A DNA stretch of 64,000 nt from Octopus sinensis (lineage: Eukaryota). The stretch is from positions 75,950,001-76,014,000 of the forward strand of contig NC_043004.1 of the NCBI RefSeq assembly GCF_006345805.1, read 5' to 3'. Below the pieces are notes generated by a model. It ran no database searches, was not told the DNA's origin, and saw nothing but the letters and a program-made list of their open reading frames with translations. The translations under genes were made by a program, and so were the position numbers. Positions 1 through 64,000 of this stretch are shown here, piece after piece (positions within the stretch are counted from its first letter, which is position 1; each line of letters begins with the position of its first letter).

Positions 1-51
1 AGTCTGATGCATGCTCAGAAGGCTCTGCTGCAGCTCAGGCAGTGACAGTCT
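1..51 (-). mobile_element. RTE-clade LINE relic: C-terminal zinc-finger-like end, downstream flank of the satellite
   Basis: Minus strand continues from the last unit as ...PADCHCLSCSRAF*ACIRL, matching the CxxCxRxFxxxIGL start of the C-terminal C2H2 motif of RTE/BovB-like ORFs. Cut by the window edge. Confidence 0.7.
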
Positions 52-3000
52 GCTGGGACTGAAGGTGAGCGGTTGGCTCTGGACTCATATAATTCGTGTT
101 TTCTTGGTACCTCTGCAACCCTGTTCTGTTCCTAAGACGAGGCACCTCCGTTGGTGCAGCTTTTCCAGGCTGGGCAGTCTGCTGGGACTGAAGGTGAGCG
201 GTTGGCTCTGGACTCATATAATTCGTGTTTTCTTGGTACCTCTGCAACCCTGTTCTGTTCCTAAGACGAGGCACCTCCGTTGGTGCAGCTTTTCCAGGCT
301 GGGCAGTCTGCTGGGACTGAAGGTGAGCGGTTGCTCTGGACTCATATAATTCGTGTTTTCTTGGTACCTCTGCAACCCTGTTCTGTTCCTAAGACGAGGC
401 ACCTCCGTTGGTGCAGCTTTTCCAGGCTGGGCAGTCTGCTGGGACTGAAGGTGAGCGGTTGGCTCTGGACTCATATAATTCGTGTTTTCTTGGTACCTCT
501 GCAACCCTGTTCTGTTCCCAAGACGAGGCACCTCCGTTGGTGCAGCTTTTCCGGGCTGGACAGTCTGCTGGGACTGAAGGTGAGCGGTTGGCTCTGGACT
601 CATACAATTCGTGTTTTCTTGGTACCCCTGCAACCCTGTTCTGTTCCTAAGACGAGGCATCTCCGTTGGTGCAGCTTTTCCAGGCTGGGCAGTCTGCTGG
701 GACTGAAGGTGAGCGGTTGGCTCTGGACACATATAATTCGTGTTTTCTGGGTACCTCTGCAACCCTGTTCTGTTCCTAAGACGAGGCACTCCGTTGGTGC
801 AGCTTTTCCAGGCTGGGCAGTCTGCTGGGACTGAAGGTGAGCGGTTGGCTCTGGACTCATATAATTCGTGTTTTCTTGGTACCTCTGCAACCCTGTTCTG
901 TTCCTAAGACGAGGCATCTCCGTTGGTGCAGCTTTTCCAGGCTGGGCAGTCTGCTGGGACTGAAGGTGAGCGGTTGGCTCTGGACTCATATAATTCGTGT
1001 TTTCTTGGTACCTCTGCAACCCTGTTCTGTTCCTAAGACGAGGCACCTCCGTTGGTGCAGCTTTTCCAGGCTGGGCAGTCTGCTGGGACTGAAGGTGAGC
1101 GTTGGCTCTGGACTCATATAATTCGTGTTTTCTTGGTACCTCTGCAACCCTGTTCTGTTCCTAAGACGAGGCACCTCCGTTGGTGCAGCTTTTCCAGGCT
1201 GGACAGTCTGCTGGGACTGAAGGTGAGCGGTTGGCTCTGGACTCATATAATTCGTGTTTTCTTGGTACCTCTGCAACCCTGTTCTGTTCCTAAGACGAGG
1301 CATCTCCGTTGGTGCAGCTTTTCCAGGCTGGGCAGTCTGCTGGGACTGAAGGTGAGCGGTTGGCTCTGGACTCATATAATTCGTGTTTTCTTGGTACCTC
1401 TGCAACCCTGTTCTGTTCCTAAGACGAGGCACCTCCGTTGGTGCAGCTTTTCCAGGGTGGGCAGTCTGCTGGGACTGAAGGTGAGCGGTTGGCTCTGGAC
1501 TCATATAATTCGTGTTTTCTTGGTACCTCTGCAACCCTGTTCTGTTCCTAAGACGAGGCACCTTTGTTGGTGCAGCTGTTCCAGGCTGGGCAGTCTGCTG
1601 GGACTGAAGGTGAGCGGTTGGCTCTGGACTCATATAATTCGTGTTTTCTTGGTACCTCTGCAACCCTGTTCTGTTCCTAAGACGAGGCATCTCCGTTGGT
1701 GCAGCTTTTCCAGGCTGGGCAGTCTGCTGGGACTGAAGGTGAGCGGTTGGCTCTGGACTCATATAATTCGTGTTTTCTTGGTACCTCTGCAACCCTGTTC
1801 TGTTCCTAAGACGAGGCATCTCCGTTGGTGCAGCTTTTCCAGGCTGGGCAGTCTGCTGGGACTGAAGGTGAGCGGTGGCTCTGGACTCATATAATTCGTG
1901 TTTTCTTGGTACCTCTGCAACCCTGTTCTGTTCCTAAGACGAGGCATCTCCGTTGGTGCAGCTTTTCCAGGCTGGGCAGTCTGCTGGGACTGAAGGTGAG
2001 CGGTTGGCTCTGGACTCATATAATTCGTGTTTTCTTGGTACCTCTGCAACCCTGTTCTGTTCCTAAGACGAGGCCTCCGTTGGTGCAGCTTTTCCAGGCT
2101 GGACAGTCTGCTGGGACTGAAGGTGAGCGGTTGGCTCTGGACTCATATAATTCGTGTTTTCTTGGTACCTCTGCAACCCTGTTCTGTTCCTAAGACGAGG
2201 CACCTCCGTTGGTGTGCAGCTTTCCAGGCTGGGCAGTCTGCTGGGACTGAAGGTGAGCGGTTGGCTCTGGACTCATATAATTCGTGTTTTCTTGGTACCT
2301 CTGCAACCCTGTTCTGTTCCTAAGACGAGGCATCTCCGTTGGTGCAGCTTTTCCAGGCTGGGCAGTCTGCTGGGACTGAAGGTGAGCGGTTGGCTCTGGA
2401 CTCATATAATTCGTGTTTTCTTGGTACCTCTGCAACCCTGTTCTGTTCCTAAGACGAGGCACCTCCGTTGGTGCAGCTTTCCAGGCTGGACAGTCTGCTG
2501 GGACTGAAGGTGAGCGGTTGGCTCTGGACTCATATAATTCGTGTTTTCTTGGTACCTCTGCAACCCTGTTCTGTTCCTAAGACGAGGCACCTCCGTTGGT
2601 GCAGCTTTTCCAGGCTGGACAGTCTGCTGGGACTGAAGGTGAGCGGTTGGCTCTGGACTCATATAATTCGTGTTTTCTTGGTACCTCTGCAACCCTGTTC
2701 TGTTCCTAAGACGAGGCACCTCCGTTGGTGCAGCTTTTCCAGGCTGGACAGTCTGCTGGGACTGAAGGTGAGCGGTTGGCTCTGGACTCATATAATTCGT
2801 GTTTTCTTGGTACCTCTGCAACCCTGTTCTGTTCCTAAGACGAGGCACCTCCGTTGGTGCAGCTTTTCCAGGCTGGCAGTCTGCTGGGACTGAAGGTGAG
2901 CGGTTGGCTCTGGACTCATATAATTCGTGTTTTCTTGGTACCTCTGCAACCCTGTTCTGTTCCTAAGACGAGGCACCTCCGTTGGTGCAGCTTTTCCAGG

Positions 3001-6000
3001 CTGGACAGTCTGCTGGGACTGAAGGTGAGCGGTTGGCTCTGGACTCATATAATTCGTGTTTTCTTGGTACCTCTGCAACCCTGTTCTGTTCCTAAGACGA
3101 GGCACCTCCGTTGGTGCAGCTTTCCAGGCTGGACAGTCTGCTGGGACTGAAGGTGAGCGGTTGGCTCTGGACTCATATAATTCGTGTTTTCTTGGTACCT
3201 CTGCAACCCTGTTCTGTTCCTAAGACGAGGCACCTCCGTTGGTGCAGCTTTTCCAGGCTGGACAGTCTGCTGGGACTGAAGGTGAGCGGTTGGCTCTGGA
3301 CTCATATAATTCGTGTTTTCTTGGTACCTCTGCAACCCTGTTCTGTTCCTAAGACGAGGCACCTCCGTTGGTGCAGCTTTTCCAGGCTGGGCAGTCTGCT
3401 GGGACTGAAGGTGAGCGGTTGGCTCTGGACTCATATAATTCGTGTTTTCTTGGTACCTCTGCAACCCTGTTCTGTTCCTAAGACGAGGCACCTCCGTTGG
3501 TGCAGCTTTTCCAGGCTGGGCAGTCTGCTGGGACTGAAGGTGAGCGGTTGGCTCTGGACTCATATAATTCGTGTTTTCTTGGTACCTCTGCAACCCTGTT
3601 CTGTTCCTAAGACGAGGCATCTCCGTTGGTGCAGCTTTTCCAGGCTGGGCAGTCTGCTGGGACTGAAGGTGAGCGGTTGGCTCTGGACTCATATAATTCG
3701 TGTTTTCTTGGTACCTCTGCAACCCTGTTCTGTTCCTAAGACGAGGCATCTCCGTTGGTGCAGCTTTTCCAGGCTGGGCAGTCTGCTGGGACTGAAGGTG
3801 AGCGGTTGGCTCTGGACTCATATAATTCGTGTTTTCTTGGTACCTCTGCAACCCTGTTCTGTTCCTAAGACGAGGCACCTCCGTTGGTGCAGCTTTTCCA
3901 GGCTGGGCAGTCTGCTGGGACTGAAGGTGAGCGGTTGGCTCTGGACTCATATAATTCGTGTTTTCTTGGTACCTCTGCAACCCTGTTCTGTTCCTAAGAC
4001 GAGGCACCTCCGTTGGTGCAGCTTTTCCAGGCTGGGCAGTCTGCTGGGACTGAAGGTGAGCGGTTGGCTCTGGACTCATATAATTCGTGTTTTCTTGGTA
4101 CCTCTGCAACCCTGTTCTGTTCCTAAGACGAGGCACCTCCGTTGGTGCAGCTTTTCCAGGCTGGGCAGTCTGCTGGGACTGAAGGTGAGCGGTTGGCTCT
4201 GGACTCATATAATTCGTGTTTTCTTGGTACCTCTGCAACCCTGTTCTGTTCCTAAGACGAGGCACCTCCGTTGGTGCAGCTTTTCCAGGCTGGGCAGTCT
4301 GCTGGGACTGAAGGTGAGCGGTTGGCTCTGGACTCATATAATTCGTGTTTTCTTGGTACCTCTGCAACCCTGTTCTGTTCCTAAGACGAGGCACCTCCGT
4401 TGGTGCAGCTTTTCCAGGCTGGACAGTCTGCTGGGACTGAAGGTGAGCGGTTGGCTCTGGACTCATATAATTCGTGTTTTCTTGGTACCTCTGCAACCCT
4501 GTTCTGTTCCTAAGACGAGGCACCTCCGTTGGTGCAGCTTTTCCAGGCTGGACAGTCTGCTGGGACTGAAGGTGAGCGGTTGGCTCTGGACTCATATAAT
4601 TCGTGTTTTCTTGGTACCTCTGCAACCCTGTTCTGTTCCTAAGACGAGGCACCTCCGTTGGTGCAGCTTTTCCAGGCTGAGCAGTCTGCTGGGACTGAAG
4701 GTGAGCGGTTGGCTCTGGACTCATATAATTCGTTTTTTCTTGGTACCTCTGCAACCCTGTTCTGTTCCTAAGACGAGGCACCTCCGTTGGTGCAGCTTTT
4801 CCAGGCTGGGCAGTCTGCTGGGACTGAAGGTGAGCGGTTGGCTCTGGACTCATATAATTCGTGTTTTCTTGGTACCTCTGCAACCCTGTTCTGTTCCTAA
4901 GACGAGGCACCTCCGTTGGTGCAGCTTTTCCAGGCTGGACAGTCTGCTGGGACTGAAGGTGAGCGGTTGGCTCTGGACTCATATAATTCGTGTTTTCTTG
5001 GTACCTCTGCAACCCTGTTCTGTTCCTAAGACGAGGCATCCTCCGTTGGTGCAGCTTTTCCAGGCTGGGCAGTCTGCTGGGACTGAAGGTGAGCGGTTGG
5101 CTCTGGACTCATATATATTCGTGTTTTCTTGGTACCTCTGCAACCTGTTCTGTTCCTAAGACGAGGCACCTCCGTTGGTGCAGCTTTTCCAGACTGGACA
5201 GTCTGCTGGGACTGAAGGTGAGCGGTTGGCTCTGGACTCATATAATTCGTGTTTTCTTGGTACCTCTGCAACCCTGTTCTGTTCCTAAGACGAGGCACTC
5301 CGTTGGTGCAGCTTTTCCAGGCTGGGCAGTCTGCTGGGACTGAAGGTGAGCGGTTGGCTCTGGACTCATATAATTCGTGTTTTCTTGGTACCTCTGCAAC
5401 CCTGTTCTGTTCCTAAGACGAGGCACCTCCGTTGGTGCAGCTTTTCCAGACTGGACAGTCTGCTGGGACTGAAGGTGAGCGGTTGGCTCTGGACTCATAT
5501 AATTCGTGTTTTCTTGGTACCTCTGCAACCCTGTTCTGTTCCTAAGACGAGGCACCTCCGTTGGTGCAGCTTTTCCAGGCTGGACAGTCTGCTGGGACTG
5601 AAGGTGAGCGGTTGGCTCTGGACTCATATAATTCGTGTTTTCTTGGTACCTCTGCAACCCTGTTCTGTTCCTAAGACGAGGCATCTCCGTTGGTGCAGCT
5701 TTTCCAGTCTGGGCAGTCTGCTGGGACTGAAGGTGAGCGGTTGGCTCTGGACTCATATAATTCGTGTTTTCTTGGTACCTCTGCAACCCTGTTCTGTTCC
5801 TAAGACGAGGCACCTCCGTTGGTGCAGCTTTTCCAGGGTGGGCAGTCTGCTGGGACTGAAGGTGAGCGGTTGGCTCTGGACTCATATAATTCGTGTTTTC
5901 TTGGTACCTCTGCAACCCTGTTCTGTTCCTAAGACGAGGCACCTCCGTTGGTGCAGCTTTTCCAGGTTGAGCAGTCTGCTGGGACTGAAGGTGAGCGGTT

Positions 6001-9000
6001 GGCTCTGGACTCATATAATTCGTGTTTTCTTGGTACCTCTGCAACCCTGTTCTGTTCCTAAGACGAGGCACCTCCGTTGGTGCAGCTTTTCCAGGCTGGG
6101 CAGTCTGCTGGGACTGAAGGTGAGCGGTTGGCTCTGGACTCATATAATTCGTGTTTTCTTGGTACCTCTGCAACCCTGTTCTGTTCCTAAGACGAGGCAC
6201 CTCCGTTGGTGCAGCTTTTCCAGACTGGACAGTCTGCTGGGACTGAAGGTGAGCGGTTGGCTCTGGACTCATATAATTCGTGTTTTCTTGGTACCTCTGC
6301 AACCCTGTTCTGTTCCTAAGACGAGGCACCCCGTTGGTGCAGCTTTCCAGGCTGGGCAGTCTGCTGGGACTGAAGGTGAGCGGTTGGCTCTGGACTCATA
6401 TAATTCGTGTTTTCTTGGTACCTCTGCAACCCTGTTCTGTTCCTAAGACGAGGCACCTCCGTTGGTGCAGCTTTTCCAGACTGGACAGTCTGCTGGGACT
6501 GAAGGTGAGCGGTTGGCTCTGGACTCATATAATTCGTGTTTTCTTGGTACCTCTGCAACCCTGTTCTGTTCCTAAGACGAGGCACCTCCGTTGGTGCAGC
6601 TTTTCCAGGCTGGGCAGTCTGCTGGGACTGAAGGTGAGCGGTTGGCTCTGGACTCATATAATTCGTGTTTTCTTGGTACCTCTGCAACCTGTTCTGTTCC
6701 TAAGACGAGGCACCTCCGTTGGTGCAGCTTTTCCAGGCTGGGCAGTCTGCTGGGACTGAAGGTGAGCGGTTGGCTCTGGACTCATATAATTCGTGTTTTC
6801 TTGGTACCTCTGCAACCCTGTTCTGTTCCTAAGACGAGGCACCTCCGTTGGTGCAGCTTTTCCAGGCTGGACAGTCTGCTGGGACTGAAGGTGAGCGGTT
6901 GGCTCTGGACTCATATAATTCGTGTTTTCTTGGTACCTCTGCAACCCTGTTCTGTTCCTAAGACGAGGCATCTCCGTTGGTGCAGCTTTTCCAGGCTGGG
7001 CAGTCTGCTGGGACTGAAGGTGAGCGGTTGGCTCTGGACTCATATAATTCGTGTTTTCTTGGTACCTCTGCAACCCTGTTCTGTTCCTAAGACGAGGCAC
7101 CTCCGTTGGTGCAGCTTTTCCAGACTGGACAGTCTGCTGGGACTGAAGGTGAGCGGTTGGCTCTGGACTCATATAATTCGTGTTTTCTTGGTACCTCTGC
7201 AACCCTGTTCTGTTCCTAAGACGAGGCACCTCCGTTGGTGCAGCTTTTCCAGGCTGGGCAGTCTGCTGGGACTGAAGGTGAGCGGTTGGCTCTGGACTCA
7301 TATAATTCGTGTTTTTCTGGTACCTCTGCAACCTGTTCTGTTCCTAAGACGAGGCACCCCCGTTGGTGCAGCTTTTCCAGGCTGGGCAGTCTGCTGGGAC
7401 TGAAGGTGAGCGGTTGGCTCTGGACTCATATAATTCGTGTTTTCTTGGTACCTCTGCAACCCTGTTCTGTTCCTAAGACGAGGCACCTCCGTTGGTGCAG
7501 CTTTTCCAGACTGGACAGTCTGCTGGGACTGAAGGTGAGCGGTTGGCTCTGGACTCATATAATTCGTGTTTTCTTGGTACCTCTGCAACCCTGTTCTGTT
7601 CCTAAGACGAGGCACCTCCGTTGGTGCAGCTTTTCCAGGCTGGACAGTCTGCTGGGACTGAAGGTGAGCGGTTGGCTCTGGACTCATATAATTCGTGTTT
7701 TCTTGGTACCTCTGCAACCCTGTTCTGTTCCTAAGACGAGGCACCTCCGTTGGTGCAGCCTTTCCAGGCTGGGCAGTCTGCTGGGACTGAAGGTGAGCGG
7801 TTGGCTCTGGACTCATATAATTCGTGTTTTCTTGGTACCTCTGCAACCCTGTTCTGTTCCTAAGACGAGGCACCTCCGTTGGTGCAGCTTTTCCAGACTG
7901 GACAGTCTGCTGGGACTGAAGGTGAGCGGTTGGCTCTGGACTCATATAATTCGTGTTTTCTTGGTACCTCTGCAACCCTGTTCTGTTCCTAAGACGAGAC
8001 ACCTCCGTTGGTGCAGCTTTTCCAGGCTGGGCAGTCTGCTGTGGGACTGAAGGTGAGCGGTTGGCTCTGGACTCATATAATTCGTGTTTTCTTGGTACCT
8101 CTGCAACCCTGTTCTGTTCCTAAGACGAGGCACCTCCGTTGGTGCAGCTTTTCCAGACTGGACAGTCTGCTGGGACTGAAGGTGAGCGGTTGGCTCTGGA
8201 CTCATATAATTCGTGTTTTCTTGGTACCTCTGCAACCCTGTTCTGTTCCTAAGACGAGGCACCTCCGTTGGTGCAGCTTTTCCAGGCTGGACAGTCTGCT
8301 GGGACTGAAGGTGAGCGGTTGGCTCTGGACTCATATAATTCGTGTTTTCTTGGTACCTCTGCAACCCTGTTCTGTTCCTAAGACGAGGCACCTCCGTTGG
8401 TGCAGCTTTTCCAGGCTGGACAGTCTGCTGGGACTGAAGGTGAGCGGTTGGCTCTGGACTCATATAATTCGTGTTCTTGGTACCTCTCCCTCTGCAACCC
8501 TGTTCTGTTCCTAAGACGAGGCACCTCCGTTGGTGCAGCTTTTCCAGGCTGGACAGTCTGCTGGGACTGAAGGTGAGCGGTTGGCTCTGGACTTATATAA
8601 TTCGTGTTTTCTTGGTACCGCTGCAACCCCGTTCTGTTCCTAAGACGAGGCATCTCCGTTGGTGCAGCTTTTCCAGGCTGGACAGTCTGCTGGGACTGAA
8701 GGTGAGCGGTTGGCTCTGGACTCATATAATTTGTGTTTTCTTGGTACCTCTGCAACCCTGTTCTGTTCCTAAGACGAGGCATCTCCGTTGGTGCAGCTTT
8801 TCCAGTCTGGGCAGTCTGCTGGGACTGAAGGTGAGCGGTTGGCTCTGGACTCATATAATTCGTGTTTTCTTGGTACCTCTGCAACCCTGTTTTGTTCCTA
8901 AGACGAGGCACCTCCGTTGGTGCAGCTTTTCCAGGGGGGCAGTCTGCTGGGACTGAAGGTGAGCGGTTGGCTCTGGACTCATATAATTCGTGTTTTCTTG

Positions 9001-12000
9001 GTACCTCTGCAACCCTGTTCTGTTCCTAAGACGAGGCACCTCCGTTGGTGCAGCTTTTCCAGGCTGGGCATCTGCTGGGACTGAAGGTGAGCGGTTGGCT
9101 CTGGACTCATATAATTCGTGTTTTCTTGGTACCTCTGCAACCCTGTTCTGTTCCTAAGACGAGGCACCTCCGTTGGTGCAGCTTTTCCAGGCTGGACAGT
9201 CTGCTGGGACTGAAGGTGAGCGGTTGGCTCTGGACTCATATAATTCGTGTTTTCTTGGTACCTCTGCAACCCTGTTCTGTTCCTAAGACGAGGCATCGCC
9301 GTTGGTGCAGCTTTTCCAGGCTGGGCAGTCTGCTGGGACTGAAGGTGAGCGGTTGGCTCTGGACTCATATAATTCGTGTTTTCTTGGTACCTCTGCAACC
9401 CTGTTCTGTTCCTAAGACGAGGCACCTCCGTTGGTGCAGCTTTTCCAGACTGGACAGTCTGCTGGGACTGAAGGTGAGCGGTTGGCTCTGGACTCATATA
9501 ATTCGTGTTTTCTTGGTACCTCTGCAACCTGTTCTGTTCCTAAGACGAGGCACCTCCGTTGGTGCAGCTTTTCCAGGCTGGGCAGTCTGCTGGGACTGAA
9601 GGTGAGCGGTTGGCTCTGGACTCATATAATTCGTGTTTTCTTGGTACCTCTGCAACCCTGTTCTGTTCCTAAGACGAGGCACCTCCGTTGGTGCAGCTTT
9701 TCCAGACTGGACAGTCTGCTGGGACTGAAGGTGAGCGGTTGGCTCTGGACTCATATAATTCGTGTTTTCTTGGTACCTCTGCAACCCTGTTCTGTTCCTA
9801 AGACGAGGCACCTCCGTTGGTGCAGCTTTTCTAGGCTGGACAGTCTGCTGGGACTGAAGGTGAGCGGTTGGCTCTGGACTCATATAATTCGTGTTTTCTT
9901 GGTACCTCTGCAACCCTGTTCTGTTCCTAAGACGAGGCATCTCCGTTGGTGCAGCTTTTCCAGTCTGGGCAGTCTGCTGGGACTGAAAGTGAGCGGTTGG
10001 CTCTGGACTCATATAATTCGTGTTTTCTCGGTACCTCTGCAACCCTGTTCTGTTCCTAAGACGAGGCACCTCCGTTGGTGCAGCTTTTCCAGGGTGGGCA
10101 GTCTGCTGGGACTGAAGGTGAGCGGTTGGCTCTGGACTCATATAATTCGTGTTTTCTTGGTACCTCTGCAACCCTGTTTGTTCCTAAGACGAGGCACCTC
10201 CGTTGGTGCAGCTTTTCAGGCTGGGCAGTCTGCTGGGACTGACGTGAGCGGTTGGCTCTGGACTCATATAATTCGTGTTTTCTTGGTACCTCTGCACACC
10301 TGTTCTGTTCCTAAGACGAGGCACCTCCGTTGGTGCAGCTTTTCCAGGCTGGGCAATCTGCTGGGACTGAAGGTGAGCGGTTGGCTCTGGACTCATATAA
10401 TTCGTGTTTTCTTGGTACCTCTGCAACCCTGTTCTGTTCCTAAGACGAGGCACCTCCGTTGGTGCAGCTTTTCCAGGCTGGACAGTCTGCTGGGACTGAA
10501 GGTGAGCGGTTGGCTCTGGACTCATATAATTCGTGTTTTCTTGGTACCTCTGCAACCCTGTTCTGTTCCTAAGACGAGGCATCGCCGTTGGTGCAGCTTT
10601 TCCAGGCTGGGCAGTCTGCTGGGACTGAAGGTGAGCGGTTGGCTCTGGACTCATATAATTCGTGTTTTCTTGGTACCTCTGCAACCCTGTTCTGTTCCTA
10701 AGACGAGGCACCTCCGTTGGTGCAGCTTTTCCAGACTGGACAGTCTGCTGGGACTGAAGGTGAGCGGTTGGCTCTGGACTCATATAATTCGTGTTTTCTT
10801 GGTACCTCTGCAACCCTGTTCTGTTCCTAAGACGAGGCACCCGTTGGTGCAGCTTTTCCAGGCTGGCAGTCTGCTGGGACTGAAGGTGAGCGGTTGGCTC
10901 TGGACTCATATAATTCGTGTTTTCTTGGTACCTCTGCAACCCTGTTCTGTCCTAAGACGAGGCACCTCCGTTGGTGCAGCTTTTCCAGACTGGACAGTCT
11001 GCTGGGACTGAAGGTGAGCGGTTGGCTCTGGACTCATATAATTCGTGTTTTCTTGGTACCTCTGCAACCCTGTTCTGTTCCTAAGACGAGGCACCTCCGT
11101 TGGTGCAGCTTTTCTAGGGGGGGACAGTCTGCTGGGACTGAAGGTGAGCGGTTGGCTCTGGACTCATATAATTCGTGTTTCTTGGTACCTCTGCAACCTG
11201 TTCTGTTCCTAAGACGAGGCATCTCCGTTGGTGCAGCTTTTCCAGTCTGGGCAGTCTGCTGGGACTGAAGGTGAGCGGTTGGCTCTGGACTCATATAATT
11301 CGTGTTTTCTGGTACCTCTGCAAACCTGTTCTGTTCCTAAGACGAGGCACTCCGTTGGTGCAGCTTTTCCAGGGTGGGCAGTCTGCTGGGACTGAAGGTG
11401 AGCGGTTGGCTCTGGACTCATATAATTCGTGTTTTCTTGGTACCTCTGCAACCCTGTTCTGTTCCTAAGACGAGGCACCTCCGTTGGTGCAGCTTTTCAG
11501 GCTGAGCAGTCTGCTGGGACTGACGTGAGCGGTTGGCTCTGGACTCATATAATTCGTGTTTTCTTGGTACCTCTGCAACCCTGTTCTGTTCCTAAGACGA
11601 GGCACCTCCGTTGGTGCAGCTTTTCCAGGCTGGACAGTCTGCTGGGACTGAAGGTGAGCGGTTGGCTCTGGACTCATATAATTCGTGTTTTTTGGTACCT
11701 CTGCAACCCTGTTCTGTTCCTAAGACGAGGCATCTCCGTTGGTGCAGCTTTTCCAGGCTGGGCAGTCTGCTGGGACTGAAGGTGAGCGGTTGGCTCTGGA
11801 CTCATATAATTCGTGTTTTCTTGGTACCCTGCAACCTGTTCTGTTCCTAAGACGAGGCACCTCCGTTGGTGCAGCTTTTCCAGACTGGACAGTCTGCTGG
11901 GACTGAAGGTGAGCGGTTGGCTCTGGACTCATATAATTCGTGTTTTCTTGGTACCTCTGCACCCTGTTCTGTTCCTAAGACGAGGCACCTCCGTTGGTGC

Positions 12001-15000
12001 AGCTTTTCCAGGCTGGACAGTCTGCTGGGACTGAAGGTGAGCGGTTGGCTCTGGACTCATATAATTCGTGTTTTCTTGGTACCTCTGCAACCCTGTTCTG
12101 TTCCTAAGACGAGGCACCTCCGTTGGTGCAGCTTTTCCAGACTGGACAGTCTGCTGGGACTGAAGGTGAGCGGTTGGCTCTGGACTATATAATTCGTGTT
12201 TTCTTTGTACCTCTGCAACCCTGTTCTGTTCCTAAGACGAGGCACTCCGTTGGTGCAGCTTTTCCAGGCTGGGCAGTCTGCTGGGACTGAAGGTGAGCGG
12301 TTGGCTCTGGACTCATATAATTCGTGTTTTCTTGGTACCTCTGCAACCCTGTTCTGTTCCTAAGACGAGGCACCTCGTTGGTGCAGCTTTTCCGACTGGC
12401 AGTCTGCTGGGACTGAAGGTGAGCGGTTGGCTCTGGACTCATATAATTCGTGTTTTTCCGGTACCTCTGCACCCTGTTCTGTTCCTAAGACGAGGCACCT
12501 CCGTTGGTGCAGCTTTTCTAGGCTGGACAGTCTGCTGGGACTGAAGGTGAGCGGTTGGCTCTGGACTCATATAATTCGTGTTTTTTGGTACCTGCAACCC
12601 TGTCTGTTCCTAAGACGAGGCATCTCGTTGGTGCAGCTTTTCCAGTATGGGCAGTCTGCTGGGACTGAAAGTGAGAGCGGTTGGCTCTGGACTCATATAT
12701 ATTCGTGTTTTCTTCTGGTACCTCTGCAACCTGTTCTGTTCCTAAGACGAGGCACCTCCGTTGGTGCAGCTTTTCCAGGGTGGGCAGTCTGCTGGGACTG
12801 AAGGTGAGCGGTTGGCTCTGGACTCATATAATTCGTGTTTTCTTGGTACCTCTGCAACCCTGTTCTGTTCCTAAGACGAGGCACCTCCGTTGGTGCAGCT
12901 TTTCCAGGCTGAGCAGTCTGCTGGGACTGACGTGAGCGGTTGGCTCTGGACTCATATAATTCGTGTTTTCTTGGTACCTCTGCAACCTGTTCTGTTCCTA
13001 AGACGAGGCACTCCGTTGGTGCAGCTTTTCCAGGTGGGCAATCTGCTGGGACTGAAGGTGAGCGGTTGGCTCTGGACTCATATAATTCGTGTTTTCTTGG
13101 TACCTCTGCAACCTGTTCTGTTCTAAGACGAGGCACCTCGTTGGGTGCAGCTTTTCCAGGCTGGACAGTCTGCTGGGACTGAAGGTGAGCGGTTGGCTCT
13201 GGACTCATATAATTCGTGTTTTCTTGGTACCTCTGCAACCCTGTTCTGTTCCTAAGACGAGGCATCGCCGTTGGTGCAGCTTTTCCAGGCTGGGCAGTTG
13301 CTGGGACTGAAGGTGAGCGGTTGCTCTGGACCTCATATAATTCGTGTTTTTTGGTACCTCTGCAACCCTGTTCTGTTCCTAAGACGAGGCACCTCCGTTG
13401 GTGCAGCTTTTCCAGACTGGACAGTCTGCTGGGACTGAAGGTGAGCGGTTGGCTCTGGACTCATATAATTCGTGTTTTCTTGGTACTCTGCAACCCTGTT
13501 CTGTTCCTAAGACGAGGCACCTCCGTTGGTGCAGCTTTTCCAGGCTGGGCAGTCTGCTGGGACTGAAGGTGAGCGGTTGGCTCTGGACTCATATAATTCG
13601 TGTTTTCTTGGTACCTCTGCAACCCTGTTCTGTTCCTAAGACGAGGCACCTCCGTTGGTGCAGCTTTTCCAGACTGGACAGTCTGCTGGGACTGAAGGTG
13701 AGCGGTTGGCTCTGGACTCATATAATTCGTGTTTTCTTGGTACCTCTGCAACCTGTTCTGTTCCTAAGACGAGGCACCTCCGTTGGTGCAGCTTTTCCAG
13801 GCTGGACAGTCTGCTGGGACTGAAGGTGAGCGGTTGGCTCTGGACTCATATAATTCGTGTTTTCTTGGTACCTCTGCAACCCTGTTCTGTTCCTAAGACG
13901 AGGCATCTCCGTTGGTGCAGCTTTTCCAGTCTGGGCAGTCTGCTGGGACTGAAGGTGAGCGGTTGGCTCTGGACTCATATAATTCGTGTTTTCTCGGTAC
14001 CTCTGCAACCTGTTCTGTTCCTAAGACGAGGCACCTCCGTTGGTGCAGCTTTTCCAGGGTGGGCAGTCTGCTGGGACTGAAGGTGAGCGGTTGGCTCTGG
14101 ACTCATATAATTCGTGTTTTCTTGGTACCTCTGCAACCCTGTTCTGTTCCTAAGACGAGGCACCTCCGTTGGTGCAGCTTTTCCAGGCTGAGCAGTCTGC
14201 TGGGACTGAAGGTGAGCGGTTGGCTCTGGACTCATATAATTCGTGTTTTCTTGGTACCTCTGCAACCCTGTTCTGTTCCTAAGACGAGGCACCTCCGTTG
14301 GTGCAGCTTTTCCAGGCTGGACAGTCTGCTGGGACTGAAGGTGAGCGGTTGGCTCTGGACTCATATAATTCGTGTTTTCTTGGTACCTCTGCAACCCTGT
14401 TCTGTTCCTAAGACGAGGCATCTCCGTTGGTGCAGCTTTTCCAGGCTGGGCAGTCTGCTGGGACTGAAGGTGAGCGGTTGGCTCTGGACTCATATAATTC
14501 GTGTTTTCTTGGTACCTCTGCAACCTGTTCTGTTCCTAAGACGAGGCACCTCCGTTGGTGCAGCTTTTCCAGACTGGACAGTCTGCTGGGACTGAAGGTG
14601 AGCGGTTGGCTCTGGACTCATATATTCGTGTTTTCTTGGTACCTCTGCAACCCTGTTCTGTTCCTAAGACGAGGCACCTCCGTTGGTGCAGCTTTTCCAG
14701 GCTGGACAGTCTGCTGGGACTGAGGTGAGCGGTTGGCTCTGGACTCATATAATTCGTGTTTTCTTGGTACCTCTGCAACCCTGTTCTGTTCCTAAGACGA
14801 GGCACCTCCGTTGGTGCAGCTTTTAGACTGGACAGTCTGCTGGGACTGAAGGTGAGCGGTTGGCTCTGGACTCATATATTCGTGTTTTCTTGGTACCTCT
14901 GCAACCCTGTCTGTTCCTAAGACGAGGCACCTCCGTGGTGCAGCTTTTCCAGGCTGGGCAGTCTGCTGGGACTGAAGGTGAGCGGTTGGCTCTGGACTCA

Positions 15001-18000
15001 TATAATTCGTGTTTTCTTGGTACCTCTGCAACCCTGTTCTGTTCCTAAGACGAGGAGGCACCTCCGTTGGTGCAGCTTTTCCAGACTGGGCAGTCTGCTG
15101 GGACTGAAGGTGAGCGGTTGGCTCTGGACTCATATAATTCGTGTTTTCTTGGTACCTCTGCAACCCTGTTCTGTTCCTAAGACGAGGCACCTCCGTTGGT
15201 GCAGCTTTCTAGGCTGGACAGTCTGCTGGGACTGAAGGTGAGCGGTTGGCTCTGGACTCATATAATTCGTGTTTTCTTGGTACCTCTGCAACCTGTTCTG
15301 TTCCTAAGACGAGGCATCTCCGTTGGTGCAGCTTTTCCAGTATGGGCAGTCTGCTGGGACTGAAAGTGAGCGGTTGGCTCTGGACTCATATAATTCGTGT
15401 TTTCTCGGTACCTCTGCAACCCTGTTCTGTTCCTAAGACGAGGCATCTCCGTTGGTGCAGCTTTTCCAGTCTGGGCAGTCTGCTGGGACTGAAGGTGAGC
15501 GGTTGGCTCTGGACTCATATAATTCGTGTTTTCTTGGTACCTCTGCAACCCTGTTCTGTTCCTAAGACGAGGCACCTCCGTTGGTGCAGCTTTTCCAGGG
15601 TGGGCAGTCTGCTGGGACTGAAGGTGAGCGGTTGGCTCTGGACTCATATAATTCGTTTTCTTGGTACCTCTGCAACCCTGTTCTGTTCCTAAGACGAGGC
15701 ACCTCCGTTGGTGCAGCTTTTCCAGGCTGAGCAGTCTGCTGGGACTGAGGTGAGCGGTTGGCTCTGGACTCATATAATTCGTGTTTTCTTGGTACCTCTG
15801 CAACCCTGTTCTGTTCCTAAGACGAGGCACCTCCGTTGGTGCAGCTTTTCCAGGCTGGGCAGTCTGCTGGGACTGAAGGTGAGCGGTTGGCTCTGGACTC
15901 ATATAATTCGTGTTTTCTTGGTACCTCTGCAACCCTGTTCTGTTCCTAAGACGAGGCACCTCCGTTGGTGCAGCTTTTCCAGGCTGGACAGTCTGCTGGG
16001 ACTGAAGGTGAGCGGTTGGCTCTGGACTCATATAATTCGTGTTTTCTTGGTACCTCTGCAACCCTGTTCTGTTCCTAAGACGAGGCATCCCGTTGGTGCA
16101 GCTTTTCCAGGCTGGGCAGTCTGCTGGGACTGAAGGTGAGCGGTTGGCTCTGGACTCATATAATTCGTGTTTTCTTGGTACCTCTGCAACCCTGTTCTGT
16201 TCCTAAGACGAGGCACCTCCGTTGGTGCAGCTTTTCCAGCTGGACAGTCTGCTGGGACTGAAGGTGAGCGGTTGGCTCTGGACTCATATAATTCGTGTTT
16301 TCTTGGTACCTCTGCAACCCTGTTCTGTTCCTAAGACGAGGCACCTCCGTTGGTGCAGCTTTTCCAGGCTGGGCAGTCTGCTGGGACTGAAGGTGAGCGG
16401 TTGGCTCTGGACTCATATAATTCGTGTTTTCTTGGTACCTCTGCAACCCTGTTCTGTTCCTAAGACGAGGCACCTCCGTTGGTGCAGCTTTTCCAGCTGG
16501 ACAGTCTGCTGGGACTGAAGGTGAGCGGTTGGCTCTGGACTCATATAATTCGTGTTTTCTTGGTACCTCTGCAACCCTGTTCTGTTCCTAAGACGAGGCA
16601 CCTCCGTTGGTGCAGCTTTTCAGGCTGGACAGTCTGCTGGGACTGAAGGTGAGCGGTTGGCTCTGGACTCATATAATTCGTGTTTTCTTGGTACCTCTGC
16701 AACCCTGTTCTGTTCCTAAGACGAGGCATCTCCGTTGGTGCAGCTTTTCCAGTCTGGGCAGTCTGCTGGGACTGAAGGTGAGCGGTTGGCTCTGGACTCA
16801 TATAATTCGTGTTTTCTCGGTACCTCTGCAACCCTGTTCTGTTCCTAAGACGAGGCACCTCCGTTGGTGCAGCTTTTCCAGGCTGGGCAGTCTGCTGGGA
16901 CTGAAGGTGAGCGGTTGGCTCTGGACTCATATAATTCGTGTTTTCTTGGTACCTCTGCAACCCTGTTCTGTTCCTAAGACGAGGCACCTCCGTTGGTGCA
17001 GCTTTTCCAGGCTGAGCAGTCTGCTGGGACTGACGTGAGCGGTTGGCTCTGGACTCATATAATTCGTGTTTTCTTGGTACCTCTGCAACCCTGTTCTGTT
17101 CCTAAGACGAGGCACCTCCGTTGGTGCAGCTTTTCCAGGCTGGACAGTCTGCTGGGACTGAAGGTGAGCGGTTGGCTCTGGACTCATATAATTCGTGTTT
17201 TCTTGGTACCTCTGCAACCCTGTTCTGTTCCTAAGACGAGGCATCTCCGTTGGTGCAGCTTTTCAGGCTGGGCAGTCTGCTGGGACTGAAGGTGAGCGGT
17301 TGGCTCTGGACTCATATAATTCGTGTTTTCTTGGTACCTCTGCAACCCTGTTCTGTTCCTAAGACGAGGCACCTCCGTTGGTGCAGCTTTTCCAGACTGG
17401 ACAGTCTGCTGGGACTGAAGGTGAGCGGTTGGCTCTGGACTCATATAATTCGTGTTTTCTTGGTACCTCTGCAACCCTGTTCTGTTCCTAAGACGAGGCA
17501 CCCCCGTTGGTGCAGCTTTTCCAGGCTGGGCAGTCTGCTGGGACTGAAGGTGAGCGGTTGGCTCTGGACTCATATAATTCGTGTTTTCTTGGTACCTCTG
17601 CAACCCTGTTCTGTTCCTAAGACGAGGCACCTCCGTTGGTGCAGCTTTTCCAGACTGGACAGTCTGCTGGGACTGAAGGTGAGCGGTTGGCTCTGGACTC
17701 ATATAATTCGTGTTTTCTTGGTACCTCTGCAACCCTGTTCTGTTCCTAAGACGAGGCACCTCCGTTGGTGCAGCTTTTCCAGACTGGACAGTCTGCTGGG
17801 ACTGAAGGTGAGCGGTTGGCTCTGGACTCATATAATTCGTGTTTTCTTGGTACCTCTGCAACCCTGTTCTGTTCCTAAGACGAGGCACCTCCGTTGGTGC
17901 AGCCTTTCCAGGCTGGGCAGTCTGCTGGGACTGAAGGTGAGCGGTTGGCTCTGGACTCATATAATTCGTGTTTTCTTGGTACCTCTGCAACCCTGTTCTG

Positions 18001-18697
18001 TTCCTAAGACGAGGCACCTCCGTTGGTGCAGCTTTTCCAGACTGGACAGTCTGCTGGGACTGAAGGTGAGCGGTTGGCTCTGGACTCATATAATTCGTGT
18101 TTTCTTGGTACCTCTGCAACCCTGTTCTGTTCCTAAGACGAGGCACCTCCGTTGGTGCAGCTTTTCCAGACTGGACAGTCTGCTGGTACTGAAGGTGAGC
18201 GGTTGGCTCTGGACTCATATAATTCGTGTTTTCTTGGTACCTCTGCAACCCTGTTCTGTTCCTAAGACGAGGCACCTCCGTTGGTGCAGCTTTTCCAGGC
18301 TGGGCAGTCTGCTGGGACTGAAGGTGAGCGGTTGGCTCTGGACTCATATAATTCGTGTTTTCTTGGTACCTCTGCAACCCTGTTCTGTTCCTAAGACGAG
18401 GCACTTCCGATGGTGCAGCTTTTCCAGGCTGGACAGTCTGCTGGGACTGAAGGTGAGCGGTTGGCTCTGGACTCATATAATTCGTGTTTTCTTGGTACCT
18501 CTGCAACCCTGTTCTGTTCCTAAGACGAGGCATCTCCGTTGGTGCAGCTTTTCCAGGCTGGGCAGTCTGCTGGGACTGAAGGTGAGCGGTTGGCTCTGGA
18601 CTCATATAATTCGTGTTTTCTTGGTACCTCTGCAACCCTGTTCTGTTCCTAAGACGAGGCACCTCCGTTGGTGCAGCTTTTCCAGGCTGGACAGTCT
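44..18697. repeat. Tandem satellite array, 129-bp unit, about 145 copies, derived from an RTE-clade LINE segment
   Basis: Unit CAGTCTGCTGGGACTGAAGGTGAGCGG...GGTGCAGCTTTTCCAGGCTGG(G/A) repeats head-to-tail with very few substitutions. It begins and ends with the same GACAGTCT octamer (44-51, 18690-18697). Copy number is length/129. Confidence 0.98.
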
Positions 18698-18925
18698 TGC
18701 GTTTGCACTTCCCACATGTTGCACTGCATCTCAAAGCTCTTCAGTAAAAGGCTTTGAATGTATCCTTGAAGCACTTTCGCTGTCTACATTGCATGAGCTT
18801 GCCTTCCACCAGTCTCCTGGGAAGTCTCCTGGGATGTTACAGTCTCCTGGGATGTTACATGTCAGGCATTTGAATAAGGTAACCTGCTCACCTGACTTGC
18901 ACTCTCCTCAGCAGTGTGTAGGTGT
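18698..18925 (-). mobile_element. RTE-clade LINE relic: post-RT region, upstream flank of the satellite
   Basis: Minus strand reads TLLRRVQVR*AGYLIQMPD...LVEGKLMQCRQRKCFKDTFKA(fs)LKSFEMQCNMWEVQTQDCPAWKS, a decayed QLRWAGHxxRMPD...KRFKDTLK..LK.F.....WE..AQDR.AW as in RTE/BovB-like ORFs. It runs collinearly into the first satellite unit. Confidence 0.85.
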
Positions 18926-19481
18926 GTATGTTTTACTTTCATTGATCTATGATTATGTTTTTAGCAAAACATATATGAGAGATATTACTATTTTCTTCAT
19001 TGAAATTCACAAGCTACGTGAAATGCATGCATGGACTTCAACAAACCAATTCCACTGAGGTTTCCCAACCACTTTATATTCTTGCTTCATCTACTCATGG
19101 TTTATTATTAAATTTCAACTCATTGGTTGAATATAATTTTCCTTTGATAACCTGTTCACTATGCAGTGAACTTATTTACTGCACCATTTACATATGCTGT
19201 CCCAGTCACTTTTATACGTGTCTAGACTGCTTATGATTTGTTATTCAAACTGGATCTTGCTAAGTGAATGGATTCCCAGCCATTCATACATCTACCCCGC
19301 CTACTCATTATCCACTAAACATATTTTGTTCAAAAAATTTGTTTGCTGTTCAATTTATCCATATCGATAACTGTTTGTACATGGTGTCACTGCTGCAGTT
19401 GCATTTGGGTCCTATTATGTCCCATAACCAACTCTTAAAGACTAAAAACATTCAGAAAAACAAGCACTGATAACCATATAT

Positions 19482-19690
19482 CTATTTCTTCATTGCCCAC
19501 GGGAGCTAAACATAGAGAGGACAAACAAGGACAGACAAAGGGATTAAGTAAATTACATCAACCTCAGTGTTTCACTGGTACTTAATTTATCGACCCTGAA
19601 AGGATGAAAGGCAAAGTCAATCTCGACGGAATTTGTACTCAGAACATAACGGTAGATGAAATACCACTAAGCATTTTGCCTGGTGTGCCC
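19482..19690 (-). mobile_element. tRNA-derived SINE, family A (Meta-domain-like core), partial
   Basis: Reverse complement of the element at 51027-51259 (GCCTTTCATCCTTTC.GGGTCGATAAATTAAGTACCAG core, AAGAAATA tail). Confidence 0.8.
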
Positions 19691-20356
19691 TTTTGATAAC
19701 CATGTGTTGAATGGAAATATGAATGTATACACACACACTAAGACTCCCTTTAGTTATGAATGAATTGACTGTGGGTTTGCCCCTAGAAATTTCCCCTTTG
19801 AGACACAAGCCTGGGCAAGGTTGTTTTATGGGAGATCAGCAGTCACCCATGCGTACCAGCCTTCCTTCTCCATGCCACCAATGTTATCCAAGGGAAAGGC
19901 TTGGCACCTGTGATGTCACAACTCATTTCTACAGCCGAGTAAACTGGAGCAATGTGAAATAAAGTGTCTTGCTCAAGAACACAACACACAGCTCAGTCTG
20001 TGAATCGAACTCACTACCTCATGACTGTGAGCTCAACACTCTAACCACTGAGTGCTTGAGGGGTTGTTCCCATCCACATGTAACAACACACCTTTCACCC
20101 ATTCTACCCTAAGAAACTAAACTACAACTCCTCTTTTAAACTGCATCTTTCTCTTCCTCACATTTCCTCTTCATAAACTACAATTGTTTCCCAATCCCCT
20201 TTCTTGCCCTCACTGCCCTGCTCATTGTATCGCTGCTCCCCACACCCCCAACGTCCACACCCCATGTTTCTACCCAGGTTCTATGCTCAGATCTTTGTTA
20301 CTTGTGAGTATACACCATCTCTCTTCTTCTCTCTCTTGCACTTTTGCTGTTTCCCA

Positions 20357-20392
<36 letters not shown>

Positions 20393-21496
20393 CTTCTCTT
20401 CCTCTGACTAGGTAACCAAGTATCTCCTTTACACCAGTACACTTGTATCTGGTCTCTTTCTTGTACCTCTCTCTCATTCTCTGTTTTCACTCTGTCACTG
20501 TCTGTCTGTCTCTCTCACTCTTTCTCTCTGTCACTGGGTAACCATGTACCGCACCTATAGCAAGACACCTATTTCTGCCTCTCTGTTACATTCTAATCTT
20601 TCATCATCTGATACTGGATCACTTCCTCTAATACCCCACTCTTTTGTGACAAGACACCTGCTTCTGTCTCTCTGTCTCTTTGTCACACTCTAACCTGTCA
20701 TCCTCTGACACAAGTCCCCCTCCTCAAATGCCCCTACCCCTCACATAATTCCTTGTCTTGTGAGTTACTTGGTTACACTGCCAGTGCAGTGCTGGTGTCA
20801 CGTTAAAAGCATTCAGTCCACACCATAAAGTGGTTGGCATTTGGAAGGGCATCTAGCTGTAAAAATCATGCCAAAACTAACCTCGCCTGTGCTAGTACCA
20901 TGTAAAAAGCACTGAGTCCATTCTGCGGAATGACTGATGTGAGGAAGGGCATCCAGCTGTAAAATCCCTACCAAAACAGGCACAGTAGCCTTGGACAGAT
21001 GGACATTAAACGATGATGATAATGATATATATATATATATACATATCAAACTAAAATCATTGAACAAGCAAATACAAAGTCAACCGCATGTCATTTCATA
21101 ATTCGAACATTTAATTATAGAATAAACATATAACCCGCAAGATGGAACAAAATTCATATGTACAGCACGTAATAATAATAATATGGTATGGTGCGAGAAA
21201 AATTCTTATCATTAAAACTTAGAATTAATATTCTAGCGATTCAAAGAGAATACATTTATAAAAGGACGTAGAAAGTAAAATATGATATAAGTAATATATA
21301 AAAATATATAGGTATATAAAAATATAGGCATATAAAAATATATAAAACATATATAAATATATATATATACATATAGGAGCATATAAAAATATAATATATA
21401 TATATCGTGTAAATAAAGTAAAATAAGGTTCATCGTTTAGAAATCTTAATCAGGCAAAATAAGCCTTATATATAAGAAGGAAATCATTTTTACTTA

Positions 21497-21573
21497 TCCC
21501 TATGGCCATTTCAGGGGTGTATTATGTTTAAAGCACTAGGGTGCATTCAGATAATACCTCCTTCATCAGGGGA
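21497..21573 (-). ncRNA. Minimal type I hammerhead ribozyme motif (Penelope-like element type)
   Basis: Minus strand: stem I UCCC, core CUGAUGA, stem II AGGAGGUAUUAU...AUAAUACACCCCU, GAAA, palindromic stem III UGGCCA, cleavage triplet AUA, stem I GGGA. All core nucleotides are present. Confidence 0.75.
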
Positions 21574-22222
21574 AAAAATATATATATATATATATAAACG
21601 CAAAGATAGCCATCACGCACCAGGCCTGTATGGTGTTGTTTGCTTTCCCACTTTGGTATTCATGCACGGATAGCCCAAAAGCCCAAATGTTCGAATTATG
21701 AAATGACATGTGGTTGACTTTGTATTTGCTTGTTCAATGATTTTAGTTTGATATTTTTGTCTCTTCCAATAGAGCACTTCTATTGCAGTCCTATTAAACC
21801 TTTTTTTGTTCCTGACAAGAAACAATTATTGTATCGATATATATATTTATATATATATATATATAGTGAATCCAAGCAAGAAGAACAAACAAGAAAAAAC
21901 AATAACTTGAGGACGTGCCACAAGTTCTGTATTATCAGATGCTCAGGAAAGGAAAGAAAGAGGATTTAGCATTTAGAGCCAAGCTCTTCTTCAGAAATAG
22001 AGGGAAGTCCAAAAGAAGAGAAGATGGAGGAAGAAAATCGCCAACGATTCACATGTGGTTACATTTTGAAATGATCGTTAGGGAATGGGTGAAGAAAAAG
22101 TTCTTTCTAAGACAGGAGAGGGTAAAAGAAGGAGGTGTGTGTGGGTATGTGTGTGCGCGCAGGTCTGTGTGTGCATGTGTGTAATAATAGCACGTGTGTG
22201 TGCGCATGTGTGTATGTGTTGT

Positions 22223-22266
<44 letters not shown>

Positions 22267-25200
22267 TGTGTATGTGTGTGTATGTGTAAGGCATGCAGTG
22301 TACAACAGGTTATATAAATGAATGTGAAAAAACTAAAACAGATTTTAATATAAAGCTGATACTTTTATTGAGAGGTGGAAAGAGGACACACCCGGGTAGC
22401 ATATATGTATGGCCATACAGACTTCAACTAGACTGGCGTTGGTCACACCAGCAAGATTTTTATTATTTAGTAAGACTGACAAAAAGAGTTCAATAAACTT
22501 GCTGTGAGGAGTGGAAAATCCAGTCTTTCAGAGTCCTTCTGAAAGGAAAAGTTGAAAGAAAAGAAATTAAGGAGAGACACCGGTGTTTTTACATCCTCTG
22601 TACCCTGGCTCATGTTTACCATCATCATCTACCTCTCTCTCTCAACTGGGGTAGCCTTGTATCTCCTCTACAGCAAGACACTCACCTCTATCCTTCTATT
22701 TTACTTGAACCTCTCATCACTGGCACAGAGCCACCTCCTACAACACTGCTTCCCCTCCCAGTTGGGGAATATTTGTCTTACAAGTTACTTGGTTACCTCA
22801 CTGGTGCTGGTGCCGCATAAAAATCCCCCAGTATATTTTGTAAAGTGGTTGGCATTAGGAAAGGCATCCGGCTGTAGAAACCATGCCAAAGCAGCCAATA
22901 GCAGAAAAATGATTAAAGACACACAAATTAAGAATGGTCCCATAAAGATGTTATTGTCCTGGCCATAACAAAGACGAGGAAGGTGATGATGGTGACCGTA
23001 GTAGTGGTGATGGCTCTTCTGCATTTGGCTGTTGTCCATAGTAAACCTCAATTGCTGAGCAAAAGAAAAAATAGGTTAAAATAAAGTGCACCTGACTTAA
23101 TTAATGAGAAACCAAGATTAATCACGATCAAACATGATTAGACATTCAGTCTAGAGTTAATTATAAACTTGTATGCAATATCGTGAACTTTTGCTCATAT
23201 TTCAACTCAATGTTTTGAAAACTGTCTGCTAAAAAAAACAAACCATTTTTGTATCGTTTGAAGCAGTTTTAAGCAACAGATTGCTGCAGAGCAGATGTTG
23301 TTTTGTCTCGTGTCACATTTGATTGAGTAATGCTTATAGTTAAAAGCTAGGACAACCCAATCTTTTTATTCTTTAATGTGTCCTTGCTGTTTTAATGTGT
23401 TAAAGTGTAGTTTGAAGGGATTTGGCTGCTATTTTTAGCAGTTCAAACGTCTACGTATAGCAGTGGTCACAAAGCCTTTGCTTACAAGCCAGAAGTACAA
23501 TCGTCTGACGTCAAGACAATGGGACACAACCACACCCCCCCACACACACACACACACACACTCTCTCTCTCTCTCTCTCTCACTCTCTCACACACACACA
23601 TACACTCACACTCACACATACACACACACAAACACACACACACACACATTACAAACACCCAAACATTCGCATACATACATACAAATACACAAATACTTAC
23701 ACATAGATACATACAAATACACACACACGCATTCACACACACTCACACACACATATAGACATAGTTGTGTGGTAAAATGTCTTCTTCCAAACCACATAGT
23801 TCTCAGTTCAGTCCCATCGTATAATGGTTCTGCCAGCTCGCCGCCTTTGTTGCAAGACAATTTTGCCACATGACAAAAGGTGAATTGCTCCCTTTGGCAC
23901 ATAACTGTTTCAACCAAGAAGATGGGGTAAAGCAATTTCTTAACTCATTTAAAATTTCATTATTCATTTGGCAAAATTTTTAATTAATTAAGAAATTACT
24001 TTACCCCTTGAAACAATTATATGCCAAGGGAGTAATTCATTGTTTGCCTTGTGGCAAAATTTCCTATGCAGCGAACTTTCCTCTGGCTCCAAATCCTGAG
24101 GCGAATTTCCCTGGGCAAAAAGCGTTTGTGGTAAACTTTCCTAGAACCCATTATATCATATCTCAATGGGGACATCAGTCAGATAATTTTGGTTTGCAGG
24201 CCAGACCAGGTTCAGAAGTAAGGGTTGTGAGGAGCAACTGATATAGTGAAATTTTCTCATTTGCTTCTTTATTATGATTGGCTTAGCTGTATCATGTGAC
24301 CTGAAAAACAAAAAAAAAAAAAAAAAAGAAAAGATAAGGAAAAGAGAAGAGAAGAAGTAGATGTCGAATTACTGTGATTAGGACAAATTTTGAAAAGTAT
24401 TTTATGAAACAAATGTCAAGTTTAAATGGCAGCATAAAATAATTTATTAAATGAAGAGTTGGATGGGGTGGGGATTAAAGGAAGAGTAAAATAGTCTCAT
24501 CATATTTAAAAACCTTATTTATTAAGTCAGGGAAATGTGGTTTTATCAAAGCTACATAATGTCATCTGATCAGCTGACTTGATGCTGAATCATTATAGAA
24601 TTCTGTTTCAATATTCTTCTTACATTCTTCATATTAGTAAGTTGTGTTGTAATATTGGTTTCAAATTTTGGTGCAAAGCCTGCTATTTCAGGGGAGGGGT
24701 GATAAATCAATATTCAGCTGGTTCTTAATTTATCGACCCCTGAAAGGATGAAAGGCAAAATCCACCTTAGTGGAATTTGAACTCAGAACACAATGATGGA
24801 CAATATGCCATTAAGCATTTTGCTAATGAGTCTCCCAGCTTGCTGCCTTGAGTTTACCAAAACATATTACTAAGGTTTTTCTGTTCATTTTACATCCATT
24901 TTACCAAACGAGCATGGGTTTTGGCAAATATAAATTTCATTAATGCCCTTCTTGCCACTAACCGTTACCTGTGTTCAGCTCAGGGATTTTTTTACTCCAC
25001 ATGTCTTTGAAGACGCTGACCTAGCAGATGATTTACTGAAAGGGAATGGCAATAAACTTTGCTGTTTCTAGCTTAAAGCTTTTTAATGTGAAACATAAGA
25101 TATAAACCTTCATTCACAGACAACGATAATGATCCTTTCTACTACAGGCACAAGGGCTGAAATTTGGGGGAAGGGGATAGTTGATTACATCGTCCCCAGT

Positions 25201-25359
25201 ACTCAACTGGTACTTAATTTATCGACCCTGAAAGGATGAAAGGCAAAATCAACTGCAGTGGAATTTGAACTCAGAACGTAAAGACAGACTAAACACTGCT
25301 AAGCATTTCGCACAGCATGTTAGCGATTCTGCCAGCTCGCTGCCTTAATAATAATGATG

Positions 25360-25391
<32 letters not shown>

Positions 25392-25871
25392 TATTGTTGT
25401 TGTTGGCATCCTTTTGTCTCGGGACACAATGGAGTTGCGCATAAACTAATCCAGTCTGGTTTTTACATTTCATGTCCTCTCCAGTTTTGCGCAGGTCTGG
25501 GTCAGATGTAAGAAAATCCTGGGGAGCCCAATCACCAGGATTCCTCTCTCAACCTAGCTGACGTAGTCCAATGGAGTGCAAAGCATTACGTTTGGTACCA
25601 GCTTGGTTGCAGGAGCTGCCGGAAGAGTGTCGAGTTGAACACTAAACCGCCTACGGGGCTCCACTCCAGATTTCTTTGAAGGTTGTCTCCTTTCCGTAAC
25701 CCTGGATAGGAGCCAATACCGGGTACTGTCAGCCAGAGCCAGCTGAGCCTGGAACTCATGTCAGGCAGGGTCGTCACTCCCTGAAGAAGTGAAGAAAATC
25801 GCTACCCACTACCTAATAATAATAATAATAATGATAATAATAATAACAATAATAATAATAATAATAATAAT

Positions 25872-26207
25872 GTGAAACCGTATGGCATATTACCAGCCAA
25901 TGTATGTCACTAGCCCAGAAGGAATATAAGTATGAGACGCCATGACAATATAGCCAGGCTTGTTCACTGGACTCTTTGGTATGACGACAAACCCAAGGGC
26001 ATCGTCGTAAATGATAATGCAAAAATCCTATGGGATTTCATGATTCAGTGCGACCATGAGATAGAGAATAGGAAGCAAGACATAGTCTTAATTGAGAAAG
26101 AAAACAAACTATGCTGGCTCATAGACATAGGGGCCCATACTGGGTATTGTCAGCCAGAGCCAGCTGAGCTCGGGATTCACGTTAGGCAGGGTCGTCACTC
26201 CCTGAAG
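25872..26207 (+). mobile_element. R4/Dong-clade non-LTR retrotransposon fragment (end of CCHC knuckle plus restriction-like endonuclease) next to (TAA)n
   Basis: ETVWHITSQCMSLAQKEYK(fs)RRHDNIARLVHW..WYDDKPKGIVVNDNAKILWDFMIQCDHEIENRKQDIVLIEKENKLCWLIDI matches the ETxxHIxSxC / RHD / ILWD / PDIV..IDI pattern of REL domains. It directly follows (TAA)n at 25815-25871. Confidence 0.85.
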
Positions 26208-27085
26208 TAGACATAGTATGTCTGGCTTTTGTTTATCTTTTATCTCTGATTTCTGTGGAGTATGTTTGGTCAGCTAAGATTTATAATGGGGGTCATATTT
26301 ATGTAAGATAAGCAGTGTCTCTATTAAATATATGCATATGCTGCTGTCATTAATTATTTATGTTTGCATATAATGTTCGTCCTTCGGTTCGAAGATGACC
26401 AACTGACATCATCTGATGAATTTACAGACGCCCTTTATTTTGTAGTTATTGTTGTTTGATCTGGTTTACTGAACCCTCGGAAATAATTGCCAGAAGGTTT
26501 TCTGGCCTTACTACTGTGTCAGCAAGCTGTATATATATTTCTTTATTGCCCACAAGGGGCTAAACATAGAGGGGATAAACAAGGACAGACAAAGGGATTA
26601 AGTCGATTACATCGACCCCAGTGCATAACTGGTTCTTTATTTATCGACCCTGAAAGGATGAAAGGCAAAGTCGACCTCGGCAGTGTCAACAAGCTGTATA
26701 AATGCCTCTGTGTGTGTGTGTGTGTTTGTGTGTGAGGTCACTTGTAACGTCTCCCATGGGTGTTACTGGTAACATGGAATTCAGTACAAACTGTTGCATG
26801 GCTGGATTGCATGGTTGGATTGCAAGCCCCATTAGGCTTGCTTGGTGAAGAGGGTTGTTAGAAACCCAGCAGGACAGAAAAACAAGATCAGTCGAAAGGA
26901 GAGATGGACATTCAGTAGGCTCAATGACTATCCAGCAACAGCACGGGGCCCTCAAGAATTCCAGGCGGGAGTCCAGCATGCTGGCAGACCATTGGGAATG
27001 GAGCACCTCTTAGCTTTTGCTAAAGTATGTCTCTCTAGTATGAAAGTCACTCTAAAATAAAAGTAGATGTGCAGGGAATGACATT

Positions 27086-27298
27086 ACTCTCTTTACTCTT
27101 TTACTTGTTTCAGTTGTTTGACTGCGGCCATGCTGGAGCACCACCTTTAGTCAAAGCAAATCGACCCCAGGACTTACTCTTTGTAAGCCTAGTACTTATT
27201 CTATCGGTCTCTTTTGCTGAACCGTAAAGTTACAGGGATGTAAACACATCAGCATCGGTTGTCAAGCAATGTTGGGGGGGACAAACACAGACACAGAA

Positions 27299-27338
<40 letters not shown>

Positions 27339-27405
27339 TTACATATACATATATACAATGGGCTTCTTTCAGATCCACTCACAAGGCTTTGGTCAGCTCA
27401 AGGTC
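27086..27405 (-). mobile_element. SINE family B, 3' part (AAAAGAGT tail)
   Basis: Reverse complement of the element at 53150-53716: GCTCCAGCATGGCCGCAGTC, ACCGATAGAATAAGTACTAGG and an internal (CA)n/(TA)n tract. Confidence 0.8.
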
Positions 27406-28801
27406 ACCACATTCCTTACCAGATAAAAACCTCTCATCCGGGGTGGGTGGGTGAGTTGTATTGAGTGGGTGTGGCTTTGTGCCATTTGAGAGATTTGAGG
27501 TACAATATATAATATAACTATTATATTCGTATCTGGACTGAACCTGTAATCATGTGGTTGGTAAGCAAGCTACTTGCCATACAGCCACTCCTGCACCTAT
27601 TGTGGCGAAAGAGTCAGCACAAGTTCGCCATTAACTTCTGCCGGAGCCACATGGAGCTTAGGTGTTTCGCTCATAAATACACACATTGCCTGGTCTGAGA
27701 TTTGAACTCGCGATCCATCGACCGTGAGTCCGCTGCTCTAACCACTTGGCCATTTTGCAAGGATCTTTTGCCTGCACTTGAGATCATGGTGCTCCCAGAT
27801 TCCTGAGCCTGCAACCCATATTGGTACTGGATATCTTGTCTTGGTTTGTGTCAGTAGAGTGGAGAAGGTCTGTGATGTGCTGTGCAAGTTTTATTGCACC
27901 TGAAACTTTAGGTAGAGCAATCAATGGAGAGGCAGCTTTCCGATGGCCAATAGGAGGATGCCCCAACAAGCATGGAAGCTTCAGATGCAAACTTGTGTGA
28001 AGCTGACTGCTGGGGCAATAATCTCATGCATGAACATTGCTAGCATTTTGCATGGACAGTGGTCAGTGACAGTCTTTCTTAGTCATGAATTGACAGCTAT
28101 ATACACATACATACATACATACATACATACATACATGGTCATACTCACGATGACCCATACACCACTGCAGAAGTGTTATGACCAATCCTTCTGGTTGTGT
28201 AAAACACCCATGGTGGTACCACATAAAAATGCTCTTATGGTGACCATAAAAGTATCCATTTGGTGTCACATAAAAGTGCCTATGTGGAGCCATGTAAAAG
28301 CATCCAGCACATTCTGTAAAGTGGTTGGCATTAGGAAGGGCATCCAGCAGTAGAAACCATTGCCAAATCAGACTGGAATCTGGTGCAGCTCCCCAGCTTG
28401 CCAGCTCTGGTCAAACCATCCGATCTAGGCGAGTAGGGACAATGGATATTAAATAGCGATGATGATGATGACGATATATAGTCTTTTGCTTAATGGCCCA
28501 AACAGAAACACAAGCAAAATGGTAGGATTACAACCATATTCAACTTTATCCTTTTTCTTTTCTGTTCTCTTCTTTATTTATTCTTCACTCTGATGAAGCT
28601 TCATGTTTCAGATCAGTTTTATTACCAAATAGGATTAATACTTTTACATATTTTGAATATCAATGGAAATAGAAACATTTTGAATATCAATGGAAATAGA
28701 AACATCTGTTAGGTGGGATGCAGTCTATTTGCATTAAATTAATAAATTATAATTGATGTAAGTCAATTGTTGTTAATCAGTACTTCTCCATTTTGTTTTA
28801 T

Positions 28802-28876
<75 letters not shown>

Positions 28877-30333
28877 ACATATACATATATACAATGGGCT
28901 TCTTTCAGATCCACTCACAAGGCTTGGTCAGCTCAAGTCACCACATTCCTTACCAGATAAAAACCTCTCATCCGGGGTGGGTGGGTGAGTTGTATTGAGT
29001 GGGTGTGGCTTTGTGCCATTTGAGAGATTTGAGGTACAATATATAATATAACTATTATATTCGTATCTGGACTGAACCTGTAATCATGTGGTTGGTAAGC
29101 AAGCTACTTGCCATACAGCCACTCCTGCACCTATTGTGGCGAAAGAGTCAGCACAAGTTCGCCATTAACTTCTGCCGGAGCCACATGGAGCTTAGGTGTT
29201 TCGCTCATAAATACACACATTGCCTGGTCTGAGATTTGAACTCGCGATCCATCGACCGTGAGTCCGCTGCTCTAACCACTTGGCCATTTTGCAAGGATCT
29301 TTTGCCTGCACTTGAGATCATGGTGCTCCCAGATTCCTGAGCCTGCAACCCATATTGGTACTGGATATCTTGTCTTGGTTTGTGTCAGTAGAGTGGAGAA
29401 GGTCTGTGATGTGCTGTGCAAGTTTTATTGCACCTGAACTTTAGGTAGAGCAATCAATGGAGAGGCAGCTTTCCGATGGCCAATAGGAGGATGCCCCAAC
29501 AAGCATGGAAGCTTCAGATGCAACTTGTGTGAAGCTGACTGCTGGGGCAATAATCTCATGCATGAACATTGCTAGCATTTTGCATGGACAGTGGTCAGTG
29601 ACAGTCTTTCTTAGTCATGAATTGACAGCTATATACACATACATACATACATACATACATACATACATGGTCATACTCACGATGACCCATACACCACTGC
29701 AGAAGTGTTATGACCAATCCTTCTGGTTGTGTAAAACACCCATGGTGGTACCACATAAAAATGCTCTTATGGTGACCATAAAAGTATCCATTTGGTGTCA
29801 CATAAAAGTGCCTATGTGGAGCCATGTAAAAGCATCCAGCACATTCTGTAAAGTGGTTGGCATTAGGAAGGGCATCCAGCAGTAGAAACCATTGCCAAAT
29901 CAGACTGGAATCTGGTGCAGCTCCCCAGCTTGCCAGCTCTGGTCAAACCATCCGATCTAGGCGAGTAGGGACAATGGATATTAAATAGCGATGATGATGA
30001 TGACGATATATAGTCTTTTGCTTAATGGCCCAAACAGAAACACAAGCAAAATGGTAGGATTACAACCATATTCAACTTTATCCTTTTTCTTTTCTGTTCT
30101 CTTCTTTATTTATTCTTCACTCTGATGAAGCTTCATGTTTCAGATCAGTTTTATTACCAAATAGGATTAATACTTTTACATATTTTGAATATCAATGGAA
30201 ATAGAAACATTTTGAATATCAATGGAAATAGAAACATCTGTTAGGTGGGATGCAGTCTATTTGCATTAAATTAATAAATTATAATTGATGTAAGTCAATT
30301 GTTGTTAATCAGTACTTCTCCATTTTGTTTTAT

Positions 30334-30417
<84 letters not shown>
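27320..30417. repeat. Direct tandem duplication, 2 x about 1.54 kb, bounded by (TA)n
   Basis: 27360 aligns with 28896 and 28801 with 30333. The copies differ mainly by four 1-bp deletions in short runs, and the same ORF appears twice in the track (27943, 29505). Confidence 0.95.
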
Positions 30418-30419
<2 letters not shown>

Positions 30420-30877
30420 TATATCATTATTTATATCAGGAATCAATATTAGAAAATTCTTCAGAAAGTTATGTACATGTGTAAAATAATTGTTGTATTA
30501 AAAATATAAATACATATAAAAATATATATAAATATGTATAAGTCATCATCATCATTGTTTAACTTCCGTTTTCCATGCTAGCATGGGTTGAATGGTTCAA
30601 CCAAGGTCTGGGAAGCCATAAATATATAATGTATATGACAGTTTAAATGTTTTGAATTAAGTATTTAAAGCATCTTATGATTGTTTCACAGAAGTGCTGT
30701 CCCTATAATGAAATCCTATATTGATAAGCATTTATAGACAACTCTTCTGCTCCTCAGAGATATATATATTTATATATATATATAAATATAAAGGAATTTG
30801 CGAATGCACGAAGGCTGTGAAGACAGCTTAGGTAATTGGGAAAATACCATTAAGAAAATGGAAACAAATGGCCAGCA

Positions 30878-30953
30878 AGCCTCCACAGGGAATCAAACCC
30901 TGCATCTCTCAAATTCCGGCTGAGTCCCTCTGAACCATTAAGCTAAGAGATCC
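30878..30953 (-). pseudogene. Degenerate tRNA-like sequence (tRNA pseudogene or SINE head)
   Basis: Minus strand has an A-box-like TAGCTTAATGGT, a CTCAG/TTGAG anticodon-like stem and a B-box-like GGTTTGATTCCC. The acceptor stem is poor. Confidence 0.45.
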
Positions 30954-31117
30954 CTGACGACAGATTCTATAGTTTTTGGAATGTGATAAGATTTTGGAAA
31001 AATAAATTTATAAGAGATGAGTGTGCTGGTGTTCTACATAAATAAAGTACTAAAGAAAAGTAATAAAAGTAATATAGTAATACATACATACCTACATATA
31101 CATCTACATCTAATTAT

Positions 31118-31157
<40 letters not shown>

Positions 31158-31162
31158 ACACA

Positions 31163-31200
<38 letters not shown>

Positions 31201-31217
31201 CATCATTGATACACACA

Positions 31218-31543
31218 TACATCATTGATAGGCCAGTTACTGTTGTATTTTTCTTGATAAAACATCTTTCATGGATTTGCTGTATTAAAAACACAATAAA
31301 TATCAGAGAGAGAGAGAGAGAAAGATTCATCTCAGCTGCTGCCTGCAAGTGCAGTGGATAAATTTCAATGTTTTTGGGTCTTTTCAATGGAATGTATTCA
31401 CAGCCAGCCTCACACTCATGGGAAAAAAGTGACTGAAATATTCCCTGATGTTGCAAATATTGTGTTTTTCACACAGCAAATCTATAAGGGATGTTATTTC
31501 AGGACAAATACTGCAGTATCTGACCTATCAACTGTGTATATAC
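31218..31543. mobile_element. MITE with about 80-bp imperfect terminal inverted repeats
   Basis: TTGATAGGCCAGTTACTGTTGTATTT...GATTTGCTGTATTAAAAACACAATA is mirrored by TATTGTGTTTTTCACACAGCAAATC...AAATACTGCAGTATCTGACCTATCAA. Ends approximate. Confidence 0.7.
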
Positions 31544-31808
31544 ATTAAGTATGCTAGCGTAAGTCTTTTATCTTTTATCTTTTACTTGCTTCAGTCGTTA
31601 GACTACAGCCATGCTGGAGCACTGCCTTGAAGAATTTTTAGTTGAATGAATTGAGCCAGTAGTTTTTTTAACTTTTTAAACCCAGTAGTTATTCAATTAG
31701 TGTCTTTTACTGGACTGCTAAGTTACGGGGGATGTAATCAAACCAACACAGGTTGTCAAGCGGTGGTGGAGGATACAGATACACACACATATACATACAT
31801 AAATACAT

Positions 31809-31839
<31 letters not shown>

Positions 31840-31876
31840 CACAATATCTACAAGATAATACGGAGACTGAATAGAT

Positions 31877-34800
31877 GTGCCGGTGGCACATAAAAAGCAC
31901 CATCCGGCACGGGGTCCAGGCGAGGCTGGCAACTGACACGAACGGATGGTGCTTTTTATGTGCCAGCGGCACGGGGGCCAGGCGAGGCTGGCAACGGACA
32001 CGAACGGATGGTGCTTTTTACGTGCCACCGGCACGGGGTCCAGGCGAGGCTGGCAACTGACACGAACGGATGGTGCTTTTTATGTGCCAGCGGCACGGGG
32101 GCCAGGCGAGGCTGACAACGGACACGAACGGATGGTGCTTTTTACGTGCCACCGGCACGGGGTCCAGGCGAGGCTGGCAACTGACACGAACGGATGGTGC
32201 TTTTTATGTGCCAGCGGCACGGGGGCCAGGCGAGGCTGACAACGGACACGAACGGATGGTGCTTTCTACGTGCCACCGGCACGGTGTCCAGGCGAGGCTG
32301 GCAACGGACACGAACGGATGGTGCTTTTTATGTGCCACCGGCACGGGGTCCAGGCGAGGCTGGCAACGGACACGAACAGATGGTGCTTTTTATGTGCCAC
32401 CGGCACGGGGTCCAGGCGAGGCTGGCAACGGACACGAACGGATGGTGCTTTTTACGTGCCACCGGCACGGGGTCCAGGCGAGGCTGGTAACGGACACGAA
32501 CGGATGGTGCTTTTTACGTGCCACCGGCACGGGGTCCAGAAGAGGCTGGCAACGGACACAAACGGATGGTGCTTTTTACGTGCCACCGGCACGGGGGCCA
32601 GGCGAGGCTGACAACGGACATGAACGGATGGTGCTTTTTACGTGCCACCGGCACGGGGTCCAGGCGAGGCTGGCAACGGACACGAACGGATGGTGCTTTT
32701 TATGTGCCACCGGCACGGGGTCCAGGCGAGGCTGGCAACGGACACGAACAGATGGTGCTTTTTACGTGCCACCGGCACGGGGTCCAGAAGAGGCTGGCAA
32801 CGGACACAAACGGATGGTGCTTTTTACGTGCCACCGGCACGGGGGCCAGGCGAGGCTGACAACGGACATGAACGGATGGTGCTTTTTACGTGCCACCGGC
32901 ACGGGGTCCAGGCGAGGCTGGTAACGGACACGAACGGATGGTGCTTTTTACGTGCAACCGGCACGGGGTCCAGGCGAGGCTGGCAACTGACACGAACGGA
33001 TGGTGCTTTTTATGTGCCAGCAGCACGGGGGCCAGGCGAGGCTGACAACGGACACAACGGATGGTGCTTTTTATGTGCCACCGCACGGGGTCCAGGCGAG
33101 GCTGGCAACGGACACGAACGGATGGTGCTTTTTACGTGCCACCGGCACGGGGTCCAGGCGAGGCTGGCAACGGACACGAACGGATGGTGCTTTTTATGTG
33201 TCACCGGCACGGGGGCCAGGCGAGGCTGACAACGGACACGAACGGATGATGCTTTTTATGTGCCACCGGCACGGGGTCCAGGCGAGGCTGGCAATGGACA
33301 CGAACGGATGGTGCTTTTTACGTGCCACCGGCACGGGGTCCAGGCGAGGCTGGCAACGGACATGAACGGATGGTGCTTTTTACGTGCCACCGGCAAGGGT
33401 CCAGGCGAGGCTGGCAACGGACATGAACGGATGGTGCTTTTTACGTGCCACCGGCACGGGGTCCAGGCGAGGCTGGCAACGGACACGAACGGATGGTGCT
33501 TTTTATGTGCCACCGGCACGGGGTCCAGGCGAGGCTGGCAACGGACACGAACGGATGGTGCTTTTTACGTGCCACCGGCACGGGGTCCAGGCGAGGCTGG
33601 CAACGGACACGAACGGATGGTGCTTTTTATGTGTCACCGGCACGGGGGCCAGGCGAGGCTGACAACGGACATGAACGGATGATGCTTTTTATGTGCCACC
33701 GGCACGGGGGCCAGGCGAGGCTGACAACGGACATGAACGGATGATGCTTTTTTTATGTGCCACCGGCACGGGGTCCAGGCGAGGCTGGCAACGGACACGA
33801 ACGGATGGTACTTTTTATGTGCCACCGGCACGGGGTCCAGGCGAGGCTGACAACGGACACGAACGGATGGTGCTTTTTACGTGTCACTGGCACGGGGGCC
33901 AGGCGAGGCTGACAACGGACACGAACGGATGGTGCTTTTTACGTGCCACCGGCACGGGGTCCAGGCAAGGCTGACAACGGACACGAACGGATGGTGCTTT
34001 TTACGTGCCACCGCACGGGGTCCAGGCGAGGCTGGCAACGGACACGAACGGATGGTGCTTTTTACGTTCCACCGGCACGGGGTCCAGGCGAGGCTGGCAA
34101 CGGACACGAACGGATGGTGCTTTTTACGTGCCACCGTTCGTGTCCGTTGCCAGCCTCGCCTGGCCCCCGTGCCGGTGGCACGTAAAAAGCACCATCCGTT
34201 CGTGTCCGTTGCCAGCCTCGCCTGGACCCCGTGCCGGTGGCACATAAAAAGCACCATCCGTTCGTGTCCGTTGCCAGCCTCGCCTGGAACCCGTGCCGGT
34301 GGCACATAAAAAGCACCATCCGTTCGTGTCCGTTGCCAGCCTAGCCTGGACCCCGTGCCGGTGGCACATAAAAAGCACCATCCGTTCGTGTCCGTTGCCA
34401 GCCTCGCCTTGCCCCCGTGCCGGTGGCACATAAAAAGCACCATCCGTTCGTGTCCGTTGTCAGCCTCGCCTGGCCCCCGTGCCGGTGGCACATAAAAAGC
34501 ACCATCCGTTCGTGTCCGTTGCCAGCCTCGCCTGGACCCCGTGCTGGTGGCACATAAAAAGCACCATCCGTTCGTGTCCATTGCCAGCCTCGCCTGGACC
34601 CCGTGCCAGTGGCACGTAAAAAGCACCATCCGTTCGTGTCCGTTGCCAGCCTCGCCTGGACCCCGTGCCGGTGGCACATAAAAAGCACCATCCGGACACG
34701 AACAGATGGTGCTTTTTACGTGCCACCGGCACGGGGTCCAGAAGAGGCTGGCAACGGACACAAACGGATGGTGCTTTTTACGTGCCACCGGCACGGGGGC

Positions 34801-37081
34801 CAGGCGAGGCTGACAACGGACATGAACGGATGGTGCTTTTTACGTGCCACCGGCACGGGGTCCAGGCGAGGCTGGTAACGGACACGAACGGATGGTGCTT
34901 TTTACGTGCAACCGGCACGGGGTCCAGGCGAGGCTGGCAACTGACACGAACGGATGGTGCTTTTTATGTGCCAGCAGCACGGGGGCCAGGCGAGGCTGAC
35001 AACGGACACGAACAGATGGTGCTTTTTATGTGCCACCGGCACGGGGTCCAGGCGAGGCTGGCAACGGACACGAACGGATGGTGCTTTTTACGTGCCACCG
35101 GCACGGGGTCCAGGCGAGGCTGGCAACGGACACGAACGGATGGTGCTTTTTATGTGTCACCGGCACGGGGGCCAGGCGAGGCTGACAACGGACACGAACG
35201 GATGATGCTTTTTATGTGCCACCGGCACGGGGTCCAGGCGAGGCTGGCAATGGACACGAACGGATGTGTGCTTTTTACGTGCCACCGGCACGGGGTCCAG
35301 GCGAGGCTGGCAACGGACATGAACGGATGGTGCTTTTTACGTGCCACCGGCAAGGGTCCAGGCGAGGCTGGCAACGGACATGAACGGATGGTGCTTTTTA
35401 CGTGCCACCGCACGGGGTCCAGGCGAGGCTGGCAACGGACACGAACGGATGGTGCTTTTTATGTGCCACCGGCACGGGGTCCAGGCGAGGCTGGCAACGG
35501 ACACGAACGGATGGTGCTTTTTACGTGCCACCGGCACGGGGTCCAGGCGAGGCTGGCAACGGACACGAACGGATGGTGCTTTTTATGTGTCACCGGCACG
35601 GGGGCCAGGCGAGGCTGACAACGGACATGAACGGATGATGCTTTTTATGTGCCACCGGCACGGGGGCCAGGCGAGGCTGACAACGGACATGAACGGATGA
35701 TGCTTTTTATGTGCCACCGGCACGGGGTCCAGGCGAGGCTGGCAACGGACACGAACGGATGGTACTTTTTATGTGCCACCGGCACGGGGTCCAGGCGAGG
35801 CTGACAACGGACACGAACGGATGGTGCTTTTTACGTGTCACTGGCACGGGGGCCAGGCGAGGCTGACAACGGACACGAACGGATGGTGCTTTTTACGTTC
35901 CACCGGCACGGGGTCCAGGCAAGGCTGACAACGGACACGAACGGATGGTGCTTTTTACGTGCCACCGGCACGGGGTCCAGGCGAGGCTGGCAACGGACAC
36001 GAACGGATGGTGCTTTTTACGTGCCACCGGCACGGGGTCCAGGCGAGGCTGGCAACGGACTCGAACGGATGGTGCTTTTTACGTGCCACCGGCACGGGGT
36101 CCAGGCGAGGCTGACAACGGACACGAACGGATGGTGCTTTTTACGTGCCACCGGCACGGGGGCCAGGCGAGGCTGACAATGGACATGAACGGATGGTGCT
36201 TTTTACGTGCCACCGGCACGGGGGCCAGGCGAGGCTGACAACGGACACGAACGGATGGTGCTTTTTACGTGCCACCGGCACGGGGGCCAGGCGAGGGTGA
36301 CAACGGACACGAACGGATGGTGCTTTTTACGTGCCACTGGCACGGGGGCCAGGCGAGGCTGACAACGGACACGAACGGATGGTGCTTTTTACGTTCCACC
36401 GGCACGGGGTCCAGGCGAGGCTGACAACGGACACGAACGGATGGTGCTTTTTACGTGCCACCGTTCGTGTCCGTTGCCAGCCTCGCCTGGCCCCCGTGCC
36501 GGTGGCACGTAAAAAGCACCATCCGTTCGTGTCCGTTGCCAGCCTCGCCTGGACCCCGTGCCGGTGGCACATAAAAAGCACCATCCGTTCGTGTCCGTTG
36601 CCAGCCTCGCCTGGAACCCGTGCCGGTGGCACATAAAAAGCACCATCCGTTCGTGTCCGTTGCCAGCTTTGCCTGGACCCTGTGCCGGTGGCACATAAAA
36701 AGCACCATCCGTTCGTGTCCGTTGCCAGCCTAGCCTGGACCCCGTGCCGGTGGCACATAAAAAGCACCATCCGTTCGTGTCCGTTGCCAGCCTCGCCTTG
36801 CCCCCGTGCCGGTGGCACATAAAAAGCACCATCCGTTCGTGTCCGTTGTCAGCCTCGCCTGGCCCCCGTGCCGGTGGCACATAAAAAGCACCATCCGTTC
36901 GTGTCCGTTGCCAGCCTCGCCTGGACCCCGTGCTGGTGGCACATAAAAAGCACCATCCGTTCGTGTCCATTGCCAGCCTCGCCTGGACCCCGTGCCAGTG
37001 GCACGTAAAAAGCACCATCCGTTCGTGTCCGTTGCCAGCCTCGCCTGGACCCCGTGCCGGTGGCACATAAAAAGCACCATC
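31877..37081. repeat. 62-bp GC-rich tandem array (about 84 units) with internal inversions
   Basis: Unit GTGCCACCGGCACGGGGTCCAGGCGAGGCTGGCAACGGACACGAACGGATGGTGCTTTTTA(C/T). Orientation switches at about 31905, 34135, 34693 and 36462. Confidence 0.97.
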
Positions 37082-37312
37082 CGTTTGTGGCCGTTTGCCA
37101 GCTCTGTCTGGCACCTGTGCGGGTGGCACGTAAAAAGCACCCACTACACTCACGGAGTGGTTGGCGTTAGGAAGGGCATCCAGCCGTAGAAACACTGCCA
37201 GATCTGACTAGGCCTGATGAAGCCTTCCGGCTTCACAGACCCCAGTTGAACCGTCCAACCCATGCTAGCATGGAAAACGGACGCTAAACGATGATGATGA
37301 TGATGATGATGA
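37082..37312 (+). mobile_element. 3' part of (GAT)n-tailed SINE-like element (family D), parent of the 62-bp array
   Basis: TGGCACGTAAAAAGCACCCACTACACTCACGGAGTGGTTGGCGTTAGGAAGGGCATCCAG...CCAACCCATGCTAGCATGGAAAACGGACG-(GAT)n, shared with the copies at about 49.2, 51.7 and 58.2 kb. Confidence 0.88.
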
Positions 37313-37485
37313 CAACTGGCTTCGTTCAGCTTCCATCTATCAAATCCACTCGCAAATTTTTGGTTAGCCCGAGGCTATGGTGGAAGACACTTGCCCAAGG
37401 TGCCATGCAGAGGGACGGAACCTGAGAATTATGTGGTTGGGAAGCAAACTTCTTACCACACAGCCATGCTAGATAGATTGACAGA

Positions 37486-37517
<32 letters not shown>

Positions 37518-39744
37518 TATGCATGCATACACACACACACTGTAACTATGTGTGTGTGTGTGTGTGCTTTCCCTGTCACCAACTGATGTTGGTTTGTTCA
37601 TGTCCTCTAATTTAGCAGTTCAGTTTTAAAAAAAAAAAATGGGAAAAAAAGTACTGGAGTTGATTTGTTTTCAATGACTGAAACAAGTTAAAGACAAAAG
37701 ATAAAAGAAATGAAGATGGCAAAAACAGGCACCTAATGAAGCCACTGGATTGATATAATTAATTAAAATACTTTAATGATAGTGCTCCAGTTTGGCCACA
37801 GTCTAATGACTGACATCAACCAAAGCTGGCTTCTGCTGCTACATATTTCTGAATGATAAAATACTTCGCATCTCTTAACCTTTTGATGACCTGATGTTAT
37901 CCTGTTTGAAAACTCCCAGCTTCATTCATGGCTGGTTGCAGTCTTTGTCTGCCCCTTCCACACCCCAACTGCTCCTGCTAAATTCCATTTGCTCAGAAAA
38001 ATAATTAAGGGGTTGCTGCTGTCATGTTAAGTGATCCTTCCTATGCAGGAAGCCCTCTGACATTTTCTTTGTTCACTTCACCTGGATCTGTCCTTTATTC
38101 AACAAAAGAAATTTGGTGGTAAGAAGTTTCTTTCTAAACCACATGTTTCTGGGTTCAGTCCCACTGCATGGCACTTTGGATAAGTGTCTTTTATTATAGC
38201 CACGGGCTGACTGAAGCCTTGTGGACAGAATTGGGATCTAGTCTTTAGCCCCCTTTAATTTTGCTCAGATTGCTTTCAATTTTGGTGTATCAATGCAATG
38301 CTGAATTTTAATTATGATCAACCAATTACTTTATCTCATAAATTAAAGAATCTGATATTAAATGAAATTAAAGTTGGGAAATTTGGGTAATTTTAGCCAA
38401 TCAACAGACAGTGAAGCATTAAAGCTTGTTACCATGACAACTGTACGTTGTGTTGTGTTGTTTTTCATCCAATTGTTGTGTTTATTCTTTACACCATGAG
38501 ATTTACTTCACCCACGTATTTTGTTTTAACAAAAATTTATATTTATCAATTAGAATTTAATTATAAATATTTTTCGTCAATTGTCTTAATATTTTACATA
38601 TTTTTCGTATACAGCAAAAGTTGTTTGCGATGTTTATACAGTTTCTTGGTATTACGAAGGTGAATGGAACATATGAACTTAGTACAGATAATTTGACATT
38701 ATTTTTGAATTGTGCAAGAACATATAAACCACAGGCATTCTTTTTCTTGGGACAAATTCTTTGTTGACCAGTATTATTCTTATTGTAGTTTACAAATCCA
38801 AGCATGAAAACAGTACTCAACTTTGAAGTTTTGGAGACAGATGACCCCTTTTCACACACACACACACACATACACGCACACGATAGGCTTTTTCCAGTAC
38901 CCATCAAGCAATTTTGGGATCTAGTTTTTTTCAATTGCAAAATATGCATTTCTTAAATGACAGTAAAAAATTTGAAAATCCGCTAAAATAATATAGTTTT
39001 CCAGTTTTATTGCTATGAAAGTATGATGCTATGCAGAAAAAAAAAATTGGAGGAAAAAGTTACAGGAGTTTAAAAATCAGAAAAACTGTGTATTTATAGC
39101 CAATAGCGAGACAGAAATTTTTTGTGTTTAGTGGAGCAGTATCAACTTTAAGGTTGTACCCTGTGAAATTTATAGTTTAGCGTCTGACCTGTTCATTGTA
39201 GGTTTCTAAATAAACAGAAATACCAAATAAAATCAACATGTATCATCTTGCTGTTTCTTTTGTCTCTTCATTTATTGCATGTTTTTAGTATTTTTTTTAA
39301 AGTTGTTATATTAATATATTTGTCTGCATGAGTTTACTTTATGCATATTACAGTATTATGTATACCTGTCATGTATTTGTGTACATCGTTAATATATAAG
39401 TGCATGTATGTGTGTGTGTGTGTATGTTTTTGTGTGTGTATGTCTGTGTGTTTGTGTGTGCATCTGTCCACCACCACCACCAGTATTGGTGTGTTTACAA
39501 CCCCATAACTTAGCAGTTCGATCAAAGAGACAACCACAGTACTTAGTACAAGGGTACTAAACCTGATATTAAGTTCTGTGGTTGTTTCAAGGTGGTGCCC
39601 CAGCATGGCCACAGTTGAATGACTAAAACAAACAAAAGATAAAAGAAAGTGAGAAGATTTGATTGGCAGAACCCCACCCCATCCCTGAAAGACGCCTGTG
39701 TATGTGTGTCTGAGTAAATATATATATATATATATATAAATTGT

Positions 39745-40257
39745 GGAGGTACAATGGCTCAGTGGTTAGGGCAGCGAACTCGCGGTCATAGGATTGCGGT
39801 TTCGATTTGCAGACCGAGCATTGTGAGTGTTTATTGAGCGAGGCCCCACGAGGCTTTGGCAGGGGGGAGAAGTGAACCCTGCTGTATTCTTTCTCCACAA
39901 CATTATCTCACTCTTTCTTCCTGTTTCTGTTGTACCTGTATTTCAAAGGGCCAGCCATGTCACACTCTGTGTCATGCTGAATCTCCCCGAGAACTACGTT
40001 AAGGGTGCACTTGTCTGTGGCGTGCTCAGTCACTTGCATGTTAATAAATGAGCTGTGATGTCACTGGTGCCAAGCTGTATCGGCCTTTGCCTTTCCCTTG
40101 GATAACACTGGTGGCGTGGAGAGGGGAGGCTGGTATGCATGGGCGACTGCTGGTCTTCCATAAACAACCTTGCCCAGACTTGTGCCTCAGACAGTAACTC
40201 TCTAGGTGCAATCCCATGGTCATTCATGACCGAAGGGGGTCACAACAACAACAACAA
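39745..40257 (+). mobile_element. tRNA-derived SINE family C (composite, (CAA)n tail)
   Basis: A box TGGCTCAGTGG, B-box-like GGTTTCGATT. Related copies at 40837-41145 (-), 61115-61362 (+) and about 27600-27755 (-). Confidence 0.75.
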
Positions 40258-40404
40258 TATATATAAATTACAAATGAAAAAGATTGATTTATTAGCAATT
40301 AGAATGTAAAGGCAAAATTAATAGAGGTCACAAAAGTTTGCTGAAAATAAGAGTTAAAACAACTCAAAATCCACAAAAGCACTGATTTAATGACTGACAG
40401 AGGG

Positions 40405-40438
<34 letters not shown>

Positions 40439-40561
40439 TCCTGTACCAGTTTTATGTGTGTCACACAAGAGGAGTCGATGCTGGATGTGTTGAAACAATT
40501 ATAATATATTCTCGTATATTCCATCTTCTTTTTTTTATTTGTTATATATATATATATATAT

Positions 40562-40667
40562 AAATTAACAGAATGAGATAAAAAATCCAAGGCTGTGAAA
40601 AATTTCAGAATGTAAATGTTCTGAAATCTTTCACAGCCTTGGATTTTTTATCTCGTTCTGTTAATTT
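40562..40667. repeat. Near-perfect hairpin (49-bp arms, 8-nt loop) embedded in (TA)n
   Basis: 40562-40610 is the reverse complement of 40619-40667 with 2 mismatches. Confidence 0.9.
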
Positions 40668-40836
40668 TTTATATATATGCATGCTAATATATGACCTACA
40701 TTGGAGTCCTCATTCGCATAATCACCGAACCTGGAGCTTAACTATAGTCTGTCCATAGCACTTACTAAGCATTACCTGACACCTTTGGGTCTTCTTGGCA
40801 CCATCACCTCTCATAACCTATATATATATATATATA

Positions 40837-41145
40837 CGTGACCGTAACCGTGACCGACCAGGCTATCAGATGTTGCTACACATCGCTGATCACAATGTGC
40901 TTCACATTGTTTTAGCCTACAAATGACGCCAACCCGCTTTCTAAGCGAGCAGGCCAACAGAAGAACGAATGAGAGAAAGTTGTGGCGAAAGAATACAGCA
41001 GGGATCGCCACCACCCCCTGCTGGAGTCTCGTGAAGATTTAGGTGTTTTTGCTCAATAAAAACTCACAACGCCCGGTCTAGGAATCAAAACTGCGATCCT
41101 ACAACCACGAGTCCACTACCCTAACCACTGTGCCATTGCGCCTCC
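40837..41145 (-). mobile_element. tRNA-derived SINE family C
   Basis: Minus strand starts GGAGGCGCAATGGCACAGTGGTTAGGG, homologous to the head of the copy at 39745. Confidence 0.75.
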
Positions 41146-43404
41146 ACACACACACACACACACATATATATGTATGTAGTTACAATGCACTCCAGTAATG
41201 TAACTACACACGTGTTGTTGGTGGTTTTTTTTTTCCTTCTTTGGATATTTCCCTTTCTCTCTTCCAGCCAAGAGCTATGCTCGAAATGTAAAACTCTCTC
41301 TTTCACTGAATGTCAAGCTGATACACCTCTTGGGCACGTCCTCTTGTTGTCCATTAATTTTATTTGTTTATTTGAATTGACTACACACACACACACACAC
41401 AGACACACAGACACACAGACACACACACACACACACACACACAGAGTGCGCTGAATAAGCTGTCATCTAAATTTTGCAAAAATGAAAAATCTATGTATTG
41501 GACCTTCCGACGCAAATGCCAAGCAGTACAGCATGTCGTTTCCAAATTTCTGGCTGAGTGAATTGCGTCATGTTGCTGTTTTTCTCACAGACGGTGCCCA
41601 ACTGACCCTACCATACTATGTAGTCGACAAAATCAAAAACAAACAATGCGCATGCACGAAATGAAAAAAATATAAAATGGCAACAATATACCCATCGTAC
41701 CCCGTATATCCACATACATAACTATCAGTTATGACATTCCTAAGATTCCCCATCTGAGACTCTCTAAATGAATAGATATAAACACTTGGGTGCGTGCATC
41801 GACAGCTCAACCAACACATTAACTCAACCACATATTTACAAACACCGTGAGCTCTCAAAAGTCATTTTGCGAGTGACTGGCTTGAACTCTTTCTAAGAAG
41901 ACTCAAACAATAAACGTACATATCTAGTCTTCCACCTTTTACTTGTGAAAGTTAATAAACTTGCATTCTACTAAAATGCATCGACCAGTTAATTGTTAAA
42001 TTGTTTTTATAACTTGACATAAAAACGAACAGTATAAATGGGCGGGTATGTATGTTTAGCGAATGCATTGCAGCAAAACTCAATCCTGCATTGCAAATCG
42101 GGTGCAGCCGGTTGTAAACTTTTACCTGATTCATAACACGTAGATATGACGCAGAACATGTTAAAGATAAAATATCAAATATATCATCACCATCATCACT
42201 CGATACTCACTTTGCCTTTTATCTTTCTGGGATCGATAAAATAAAGATCTGTTAAACACTAATCGATTTACCCACCACCACTCAAAATTGCCGGCCGCGC
42301 GCTAAAAAATTAAAACAATTACTATCTCAATATTAATGACTTGTGGGCACGTAATGGTTTTTCGTTTGGCAACCATGGTTCCCGAGCCTCATTTTACGTT
42401 TTATCCCAGAGTCCCAATACAATATCTTAATTAATTGTGACACGAGGAACGTAATATTTTTTTGCACTATACCATATGTGAGGCAAGGATCACATAGCTA
42501 GTGTTAGATATCCACGTCCCACCAGGGGGTCGTATGGTACCTTAGTTCAGCGTTTTTCAAACTGTGGGTCCCGACCCTTCAGTGGGTCGCGAGATAAATG
42601 AAATAGGTCGCGACAGAAAAGTTTGTAAAGCGCTGCCCTAGTTCATGTCACATCCTACATATCACACGATCTACCTTTAGTCAATTAAAAAGTTTGGTTA
42701 TTTTCTATTGGAAAATCTCGAAATTTTTTTTCAAAAAGAACTATTTTGGTTTCAATGACAAGTAAAATATTTTTCATTCCCTTCTGTTTCTGGAAAAATC
42801 TACCAAAGTTTTTCAAAAGGAACTAGCAATCTCTGTTTCAATGGCAAATAATTTTTTTTAAATACTTAATCTTTTATTTTACCTCATTACATGGCGAAAT
42901 CAAAAGAAAAACGAAAAAGAATATTAAAATATCTATAGAAAGCATAAATCAAAGCAATCGGAGCATACAAGCTTTCAGAAAACCCATAGGAAAGATATTA
43001 AAAACGAAAAACGACCCGCCGGTGGGGTCGGGCGGGACTCGCTAACATACGACCCACCGGCAGGACCGACGTGTTAAATGTTTTCATGAATCGCCACCAC
43101 GTTCTGTTGCGTTAGCAGGGCTCTTTACACTATTTTGTTATTTTATATTATCATTGTTATATCCTGTTAGGGAAAAAATTAGCTGACAAGAAATTACGCC
43201 TGAATTTTAATTATTAGAAACTGTGTAAAAATATTCTGTTGTGTCTGGGGAGTCATTTTGTTTTTGTGCCTTATGTAAAACTAGATTTTATTTCCTGCTT
43301 CTTTTTTTTCTTTTGAAAAGAGTATTTGGGATCTGATGCAACCTGTTGTGTTAAGGACTATGAAATCTTAATCTGGGTTTGTGTGTGGGTACGTGAGCGA
43401 GCGT

Positions 43405-43519
43405 ACAGATATCTATCTATCTGTCTGTCTGTCTTTATCTGTCTGTTTGCCTGTCTGTCTATCTGTGTCTATCTATCTATCTATCTATTTGTGTCTGTCT
43501 ATCTATCTATCTGTGTCTG

Positions 43520-43558
<39 letters not shown>

Positions 43559-43860
43559 GTCTGTTTGCCTGTCTGTCTATCTATCTATCTGTCTGTCTGT
43601 CTATCTATTTGTCTGTCTGTCTATGCATGTATGGCTGTCTACGTATCTATATCTGTGTGCGTGCATGGAGATACGTGTATATTAATGTTATAATAAATAT
43701 ATATGATTACATGTATGTGAGTGTGCATGTCAGAGTGTGTGAATGTATGTACGTGTGTATAGCAGTTACATGATCGCGCATGTGTGCGTATATGTGTATA
43801 GCTGTACGTGTGTGTATACGTATGTATATATATGTGTGTGTGTGTATACGTGCAAGCCTC
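43405..43860. repeat. Compound (TCTA/TCTG)n and (TG/TA)n microsatellite just upstream of the Prdx6 promoter
   Basis: Simple repeats seen directly. Confidence 0.9.
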
Positions 43861-43914
43861 GGCACATTAACGAGAAGGCGACGACGGGTTCGGGGCGAAA
43901 GAAACCCCAGCAGT

Positions 43915-43972
43915 CTGATTGGCCATCACACAATCTATAAAGCGAACACGTTGTTTTCTTCGCCGTTAGTGA
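43915..43972 (+). promoter_or_regulatory. Putative Pol II core promoter of Prdx6 (reverse CCAAT box, TATA box, Inr-like)
   Basis: CTGATTGGCC at 43915-43924, TATAAAG at 43936-43942 and TTAGT with its A at 43968 (32 nt from the first T of TATA). Locally CpG-rich and about 130 nt upstream of the ATG. Confidence 0.65.
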
Positions 43973-44098
43973 CGGCAATATCTGCACTTATTCGCATAGT
44001 GACAGACAGCAGACTCAGTCGGTTGAATTGTTTCCACTCCATTTAAAAAAAGACACATATATCTTACATACATTTAATTACAAATAGAAAAAGAAACC

Positions 44099-44184
44099 AT
44101 GGTAAATCTCGGTGAAATTTTCCCCAACTTTACTGTTGACACTACCCACGGGTCGATGGTGTTCCACGAATATGTTGGAGATTC
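44099..44184 (+). CDS. PRDX6: Peroxiredoxin-6 (1-Cys Prx), coding exon 1
   Basis: Kozak-like ACCATGG. Encodes MVNLGEIFPNFTVDTTHGSMVFHEYVGD(S), homologous to the Prdx6 N-terminus (LGDxxPNF...FHxxxGDS), and ends at a phase-2 GTAAGT donor. Too short to appear in the ORF track. Confidence 0.93.
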
Positions 44185-46525
44185 GTAAGTTTCTTTTATA
44201 AGCGATATTTTTCTTCTTCTTTAAATGTATTAAATTTGGAATTCTTGTTATAATCATAAACCCTGGGGCTTCTGTAGTAGTCAAAAAACTGTTTTGTCTT
44301 TTAAGAGTGAAGTGTTAAACTAAATGCAGAGGACACCGACTCCCCTTAAGGGTGGTCAGGTATTTGAAAAGATTATTGTCATTTGTGAATAACAAGTTTA
44401 AAATTGTTGGCCCCGATAGATTTACCGATTTTTTCCCCCACTGTTCGATAATATTAGATTTCTTGGTTTTCTTTTAAGTGATGTTGTTGACCGAACACTG
44501 AACAGTAAATGTGCGTCCTTCATTTATTATAAAAACTTATTTCCACAACAATTTCATTTTGCTATATTTCTGTTGCTTTAAGTTCTTATTTTTTTAATTG
44601 CTACGTATTTAGTAAAATAACGAAGTGTTTAGTAAAATGACTTTGTCATTAATTATTTATAGGATAAATTAACATTGAAGTTTGATAGATTTTTATTTAA
44701 TAGAACGAGTTTGCATCGTAGCACCAAGGGCGGTGTTGGACGGGTTAATTGGGTTCCGATATTTCACTTGCAAAACCAAAAAGAAAGCTTAAATCTCCGA
44801 AACTAAAAGGATGACTATTTTCTCCTCTTTTAATTTCCTTTCATTCTATTATTTTATTCTCATCTCAGATAATTTATAATTGATAAATATTACGGGTGCA
44901 TGCCCTCTCCCCATTTCATTTAACGAGGGGGGGGGAACTTTTTTTATGTGAAGTGTTCGACATCGTTGCGAGTGGCAGCCGGTGGTTTCTGGACAAGAAT
45001 GAATGACTTTTCATCTCCTTCTTTGCTAATTTAGTAGTTCTGCTGTTTATACGTCATTTACTTCTAATATTTCTCAGTAATATTCTCAACTTCAGTCACG
45101 GGTTGTGTGAAAATAAGAATTAACGATGTTTCCTTTATGAAATTTACAGAAAATACGTTATGGTTCCTCGTTTTAAGAAAAAAACCCAATTATTTTGTCT
45201 CTTGTGGTTTATTTATGTGTGAAATGTCGAAGTTTTTAAAATTCACTATTTTGTATCTCGCATGCCAACAATGAGTCCTTGTTTGTCTGCTGGACCAGCT
45301 AGAAATAGCAACCAAATCACATCTTTCCGTCCTCTTTGCAGGATGTTACAGTGGCCTACGTGCGTGTGTGTGTGTGAATATAAGGAAGCTGAACTACCGG
45401 TCTTGTCTCAATTTTTTTTTTCTCCCAGTTTATATTAATATAATAATCTATCAATTATATACAATGTTAGGACCAGACAAACAACGCTAGAAGGAATCTC
45501 AACATGGATTTTAATTTGCTAAAAATAGCAGCCAAATCTCAAATTGCATTGTATCATCGGTTAATTTGTTAAACTTCGTTTCTGGGTAATATTGTAAACA
45601 TTAACCGTATTATTTCCAAAAAAGAAAAAGAGGGATATTTAAGTAAACGTAGTCCTAGATACCATTACGTAAGCGATGGTCACCATTGGAATGCTTTTAG
45701 CTCGTAGGTGTTTGCTCTGTCAAAGATTCTTCTGGTGCCGAACAACCACAGACTAAATACGTGTCTCTCTTGAATCCCTATACAGCGATTCTTATTCTGA
45801 CAAATACTAAATTAATACTCTGTATTGTTTCGTAAGGCCTGAAATATTGCGGGAGAGTGTTGGTTGATTACATCTACTCCAGTATTTGATTCGAACTTTA
45901 TTCAATCGGCCATGGAAGGATAAAATACAAAGTTTTAACTTTGGCGGGATTTGAACTCGGAACGTAAAAATATGGAAGAAATGCTTCAGGGCAATTTCGT
46001 TCCACGAGAAGACCGACAAAATAGCTTGCTTTCATATCTTTTTTCCTTTTCCGCCGTGTTTTTTGAATAAAATTTTAAATGTTTAAAACGGTTTTAGTTA
46101 ATGTTCAATTTTAATTTTATGGAATATGGCAATTTGCCCCCTTTTCAGGCCCCTGAATGGAGAAATACTGCTTTAGAGTTGCACAGACACCCAGTATGGA
46201 TAATCACAATAATTAATTCTACTGTAGGCAGAAGGCCTGAAAATTTGGCGGGGAAGTGTATAGGCTGCGTGATAAGAAGCATGCACATGGTTCCAGGTTC
46301 AGTCCCACTGCGGCGTGCCACCTTGGGCAAATGTCTTCTGCTTTAACCTCTGGTCGACCAAAGCCTTGTGGGTGGATTTGGTAGACGTAAACCGAAAAAA
46401 GCCCGTCGTGTATGTCTGTGTTTGTCCCCGCTTCACTATTTGACAACCGTTGATGGTGTGTTTACGTCCCTGTAACTTAGCTGTTCAAGAGACCGATACA
46501 GTAAGTTTTTTTTTTTGGGGGGGGG

Positions 46526-46910
46526 GGCAATCTTTCGTCTCTAGTAGACCTTTCCGTCGATTTCCGTAAAAAATTTTTTTTTTTTTTACATATGGGCTTG
46601 CGGGAACTTTTGAAGTAATGAGAGCGAAAGAGACTAAGAGAAAGCGATTGTATGACGAAGGAAGTTCTTTTGAAGTTACCCTGCATGGGAGCATTGATGG
46701 ACATGTCTGTGTGTGTTTGATGGGGTGTGGGAGACAGACAGTATGTTGTGTAAGTGCTTCTGTTAGTGTGTGTGAAAGAAAGAGATAACTGAAATTTTTT
46801 ACTCGGTGTATGTGTATATGTATGTATATTACTGCAAAAGTCCCGCAAGCCCATATGTAAAAAAAAAAGAATTTTTTTACGGAAAGGTCTACTAGAGACG
46901 AAAGATCGCC
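46526..46910. mobile_element. MITE with about 85-bp TIRs and GG termini (Merlin-like), nested in a family B SINE
   Basis: GGCAATCTTTCGTCTCTAGTAGACCTTTCCGT...CATATGGGCTTGCGGGA is mirrored by TCCCGCAAGCCCATATG...ACGGAAAGGTCTACTAGAGACGAAAGATCGCC. T-runs lie on both flanks, and it interrupts the SINE spanning about 46260-47000. Superfamily is tentative. Confidence 0.8.
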
Positions 46911-47188
46911 TTTTTTTTTAAAATAAGTACTGGGGTTGATTCGTTTGACTAAAATTCTTGAAGACGGTGCCCCAGAATGGCCGCAGTCTAATGACTGCAA
47001 CAAAACACACTATTTCTTCTTAATTATCCTTTTGTCACGTAAGAAAATCAATGAAAATTGTTTTTTTTTAATATATCTAAAGTTTTTGTTCATACATTTA
47101 ACTGGCAACTGAGCTAAATCTCTCATATTTTAAATTAGGTGTTCATTCTTTACTGACAATGATCTCATCTGTTTTGATCGCTAAAATG

Positions 47189-47599
47189 GGATCTTTTCGG
47201 TTTGACCGGCAGTTTTTTCTAGCGGTGTCATATGTAATTGTCACCCATAATTATGACCCTAGTATCGATCTATTGCATTTCAATCTGTTTTAGGGTTGGG
47301 GTGGGGGGAAGGGTATCTTTTTTTTTTTTCTTCAGAAATGTAAGTAAACCCAATCTGTTTCTTAAACGAGGGACATATTCATACGGCACAGAATGTTTTT
47401 TACCTCAGTGTCAGTGATTGGTTGAAATTGCAGAAATTGAAGAAAAAAACAACAAATATCTTACAAACTATAGAATTTTCTCAATAAAGCCAAGAGAAAA
47501 AGATGTTTTATAAACACATTCTACCAGTATACGAAGTTTAAAAGTGTTTAGTTACGTGGAAATTATTTTAAAAAACTGCCGTTCAAACCGAAAAGATCC
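47189..47599. mobile_element. MITE with 30-bp TIRs and an 8-bp TSD (Merlin-like)
   Basis: TIR GGATCTTTTCGGTTTGA(C/A)CGGCAGTTTTTT at both ends, with a perfect CTAAAATG duplication at 47181-47188 and 47600-47607. Confidence 0.9.
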
Positions 47600-48894
47600 C
47601 TAAAATGTATTTTATTGCCACAGTCAATCAACGTAGCCTTTCGTTCCCTCGAGATCGATAAAATAAATTACAAGTGCCAATTAAGTATGGGGATTAATCA
47701 AGTGAACCAACTTTTAACCTGTTTAGATATGAAATAAACATCGGAGATTCTTTGTTCCATGCAGAAACTGCAGGAAGTACTCCGAAGTCTTTTCTGTGCC
47801 CATCACAATGTCAGAAACCCTTCTGTACCATCAGGTATTTCTGGGTCACAAGTGTTTAATCCCTTCACCTCTAATGCTTTGTTGAAGTGGGACAGAGAAT
47901 AAATTAGCCTTCGCTTGTGAAAGGCTTCCATCAGCAGTCTCTCTTCAATTTACAGCCACCTCTCTCTTTTTAGCTGTCTGGATTCCAGACCAATCTTCTG
48001 CTGGAAACTGCATTTTCTACTTGCTAATAAAACCCACAGTTCCTTGCAATTTACTTTCATTATCGAAATAATTTTAACTCATTAAATATAGTAATCTAAG
48101 AACACTTCTCAGTTATATAAATCATCATTTTGACATTGGCTTTTCCCATGTTTGCATGAATTAACATTTAACAAAATCTTTCCAACAAGAGTCAACTTCC
48201 CTGTCTGATTTTTTTTTCTATTTTATTTCTTAATGATCCTTGGTAAAAATGATGGCCATCCAGATATATTTACATAATCCTTCTCATGGAAGGTCTTATA
48301 CGAAATAGCCATGTTGGATTTTGGACAGAGATTAAGAAACATCACATATCAAGTGAAAGGGGTTTTTTTTTTTAAATTACTGAAAAAGTCATTTAAAAAA
48401 ATGAATTGGCTTTATTACTCAATACTTTCAATTTTTTTAATAGTTATAAAATTTTTGTTGTAGAATAAGGTTCAGGCATGGTTAGGTGGTGAGAAGTTTG
48501 TCTCCTAATCACATAGCACTTTGATAAATATCTATCATTGCCTTGTGCTGGCCAAAAGGTTTGGAAGGTTCTGTTGGCAGAAACTGAAAAAGCCCATTGT
48601 GTGTGTTGTATATATAATACAGGTGTTTAATACTGTCTCCTTGCCTTCACGTGACAGTTGTAAGCAAGTATCACTGCCATGCAGGCAATGTTCTTTGTTT
48701 CCAGTTTTCCATGGAAAAACGTCTGACAATGCATAAATATTACCTTATTTGGAAAGTAGTGAGGGTCGGTGAGAAGGGGGGCCTCAACAAATTCCATCTG
48801 GGAAAATGAGTGTCAAGTAACAATTGTAATGATATCTTCCACACTATGGATTTAATGAACATACGTTAGTTCATGGCTGTTTCTTGCACCAGCT

Positions 48895-49365
48895 TCACAT
48901 AACCAGCCCCAAACCCATCCAAAGTACCTTGTATCGCAGGACAGCCTGCTGTGCTTGCCTTGGATTGTAGGGTGACCTGCTGTGCTTGAGACCTATTGAG
49001 TCAAGTACATCAAAATAAAAATCAAACGGAAATTGTAGTTGTGATACCTGTGCTGGTGGCACATAAAAAGCACCATCCAAATGTGGCCAATGCCAGTGCT
49101 GCCTTGGCTGGCTTCCGTGTCGGTGGCATGTAAAAAGCACCAACCGATCATGGCTGTTGCCAGCCTCCCCTGGCACCTGTGCCGGTGGCATGTAAAAAGC
49201 ACCCACTACACTCAATGGTTGGCGTTAGGAATGGCATCCAGCTGTAGAAATACTGCCAGATCAGACTGGTGCCTGGTGCAACCAATCTGGCTCACCAGTC
49301 CCCAGTCGAACTGTCCAACCCATGCCAGCATGGAAAATGGACGTTAAACGATGATAATGGTGATG
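48895..49365 (+). mobile_element. (GAT)n-tailed SINE-like family D, with 3 internal ~60-bp modules
   Basis: GTGGCA(C/T)(A/G)TAAAAAGCACC occurs three times, followed by the GGTTGGCGTTAGGA...CCAACCCATGCCAGCATGGAAAA-(GAT) tail. Confidence 0.85.
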
Positions 49366-50097
49366 TTCTATACTGGTGATGTTTGTTGAAATTAAAACCA
49401 ACACCCAGTTGGGCTTCTGTATAGAACCTCTACATTTCATCTTGCTTATTTGTTTTATTGGCTTTGTCACTCGGTGTGCTTGTTGGTGGTGGGTCTGGTG
49501 GTAGTGATTGGTTGGGGGTCTGTGGTGGTGATTGGTTGGGGGTCTGTGGTGGTGATTGGTTGAGTTGATGAATGAAAATAAGGTTTTTGGGTTGCATGAA
49601 GTAACTGAACAACGTCGGTGAACATTTTAACAGGATTTTATTGACAGCAGTAATTACATCTTGGAAGAGAGCTACTGTTTGGAGTTTACGACAAACCTTA
49701 TTCATATGGCAACATGTGATTGGCCCAACATGACTGGAAACAGTTGTGCTATATTCTTGGTGACAGAGCTTCCTGTTCTCTGTCTTGTCATCTTGGGTCA
49801 TCTGGCTGTAGCAAGACTGGAGAAACTGTGCAGCTGCCTCAACAAAAGCAGCCCTTTTAAGGCACGAGAAAATTCTAGAAGATTGAATCACATGACTTTA
49901 TTCTGATTGGTTGCTGAATTGACCAATCATGTGAAACCACTGTGGTTTGGTCATGATGCATCACTGGTTACCTAGCAGTTCAGTTTCAAATCAACACTAC
50001 AATTTGTTCGTTCTTTTGCCAGAAAGTGTCAGTGTCGTAAATCTGGTACAAAAGAACAAAGTCCAGTTACATGCAAGCAGTGAAGCTTTCTTTTTAG

Positions 50098-50500
50098 AGC
50101 AAAGTCAATACCATTGTCAGTATTGGAGTCAGCAGGTCTTGACAGTAGGGATGGTAAGCACCTTGATGGAATTACCCTTTTCCCATACAAGGGAGGCAGA
50201 TCCCTAACCTGAGAGATGAAGTGTGGTGACAAGTTCTCTGCATCAACCACAAACCCAAGTCTCGTTGACCGTAATGCAGAGGAGAGAAAAATAAATGAAT
50301 TCAGGAGCCTGACCATGCACTATCAGCTTGTGCCGGTCATAGCTGAAACCTCAGGTGTTCTTGGACCCTGCACTGCCAATTTTCCTCTGCAAAATTAGGA
50401 TAATTTTGACTTGGCTGAGAAATAAGCCGTGTGAGTGGGGTGGCTGCTGCAGCAAGTGCCGCTGGCCATTCTTCATGGCAACACCATTGCAATCATGTTT
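50098..50500 (+). mobile_element. CRE-like non-LTR retrotransposon relic (restriction-like endonuclease C-terminus)
   Basis: SVLESAGLDSRDGKHLDGITLFPYKGGRSLT*EMKCGDKFSAS...AEERKINEFRSLTMHYQLVPVIAETSGVLGP...WLLQQVPLAILHGNTIAIM is a decayed LEPxGLxRxDGKRPDGxTLxP...WD...AExxK...FVPxAxETxGxxG...SxAxxRGN. Confidence 0.82.
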
Positions 50501-51026
50501 GCAAGGCATGGCTAAACATGCCATTTGGTCTGGGATCTACTCCCCACCTTCATCTGTTGCTCAGTTCCCCCCCCCTTTTTTTTTTCTTTTTTTTTTCGTT
50601 TCCTTGGTGAGGTAGTTATGGGTTTTCTTTTTCTCAATAATTTGGTCTTTTATACTTTTAACTTTTTCTTGTCAGAATATGTTATTTGATAAAAAAATGC
50701 AATTTAAAAAAACAAAAAAAAACAATTGATAACCTAAAAACGTTGATGACATGTACTATTATAGCCACTCCTTTGAATTCACCAGTCTACGAATAAAACC
50801 AGTTTAAAAAAAAGAAACAACAAAAGCTCAACTTTGTGCTTATTGTAAAGATATAATTAATCTAAATAGTTTTAGTATTTGAACAAAAAAATGTATGAGT
50901 TTATTATTTCCAATTTTTCATATCATTTTTATCCTCTTTGTGCTTTCCACCTCCTTTGTTCCAGTTTCGTTGCAATGGTTCATTGTTTCTGAATTCTTTG
51001 TTCATTCCATCTCGTGATATGGCAAC

Positions 51027-51259
51027 ACGGCGGCGAGCTGGCAGAATCGTTAGCACACCAGGCGAAATGCGTAGGCGTATTTCGTCTGCCGTTACGTTCT
51101 GAGTTCAAATTCCGCCGAGGTCGAATTTGCCTTTCATCCTTTCGGGGTCGATAAATTAAGTACCAGTTACGCACTGGGGTCGATATAATCGACTTAATCC
51201 CTTTGTCTGTCCTTGTTTGTCCTCTCTCTGTTTAGCCCCTTGTGGGTAGTAAAGAAATA
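51027..51259 (+). mobile_element. Full-length tRNA-derived SINE family A with an 11-bp TSD
   Basis: Head GAGCTGGCAGAATCG, B box GAGTTCAAATTC, Meta-like core. GATATGGCAAC is duplicated at 51016-51026 and 51260-51270. Confidence 0.9.
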
Positions 51260-51300
51260 GATATGGCAACTTTACTTTTGGTGTTGTGATAACGGGCTTT

Positions 51301-51868
51301 CATGCTGGTGGCAAGCAATAAGCACCATTCATGCGAGGATCGTTGTCGGTGCTACCTGACCGGCTCCCTGTGCTTGGTGGCACGTAAAATGCACCATGCA
51401 AACGTGGTTGGTGTCAGCCCCCCCTCCAACTGGCTTCTGTGCCGGTTGCATGTAAAAAGCACCATCCGAACGATGCCAATGCCACCTAACTGGCTCTCAT
51501 GCTGGTGGCAAGCAATAAGCACCATTCATGCATGGGTTGTTGTCAGTGCTGCCTGATTGGCTTCTCATACGAGTGGCACGTGCTAGCAACCCCCCCCCCC
51601 AACTGGCTTCTGTGCCAGTAGCATGTAAAAAGCACCATCCGAACGTGGCCGATGCCAGTGCCACCTGATTGGCTCCCGTGCCGGTGGCACATAAAAGGCA
51701 CCCATTACACTCACGGAGTGGTTGGCGTTAGGAAGGGTATCCAGCTGTCGAAACATTGCCAGATCAGATTGGAGCTCGGTGAAGCCTCCTGGCTTGCCAG
51801 TCCCCAGTCAGAAAACCGCCCAACCCATGCCAGCATGGAAAACGGACGTTGAACAATGATGATGATGA
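51301..51868 (+). mobile_element. (GAT)n-tailed SINE-like family D with about 6-7 diverged internal modules
   Basis: TGGCA.GTAAAAAGCACCAT-like modules recur at about 60-bp spacing, followed by the family D 3' end and (GAT)n. Confidence 0.85.
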
Positions 51869-52045
51869 CACTTGAAATAACTGGATTATGTCGAATTCAA
51901 TGGAAATGTTTAATGGCCGAGAGCACCACCGAAGAGCATAGTAAGAGGAATAGCAAACCAGTGTAATTGCATGGAGAAGCAATTACCTTTTGTTTCAGCC
52001 ATTGGACTGTGGTCATGCTGGAGCACTGCCTTGCCGGGTTTAGTT

Positions 52046-52396
52046 GAGTGGTTCTCAGTCAGACTCCATATGACCCTTGAGGGTCTATATATGATTTTTT
52101 GGGGTCCACATAACAAAATAGTAAATCAGGGATCCACAACAGTATATAAAGGGTCCCTGAAAATATTTTGCTTTAGATATATGCATTGCTATGTATTGCA
52201 AGAAACAGCTGGGTTTCTTTCTCTAACATTTTACATGGTTCAAGCTACAAAAGTTCATGTGTGAAAAACAAAATTGGAATTTTGAAAGAAATCTCTTTAA
52301 AACTAGTTTTTTAAACATTGAATGGCTATGCAGGTCCACCAGAATAAAATAGTAATCAAAAGGGTCCATATGTAAAAAAATGGTCGAGAACCCCTG
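52046..52396. mobile_element. hAT-type MITE nested in a family B SINE
   Basis: Termini GAGTGGTTCTC...GAGAACCCCTG; 8-bp TSD GTTTAGTT/GATTAGTT. Confidence 0.75.
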
Positions 52397-52543
52397 GATT
52401 AGTTGAAGAAATAGACCCCCCCCCCACTCCCAGTACTTATTTTCAAGTCTGGTACTTATTCTGTTGGTCTCTTTTGCTGAACTGCTGAGTTATGGGGATG
52501 TAAATAAACCAACACCAGTTGTCAAGTGGCAAACACACACACA

Positions 52544-52618
<75 letters not shown>

Positions 52619-53149
52619 ACACTTCGCCACAGTTTCCATCTACCAAATTGACTTTACAAGACATTGGTCAATCTGGTGCTATAGTAAAAGACTCTTGAGG
52701 TACTGTACAGTGGGACTGAACCCAAAACTACAAGGTTGCAAAGTGAGCTTTACCACATAGTCATTGCCCATGTTTGCACAACCATGCCCATTTCTATGTG
52801 GCCATAGCTGTGTCTACACAGCCATGCCTATCCACAGACAACTGGAAGGTCTAACGTTAGTTTTCCTTTGGTACATCAACATCAACTGGGTTTTGAAACC
52901 AGGATGCAGACTGAAGCACTGTAAATTTTTGCCATCCAAGCTGATTAAATATTTCTTTTTAGACAGGTAAAGTTCAAAGTTTATAATTTGTCCTTTAAAA
53001 AACCAAAAACAATAGAAAGCTATTATCTAAAGTACAATATAACCTACACTCTCACCACTTTTGAATGACATTCTTCTTCTGTGACTTGTCCTTTCTCTCA
53101 ACCTAAATTAAATTTTATCACTGGTTGCGTGCTTGATCATAATCATATA

Positions 53150-53310
53150 GGCACAGGAGTGGCTGGGTAGGTACAAAGCTTGCTTCCCAACCACATGGTT
53201 CTGGGTTCAGTCCCACCTGTGTGGCACTTGGGGCAAGTGTCTTGTATTATAACCTTGGATCGACCAAATCTTTGTGAGTGGATTTGGTGGAAGGAAACTG
53301 AATAAAGCCC

Positions 53311-53396
<86 letters not shown>

Positions 53397-53401
53397 ATAT
53401 T

Positions 53402-53432
<31 letters not shown>

Positions 53433-53716
53433 ACGTTAAACGATGATGATGATAGATATATATATATGTCCAACCTGTGCTAGCACGGAAAATGTACGTT
53501 AAATGATGATGATATATATATATATATATGTTTGTGACTGTTTGTCCCCCCCCCACCATTGCTTGACAACCGATGTTGCTGTGTTTACGTCCCCCATAAC
53601 TTAGCAGTTCGACAAAAAAAAAACCGATAGAATAAGTAATAGGCTTACAAAGAATAAGTCTTGAAGTTTTGTTTGATTAAAGGCAGTGCCACAGTTAAAT
53701 GACTGAAACAAAAGAA
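53150..53716 (+). mobile_element. tRNA-derived SINE family B with internal microsatellites
   Basis: Head GGAGTGGCTG...GGGTTCAGTCCCAC, (GT)n/(AT)n middle, 3' ACCGATAGAATAAGT...AATGACTGAAACAA. Many partial copies elsewhere (about 31.6, 37.4, 39.5, 46.3, 52.0, 60.6 and 61.5 kb). Confidence 0.82.
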
Positions 53717-54119
53717 TTTCAGGTCATTGTTTTTTTTTTTAAAAAGTTTTGTGGTGTAAATAACTCTGTATATGATTAGACATTGAAACTGAGAGGGTTC
53801 ACCTGATATTCGAAGCTCAAAGATCGTTAAGATAATCTAAATGTAGTTTCTATGTTCTTTTGTGGTGATTTCTCATAATTCACAGGTCGCTCTAACAAGC
53901 AGCATATTTTTCTGTTACCTGAAATATCTTGAGGTAATAAAAAAATACGACAAATTCCAACCATTGTTGTGTGGTGTGTTACTGAATACTCATGTGTTGC
54001 ATTGTTAAGTTTTGGGTTCAATCCCACTAAACACCACCAAAAGGTACCACTTCTACTCTAGTAGTTCCTCACTGACAAAAGATGTGTTAATTTTAGTTGA
54101 TGGAACCTTAAGGAGCCTC

Positions 54120-54395
<276 letters not shown>

Positions 54396-54657
54396 CTTCT
54401 CTGAAAATTGCAAACTACAAGCAAGTATTGTCATTTTTCTTTTCAACTAATTGTCCATGAAGCATTGTGAAATTAGGGTCCTTTTCACTTGAAGAACTGG
54501 TAAGGCTTAACAACAAGAAGGGCTCCATGTCTGTTTTGGCATGGTTTCTACAGCTGGACGCCCTTCCTAACACCAACCACTTTACAGAGTGTACTGGGTG
54601 CTTTTTACACTGCACCGATATGGGTGTGTTTATGTGGCACTGGTATGGGTGCATTTA

Positions 54658-54875
54658 AGGTGGCGAGCTGGCAGAATCGTTAGCACACCGGGCGAAATGC
54701 TTACCGGTATTTTGTCTGCTGCTACGTTCTGAGTTCAAATTCCGCCGAGGTCAACTTTGCCTTTCATCCTTTCGGGGTCGATTAAATAAGTACCAGTTAC
54801 GCACTGGGGTCGATGTAATCGACTTAATCCTTTTGTCTGTCCTTGTTTGTCCCCTCTATTGGTAGTAAAGAAATA
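54658..54875 (+). mobile_element. SINE family A with a 16-bp TSD
   Basis: Near-identical to 51027-51259. TSD GGTATGG(G/C)TGCATTTA at 54642-54657 and 54876-54891. Confidence 0.9.
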
Positions 54876-55806
54876 GGTATGGCTGCATTTACCTGAGCCT
54901 GCAAGATTAAGAATGCTCAGCTGGAGAGGAATGCAGGGGACAGGCCTGTATGCCACGACAACCACACTTAGCTTGTGTCTTTTCAAGCACAACAAACCAC
55001 CAGGAGTCCTGGTCTCTCTGTCACCCCCCACTGTGAGTCCCAACACCCATGGATCCTTTCTCACCACTTTGTCCTACGTCTCTTGTCAATCCATCCAGAT
55101 CATGCCTGGACATTACATGATAACGATGATAGGTTCCTCAAATAGTCCACCACCACCACTGTATATGACCAGGGTGAGTCACGTCTGGAATACATCTGAT
55201 TATTGGCCCAGCTAAATCCGGTTCGACTATGGGCTAAAATATAATAATGCTGAAGAACAGAGTGAATCATAAAACAATGCTGAAATGCTCTTATCACCCC
55301 CTTACATGCGTAATTATTGAAGTGGTTTAGCAATTACTGTGAAGTGTGTACGAATTTGTTGCTTTTTTTGCTAAGTATTATCTTTGACCTGTTTGCTGTG
55401 ACTGACCCAAGATTGTTATCTTAAATATTTAAGTTGAAACAAGTGTTTTACAGACATTTAAAGATCTGTTGGCCGAAGAATCTAACAGAATGAGATCTAT
55501 TTATTCCTGTTTAGTAGGGGCGTAGTACTTGCAACGGCTATTAAACTGGTACTCCGTCGGTTAGACTGATGAGTGTTCTAGTTGATCTGTTCAGTGGAAC
55601 AGGATGCTTGTGAAATGAATGTGCAAGTGGCTGAGTACTCCGCAGACGCACGTACTACCCTTAACGTAGTTCTCAGGGAGATTCAGCATCATTTGCATAT
55701 GGTAGTCCTAGTTGATCTGATCAATGGAACAACCTTCTCGTGAAATTAATATGCAAGTGGCTGAGCACTCCGCAGACGAGCATACCCTTAACGTAGTTTT
55801 CAGGTT

Positions 55807-56615
55807 CAATATAAAGACCTTCACTTGGGAACAAAAAAAAATAATAAACCAGCCTGGGAGTACAAACAAATGTGTGGAAAACATATATGAAAAAAAAATG
55901 CAGGCTGACGACCCTGGGGGTGGGGAGGGGACTTTTGGAAAATTCACAGATCTAATTTTTCTGTCATAAATTCAGTTGAAATGGATATATATTGATTTTT
56001 TTTTTTTTGATTTAAAAAAATTTTTTTTTTTTTTATATGGAATCCCATGGTTTTTCGGTTATGGAGGATCTGATTCTGAAAAAAAAATTTTTTTCAAAAA
56101 TTGTGTTTTCAAAATTTCATTATGTTATCACGGTTTTCTGAGATTTGGCTGTTATTTCTAGCATGTGGATAGCCTGCTTGAAGGCCTGAGTGTGTGTGTA
56201 TATATATATTTTTTTTGTTGTTGAAAAATTGAAATTTTACATTTTTTAAGCATCATAATCTTTGTATTTTTTTTTACATATTTCACCAAAAAAAAAAAAA
56301 AAACAAATTCCCAAAAAGTGAAAAGTGATGGAGGGGCAGGGGGAAATTTTGAAAAGGTGAAATTTTGAAAAAAATTTTTCAGAATCAGATCCTCCATAAC
56401 CAAAAACGTGGGATTCCATAAAAAAAAAAAAAATCAATATATATCCAATTTACCTGAAGTTATGACGGAAAAATTGGATCTTGTGAATGTTCTGAAAGCC
56501 CCCCCCCCCCGGGTCGTCAGCGCATATTTTTTTTTCTTATTCGTTTTCCTTACACTTGTTTGTACCCCCAGGCTGGTTTGTTTCTTTTTGTTCCCGGGTG
56601 ATGGTCTTTATATTG
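55807..56615. mobile_element. Foldback-type element with about 260-290-bp imperfect TIRs
   Basis: CAATATAAAGACC...GGTTATGGAGGATCTGATTCTGAAAAA is mirrored by TTTTTCAGAATCAGATCCTCCATAACC...GGTCTTTATATTG. Confidence 0.88.
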
Positions 56616-56951
56616 ACTGTTTTCGACAAAGCTGGCCGTTTGAAATACAATTAAGTACAATTAAGTGCCTCGCTCAAGGACACAACATACTGCTGGGAAT
56701 CAAATTCACAACTTCACAATTGTGAACTGAATACCCAAACCAGGTATTAGTCATTTGAAGTCATTCTGTTATGTGCGTCTGTAATATTTTTTGCAATATT
56801 TCTCATCCCTGCCTTGTTGGAATATAAAAGACATTGTAAGCAACAGACATAAAAACAATGTCACCAATGTGAAAAACTATTTTACTCAAGGCAGTAATGA
56901 CATCTGAATGAAAGCCTGCTGTATGAACCTAACAAAAGACTAGGCCTAGTC

Positions 56952-57117
56952 CAGCAGTCCTCAACCTTTTCACTACGAAGGACCCCTTTTATTTAAATGA
57001 ATTTTCCAACTGACCCCAGGTTATTGAACGATCTGTTAACTTAAGATGTTCACGGTATCCCTAGTACTACCTTATCGGATCACCAGAGGTTTGCAGACCA
57101 CAGGTTGGGAACCATTG
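56952..57117. mobile_element. hAT-type MITE (166 bp)
   Basis: Termini CAGCAGTCCTCAACCT...AGGTTGGGAACCATTG; 8-bp TSD GCCTAGTC/GCCTAGCC. Confidence 0.75.
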
Positions 57118-57949
57118 GCCTAGCCTTTGGCAATTCAATGCAGTCCAGGTTCAATCCCACTGCACACCACCTTGAACAAGGGCCTTGTGAGTAAATTTGG
57201 CAGATGGAAACTGGAAGCCCATTTATGGAACATCCACTAACTGCATTGGCCAACTGGTGGAGGGATGTAAACGCCTGATGGCATTCAGTGCCAGGTGCTT
57301 GATCCAGGGCTGTAGTTTCAGTCAAAGAAACAAGGTGTGGAAGAGCATGTTCAAGAAATGGCAACCACACCTGTTCACTGTCCAAGTAAACATTGGAAAA
57401 GTTGCAGCCACAGCACATGTCTATACATCATTATCCATGGCATGCTCAGTCCTCCTTGCATCGGATGCTGATAACAAATGACCTGTCTGGTCAATGGGGT
57501 GTGACTCTTTACAAAAAGCAGAAGAGCAAATACTCCATTCTGGTCGCCGATGAAGTGGAACAAGACATGATGGTCAGGTGGTAATAGATGATGGATGTAA
57601 TGTAAGCATTTGTCACATCTGCCTGGAAATATATCTAACACTCAAGGTAAGATTTTTATGGGTGTGGTTGATTATATCAATACCTCCACCAGGACTCGCT
57701 GCCATATTTGGTGCACCTGCAATGTATTAAAGTCTTTCATTAAAGTCTTCCTGATTGTGTTCTTCAGCTGCCTTTCTACTCTTTGCCTACCTCTTGATCT
57801 GCTGCCATTATTTTTCCATGGCTTGCAGGACGGCCTGCTGTGCTTGAGGAGACCTATTGTGTCAAGTACATCAACATCAAAATACAAATCGAATGGATAT
57901 TGTAGTTGTGATACCTATGCTGTGACTGTGAAGACCCAACAAATGAAGT

Positions 57950-58403
57950 GAGTTCATGGCTCGCAGGACGGCCTGCTGTGTTAACCTTGGATCGTAGAGT
58001 GAATCGCTTTTCTTGAGGAGACCTGTTGAGTCAAGTATGTCAACACCAACATCAAAATAAAAATCAAATGGAAATTGTTGTTAAGATACCAGTGTTGGTG
58101 ACGCGTAAAAAGCACCGTCTGTATGTGGCTGATGCCAGCACTGCCTGACTGGCGTCCATGTCGGTGACACGTAAAGGCACCAGCCGACCGTGGCTGTTTG
58201 CCAGCCTCCTCTGGCCCCTGTGCGGTGGCACATAAAAAGCACCTACTACACTCATGAAGTGGTTGGTGTTAGGAAGGGCATCTAGCTGTAGAAACACTGC
58301 CAGATCAGACTGGAGCCTGGTGCAGCCTCCATGGATTACCAGATCCCAGTCGAACCGTCCAACCCATGCTAGCATGGAAAACGGTTAAACGATGATGATG
58401 ATG
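57950..58403 (+). mobile_element. (GAT)n-tailed SINE-like family D
   Basis: Collinear with 48895-49365, including three internal modules and the (GAT)n tail. Its 5' part is partly duplicated at about 57815-57920. Confidence 0.85.
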
Positions 58404-58469
58404 TTGTTAATGGTTTCTAGGCCTCTGCTTCTTCAAATATGACAATAATAGACAGGCTTTTGTTTTTCT

Positions 58470-58810
58470 GGTTTTTATTCCACAATTTTCAGGAATTGTC
58501 ATCCTTCACCTACCTGTTATGACACCTATTCATTTGTCCACTGGTCCTTGTAAGAGACTTGTTGCATTCTCCTATAAACCCACATTTCAAATGCATTGAT
58601 TGTATTCTCTTCAAATTTGCTAAGAGTCTATACTTTGCAACCATAAATGTCTGTTGGCCAAACGAGTGCTCACACTAAATAAGTTTGGACAAGTTTTGCT
58701 ATTCCAGATGTTATTAAGCTTGACCACAGACGTTCTTGCCATGGCTAACCATGTCATGATTTCTTTCTTACATGTAGCTTCATCAGAGATTTGGGCCCGA
58801 AACACTTGTG
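58470..58810 (-). mobile_element. RTE-like LINE reverse transcriptase relic
   Basis: AQISDEATCKKEIMTWLAMARTSVVKLNNIWNSK is a decayed LGSxIxxDGxxxxEIxxRLAMAxxxxxxLxxIWxS. Confidence 0.65.
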
Positions 58811-58973
58811 CATTTCAACCTGTAATTTGATCAAAGTTGACTTCAGTAGAATTTGAACTCGGAATATAATGATCCAAAAGAAATACCACATGGTATTTTA
58901 TCTGCTGCTCTGATGATTCTACCAATCCATTCCCACCTATCATTTCTTAAAATATTCAATAGACATTGTAGAG

Positions 58974-59655
58974 CAATAGTTCCAAAACTTTTTCAGGCTG
59001 CTGCCCCCTTGGTTCTAAGGCCCCATTTCTAGTGCCCCTCCCCAACACAGGCATTGACCATTTTCTGCTGCAAATTCAAAACAACTGTATTTCACAAATA
59101 AATCTTAACCTAATTAACCCTTTAATTATTATTATTACTAGCAGTATCGCCTGGCATTGCTCGGGTTTGTTTCGACCCTTTAGAATTGGAATTTTTGAAA
59201 AGTAAAAATTTTTGCATTATGTAGCTTGTTATTTTCTTTAAGTGAACATTTTTCTGGTTGAAACACACCGAAAACTGGCGACACAGCAGTAAAAAAAATC
59301 ATAAAAAATAAGGATTTTCATAGAAAAAAAGCACCTTTTTGATGTAAATAATTTTTGGTGTTAATATGGTCCGATTTGAATTTTCTCTTCTATGGAAGGA
59401 AGAGCAAGCCGTCTTCTATCATACTCAATTTTGGTCAACTTGCGCTCCAGGGTCTCGGGGGAAGATAGTGTTAGTTGAAGGCTACCAAACCTGCCATACA
59501 CAGACAACTCCAACTTTATATATATAGATTATTTTTTTAACATCCATTGCTCCGTTTTGGTCACCCCTTTATCACCCCATTTTTCTTTGATGCCCCCCTT
59601 GATCTTTCCACTTCCCCCAGGAGGTGGGCAGTGCTGCCCACTTTGGGAACAACTA
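58974..59655. mobile_element. hAT-type MITE containing a nested Helitron
   Basis: Termini CAATAGTTCCAAAACT...CACTTTGGGAACAACTA; 8-bp TSD TTGTAGAG/TTTTAGAG. Confidence 0.7.
59138..59528 (-). mobile_element. Non-autonomous Helitron
   Basis: Minus strand begins A|TCTATATATATAAAG and ends with an imperfect GC hairpin (CCCGAGCAATGCCAGG) followed by CTAG|T. These are canonical 5'-TC / CTRR-3' ends in an AT target. Confidence 0.8.
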
Positions 59656-59995
59656 TTTTAGAGAACCAAGGGTAAAAAAATGTTGGCTCTTGGTGATGGG
59701 AGAGTTTTATCTGGTGGAAATAATTAACATCCTACAGTTTGTCAGGAAGTTAGTATTTGACATTTCCACCATCTGTCATGTTATGTAATTTTGAACAGTT
59801 CTACTTTTGGAACAAAAGTAATTATTATATATTTTCTTCCTCCATTTCGAAGCTTTTAAGACCTGGTTTTATTTGCTATGATGGCTGTTAGCAAATATAC
59901 ATCAGTGTTGCTGATGTTTTAGCCCCAGGTCAGGCCTAATCAAGTAGATATATGATGAAAAGATCTCAAACCATGACATCCCAACAAGTATATCT

Positions 59996-60223
59996 GGTGA
60001 GCTGGCAGAAACGTTAGCATACTGGGCGAAATGCTTAGCAGTACTTTGTCTGCCGTTATGTTCTGAGTTCAAATTCCGCCAAGGTCGACTTTGCCTTTCA
60101 TCCTTTCGGGGTCAATTAAATAAGAACCAGTTACGCACTGGGGTTGATATAATTGACTTAATCCGTTTGTCTGTCCTTGTTTGTCCTCTCTGTGTTTAGC
60201 CCCTTGTGGGTAGTAAAGAAATA
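59996..60223 (+). mobile_element. SINE family A with a 9-bp TSD
   Basis: Homologous to 51027-51259; AGTATATCT lies on both flanks. Confidence 0.88.
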
Positions 60224-62601
60224 AGTATATCTTGGTTTACATTATTGCATAGTCCTTTTTTTTATTTATATAGTAGTGAGATTTGAGAGAAATTTGGCTA
60301 TTATTGCTAGCAGGTCGAACCACCACACACATTATCTCTTTGGGTCATGCCATTCTGTATAAACCAATAAAGACTGTTTTGTGGAAGAGCTTTCTGTGTT
60401 GATGGCTAAAAAGCTAAGAAGTCCTTACCACCATTCCTGAGTATGTCAGGTCACTCAATGGAAGGCTTGTTCTGTTCTTGTATATATTTTAGTGTTTTTT
60501 CTTTCTTTCTTAAAAACAGGAATGGAATACATTGGCATTTCGGTTTAATCTAATGCTAAATCTCATCTGACCTGATTGTCCAGCTAAGAAAATTTTTTAT
60601 CTACTTTTAGGCAGAAGTGTGGCTGTGTGGTAAGAAGTTTGCTTCTCAGCCACATGGTTCCGGGTTCAGTCCCACTGCATGTTTCAACTGAAGGTCGAGA
60701 TGATCCTTGACTAAGTGCTTCGTAGTTTTAAGTTTTGTGTCTGTGCTGAACCAAAACATTCAAACATGAATACTTTCATTCCTAAGACTTCTGAAGAATA
60801 TCTGCTGGCATGACCATGTGGTTAATAAGTTCGCTTTCCAACCACACGGTTTTGAGTTCAGTCCCACTGTGTGACACCTTGGGCTAGTGTCCTGGACCGA
60901 CCAAAGTCTTGTGAGTGAATTTGGTAGATAGAAATCGCGTGGGAACCCATCATTGTGTGTGTGTAAAAGCATCTTCATCATTTAACATTTTCCATGCTGG
61001 CATGGGTTGGACGACTTGACAGCAACCCGCCTGGGCTTGCACCAGGTTCCATAGTCTGTTTAGGTTTAGTTTTTACAGCTGAATGCCTTTGCTAATGCCA
61101 ACCACTTCACAGTGAAGGCACATGGCCTAGTGGTTACAGCAGCGGACTCGCAGTTGAGGGATCACGGGTTTGAATCTCAGACCGGGCGATGTGTGTGAAC
61201 TTCTGCTGACTCTTTCGCCACAACTTTCTCTCACTCTTTCCTCCTGCATCTTGCAGCTCACCTGTAACAGACTGGCGTCCCGTCCAGGTGGGGAACCTAT
61301 ACGGCAAGGAAATCGGGAAACTGGCCCTTATGAGCCAGGCATGGCTTGAGAAGGAACAAACAACCAAACCACTTCACAGAATGTACTGGGGGCTTTTTAC
61401 TTAGCACCATCACCAGTGCTTTTTTATGTGGCACCTTGGTTTTAGGATATCAATTAATATATATATTATGTGTGTTTGTTTGTCCCTCCCCTTTGCTTGA
61501 CAACCAGTGTTGGTTTGTTTATATCCCTGTAACTTAGCACTTCAGCCAAAGAAGCTGTTGGAATAAGTACCAGACTCAAAGAAGCACAAGTGTTGGGGTC
61601 AGTTCATTTGACTAAACCCCTCAAGGCAAGAACCCCAGCATGGCTGCAGTCCATTGACTAAAGCAAGTAAGATAAAGAAAAGGAAAGGGAGTCAATGTAA
61701 TTGACTTATTTCCACCCCCTAAATTGCAGGTGTTGTACCAATATTTGAAATCTCAAGGCAGTTACCATGCCAACCAAAATACCTAGCAGCATTTTGTCCA
61801 TCTTTACATTTATCATCATCATTTAAGGTTTGTTTCGCATGCTGGCATGGGTTGGATGGTTTGACTGAAAACTGGTAATCTGGTGTGTGTGGGGGGGGGG
61901 TGCACCAGTCTCCAATCTGATTTGGCAAGGTTTCTAAGGCTGGATATTCTTTCTAATGCCAACTACTCCAAGAGTGTCGTGGATGCTTTTTACGTGCCAC
62001 CGGAATGGGTGCCAGTTACGAAACACCAGCATTGGCCATGACTACGATCTTCTCATGCACTGTATATCGCCAAAGGTCTTGGTCACTTGTCCCTGCTTCC
62101 GTGAGGCAGTGACATTCTGTGTTCAAATTCAGCTGTGGTCATTTTTGCCTTTCCTCCTTTTGGGGTCAGTAAAATAAGTACCAGTCACATACTGGTGTTG
62201 ATGTAATTGACTTGTCTCCTCCTCCCAGAATTGTGGAGGCGCATGGCTTGGTGGTTAGGGTGTTGGACTTATGATCATAAGATTGTGGTTTCGATTCCTG
62301 GACTGGGCAATGTGTTGTTCTTGAGCAAAACACTTCATTTTACATTGTTTCAGTCCACTCAGCTGGAAAAAAAAATGAGTAATCCTGTAAGTGACTGGCA
62401 TCACATCCAGGTGGAGAATTTCTCTGCCACTAAAACCAGGAAACTGGCCCTTATGAGCCTGACATGGCTCGAGAAGGAAAGATTTCTTTATTTCTCCTCC
62501 AAAAATTGCTGGTCTTGTGCCAAAACTTGAAACCAATATTTATTTATTTGTCTTCTACATCATCATCATCACCATTCTACGTTGTCCCTTTTTCTTTTCA
62601 G

Positions 62602-62758
62602 GTGGTGTATCTTATTCTCTCATCCTGCTGACTATACTCCTGTATGTACCACCGAACTGTCTCAGGCTTGCAAGCTCGTACCAGAATTTACCAAGAGAAA
62701 CGTCAAACTTTGTGCTTTGTCTTGTGATGATGTTGAAAGCCACAATGGATGGATTAGG
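62602..62758 (+). CDS. PRDX6: Peroxiredoxin-6 (1-Cys Prx), coding exon 2 with the peroxidatic Cys
   Basis: Encodes [52 protein letters not shown] with the Prx6-subfamily signature [15 protein letters not shown] (Cys codon 62645-62647). AG acceptor, GTTGGT phase-0 donor, 157 nt. Confidence 0.96.
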
Positions 62759-62829
62759 GTTGGTTTAAAAAATTTTTTTGTTTAAGTTTTGACCTGCTAT
62801 ATTCTATTTTAGAGCGTGTAAAATTCCCA

Positions 62830-63560
62830 AGACCCATGGACAACTTCTCTCCAGCGGTCTTTGTCCCTCATCATCGCTGCCATGTCCTGTGTCTCCCAGA
62901 GACCAGTGTCTGTCGTTAGGCCATCAACTTATGTCATAATCGGTCTCCCTCTTCTAGTGTGTCTGTGTAGGGGCTCCCGCAGGAGTACTGAGTGCAGTAT
63001 CAAACTCTGAATGACAATGAGCATATCCAGCTAACCTCAGTCTCCTCTGTTATTTTAAAGCTAACTTTTGGGAGGATCTCGTACAGCTCTGAGTTCTTCA
63101 TCCTAAGTCTATACTGATTAACCCTTTCGTTACCGTATATATTTTGAGATGCTCTGTGTTTCTTTCAATTATTTTAAACATAACAAAGAATTTTGTAAAA
63201 TAACTTAGTCATCATTAAGCTAGTGTTAAGAACATAAATTGTGACTAAGGTTTGGTGGAAGATTTTGATTCAGAACTTATGAAAACAAGACATTTGTACT
63301 ACAGAGCCGGAGGCGGTTTTGGACAGGTTGGTATCAAAAGGGTTAATGTTCCAAGCCATCCTAAGTATTCTTGTGTAGCACCCATCCACCATCTTAGTTT
63401 CTTGGCCAGTGTTCATGTCTCAAGACCTGTACAACAGCAGACGCCACTGCAGCAACGAAGAGGCTTGCCATATTTAGCCTCTTAATTTCGAAACTGCCCA
63501 TATCCAGCCTAAATATTACCTAACTTGTACTTATGGTAGCATCCACCTGGAGTGTGTTGA
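62830..63560 (-). mobile_element. RTE-like LINE relic in Prdx6 intron 2, split by a piggyBac-like MITE
   Basis: Minus strand reads YLG...VDGCYTRILRMAWN | MKNSELYEILPKVS..RRLRLAGY...RGRPIMT..DGLTTDTGL...MMRDKDRWR. Confidence 0.78.
63122..63342. mobile_element. piggyBac-like MITE
   Basis: TTAA|CCCTTTCGTTACC...GGTATCAAAAGGG|TTAA. A decayed relative lies at about 44560-44748. Confidence 0.85.
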
Positions 63561-64000
63561 GTTGTCTCTGACCAAGTTCACCACGTCTCTCATTAATGCT
63601 GACTACATCCAGTGGTCTTCTGCAAGGCAGTGCTGGGAAGTTCCTGGCTTTCGGTAAAAGATAATGCAGGAGGATCAGTTGATTATGATTTTATTCAACA
63701 TACTTACCTGACAGAGGTAAGCCCTGTGAAAGAACTCAGATGGTTGGGCCTTCTACCCTTAAAGCCAGGAACGTTTCGACAACCCCTTGTAATTTAAGAG
63801 AAAGTTTTATTTATCTGATAAAACACAGATACTGTAAATGCATTGTATTCATCTTTTAATGACCATTGTCCATGCTGGCATGGGTTGGACGGTTTGACCA
63901 GAGCTGGTAAGCGAGAACTGCATCTGGTCCCAATCTGATTTGGCAGGGTTTTCCATGCTGGTATGGTTTCTGCAGCTGGATGTTCTTCCTAATGCTAACC

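What the first reader, a model, noticed from the sequence alone, without database searches (positions are those of the whole stretch)
1..18925. An 18.6-kb satellite born in place from 129 bp of a dead RTE LINE, with both parental flanks preserved
Seen: on the minus strand the third reading frame of the unit is DCPAWKSCTNGGASS*EQNRVAEVPRKHELYESRANRSPSVPA. The right flank leads into it (QVR*AGYLIQMPD...FKDT...WEVQTQ) and the left flank leads out of it (DCHCLSCSRAF*ACIRL). Known: RTE/BovB-like ORFs end in RWAGH..RMPD...WE..AQDR..W...GA...E..R....KR..RK.R...CxxCxRxF..IGL. Collapsing the array to one unit therefore restores one continuous LINE C-terminus. The octamer GACAGTCT sits at both array ends, i.e. 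129 bp apart in the ancestor. Inference: a microhomology-mediated duplication seeded a roughly 145-fold amplification. The LINE is heavily decayed but the units are nearly identical, so amplification came long after LINE death.
Basis: partly seen in the sequence, partly recalled or inferred. Interest (0 to 1): 0.85.

Follow-up and report, generated by a model that had tools for sequence, protein, structure and literature searches.

The report
Single-locus satellite born inside dead LINE
A 129-base piece of an old, broken jumping-gene copy is repeated 145 times at one spot in this genome, with the rest of the copy still attached on both sides; this likely arose by slippage at a short pre-existing repeat, a known way to make tandem repeats that is unusually large and easy to read here.

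Summary
The array (46-18697) holds 145 units of 129 bp and occurs once in the assembly (136 of 136 genome-wide matches). Dispersed copies of the parent LINE family align across both junctions with one unit (47 of 63 loci reach both flanks). The parent is a 5'-truncated ~480-bp LINE 3' end; RTE is likely but untested against named references. Amplification is late: the copy differs 18-19% from its family, units only 1.65% from each other. Run contigs support a real array in two organism labels and single-copy depth in a third. One correction: the octamer GACAGTCT is probably not the seed. The family has GGTGGTCT left and GG(CG/CA/TG)GTCT right; 0 of 55 copies carry the left ACA. The seed was likely GTCT in an imperfect repeat, and a later edge exchange likely wrote the octamer. 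Added here: a 10/11/21-unit higher-order period, and variants clustered at the unit junction. The kind is known (Haber-Louis model; 7,276 human TE-derived tandem repeats), and this scan noted similar LINE-born arrays in two other genomes.

The parts
1..43 (-). Left parental flank: the part of the LINE ORF end after the unit, coding the decayed C-terminal CxxC zinc-finger region; the element continues to about 75 bp left of the window (L021 ~9925-10000)
   Evidence: tblastn to residues 1054-1117 of an intact 1123-aa relative, E 1.7e-7 in a two-stretch database
44..51 (+). Left-end octamer GACAGTCT; its letters ACA are of the right-site type and were likely written by a later exchange at the array edge; GTCT is the family-shared core
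46..18697 (-). Head-to-tail array, 145 copies of a 129-bp (43-codon) piece of the LINE ORF; mean pairwise substitution difference 1.65%; single locus in the assembly
8683..18046 (.). Zone (units about 68-140) with a higher-order period of 10-11 units and a 21-unit super-period
   Evidence: lag 21 z -6.6 in units 67-140; 1st percentile of the shuffled minimum -3.7; marker units spaced 9,10,11,10,11,1,10
18690..18697 (+). Right-end octamer GACAGTCT, at the family's GG(CG/CA/TG)GTCT site
18698..18925 (-). Right parental flank: the part of the LINE ORF before the unit, up to the 5' truncation point near 18920-18925
   Evidence: residues 981-1085 of the intact relative
18823..18859 (.). Separate 18-bp local tandem duplication (2.1 copies, 100%) inside the right flank

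Best explanation
A 5'-truncated, ~480-bp 3' end of an RTE-like LINE carries 145 tandem copies of an internal 129-bp segment at its own site, likely founded by a slipped or unequal exchange between two imperfect repeats of the parent (exact core GTCT) and likely expanded late by unequal exchange or template switching. Shown: single locus, one-unit parent family, intact flanks, 18-19% decay shared by unit and flanks, 1.65% difference between units. Inferred: (1) the founding crossover lay in GTCT, joining the right site's upstream letters to the left site's downstream letters, as every internal junction reads; (2) a later contraction or conversion with its breakpoint a few bases outside the array replaced the left site's GTG by ACA, which made the octamer at both ends; (3) block copying of 10-11 and then 21 units made the higher-order period; (4) growth came after the split from the lineage of organism label D, whose run shows single-copy depth. 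The array is likely neutral and non-coding.
For: Collinearity with one unit; spacing exactly 129 in 34 of 55 copies, range 109-132. Protein collinearity with an intact APE+RT+zinc-finger ORF. Single locus: 77 of 77 junction matches and 136 of 136 core matches. Decay from the family's column majority: left flank 21/115, unit 23/129, right flank 39/206; family copies 17% on average. Left-site letters: T at position 3 in 53 of 55, C in 0; chance of ACA by point changes about 2e-4 from site frequencies, 4e-4 to 3e-3 by a looser count. Run contigs: X9 has a 159-letter record identical to unit 1 at depth 291, against 2.5-7.7 for its other listed pieces; X1 has a unit piece at depth 5613 and shows the C100T variant at 16% (assembly 28 of 144, 19%); X10 has a 320-letter record at depth 5.2 that covers unit positions 35-135 with 3 other letters and runs on 219 letters. 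Period. The general model is in print: PMC6947457 and PMC3389668.
Against: The letters of the unamplified allele at the left site were not seen: X10's listed pieces leave L024 1378-1415 uncovered, and the 219 letters beyond the unit were not shown. The locus is picked for having duplicated, so a rare copy that already had an 8-bp match is favoured more than site frequencies say. Contig depths are not copy numbers, X1 may be the source sample, and organism labels are coded. No spanning long read was seen. The middle of the array is rich in 1-bp indels (37 in units 91-108 against 3-9 per 18 units at the ends), so the exact count and order of units may be partly an assembly product. Low unit divergence alone cannot date the birth because homogenisation resets it. 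No target-site duplication was evident by eye.
Confidence: 0.7

Rival explanations
1. One reading: this copy had drifted to a perfect 8-bp repeat GACAGTCT at both sites, and that match seeded the duplication (classic Haber-Louis case). Everything else is as in the best explanation.
For: The octamer is at both ends. The family already has a near-repeat at the two sites (6 or 7 of 8 letters alike in 13 of 55 copies). Longer microhomology would raise the duplication rate, so such copies are over-represented among arrays (inference). Flanking repeats of 5-20 bp, mostly 7 bp, are described for 300 human TE-derived repeats.
Against: It needs three adjacent changes at the left site that all match the right site (0 of 55 copies). 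It also needs A at unit position 129 to be ancestral, whereas the family (G in 42 of 55 at the right site), the array (80 of 144) and the X9 record all have G.
Confidence: 0.22
2. The unit was excised as a 129-bp circle, amplified by rolling-circle replication and put back at its own site by homologous recombination, in one or a few bursts.
For: Single locus, one orientation, very similar units, in-register ends. Rolling-circle amplification is among the mechanisms listed in PMC3648361.
Against: A single monomer circle gives uniform units, whereas this array has layered variants: none periodic in units 1-39, 10/11/21 periods further in. That needs repeated later block events in any case. A 129-bp circle is very small (general knowledge).
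Confidence: 0.05
3. The long array is mainly an assembly artefact, or else a coding repeat (129 bp = 43 codons, two of six frames open).
For: Many 1-bp indels mid-array, 65 of 84 deletions in base runs. One frame on each strand has no stop in the unit, giving a 607-aa open frame at 17235-19058.
Against: High unit depth in runs of two organism labels and a read-level variant at the assembly's frequency. Blocks one period apart are never letter-identical (0 of 21). In the open plus frame 14 of 41 distinct changes are synonymous against 25% expected, in the open minus frame 11 of 41 against 23%, so there is no clear purifying signal. The LINE's own frame has a stop in every unit.
Confidence: 0.03

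Closest known systems
TE-derived single-locus tandem repeats of the human genome (Ahmed and Liang 2012, PMC3389668; abstract and Results section read)
   Same: Tandem repeat made from part of a TE by local duplication in place; mostly single-locus (5,747 of 5,932 clusters); some flanked by short direct repeats; fewer units in outgroup genomes.
   Different: Those arrays mostly have about two units (Alu means 2.3-2.4; a 17 x 52 bp case is their illustrated long one) and start more often in young TEs. This one has 145 x 129 bp in a copy 18% diverged from its family, with a higher-order period.
Haber and Louis 1998 model of minisatellite origin (seen only as described in PMC6947457 passages and PMC3389668; original not read)
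   Same: Slippage or unequal exchange between short direct repeats flanking the future unit, then expansion by exchange between the longer homologies.
   Different: The model uses 5-10 bp repeats. Here the family supplies only 4 exact bases inside an imperfect repeat, and the visible 8-mer is likely secondary.
LINE-ORF-derived satellites: chicken HinfI/SCR1 (CR1), Phodopus PROsat and seal Pvc20 (L1 ORF2), cetacean common satellite (L1 3' end) (seen as passages and a table in the review PMC9659126)
   Same: Satellite monomer from the 3' part or ORF of a LINE.
   Different: In the passages I saw the link is sequence likeness to the LINE; here both parental flanks are in place and the array is confined to its birthplace. 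No RTE case appeared in those passages.
Maize CRM1TR and CRM4TR (Sharma et al. 2013, PMC3648361; passages read)
   Same: Arrays wholly derived from one retrotransposon segment; CRM4TR at a single locus; gene conversion changed a monomer end; growth by non-allelic repair.
   Different: LTR elements, monomers of several hundred to ~1370 bp, 95-98% like their parents, (peri)centromeric, transcribed; the short repeats needed for a one-step origin were not found.
RTE-2_OV, an RTE LINE of Octopus vulgaris (Petrosino et al. 2022, PMC9115989; passages read)
   Same: Single ORF of 1109 aa with endonuclease, RT and C2H2 finger, microsatellite after the ORF; the intact relative of the parent family in this genome has this layout (1123 aa).
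   Different: Its sequence was not found in the 4 of 8 supplementary files searched, so no direct comparison was made. The array's parent is an older family, about 39% identical in decayed translation to the intact one.

Membership tests
TE-derived tandem repeat born in place | Unit is homologous to a dispersed TE segment present once per element | tested here: met
   no locus of 63 had a second match to the left query
TE-derived tandem repeat born in place | Array flanks continue the same TE collinearly on both sides | tested here: met
   19 of 20 and 47 of 63 loci; protein level
TE-derived tandem repeat born in place | Orthologous site in a relative has fewer units | tested here: inconclusive
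   X10 single-copy depth and a record running on past the unit, but the onward letters and the left junction were not shown
Haber-Louis origin | 5-10 bp direct repeat flanking the unit before duplication | tested here: inconclusive
   8-mer at both ends today; family copies show 0-6 exact bases, 4 in 12 of 55 and 6 in 3 of 55; ancestral allele not read
Non-LTR retrotransposon (LINE) with APE endonuclease | RT domain and APE endonuclease in the parent or its kin | tested here: met
   RVT_1 at E 2.3e-5, below Pfam's cut-off, in family copy L009; RVT_1 and Exo_endo_phos above cut-off in intact relative L047; best PDB matches L1 ORF2p then R2. The window's own fragment has no meaningful Pfam hit.
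RTE clade | Single ORF EN-RT, short 3' UTR ending in a microsatellite; C2H2 finger in some members | tested here: met
   Intact relative: one 1123-aa ORF, C-terminal CxxC..H..H, tail of simple repeats about 35 bp after the stop; family copies end in (ATT)n-like tails; features as described in PMC9115989. Shown for kin, not for the decayed window copy.
RTE clade | RT phylogeny groups with named RTE elements | not testable with these tools
   No homolog bore a clade name; no Repbase or Dfam here; the RWAGH-type motif is recalled, and a paper search for it gave only unrelated hits
Classical satellite DNA family | Long arrays at several loci or in heterochromatin or centromere | tested here: not met
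   One locus of 18.65 kb in the assembly; chromatin state not testable
Higher-order-repeat satellite | Monomer variants recur with a multi-unit period | tested here: met
   loose period, only in the right two-thirds, assembly-based only

The most novel reading that the evidence does not exclude
A satellite caught in its first steps, with every stage readable at one locus: a one-unit allele surviving in a close relative, a 4-bp seed, a mutation hot spot at the unit junction, an array edge that overwrote its own flank and so forged a false 8-bp microhomology, and a 10/11/21-unit higher-order repeat emerging within about 1-2% divergence. If edge overwriting is general, flanking direct repeats used to infer how tandem repeats start are often consequences, not causes.
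Probability: 0.3. Interest if true: 0.6.

Novelty: new member of a known kind. Interest (0 to 1): 0.36.

Why it matters
How new satellites start is usually inferred after the birthplace is lost. Here the parent family, both flanks and probably an unamplified allele are all available, so the seed, timing and first higher-order structure can be tested directly by long reads and one PCR. It also warns that end microhomologies should be checked against paralogs before being called seeds. No function for the host is indicated.

Tried and rejected
Hairpin as cause: DNA folds of the junction, the unit and both ends were no more stable than shuffles (z -1.15 to +1.51, 6 of 6 stretches), so no structural trigger is claimed. 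Coding repeat: no clear synonymous excess. Multi-locus satellite: rejected for the assembly. Non-autonomous element with a fixed 5' end: family copies share the 3' end but differ in 5' extent, some by over 500 bp more, as for 5'-truncated LINEs. Conversion from the left flank as source of junction variants: only the A at 129 matches, by eye. Run X12 laid 0 of 12.9 million reads, even on a highly repeated stretch, so it is no test. Runs with small or zero word share were not used. A clade name for the LINE could not be had from homolog names, paper text or supplements (4 of 8 files not searched, 2 more too large; the RTE-2_OV sequence may lie there). No host gene was recognised by eye among 48 open frames of 110 aa or more (not scanned against Pfam; short exons would be missed). 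Literature searches listed no paper on this array or on an RTE-born single-locus array; a recent octopus repeat annotation has 0 occurrences of 'satellite' (PMC13282606, passages). Subscription journals and bioRxiv supplements were not covered.

Full report
Observation. The window opens with a head-to-tail array of 129-bp units from 46 to 18697, 145.0 copies, 97% matches. Splitting it gave 144 full units plus the last; 86 are 129 bp long and the rest 124-133. There are 193 substitutions, 84 deletions and 25 insertions against the commonest letter of each column, and the mean pairwise substitution difference is 1.65%. GACAGTCT stands at 44-51 and at 18690-18697. Inside the array the base before CAGTCT is G in 80 units, A in 59 and missing in 5.

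One locus. A junction pattern matched 77 times in the 2.72-Gb assembly, all in this array. A unit-core pattern with one mismatch matched 136 times genome-wide and 136 times in the window. The unit has not spread in this assembly.

The parent. A search with the last unit plus right flank found a dispersed family at 68-78% identity (39 scored of 381 candidates). I did not build the collapsed sequence; I compared natural copies with each junction as it lies. All 20 first loci match both junction stretches, and 19 run into both flanks with an overlap of one unit. With more loci (63 after dropping 6 duplicates), all 63 match both stretches, 47 reach both flanks, and none has a second copy of the unit region. 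Of 55 copies with letters at both anchor columns, 34 have a spacing of exactly 129 (range 109-132). These loci were selected for likeness to the query. The element ends about 75 bp left of the window, where family copies end in (ATT)n-like tails, and is cut at its 5' side near 18920-18925; other copies extend further 5' by varying lengths. The window copy is thus a 5'-truncated 3' end of about 480 bp. No target-site duplication was evident by eye.

What kind of LINE. A longer family copy has a weak RVT_1 match (E 2.3e-5, under the Pfam cut-off). Its decayed translation finds a younger family in the same genome at about 39% identity with open frames up to 1152 aa. One of these is a single 1123-aa ORF with APE endonuclease, RT and a C-terminal CxxC..H..H motif, followed closely by simple repeats. 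The window's right flank and unit align to residues 981-1085 and the unit and left flank to 1054-1117 of that ORF. This layout matches the description of RTE-2_OV (PMC9115989, passages). No homolog carried a clade name, so RTE rests on architecture and on recalled motifs, not on a tree. That the genome is an octopus is my guess from recall and comes from no call.

Timing. Left flank, unit and right flank differ from the family's column majority by 18.3%, 17.8% and 18.9%; family copies average 17%. Units differ from their own majority by 1.0%. Homogenisation could mimic youth, so I looked at other samples. Ten runs hold the right junction and flank in whole or part; four runs were laid on the left flank plus one unit. 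X1 (label A, possibly the source sample) has a unit piece at depth 5613 and the C100T variant at 2524 of 15326 (16%; assembly 19%). X9 (label C) has a 159-letter record identical to unit 1, with G at position 129, at depth 291 against 2.5-7.7 for its other listed pieces; 159 = 129 + 30 is what a tandem loop gives in a 31-mer graph (inference). X10 (label D) has a 320-letter record at depth 5.2, like its other pieces (3.5-8.3), covering unit positions 35-135 with 3 other letters and running on for 219 letters with no joint back into the unit. That fits a one-unit or few-unit allele about 3% diverged, but the onward letters and the left junction were not shown, and contig depth is not a copy number. 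X12 laid nothing and is no test. Together these support a real array and growth in roughly the last tenth of the copy's life (inference).

The microhomology. In 55 family copies the left site is GGTGGTCT-like (third letter T in 53, C in 0; ACA in 0) and the right site is GG(CA/TG/CG)GTCT, a decayed CpG (CA 30, TG 8, CG 6). Exact left/right matches are 0-6 bases, 4 in 12 copies and 6 in 3. The parent therefore offers GTCT inside an imperfect repeat, with CAGGC shared a few bases upstream. A single slip leaves the outer left site unchanged (inference from the geometry), yet this left site has three adjacent letters of the right-site type; by point change alone that has a chance of about 2e-4 from site frequencies, or 4e-4 to 3e-3 by a looser count. 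A at position 129 also looks derived, since family, array majority and X9 have G. I read the octamer as the mark of a later contraction or conversion at the edge (about 70%). Against this, the locus is selected for having duplicated, which favours rare copies with longer matches (about 30%). The X10 allele would decide.

Internal structure. Variant sharing between units peaks at lags 10, 11 and 21 (lag 21 z -6.6 in units 67-140; 1% of shuffles reach -3.7; no period in units 1-39). Marker units fall at 44, 68, 77, 87, 98, 108, 119, 120, 130. Blocks one period apart share substitution profiles only partly (9 of 21) and are never letter-identical (0 of 21), which argues against a plain assembly duplication, though 1-bp indels pile up mid-array and look like consensus errors (65 of 84 deletions in base runs, background 49%). 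Six of 11 variants seen in three or more units lie in positions 121-129, just before the junction (scan test p 0.003; 118 of 193 substituted letters). Both alleles at 124 would be explained by templating from the neighbouring CAGTCTG, G124T in direct and G124A in inverted sense, and G124A goes with A129 in 23 of 25 units; this is inference, and folding energies are not unusual. The other clustered variants are unexplained.

Comparison and verdict. TE-derived tandem repeats born by local duplication are common: 7,276 in human, mostly single-locus and mostly about two units, 300 with flanking direct repeats (PMC3389668, abstract and Results read). The slippage model with 5-10 bp repeats is standard (PMC6947457, passages), LINE-ORF satellites are listed in reviews (PMC9659126 passages; PMC12628747 parts 2-3 of 5), and maize CRM repeats show single-locus birth with conversion at monomer ends (PMC3648361 passages). 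Two earlier notes of this scan describe LINE-born arrays with the parent attached in other genomes (not checked by me). This is a new member of a known kind, notable for size, an old parent, intact flanks, an emerging higher-order period and a probable unamplified allele. Interest 0.36.

Noticed in passing
window 31904-37141: A second TE-derived array: 62-bp units (about 85 copies, 93-95% matches) in four blocks of alternating orientation, ending in the tail of a common dispersed SINE-like element that naturally holds 2-3 internal copies of this repeat (e.g. 49046-49203). One 79-letter pattern matched 5 times genome-wide, all here. A 1.4-kb stretch is repeated at 99.2% (32739-34136 and 34693-36091). 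The label SINE is recalled.
   Followed up: partly
window 27321-28890 and 28856-30424: A 1.57-kb tandem duplication at 99.4% identity; recent duplication or assembly artefact. With the two arrays and the 18-bp duplication, this 40-kb stretch holds several local duplications.
   Followed up: no
L022 3763-3999: A copy of the same SINE-like tail 98.3% identical to window 37065-37301, in opposite orientation about 53 kb away; other copies nearby are 72-88%.
   Followed up: no
L046 1388-4369; L047 846-4217: A young RTE-like family with long open frames (several of 1123 aa with identical scores at different loci), so possibly recently active.
   Followed up: partly
L021 about 9360-9450 and 9680-9770: Long inverted repeats around a (TAA)n tract just left of the LINE fragment, like a MITE (seen by eye).
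   Followed up: no
L084 and L093 (G000:C5:89096000 and 89099285): Two family copies 3.3 kb apart with the same query span and near-equal scores, suggesting a larger tandem duplication that includes the LINE fragment.
   Followed up: no
L023 35-359: A 26-bp minisatellite, 12.7 copies, 97% matches, just right of the window.
   Followed up: no

Follow-up and report, generated by a model that had tools for sequence, protein, structure and literature searches.

How does a minisatellite that resides inside a single retroelement copy come to run in both directions? The question is raised by a locus of Octopus sinensis within a window of 64,000 nucleotides (NCBI RefSeq assembly GCF_006345805.1, contig NC_043004.1, positions 75,950,001 to 76,014,000; coordinates below are those of the window, the whole stretch analysed). 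A 62-bp repeat occupies positions 31877-37141, that is 5265 bp or 84.9 units (~85), in agreement with the approximately 84 copies of the preliminary description. The units are 94-96% alike. The array sets in with a motif beginning GTGCCGG at 31877 and passes without a break into a diverged terminal module (37081-37141, plus strand, 81% identical to the unit), the unique 3' body of the family (37142-37289, plus strand, with a conserved box at 37160-37184) and a (GAT)7 tail (37290-37310, plus strand), so that the seamless passage into the family 3' end and (GAT)n reported earlier is borne out. Some indel noise is apparent in the assembly at this locus. A coding role was rejected, as frames of 111-332 codons are what is expected of a strand devoid of fixed stops; a Pfam search on five frames of the window returned nothing above the cut-off.

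The single head-to-tail array implied by the preliminary description is not what is observed. TRF divides the array into four blocks, and 10-mer orientation reveals five segments, + - + - +, arranged as 30 nt forward, 36 units reversed, 9 forward, 28 reversed, and 10 plus the terminal module forward. The minus strand carries 65 of the 86 module cores, and the full regular units number 82. The first segment, S0 (31904-31906 being shared with the next), is a 30-nt forward stub at 31877-31906 that forms the 5' end of the truncated element. It is followed by the reversed block A1 (31904-34136), which measures 36.0 units once two net deleted bases are corrected, and by the forward block B1 (34134-34694; 9 units), which is in phase with S0 and stops at the same CATCCG position. 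The reversed block A2 (34693-36463; 28.5 units) is an ordered duplicate of A1 from ~32739 with six extra units, and the forward block B2 (36461-37080; 10 units) equals B1 plus one unit, which bears three substitutions absent from B1. Dimers and trimers within A show local duplication.

Three of the four orientation switches, J1, J2 and J4, share a 3-base microhomology, CCG/CGG. Both ends of A1 lie at it (J1, 31904-31906; J2, 34134-34136), J4 at the end of A2 is identical in sequence to J2, and J3 at the start of A2 (34693-34694) displays a 2-nt microhomology, CG. S0 and B1, when joined, make a continuous, in-phase unit, and the reversed insert between the two CCG copies amounts to 36.0 units. 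Between the sense end of A and the start of S0 there is an overlap of 7 nt, and by phase 20 nt separate that end from the start of B. The unit contains 41 inverted tracts of at least 3 nt, and J1, J2 and J4 all make use of one and the same. No unusual fold of the unit emerged as a guide for the switch (z +0.3 to +1.5 for one or two units); a strong hairpin was dismissed as driver, the unit folding no better than shuffles, and so was a G-quadruplex, whose signal is weak (G4Hunter-like extreme 1.0 in 25-nt windows). The 30-nt stub has a fold z of -1.9, and its best hairpin differs from that at the junctions. In four of the 24 public runs listed, searched with 31838-31945, the left flank is covered and no listed piece enters the array or spans J1, so the junctions have no independent read support. 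These pieces are 32 listed of ~25,000, the longest of them 43 nt. Gaps in coverage at the array prove nothing, and summed depth is not copy number. The highest word share in any listed run is 0.56, and there was no RNA run among the matches listed.

The relations between blocks are highly uneven. The second reversed-forward pair, A2-B2, repeats the first in order, with changes at the level of units: the longest direct exact matches are 399 nt for B1-B2 and 317 nt for A1-A2, the longest ordered runs of identical unit types 6 and 14, and the paired units are identical in substitutions in 9 of 9 and 19 of 22 cases. A1 and A2 stand six units and three unit-level substitutions apart, and B1 and B2 one unit, which indicates that they are not two copies of one molecule. 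B against the reverse complement of A, by comparison, yields an exact match of 124 nt at most and an ordered run of one. A comprises 32 unit types and B nine, with only the variant-free type common to both. Within A, a rare variant and a unit type recur in both members of every one of the 22 adjacent pairs of 10-unit windows (overlapping, hence not independent). The end of A due to lie next to B has neither in common with B, and the opposite A end shares with B three rare variants, all CpG transitions on other backgrounds. The lack of mirror symmetry and the near lack of common unit types speak for an inversion that came early, with each orientation growing by itself thereafter, rather than for a fold-back read. 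Three common variants, 16T, 30C and 48G, with 16T and 30C linked, recur in both A and B, so that the inversion must have taken in no fewer than three module types unless conversion passed across the switch. The singleton load is 0.4% per site (12 in 51 units).

Where does the unit come from? It aligns at 60-82% identity to all ten modules compared, its own terminal module and nine dispersed ones, with scores of 26-80 against a best shuffle of 13 (200 shuffles each). The homology supports a dispersed retroelement family, through its internal module, as the source of the array, and the failure to align that the preliminary description had named as grounds for abandoning this origin is not seen. 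The 3' part of the element is 84-85% identical to three copies (49157-49365, 51670-51868 and 58190-58412). The old copies in the window comprise two with three modules (49049-49365 and 58092-58412, plus strand), one with seven (51290-51868, plus strand), which contains a ~200-bp block duplication, and one with a single module (61812-62110, minus strand) preceded by a short frame. The counts of about 3 and about 6-7 modules given earlier thus hold, the copy at 58092 having two cores at up to four substitutions and a third with a 1-nt gap, and that at 51301 six cores at up to four substitutions and one decayed. A series of 3, 7 and 84 as intermediates of one lineage is rejected: the small copies are old, heterogeneous (modules 59-83% alike among themselves) and CpG-depleted, their CpG o/e being 0.36-0.56 and that of the array 1.0. 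They testify to a tendency rather than to a lineage. Simple growth is likewise not supported, since four orientation switches and a 2-kb duplication are required. Most family copies hold one to seven unlike modules, and contigs among the 12 listed of 20 bear head-to-tail modules with 4-36 other letters between them; these contigs and the three multi-module copies in the window support a family prone to module duplication. The parent family is very abundant.

The earlier label of SINE finds no support: no tRNA was detected, Rfam gave no match in 18000-64000, and Pol III A or B boxes are absent from the three heads tested, which belong to old and possibly truncated copies. Ceph-SINEs carry a Ceph domain behind a tRNA head; five family motifs had no match in the Ceph-SINE consensus sequences of the PMC5786205 supplement, in a word search without alignment. 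The family looks like a LINE 3' end, which fits better than a SINE. A short tandem tail, (GAT)7, and 5' truncation are traits of APE-type (RTE-like) 3' ends, and the short frame ahead of the copy at 62015, which spans 61812-62110, presumably resembles a LINE ORF2 C-terminus. The window contains no full-length element. The 25-nt box at 37160-37184 occurs in eight metagenome loci, with just 28-34 nt in common and no modules there; in one of these eight, L008, an endonuclease-like frame follows downstream of the box. The one homolog of this frame carries PF03372, and a direct Pfam scan of the frame itself was empty. The module core was found in none of the metagenome, prokaryote-genome and viral contigs. 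A search of the openly accessible literature, Repbase and Dfam apart, yielded, among the matches listed, nothing on the family or on an inverted minisatellite internal to a retroelement.

The element interrupts an older dispersed repeat of another family, whose left half (31555-31845) ends in a CA/TA microsatellite and whose right half lies at 37313-37467; both flanks align to consecutive parts of uninterrupted copies (52440-52780, 53150-53700 and 46270-46500). A non-repetitive stretch (31839-31876) precedes the array, its portion ~31839-31869 being at low summed depth (14-102) in all four runs. Candidate target-site duplications are of 4 nt only: ACAA (31841 or 31850, with a partner at 37312) or ACTG (31866, with a partner at 37315). 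The element starts at a module start and is devoid of the upstream part seen at 48934-49049 and 57961-58091. A 1.53-kb tandem duplication is located 1.5 kb upstream of the array, and a 129-bp array is also present; the copies of the duplication differ by 1-bp indels only, barring two letters in the terminal microsatellite, and it may be an assembly artefact. Together the three features are suggestive of an amplification-prone domain.

We propose a model, to which we give about an even chance, in which a minisatellite of the 62-bp internal module arose within one 5'-truncated copy by an early template-switch inversion, separate growth of the blocks and a later duplication of ~2 kb. The unit homology, block layout, junction sequences, ordered duplication and absence of mirror symmetry are demonstrated features of the locus; the sequence of events is our reconstruction. 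A copy, probably of a LINE-type 3' end and truncated at a module start, would have landed in the microsatellite of another repeat. Synthesis would have halted at CATCCG, at the first module boundary, and switched strands at CGG; it would then have copied modules backwards, an integral number of them, before the return at CCG, a 3-1-4-2-like event in the four-point model, performed by a DNA polymerase or a reverse transcriptase. The inversion likely took in a few modules, at or soon after insertion; its position at the first boundary is expected if the array was short at that time. Slippage or unequal exchange would next have expanded A to at least 36 units and B to ~10, separately, since neither process can cross an orientation switch. 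Subsequently, ~32739-34694 was likely duplicated, either through slippage at the 2-nt microhomology that led from the last regular B unit into A again, or through unequal exchange between S0 and the end of a B unit with a subsequent deletion at CGG. Units would thereafter have been gained, lost and converted. A reciprocal flip between inverted arms was discarded, as it would give a different J2, and so was a simple fold-back, which the missing mirror symmetry contradicts. Several points weigh against the model: the missing read support at the switches, the indel noise of the assembly, the variants common to A and B, including the rare ones at the far A end, and the lack of an unusual fold in the unit. 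Besides, B may simply be the quiet 3' edge of a once-continuous long array, and 3-1-4-2 events are only 1% in the human-chimp data as given in PMC5453318. No function is proposed beyond that of selfish, unstable DNA.

The array might instead have arrived pre-formed via RNA from a donor of at least 47 modules, with no growth here except the later duplication, which we consider unlikely. The first cDNA would stop at S0, and the second strand would copy 30 nt, switch to the RNA at CGG, reverse-transcribe 36 upstream modules and return at CCG, in a delayed form of twin priming; that LINE-type machinery thus retrotransposed a ready-made 3-kb minisatellite, inverting most of it by a second-strand switch from cDNA to RNA after 30 bases, is a shade less probable still. 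Such transport suits the twin-priming-like place of the inversion, at the very 5' tip of a truncated element, a 20-nt A-B phase gap near the median L1 internal deletion of 14.5 bp (as reported in 10.1101/2024.08.27.596794), a CpG o/e of 1.0, which suggests youth, and a sense unit free of TTTT runs. The word share of at most 0.56 per listed run and the lack of a listed flank-array piece would be compatible with a recent, non-fixed insertion whose units were already varied. That the A end facing B shares neither rare variants nor unit types with it speaks against RNA transport, as does the forward stub ahead of the inverted part, which has no counterpart among the L1 patterns in the accessible text of 10.1101/2024.08.27.596794. 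Moreover, 5' inversions affect 0 of 322 germline SVA and 1 of 5936 Alu insertions in the figures available from PMC12016303, and in-place growth could supply a singleton load of merely 0.4% per site. Another improbable route, of the same low standing as arrival via RNA, is late rearrangement of a long forward array, either by an interior inversion that lost about one unit at microhomology ends or by excision of a 36-unit circle that re-entered reversed through one CCG/CGG crossover. From the single circle crossover, J1 and J2 would result as reciprocal products with an integral number of units, late rearrangement accounts for the non-mirror variants and for the three common A/B variants, and circular DNA carries satellite arrays in Tribolium according to the relevant part of PMC13081366. 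Yet a break is required at the first of ~47 module boundaries, nothing is common across the A-B boundary, three bases are little homology for a crossover, and a plain inversion has to use one tract at both of its ends, a chance of 1 in 41 if all are equal.

Could the assembly itself be at fault? It is doubtful, and less probable than any of the foregoing, that the A2-B2 duplication with J3 is an assembly or library artefact and the true locus only S0-A-B. The nearby 1.53-kb duplication differs almost only by 1-bp indels, a pattern seen in false duplications; in the duplicated blocks variants are reshuffled but fresh point mutations are lacking; and none of the listed pieces of the four runs supports J3. 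J3 is, on the other hand, a new junction that overlap of two alleles could not produce, and the differences between A1 and A2 and between B1 and B2 tell against it as well. Inverted repeats are a known artefact of long reads. That all switches stem from fold-back or chimeric reads of a plain head-to-tail array is very improbable all the same: no independent read crosses the junctions among the listed pieces of the four runs, but fold-backs yield mirror copies and A is not a mirror of B, and J2 and J4 are one junction in two copies that have since diverged at the unit level.

The early-inversion model can be set beside several known systems. The VNTR of SVA elements, like other VNTRs internal to retroelements, is a GC-rich and CpG-rich tandem module inside a LINE-mobilised element, and the array resembles it. 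No inversion is recorded in the 322 germline SVA insertions covered by PMC12016303, however, and most copies of the family studied here hold one to seven unlike modules. Close parallels are the SINE-derived satellites of squamate reptiles (sSat) as described in the main text of PMC10702118: their tandem units likewise stem from a portion of a dispersed retroposon, their terminal unit is longer and reaches the element end, and short variable loci occur beside long uniform ones. A preference for subtelomeric positions is a further sSat trait. That text defines sSat by at least four middle monomers and an extended terminal unit, and here there are 82 full regular units and a 3' body with tail. 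The unit is 62 nt here against ~70-290 there, the sSat parent is a tRNA-headed SINE while the copies tested here, old and possibly truncated, have no tRNA head, and this genome is that of an invertebrate. sSat units are also defined as head-to-tail, whereas orientation alternates here, and the words invert, inversion and orientation have no occurrence in that main text. Twin-primed L1 5' inversions, in the accounts of them in 10.1101/2024.08.27.596794, PMC12016303 and PMC11702581, share with this locus a reversed 5' part, a forward 3' part with tail, short microhomology (here CCG/CGG) and a small gap (here 20 nt by phase). Their inverted segment adjoins target DNA directly, whereas the 30-nt stub S0 intervenes here; moreover, a minisatellite has been inverted here, in an element other than L1, and the second reversed block stems from a later duplication. 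Four-point template switches, as outlined in PMC5453318, also create an inverted copy of nearby sequence via two switches, and types 3-1-4-2 and 1-3-2-4 fit the junction geometry. Those events span tens of bases and the product here 2.2 kb, so later growth or a long-range switch is required. The macro-dyad symmetries of Tribolium satellites, in the description available from PMC13081366, also consist of sub-arrays, kilobases in length, that face opposite ways, and one inversion site recurs in them, as it does here in J2 and J4 at a single locus; inversions there are more frequent in longer arrays. They comprise thousands of sites in megabase, probably pericentromeric blocks; this is a single locus of 5.3 kb that can still be traced to one retroelement copy.

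What are the implications of such a locus? Retroelement-derived satellites and orientation flips are each known, and their combination in one insertion is a modest variant; its weight is modest too, given a single locus, no independent read support and no function. The origin of orientation flips in satellites is rarely readable; at this locus both ends of the element are preserved, together with its switch points and the order in which unit variants follow one another, so that truncation, inversion, growth and duplication can all be read from it. Provided that long reads confirm the layout, a census of the family could test whether inversion precedes array growth or follows it, and whether RNA is the vehicle by which arrays move. 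Should arrays be retrotransposed ready-made and inverted on insertion, elements would carry whole minisatellites around the genome and would create dyad-symmetric satellite seeds in one step, providing a datable origin for the flips seen in mature satellites.

The 62-bp minisatellite at 31877-37141, carried within one 5'-truncated retroelement copy, alternates in orientation along its length. Tandem Repeats Finder resolves it into four blocks of period 62 with 93-95% matches (31904-34136, 36.0 copies; 34134-34694, 9.0; 34693-36463, 28.6; 36461-37141, 11.0), whose consensus is alternately a sequence and its reverse complement. Scanning 10-mer orientation also revealed a forward stub of 30 nt (31877-31906), which brings the segments to five: S0 (+), A1 (-), B1 (+), A2 (-) and B2 (+). 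Module cores number 21 on the plus strand and 65 on the minus; three quarters of the array is oriented opposite to its element. The last block runs on into a diverged module, then the 3' body of the family and (GAT)7, and the total length is 84.9 units; the count and the ends agree with the preliminary description, which gave about 84 copies and a normal family 3' end. We have hardly any doubt that the minisatellite is real and derived from a retroelement, and are equally sure of the first inversion; the second reversed block is very probably real.

The five segments meet at four junctions. At S0/A1, ...CATCCG is joined to GCACGGGG...; at A1/B1 and A2/B2, ...GTGCCACCG is joined to TTCGTG...; and at B1/A2, ...CATCCG is joined to GACACGAAC.... 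S0 is in phase with B1; correction of two deleted bases brings the reversed sequence that separates the CCG copies to 36.0 units. The tract used at the switch comes from a set of 41 inverted tracts at least 3 nt long, 13 of them longer; visual inspection lengthens it to 6 of 7 pairs, a single bulge included, but folding does not support a stable hairpin there. A2 is a repeat of A1 from about 32739 onward: in 19 of 22 unit pairs the substitutions are the same, and A2 has six more units. Paired units of B1 and B2 agree in substitutions in 9 of 9 cases, with one more unit in B2, and B1 ends at the last regular unit. The 1-base indels that differ between duplicates look like long-read errors, and so do those in an upstream 1.53-kb tandem duplication (27321-28890 and 28856-30424). 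The copies of the latter are 99.4% identical, differ by 1-bp indels plus two letters in the terminal microsatellite, and end within CA/TA microsatellites; this duplication is either very recent or false, a product of assembly.

How did the orientation switches arise? A fold-back artefact would copy adjacent sequence exactly, and A and B are not mirror images: their longest reverse-complement match is 124 nt (two generic units), their longest ordered shared run of unit types is 1, and only the variant-free type is common to the 32 types in A and 9 in B. Distinct substitutions total 30: 18 occur in A alone, five in B alone and seven in both, five of the seven at CpG sites. Within A, all 22 overlapping pairs of neighbouring 10-unit windows have a rare variant as well as a unit type in common. 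In a hypothetical uninverted array one end of A would lie next to B, and this end has neither in common with B; the far end has three CpG transitions in common, and no unit type. This sharing within A and its lack at the A-B end, together with a switch at the first module boundary and one tract at both ends, favour an inversion that would have occurred while the array was short, A and B then growing separately, a scenario to which we give an even chance. The linked 16T-30C variant found in A and B implies either the presence of three or more module types or conversion across the switch. The geometry is of the 3-1-4-2 template switch type, described as rare but seen in primates (PMC5453318). 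With its 20-nt gap the geometry also recalls twin priming, from which the forward stub departs. If reverse transcriptase made the switch, the array could even have arrived ready-made; the finding of inversions in 0 of 322 germline SVA insertions (PMC12016303) lowers the likelihood of a ready-made array.

Early inversion or not, the unit belongs to the dispersed family. The 3' part of the array-bearing copy matches three copies within the window at 84-85%, and all 10 internal modules tested can be aligned with the unit (60-82% identity, far above shuffles), showing a clear common core, as expected from the proposal that a family module had expanded. The idea that copies with three and seven modules represent stages of the array did not hold: identity between dispersed modules is 59-83%, versus 94-96% between the 82 complete units of the array, the dispersed modules are depleted of CpG (o/e 0.36-0.56 versus 1.0 in the array), and the 7-module copy has an internal duplication of roughly 200 bp. 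What the small copies do show is a module prone to duplication. In four public runs, summed depth, which is no copy number, reaches 1-7 million over the module core versus 17-75 over the flank, and contigs lead from the core end back to its start with other letters in between; both fit a family that is abundant and has modules in tandem at other sites.

The label 'SINE' was not substantiated: no tRNA turned up, no Rfam family was detected in 18000-64000, and the three heads tested lack a Pol III A or B box. Within the 3' body, a 25-nt box (37160-37184) recurs exactly in eight metagenome loci (L001-L008), whose similarity to the body spans only 28-34 nt and which are otherwise unlike the family. 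In L008 an endonuclease-like frame lies downstream of the box, and the only homolog of this frame, at 90% identity, carries PF03372; one and the same box thus occupies a 5' position in one element and a 3' position in another. A short frame, presumably resembling a LINE ORF2 end, precedes the family copy at 61812-62015. A LINE-type 3' end is a likelier parent than a tRNA SINE, although unproven. More distant relatives lie at 20789-21026 and 28290-28480, one with two copies of the module plus the box, the other with the box preceded by four short, decayed repeats that resemble the module; at 57820-58091 the upstream part of a family copy occurs twice in tandem around a short ORF-end-like stretch. 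We take the repeat families here to be octopus-like. In two octopus species, RTE elements are reported to show signs of activity (PMC9115989), and RTE 5'-UTR pieces within SINEs, as well as bipartite elements, were reported by Kojima (PMC5786205), in whose supplement the family motifs have no match. Passages on mollusc SINE domains in PMC4758252 contain nothing on the family.

In uninterrupted copies of another repeat, the segments that match the two array flanks follow one another, which places the element inside the microsatellite of that repeat. For the target-site duplication there are only 4-mer candidates, ACAA or ACTG. All four public runs mapped cover about 31839-31869, at a depth of 14-102, and no flank-to-S0 piece is present among the 32 pieces listed of about 25,000 (longest 43 nt), a pattern that fits a putative empty site ending at ACTG. 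Among the matches listed, any one run holds at most 0.56 of the words of 30600-38500, where 65% of distinct 31-mers are flank. The neighbouring 129-bp array (46-18697 and 18700-18880; 145 copies, cut by the window start) has a single orientation (12-mers, 14974 plus versus 0 minus). Read along the minus strand, it extends a broken frame that drew no Pfam hit and that we assume to be like an RTE ORF2 C-terminus; since 129 is divisible by 3, long frames of 43-residue repeats remain open on either strand. Small tandem duplications occur near its end (18810-18860, 18-bp unit) and at 49483-49562 (24-bp unit, 3.3 copies), and a separate family of dispersed repeats, about 230 bp long, has copies 83-92% alike at 19476-19688, 26530-26681, 51029-51267, 54659-54883 and 59995-60230.

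The array works like the SINE-derived satellites of reptiles, in which short variable loci beside long uniform ones are already on record (PMC10702118), so the main inference of the preliminary description is a known pattern. Those satellites are head-to-tail, whereas the array alternates; for this reason, and as a SINE parent is not established, we do not class it with them. Kilobase orientation flips and repeated inversion sites are, in turn, known from Tribolium satellites (PMC13081366). In the literature covered, which is incomplete, we found no report of a retroelement-derived array with orientation flips in one insertion. Each component is already known; their combination in a single insertion is a modest variation.
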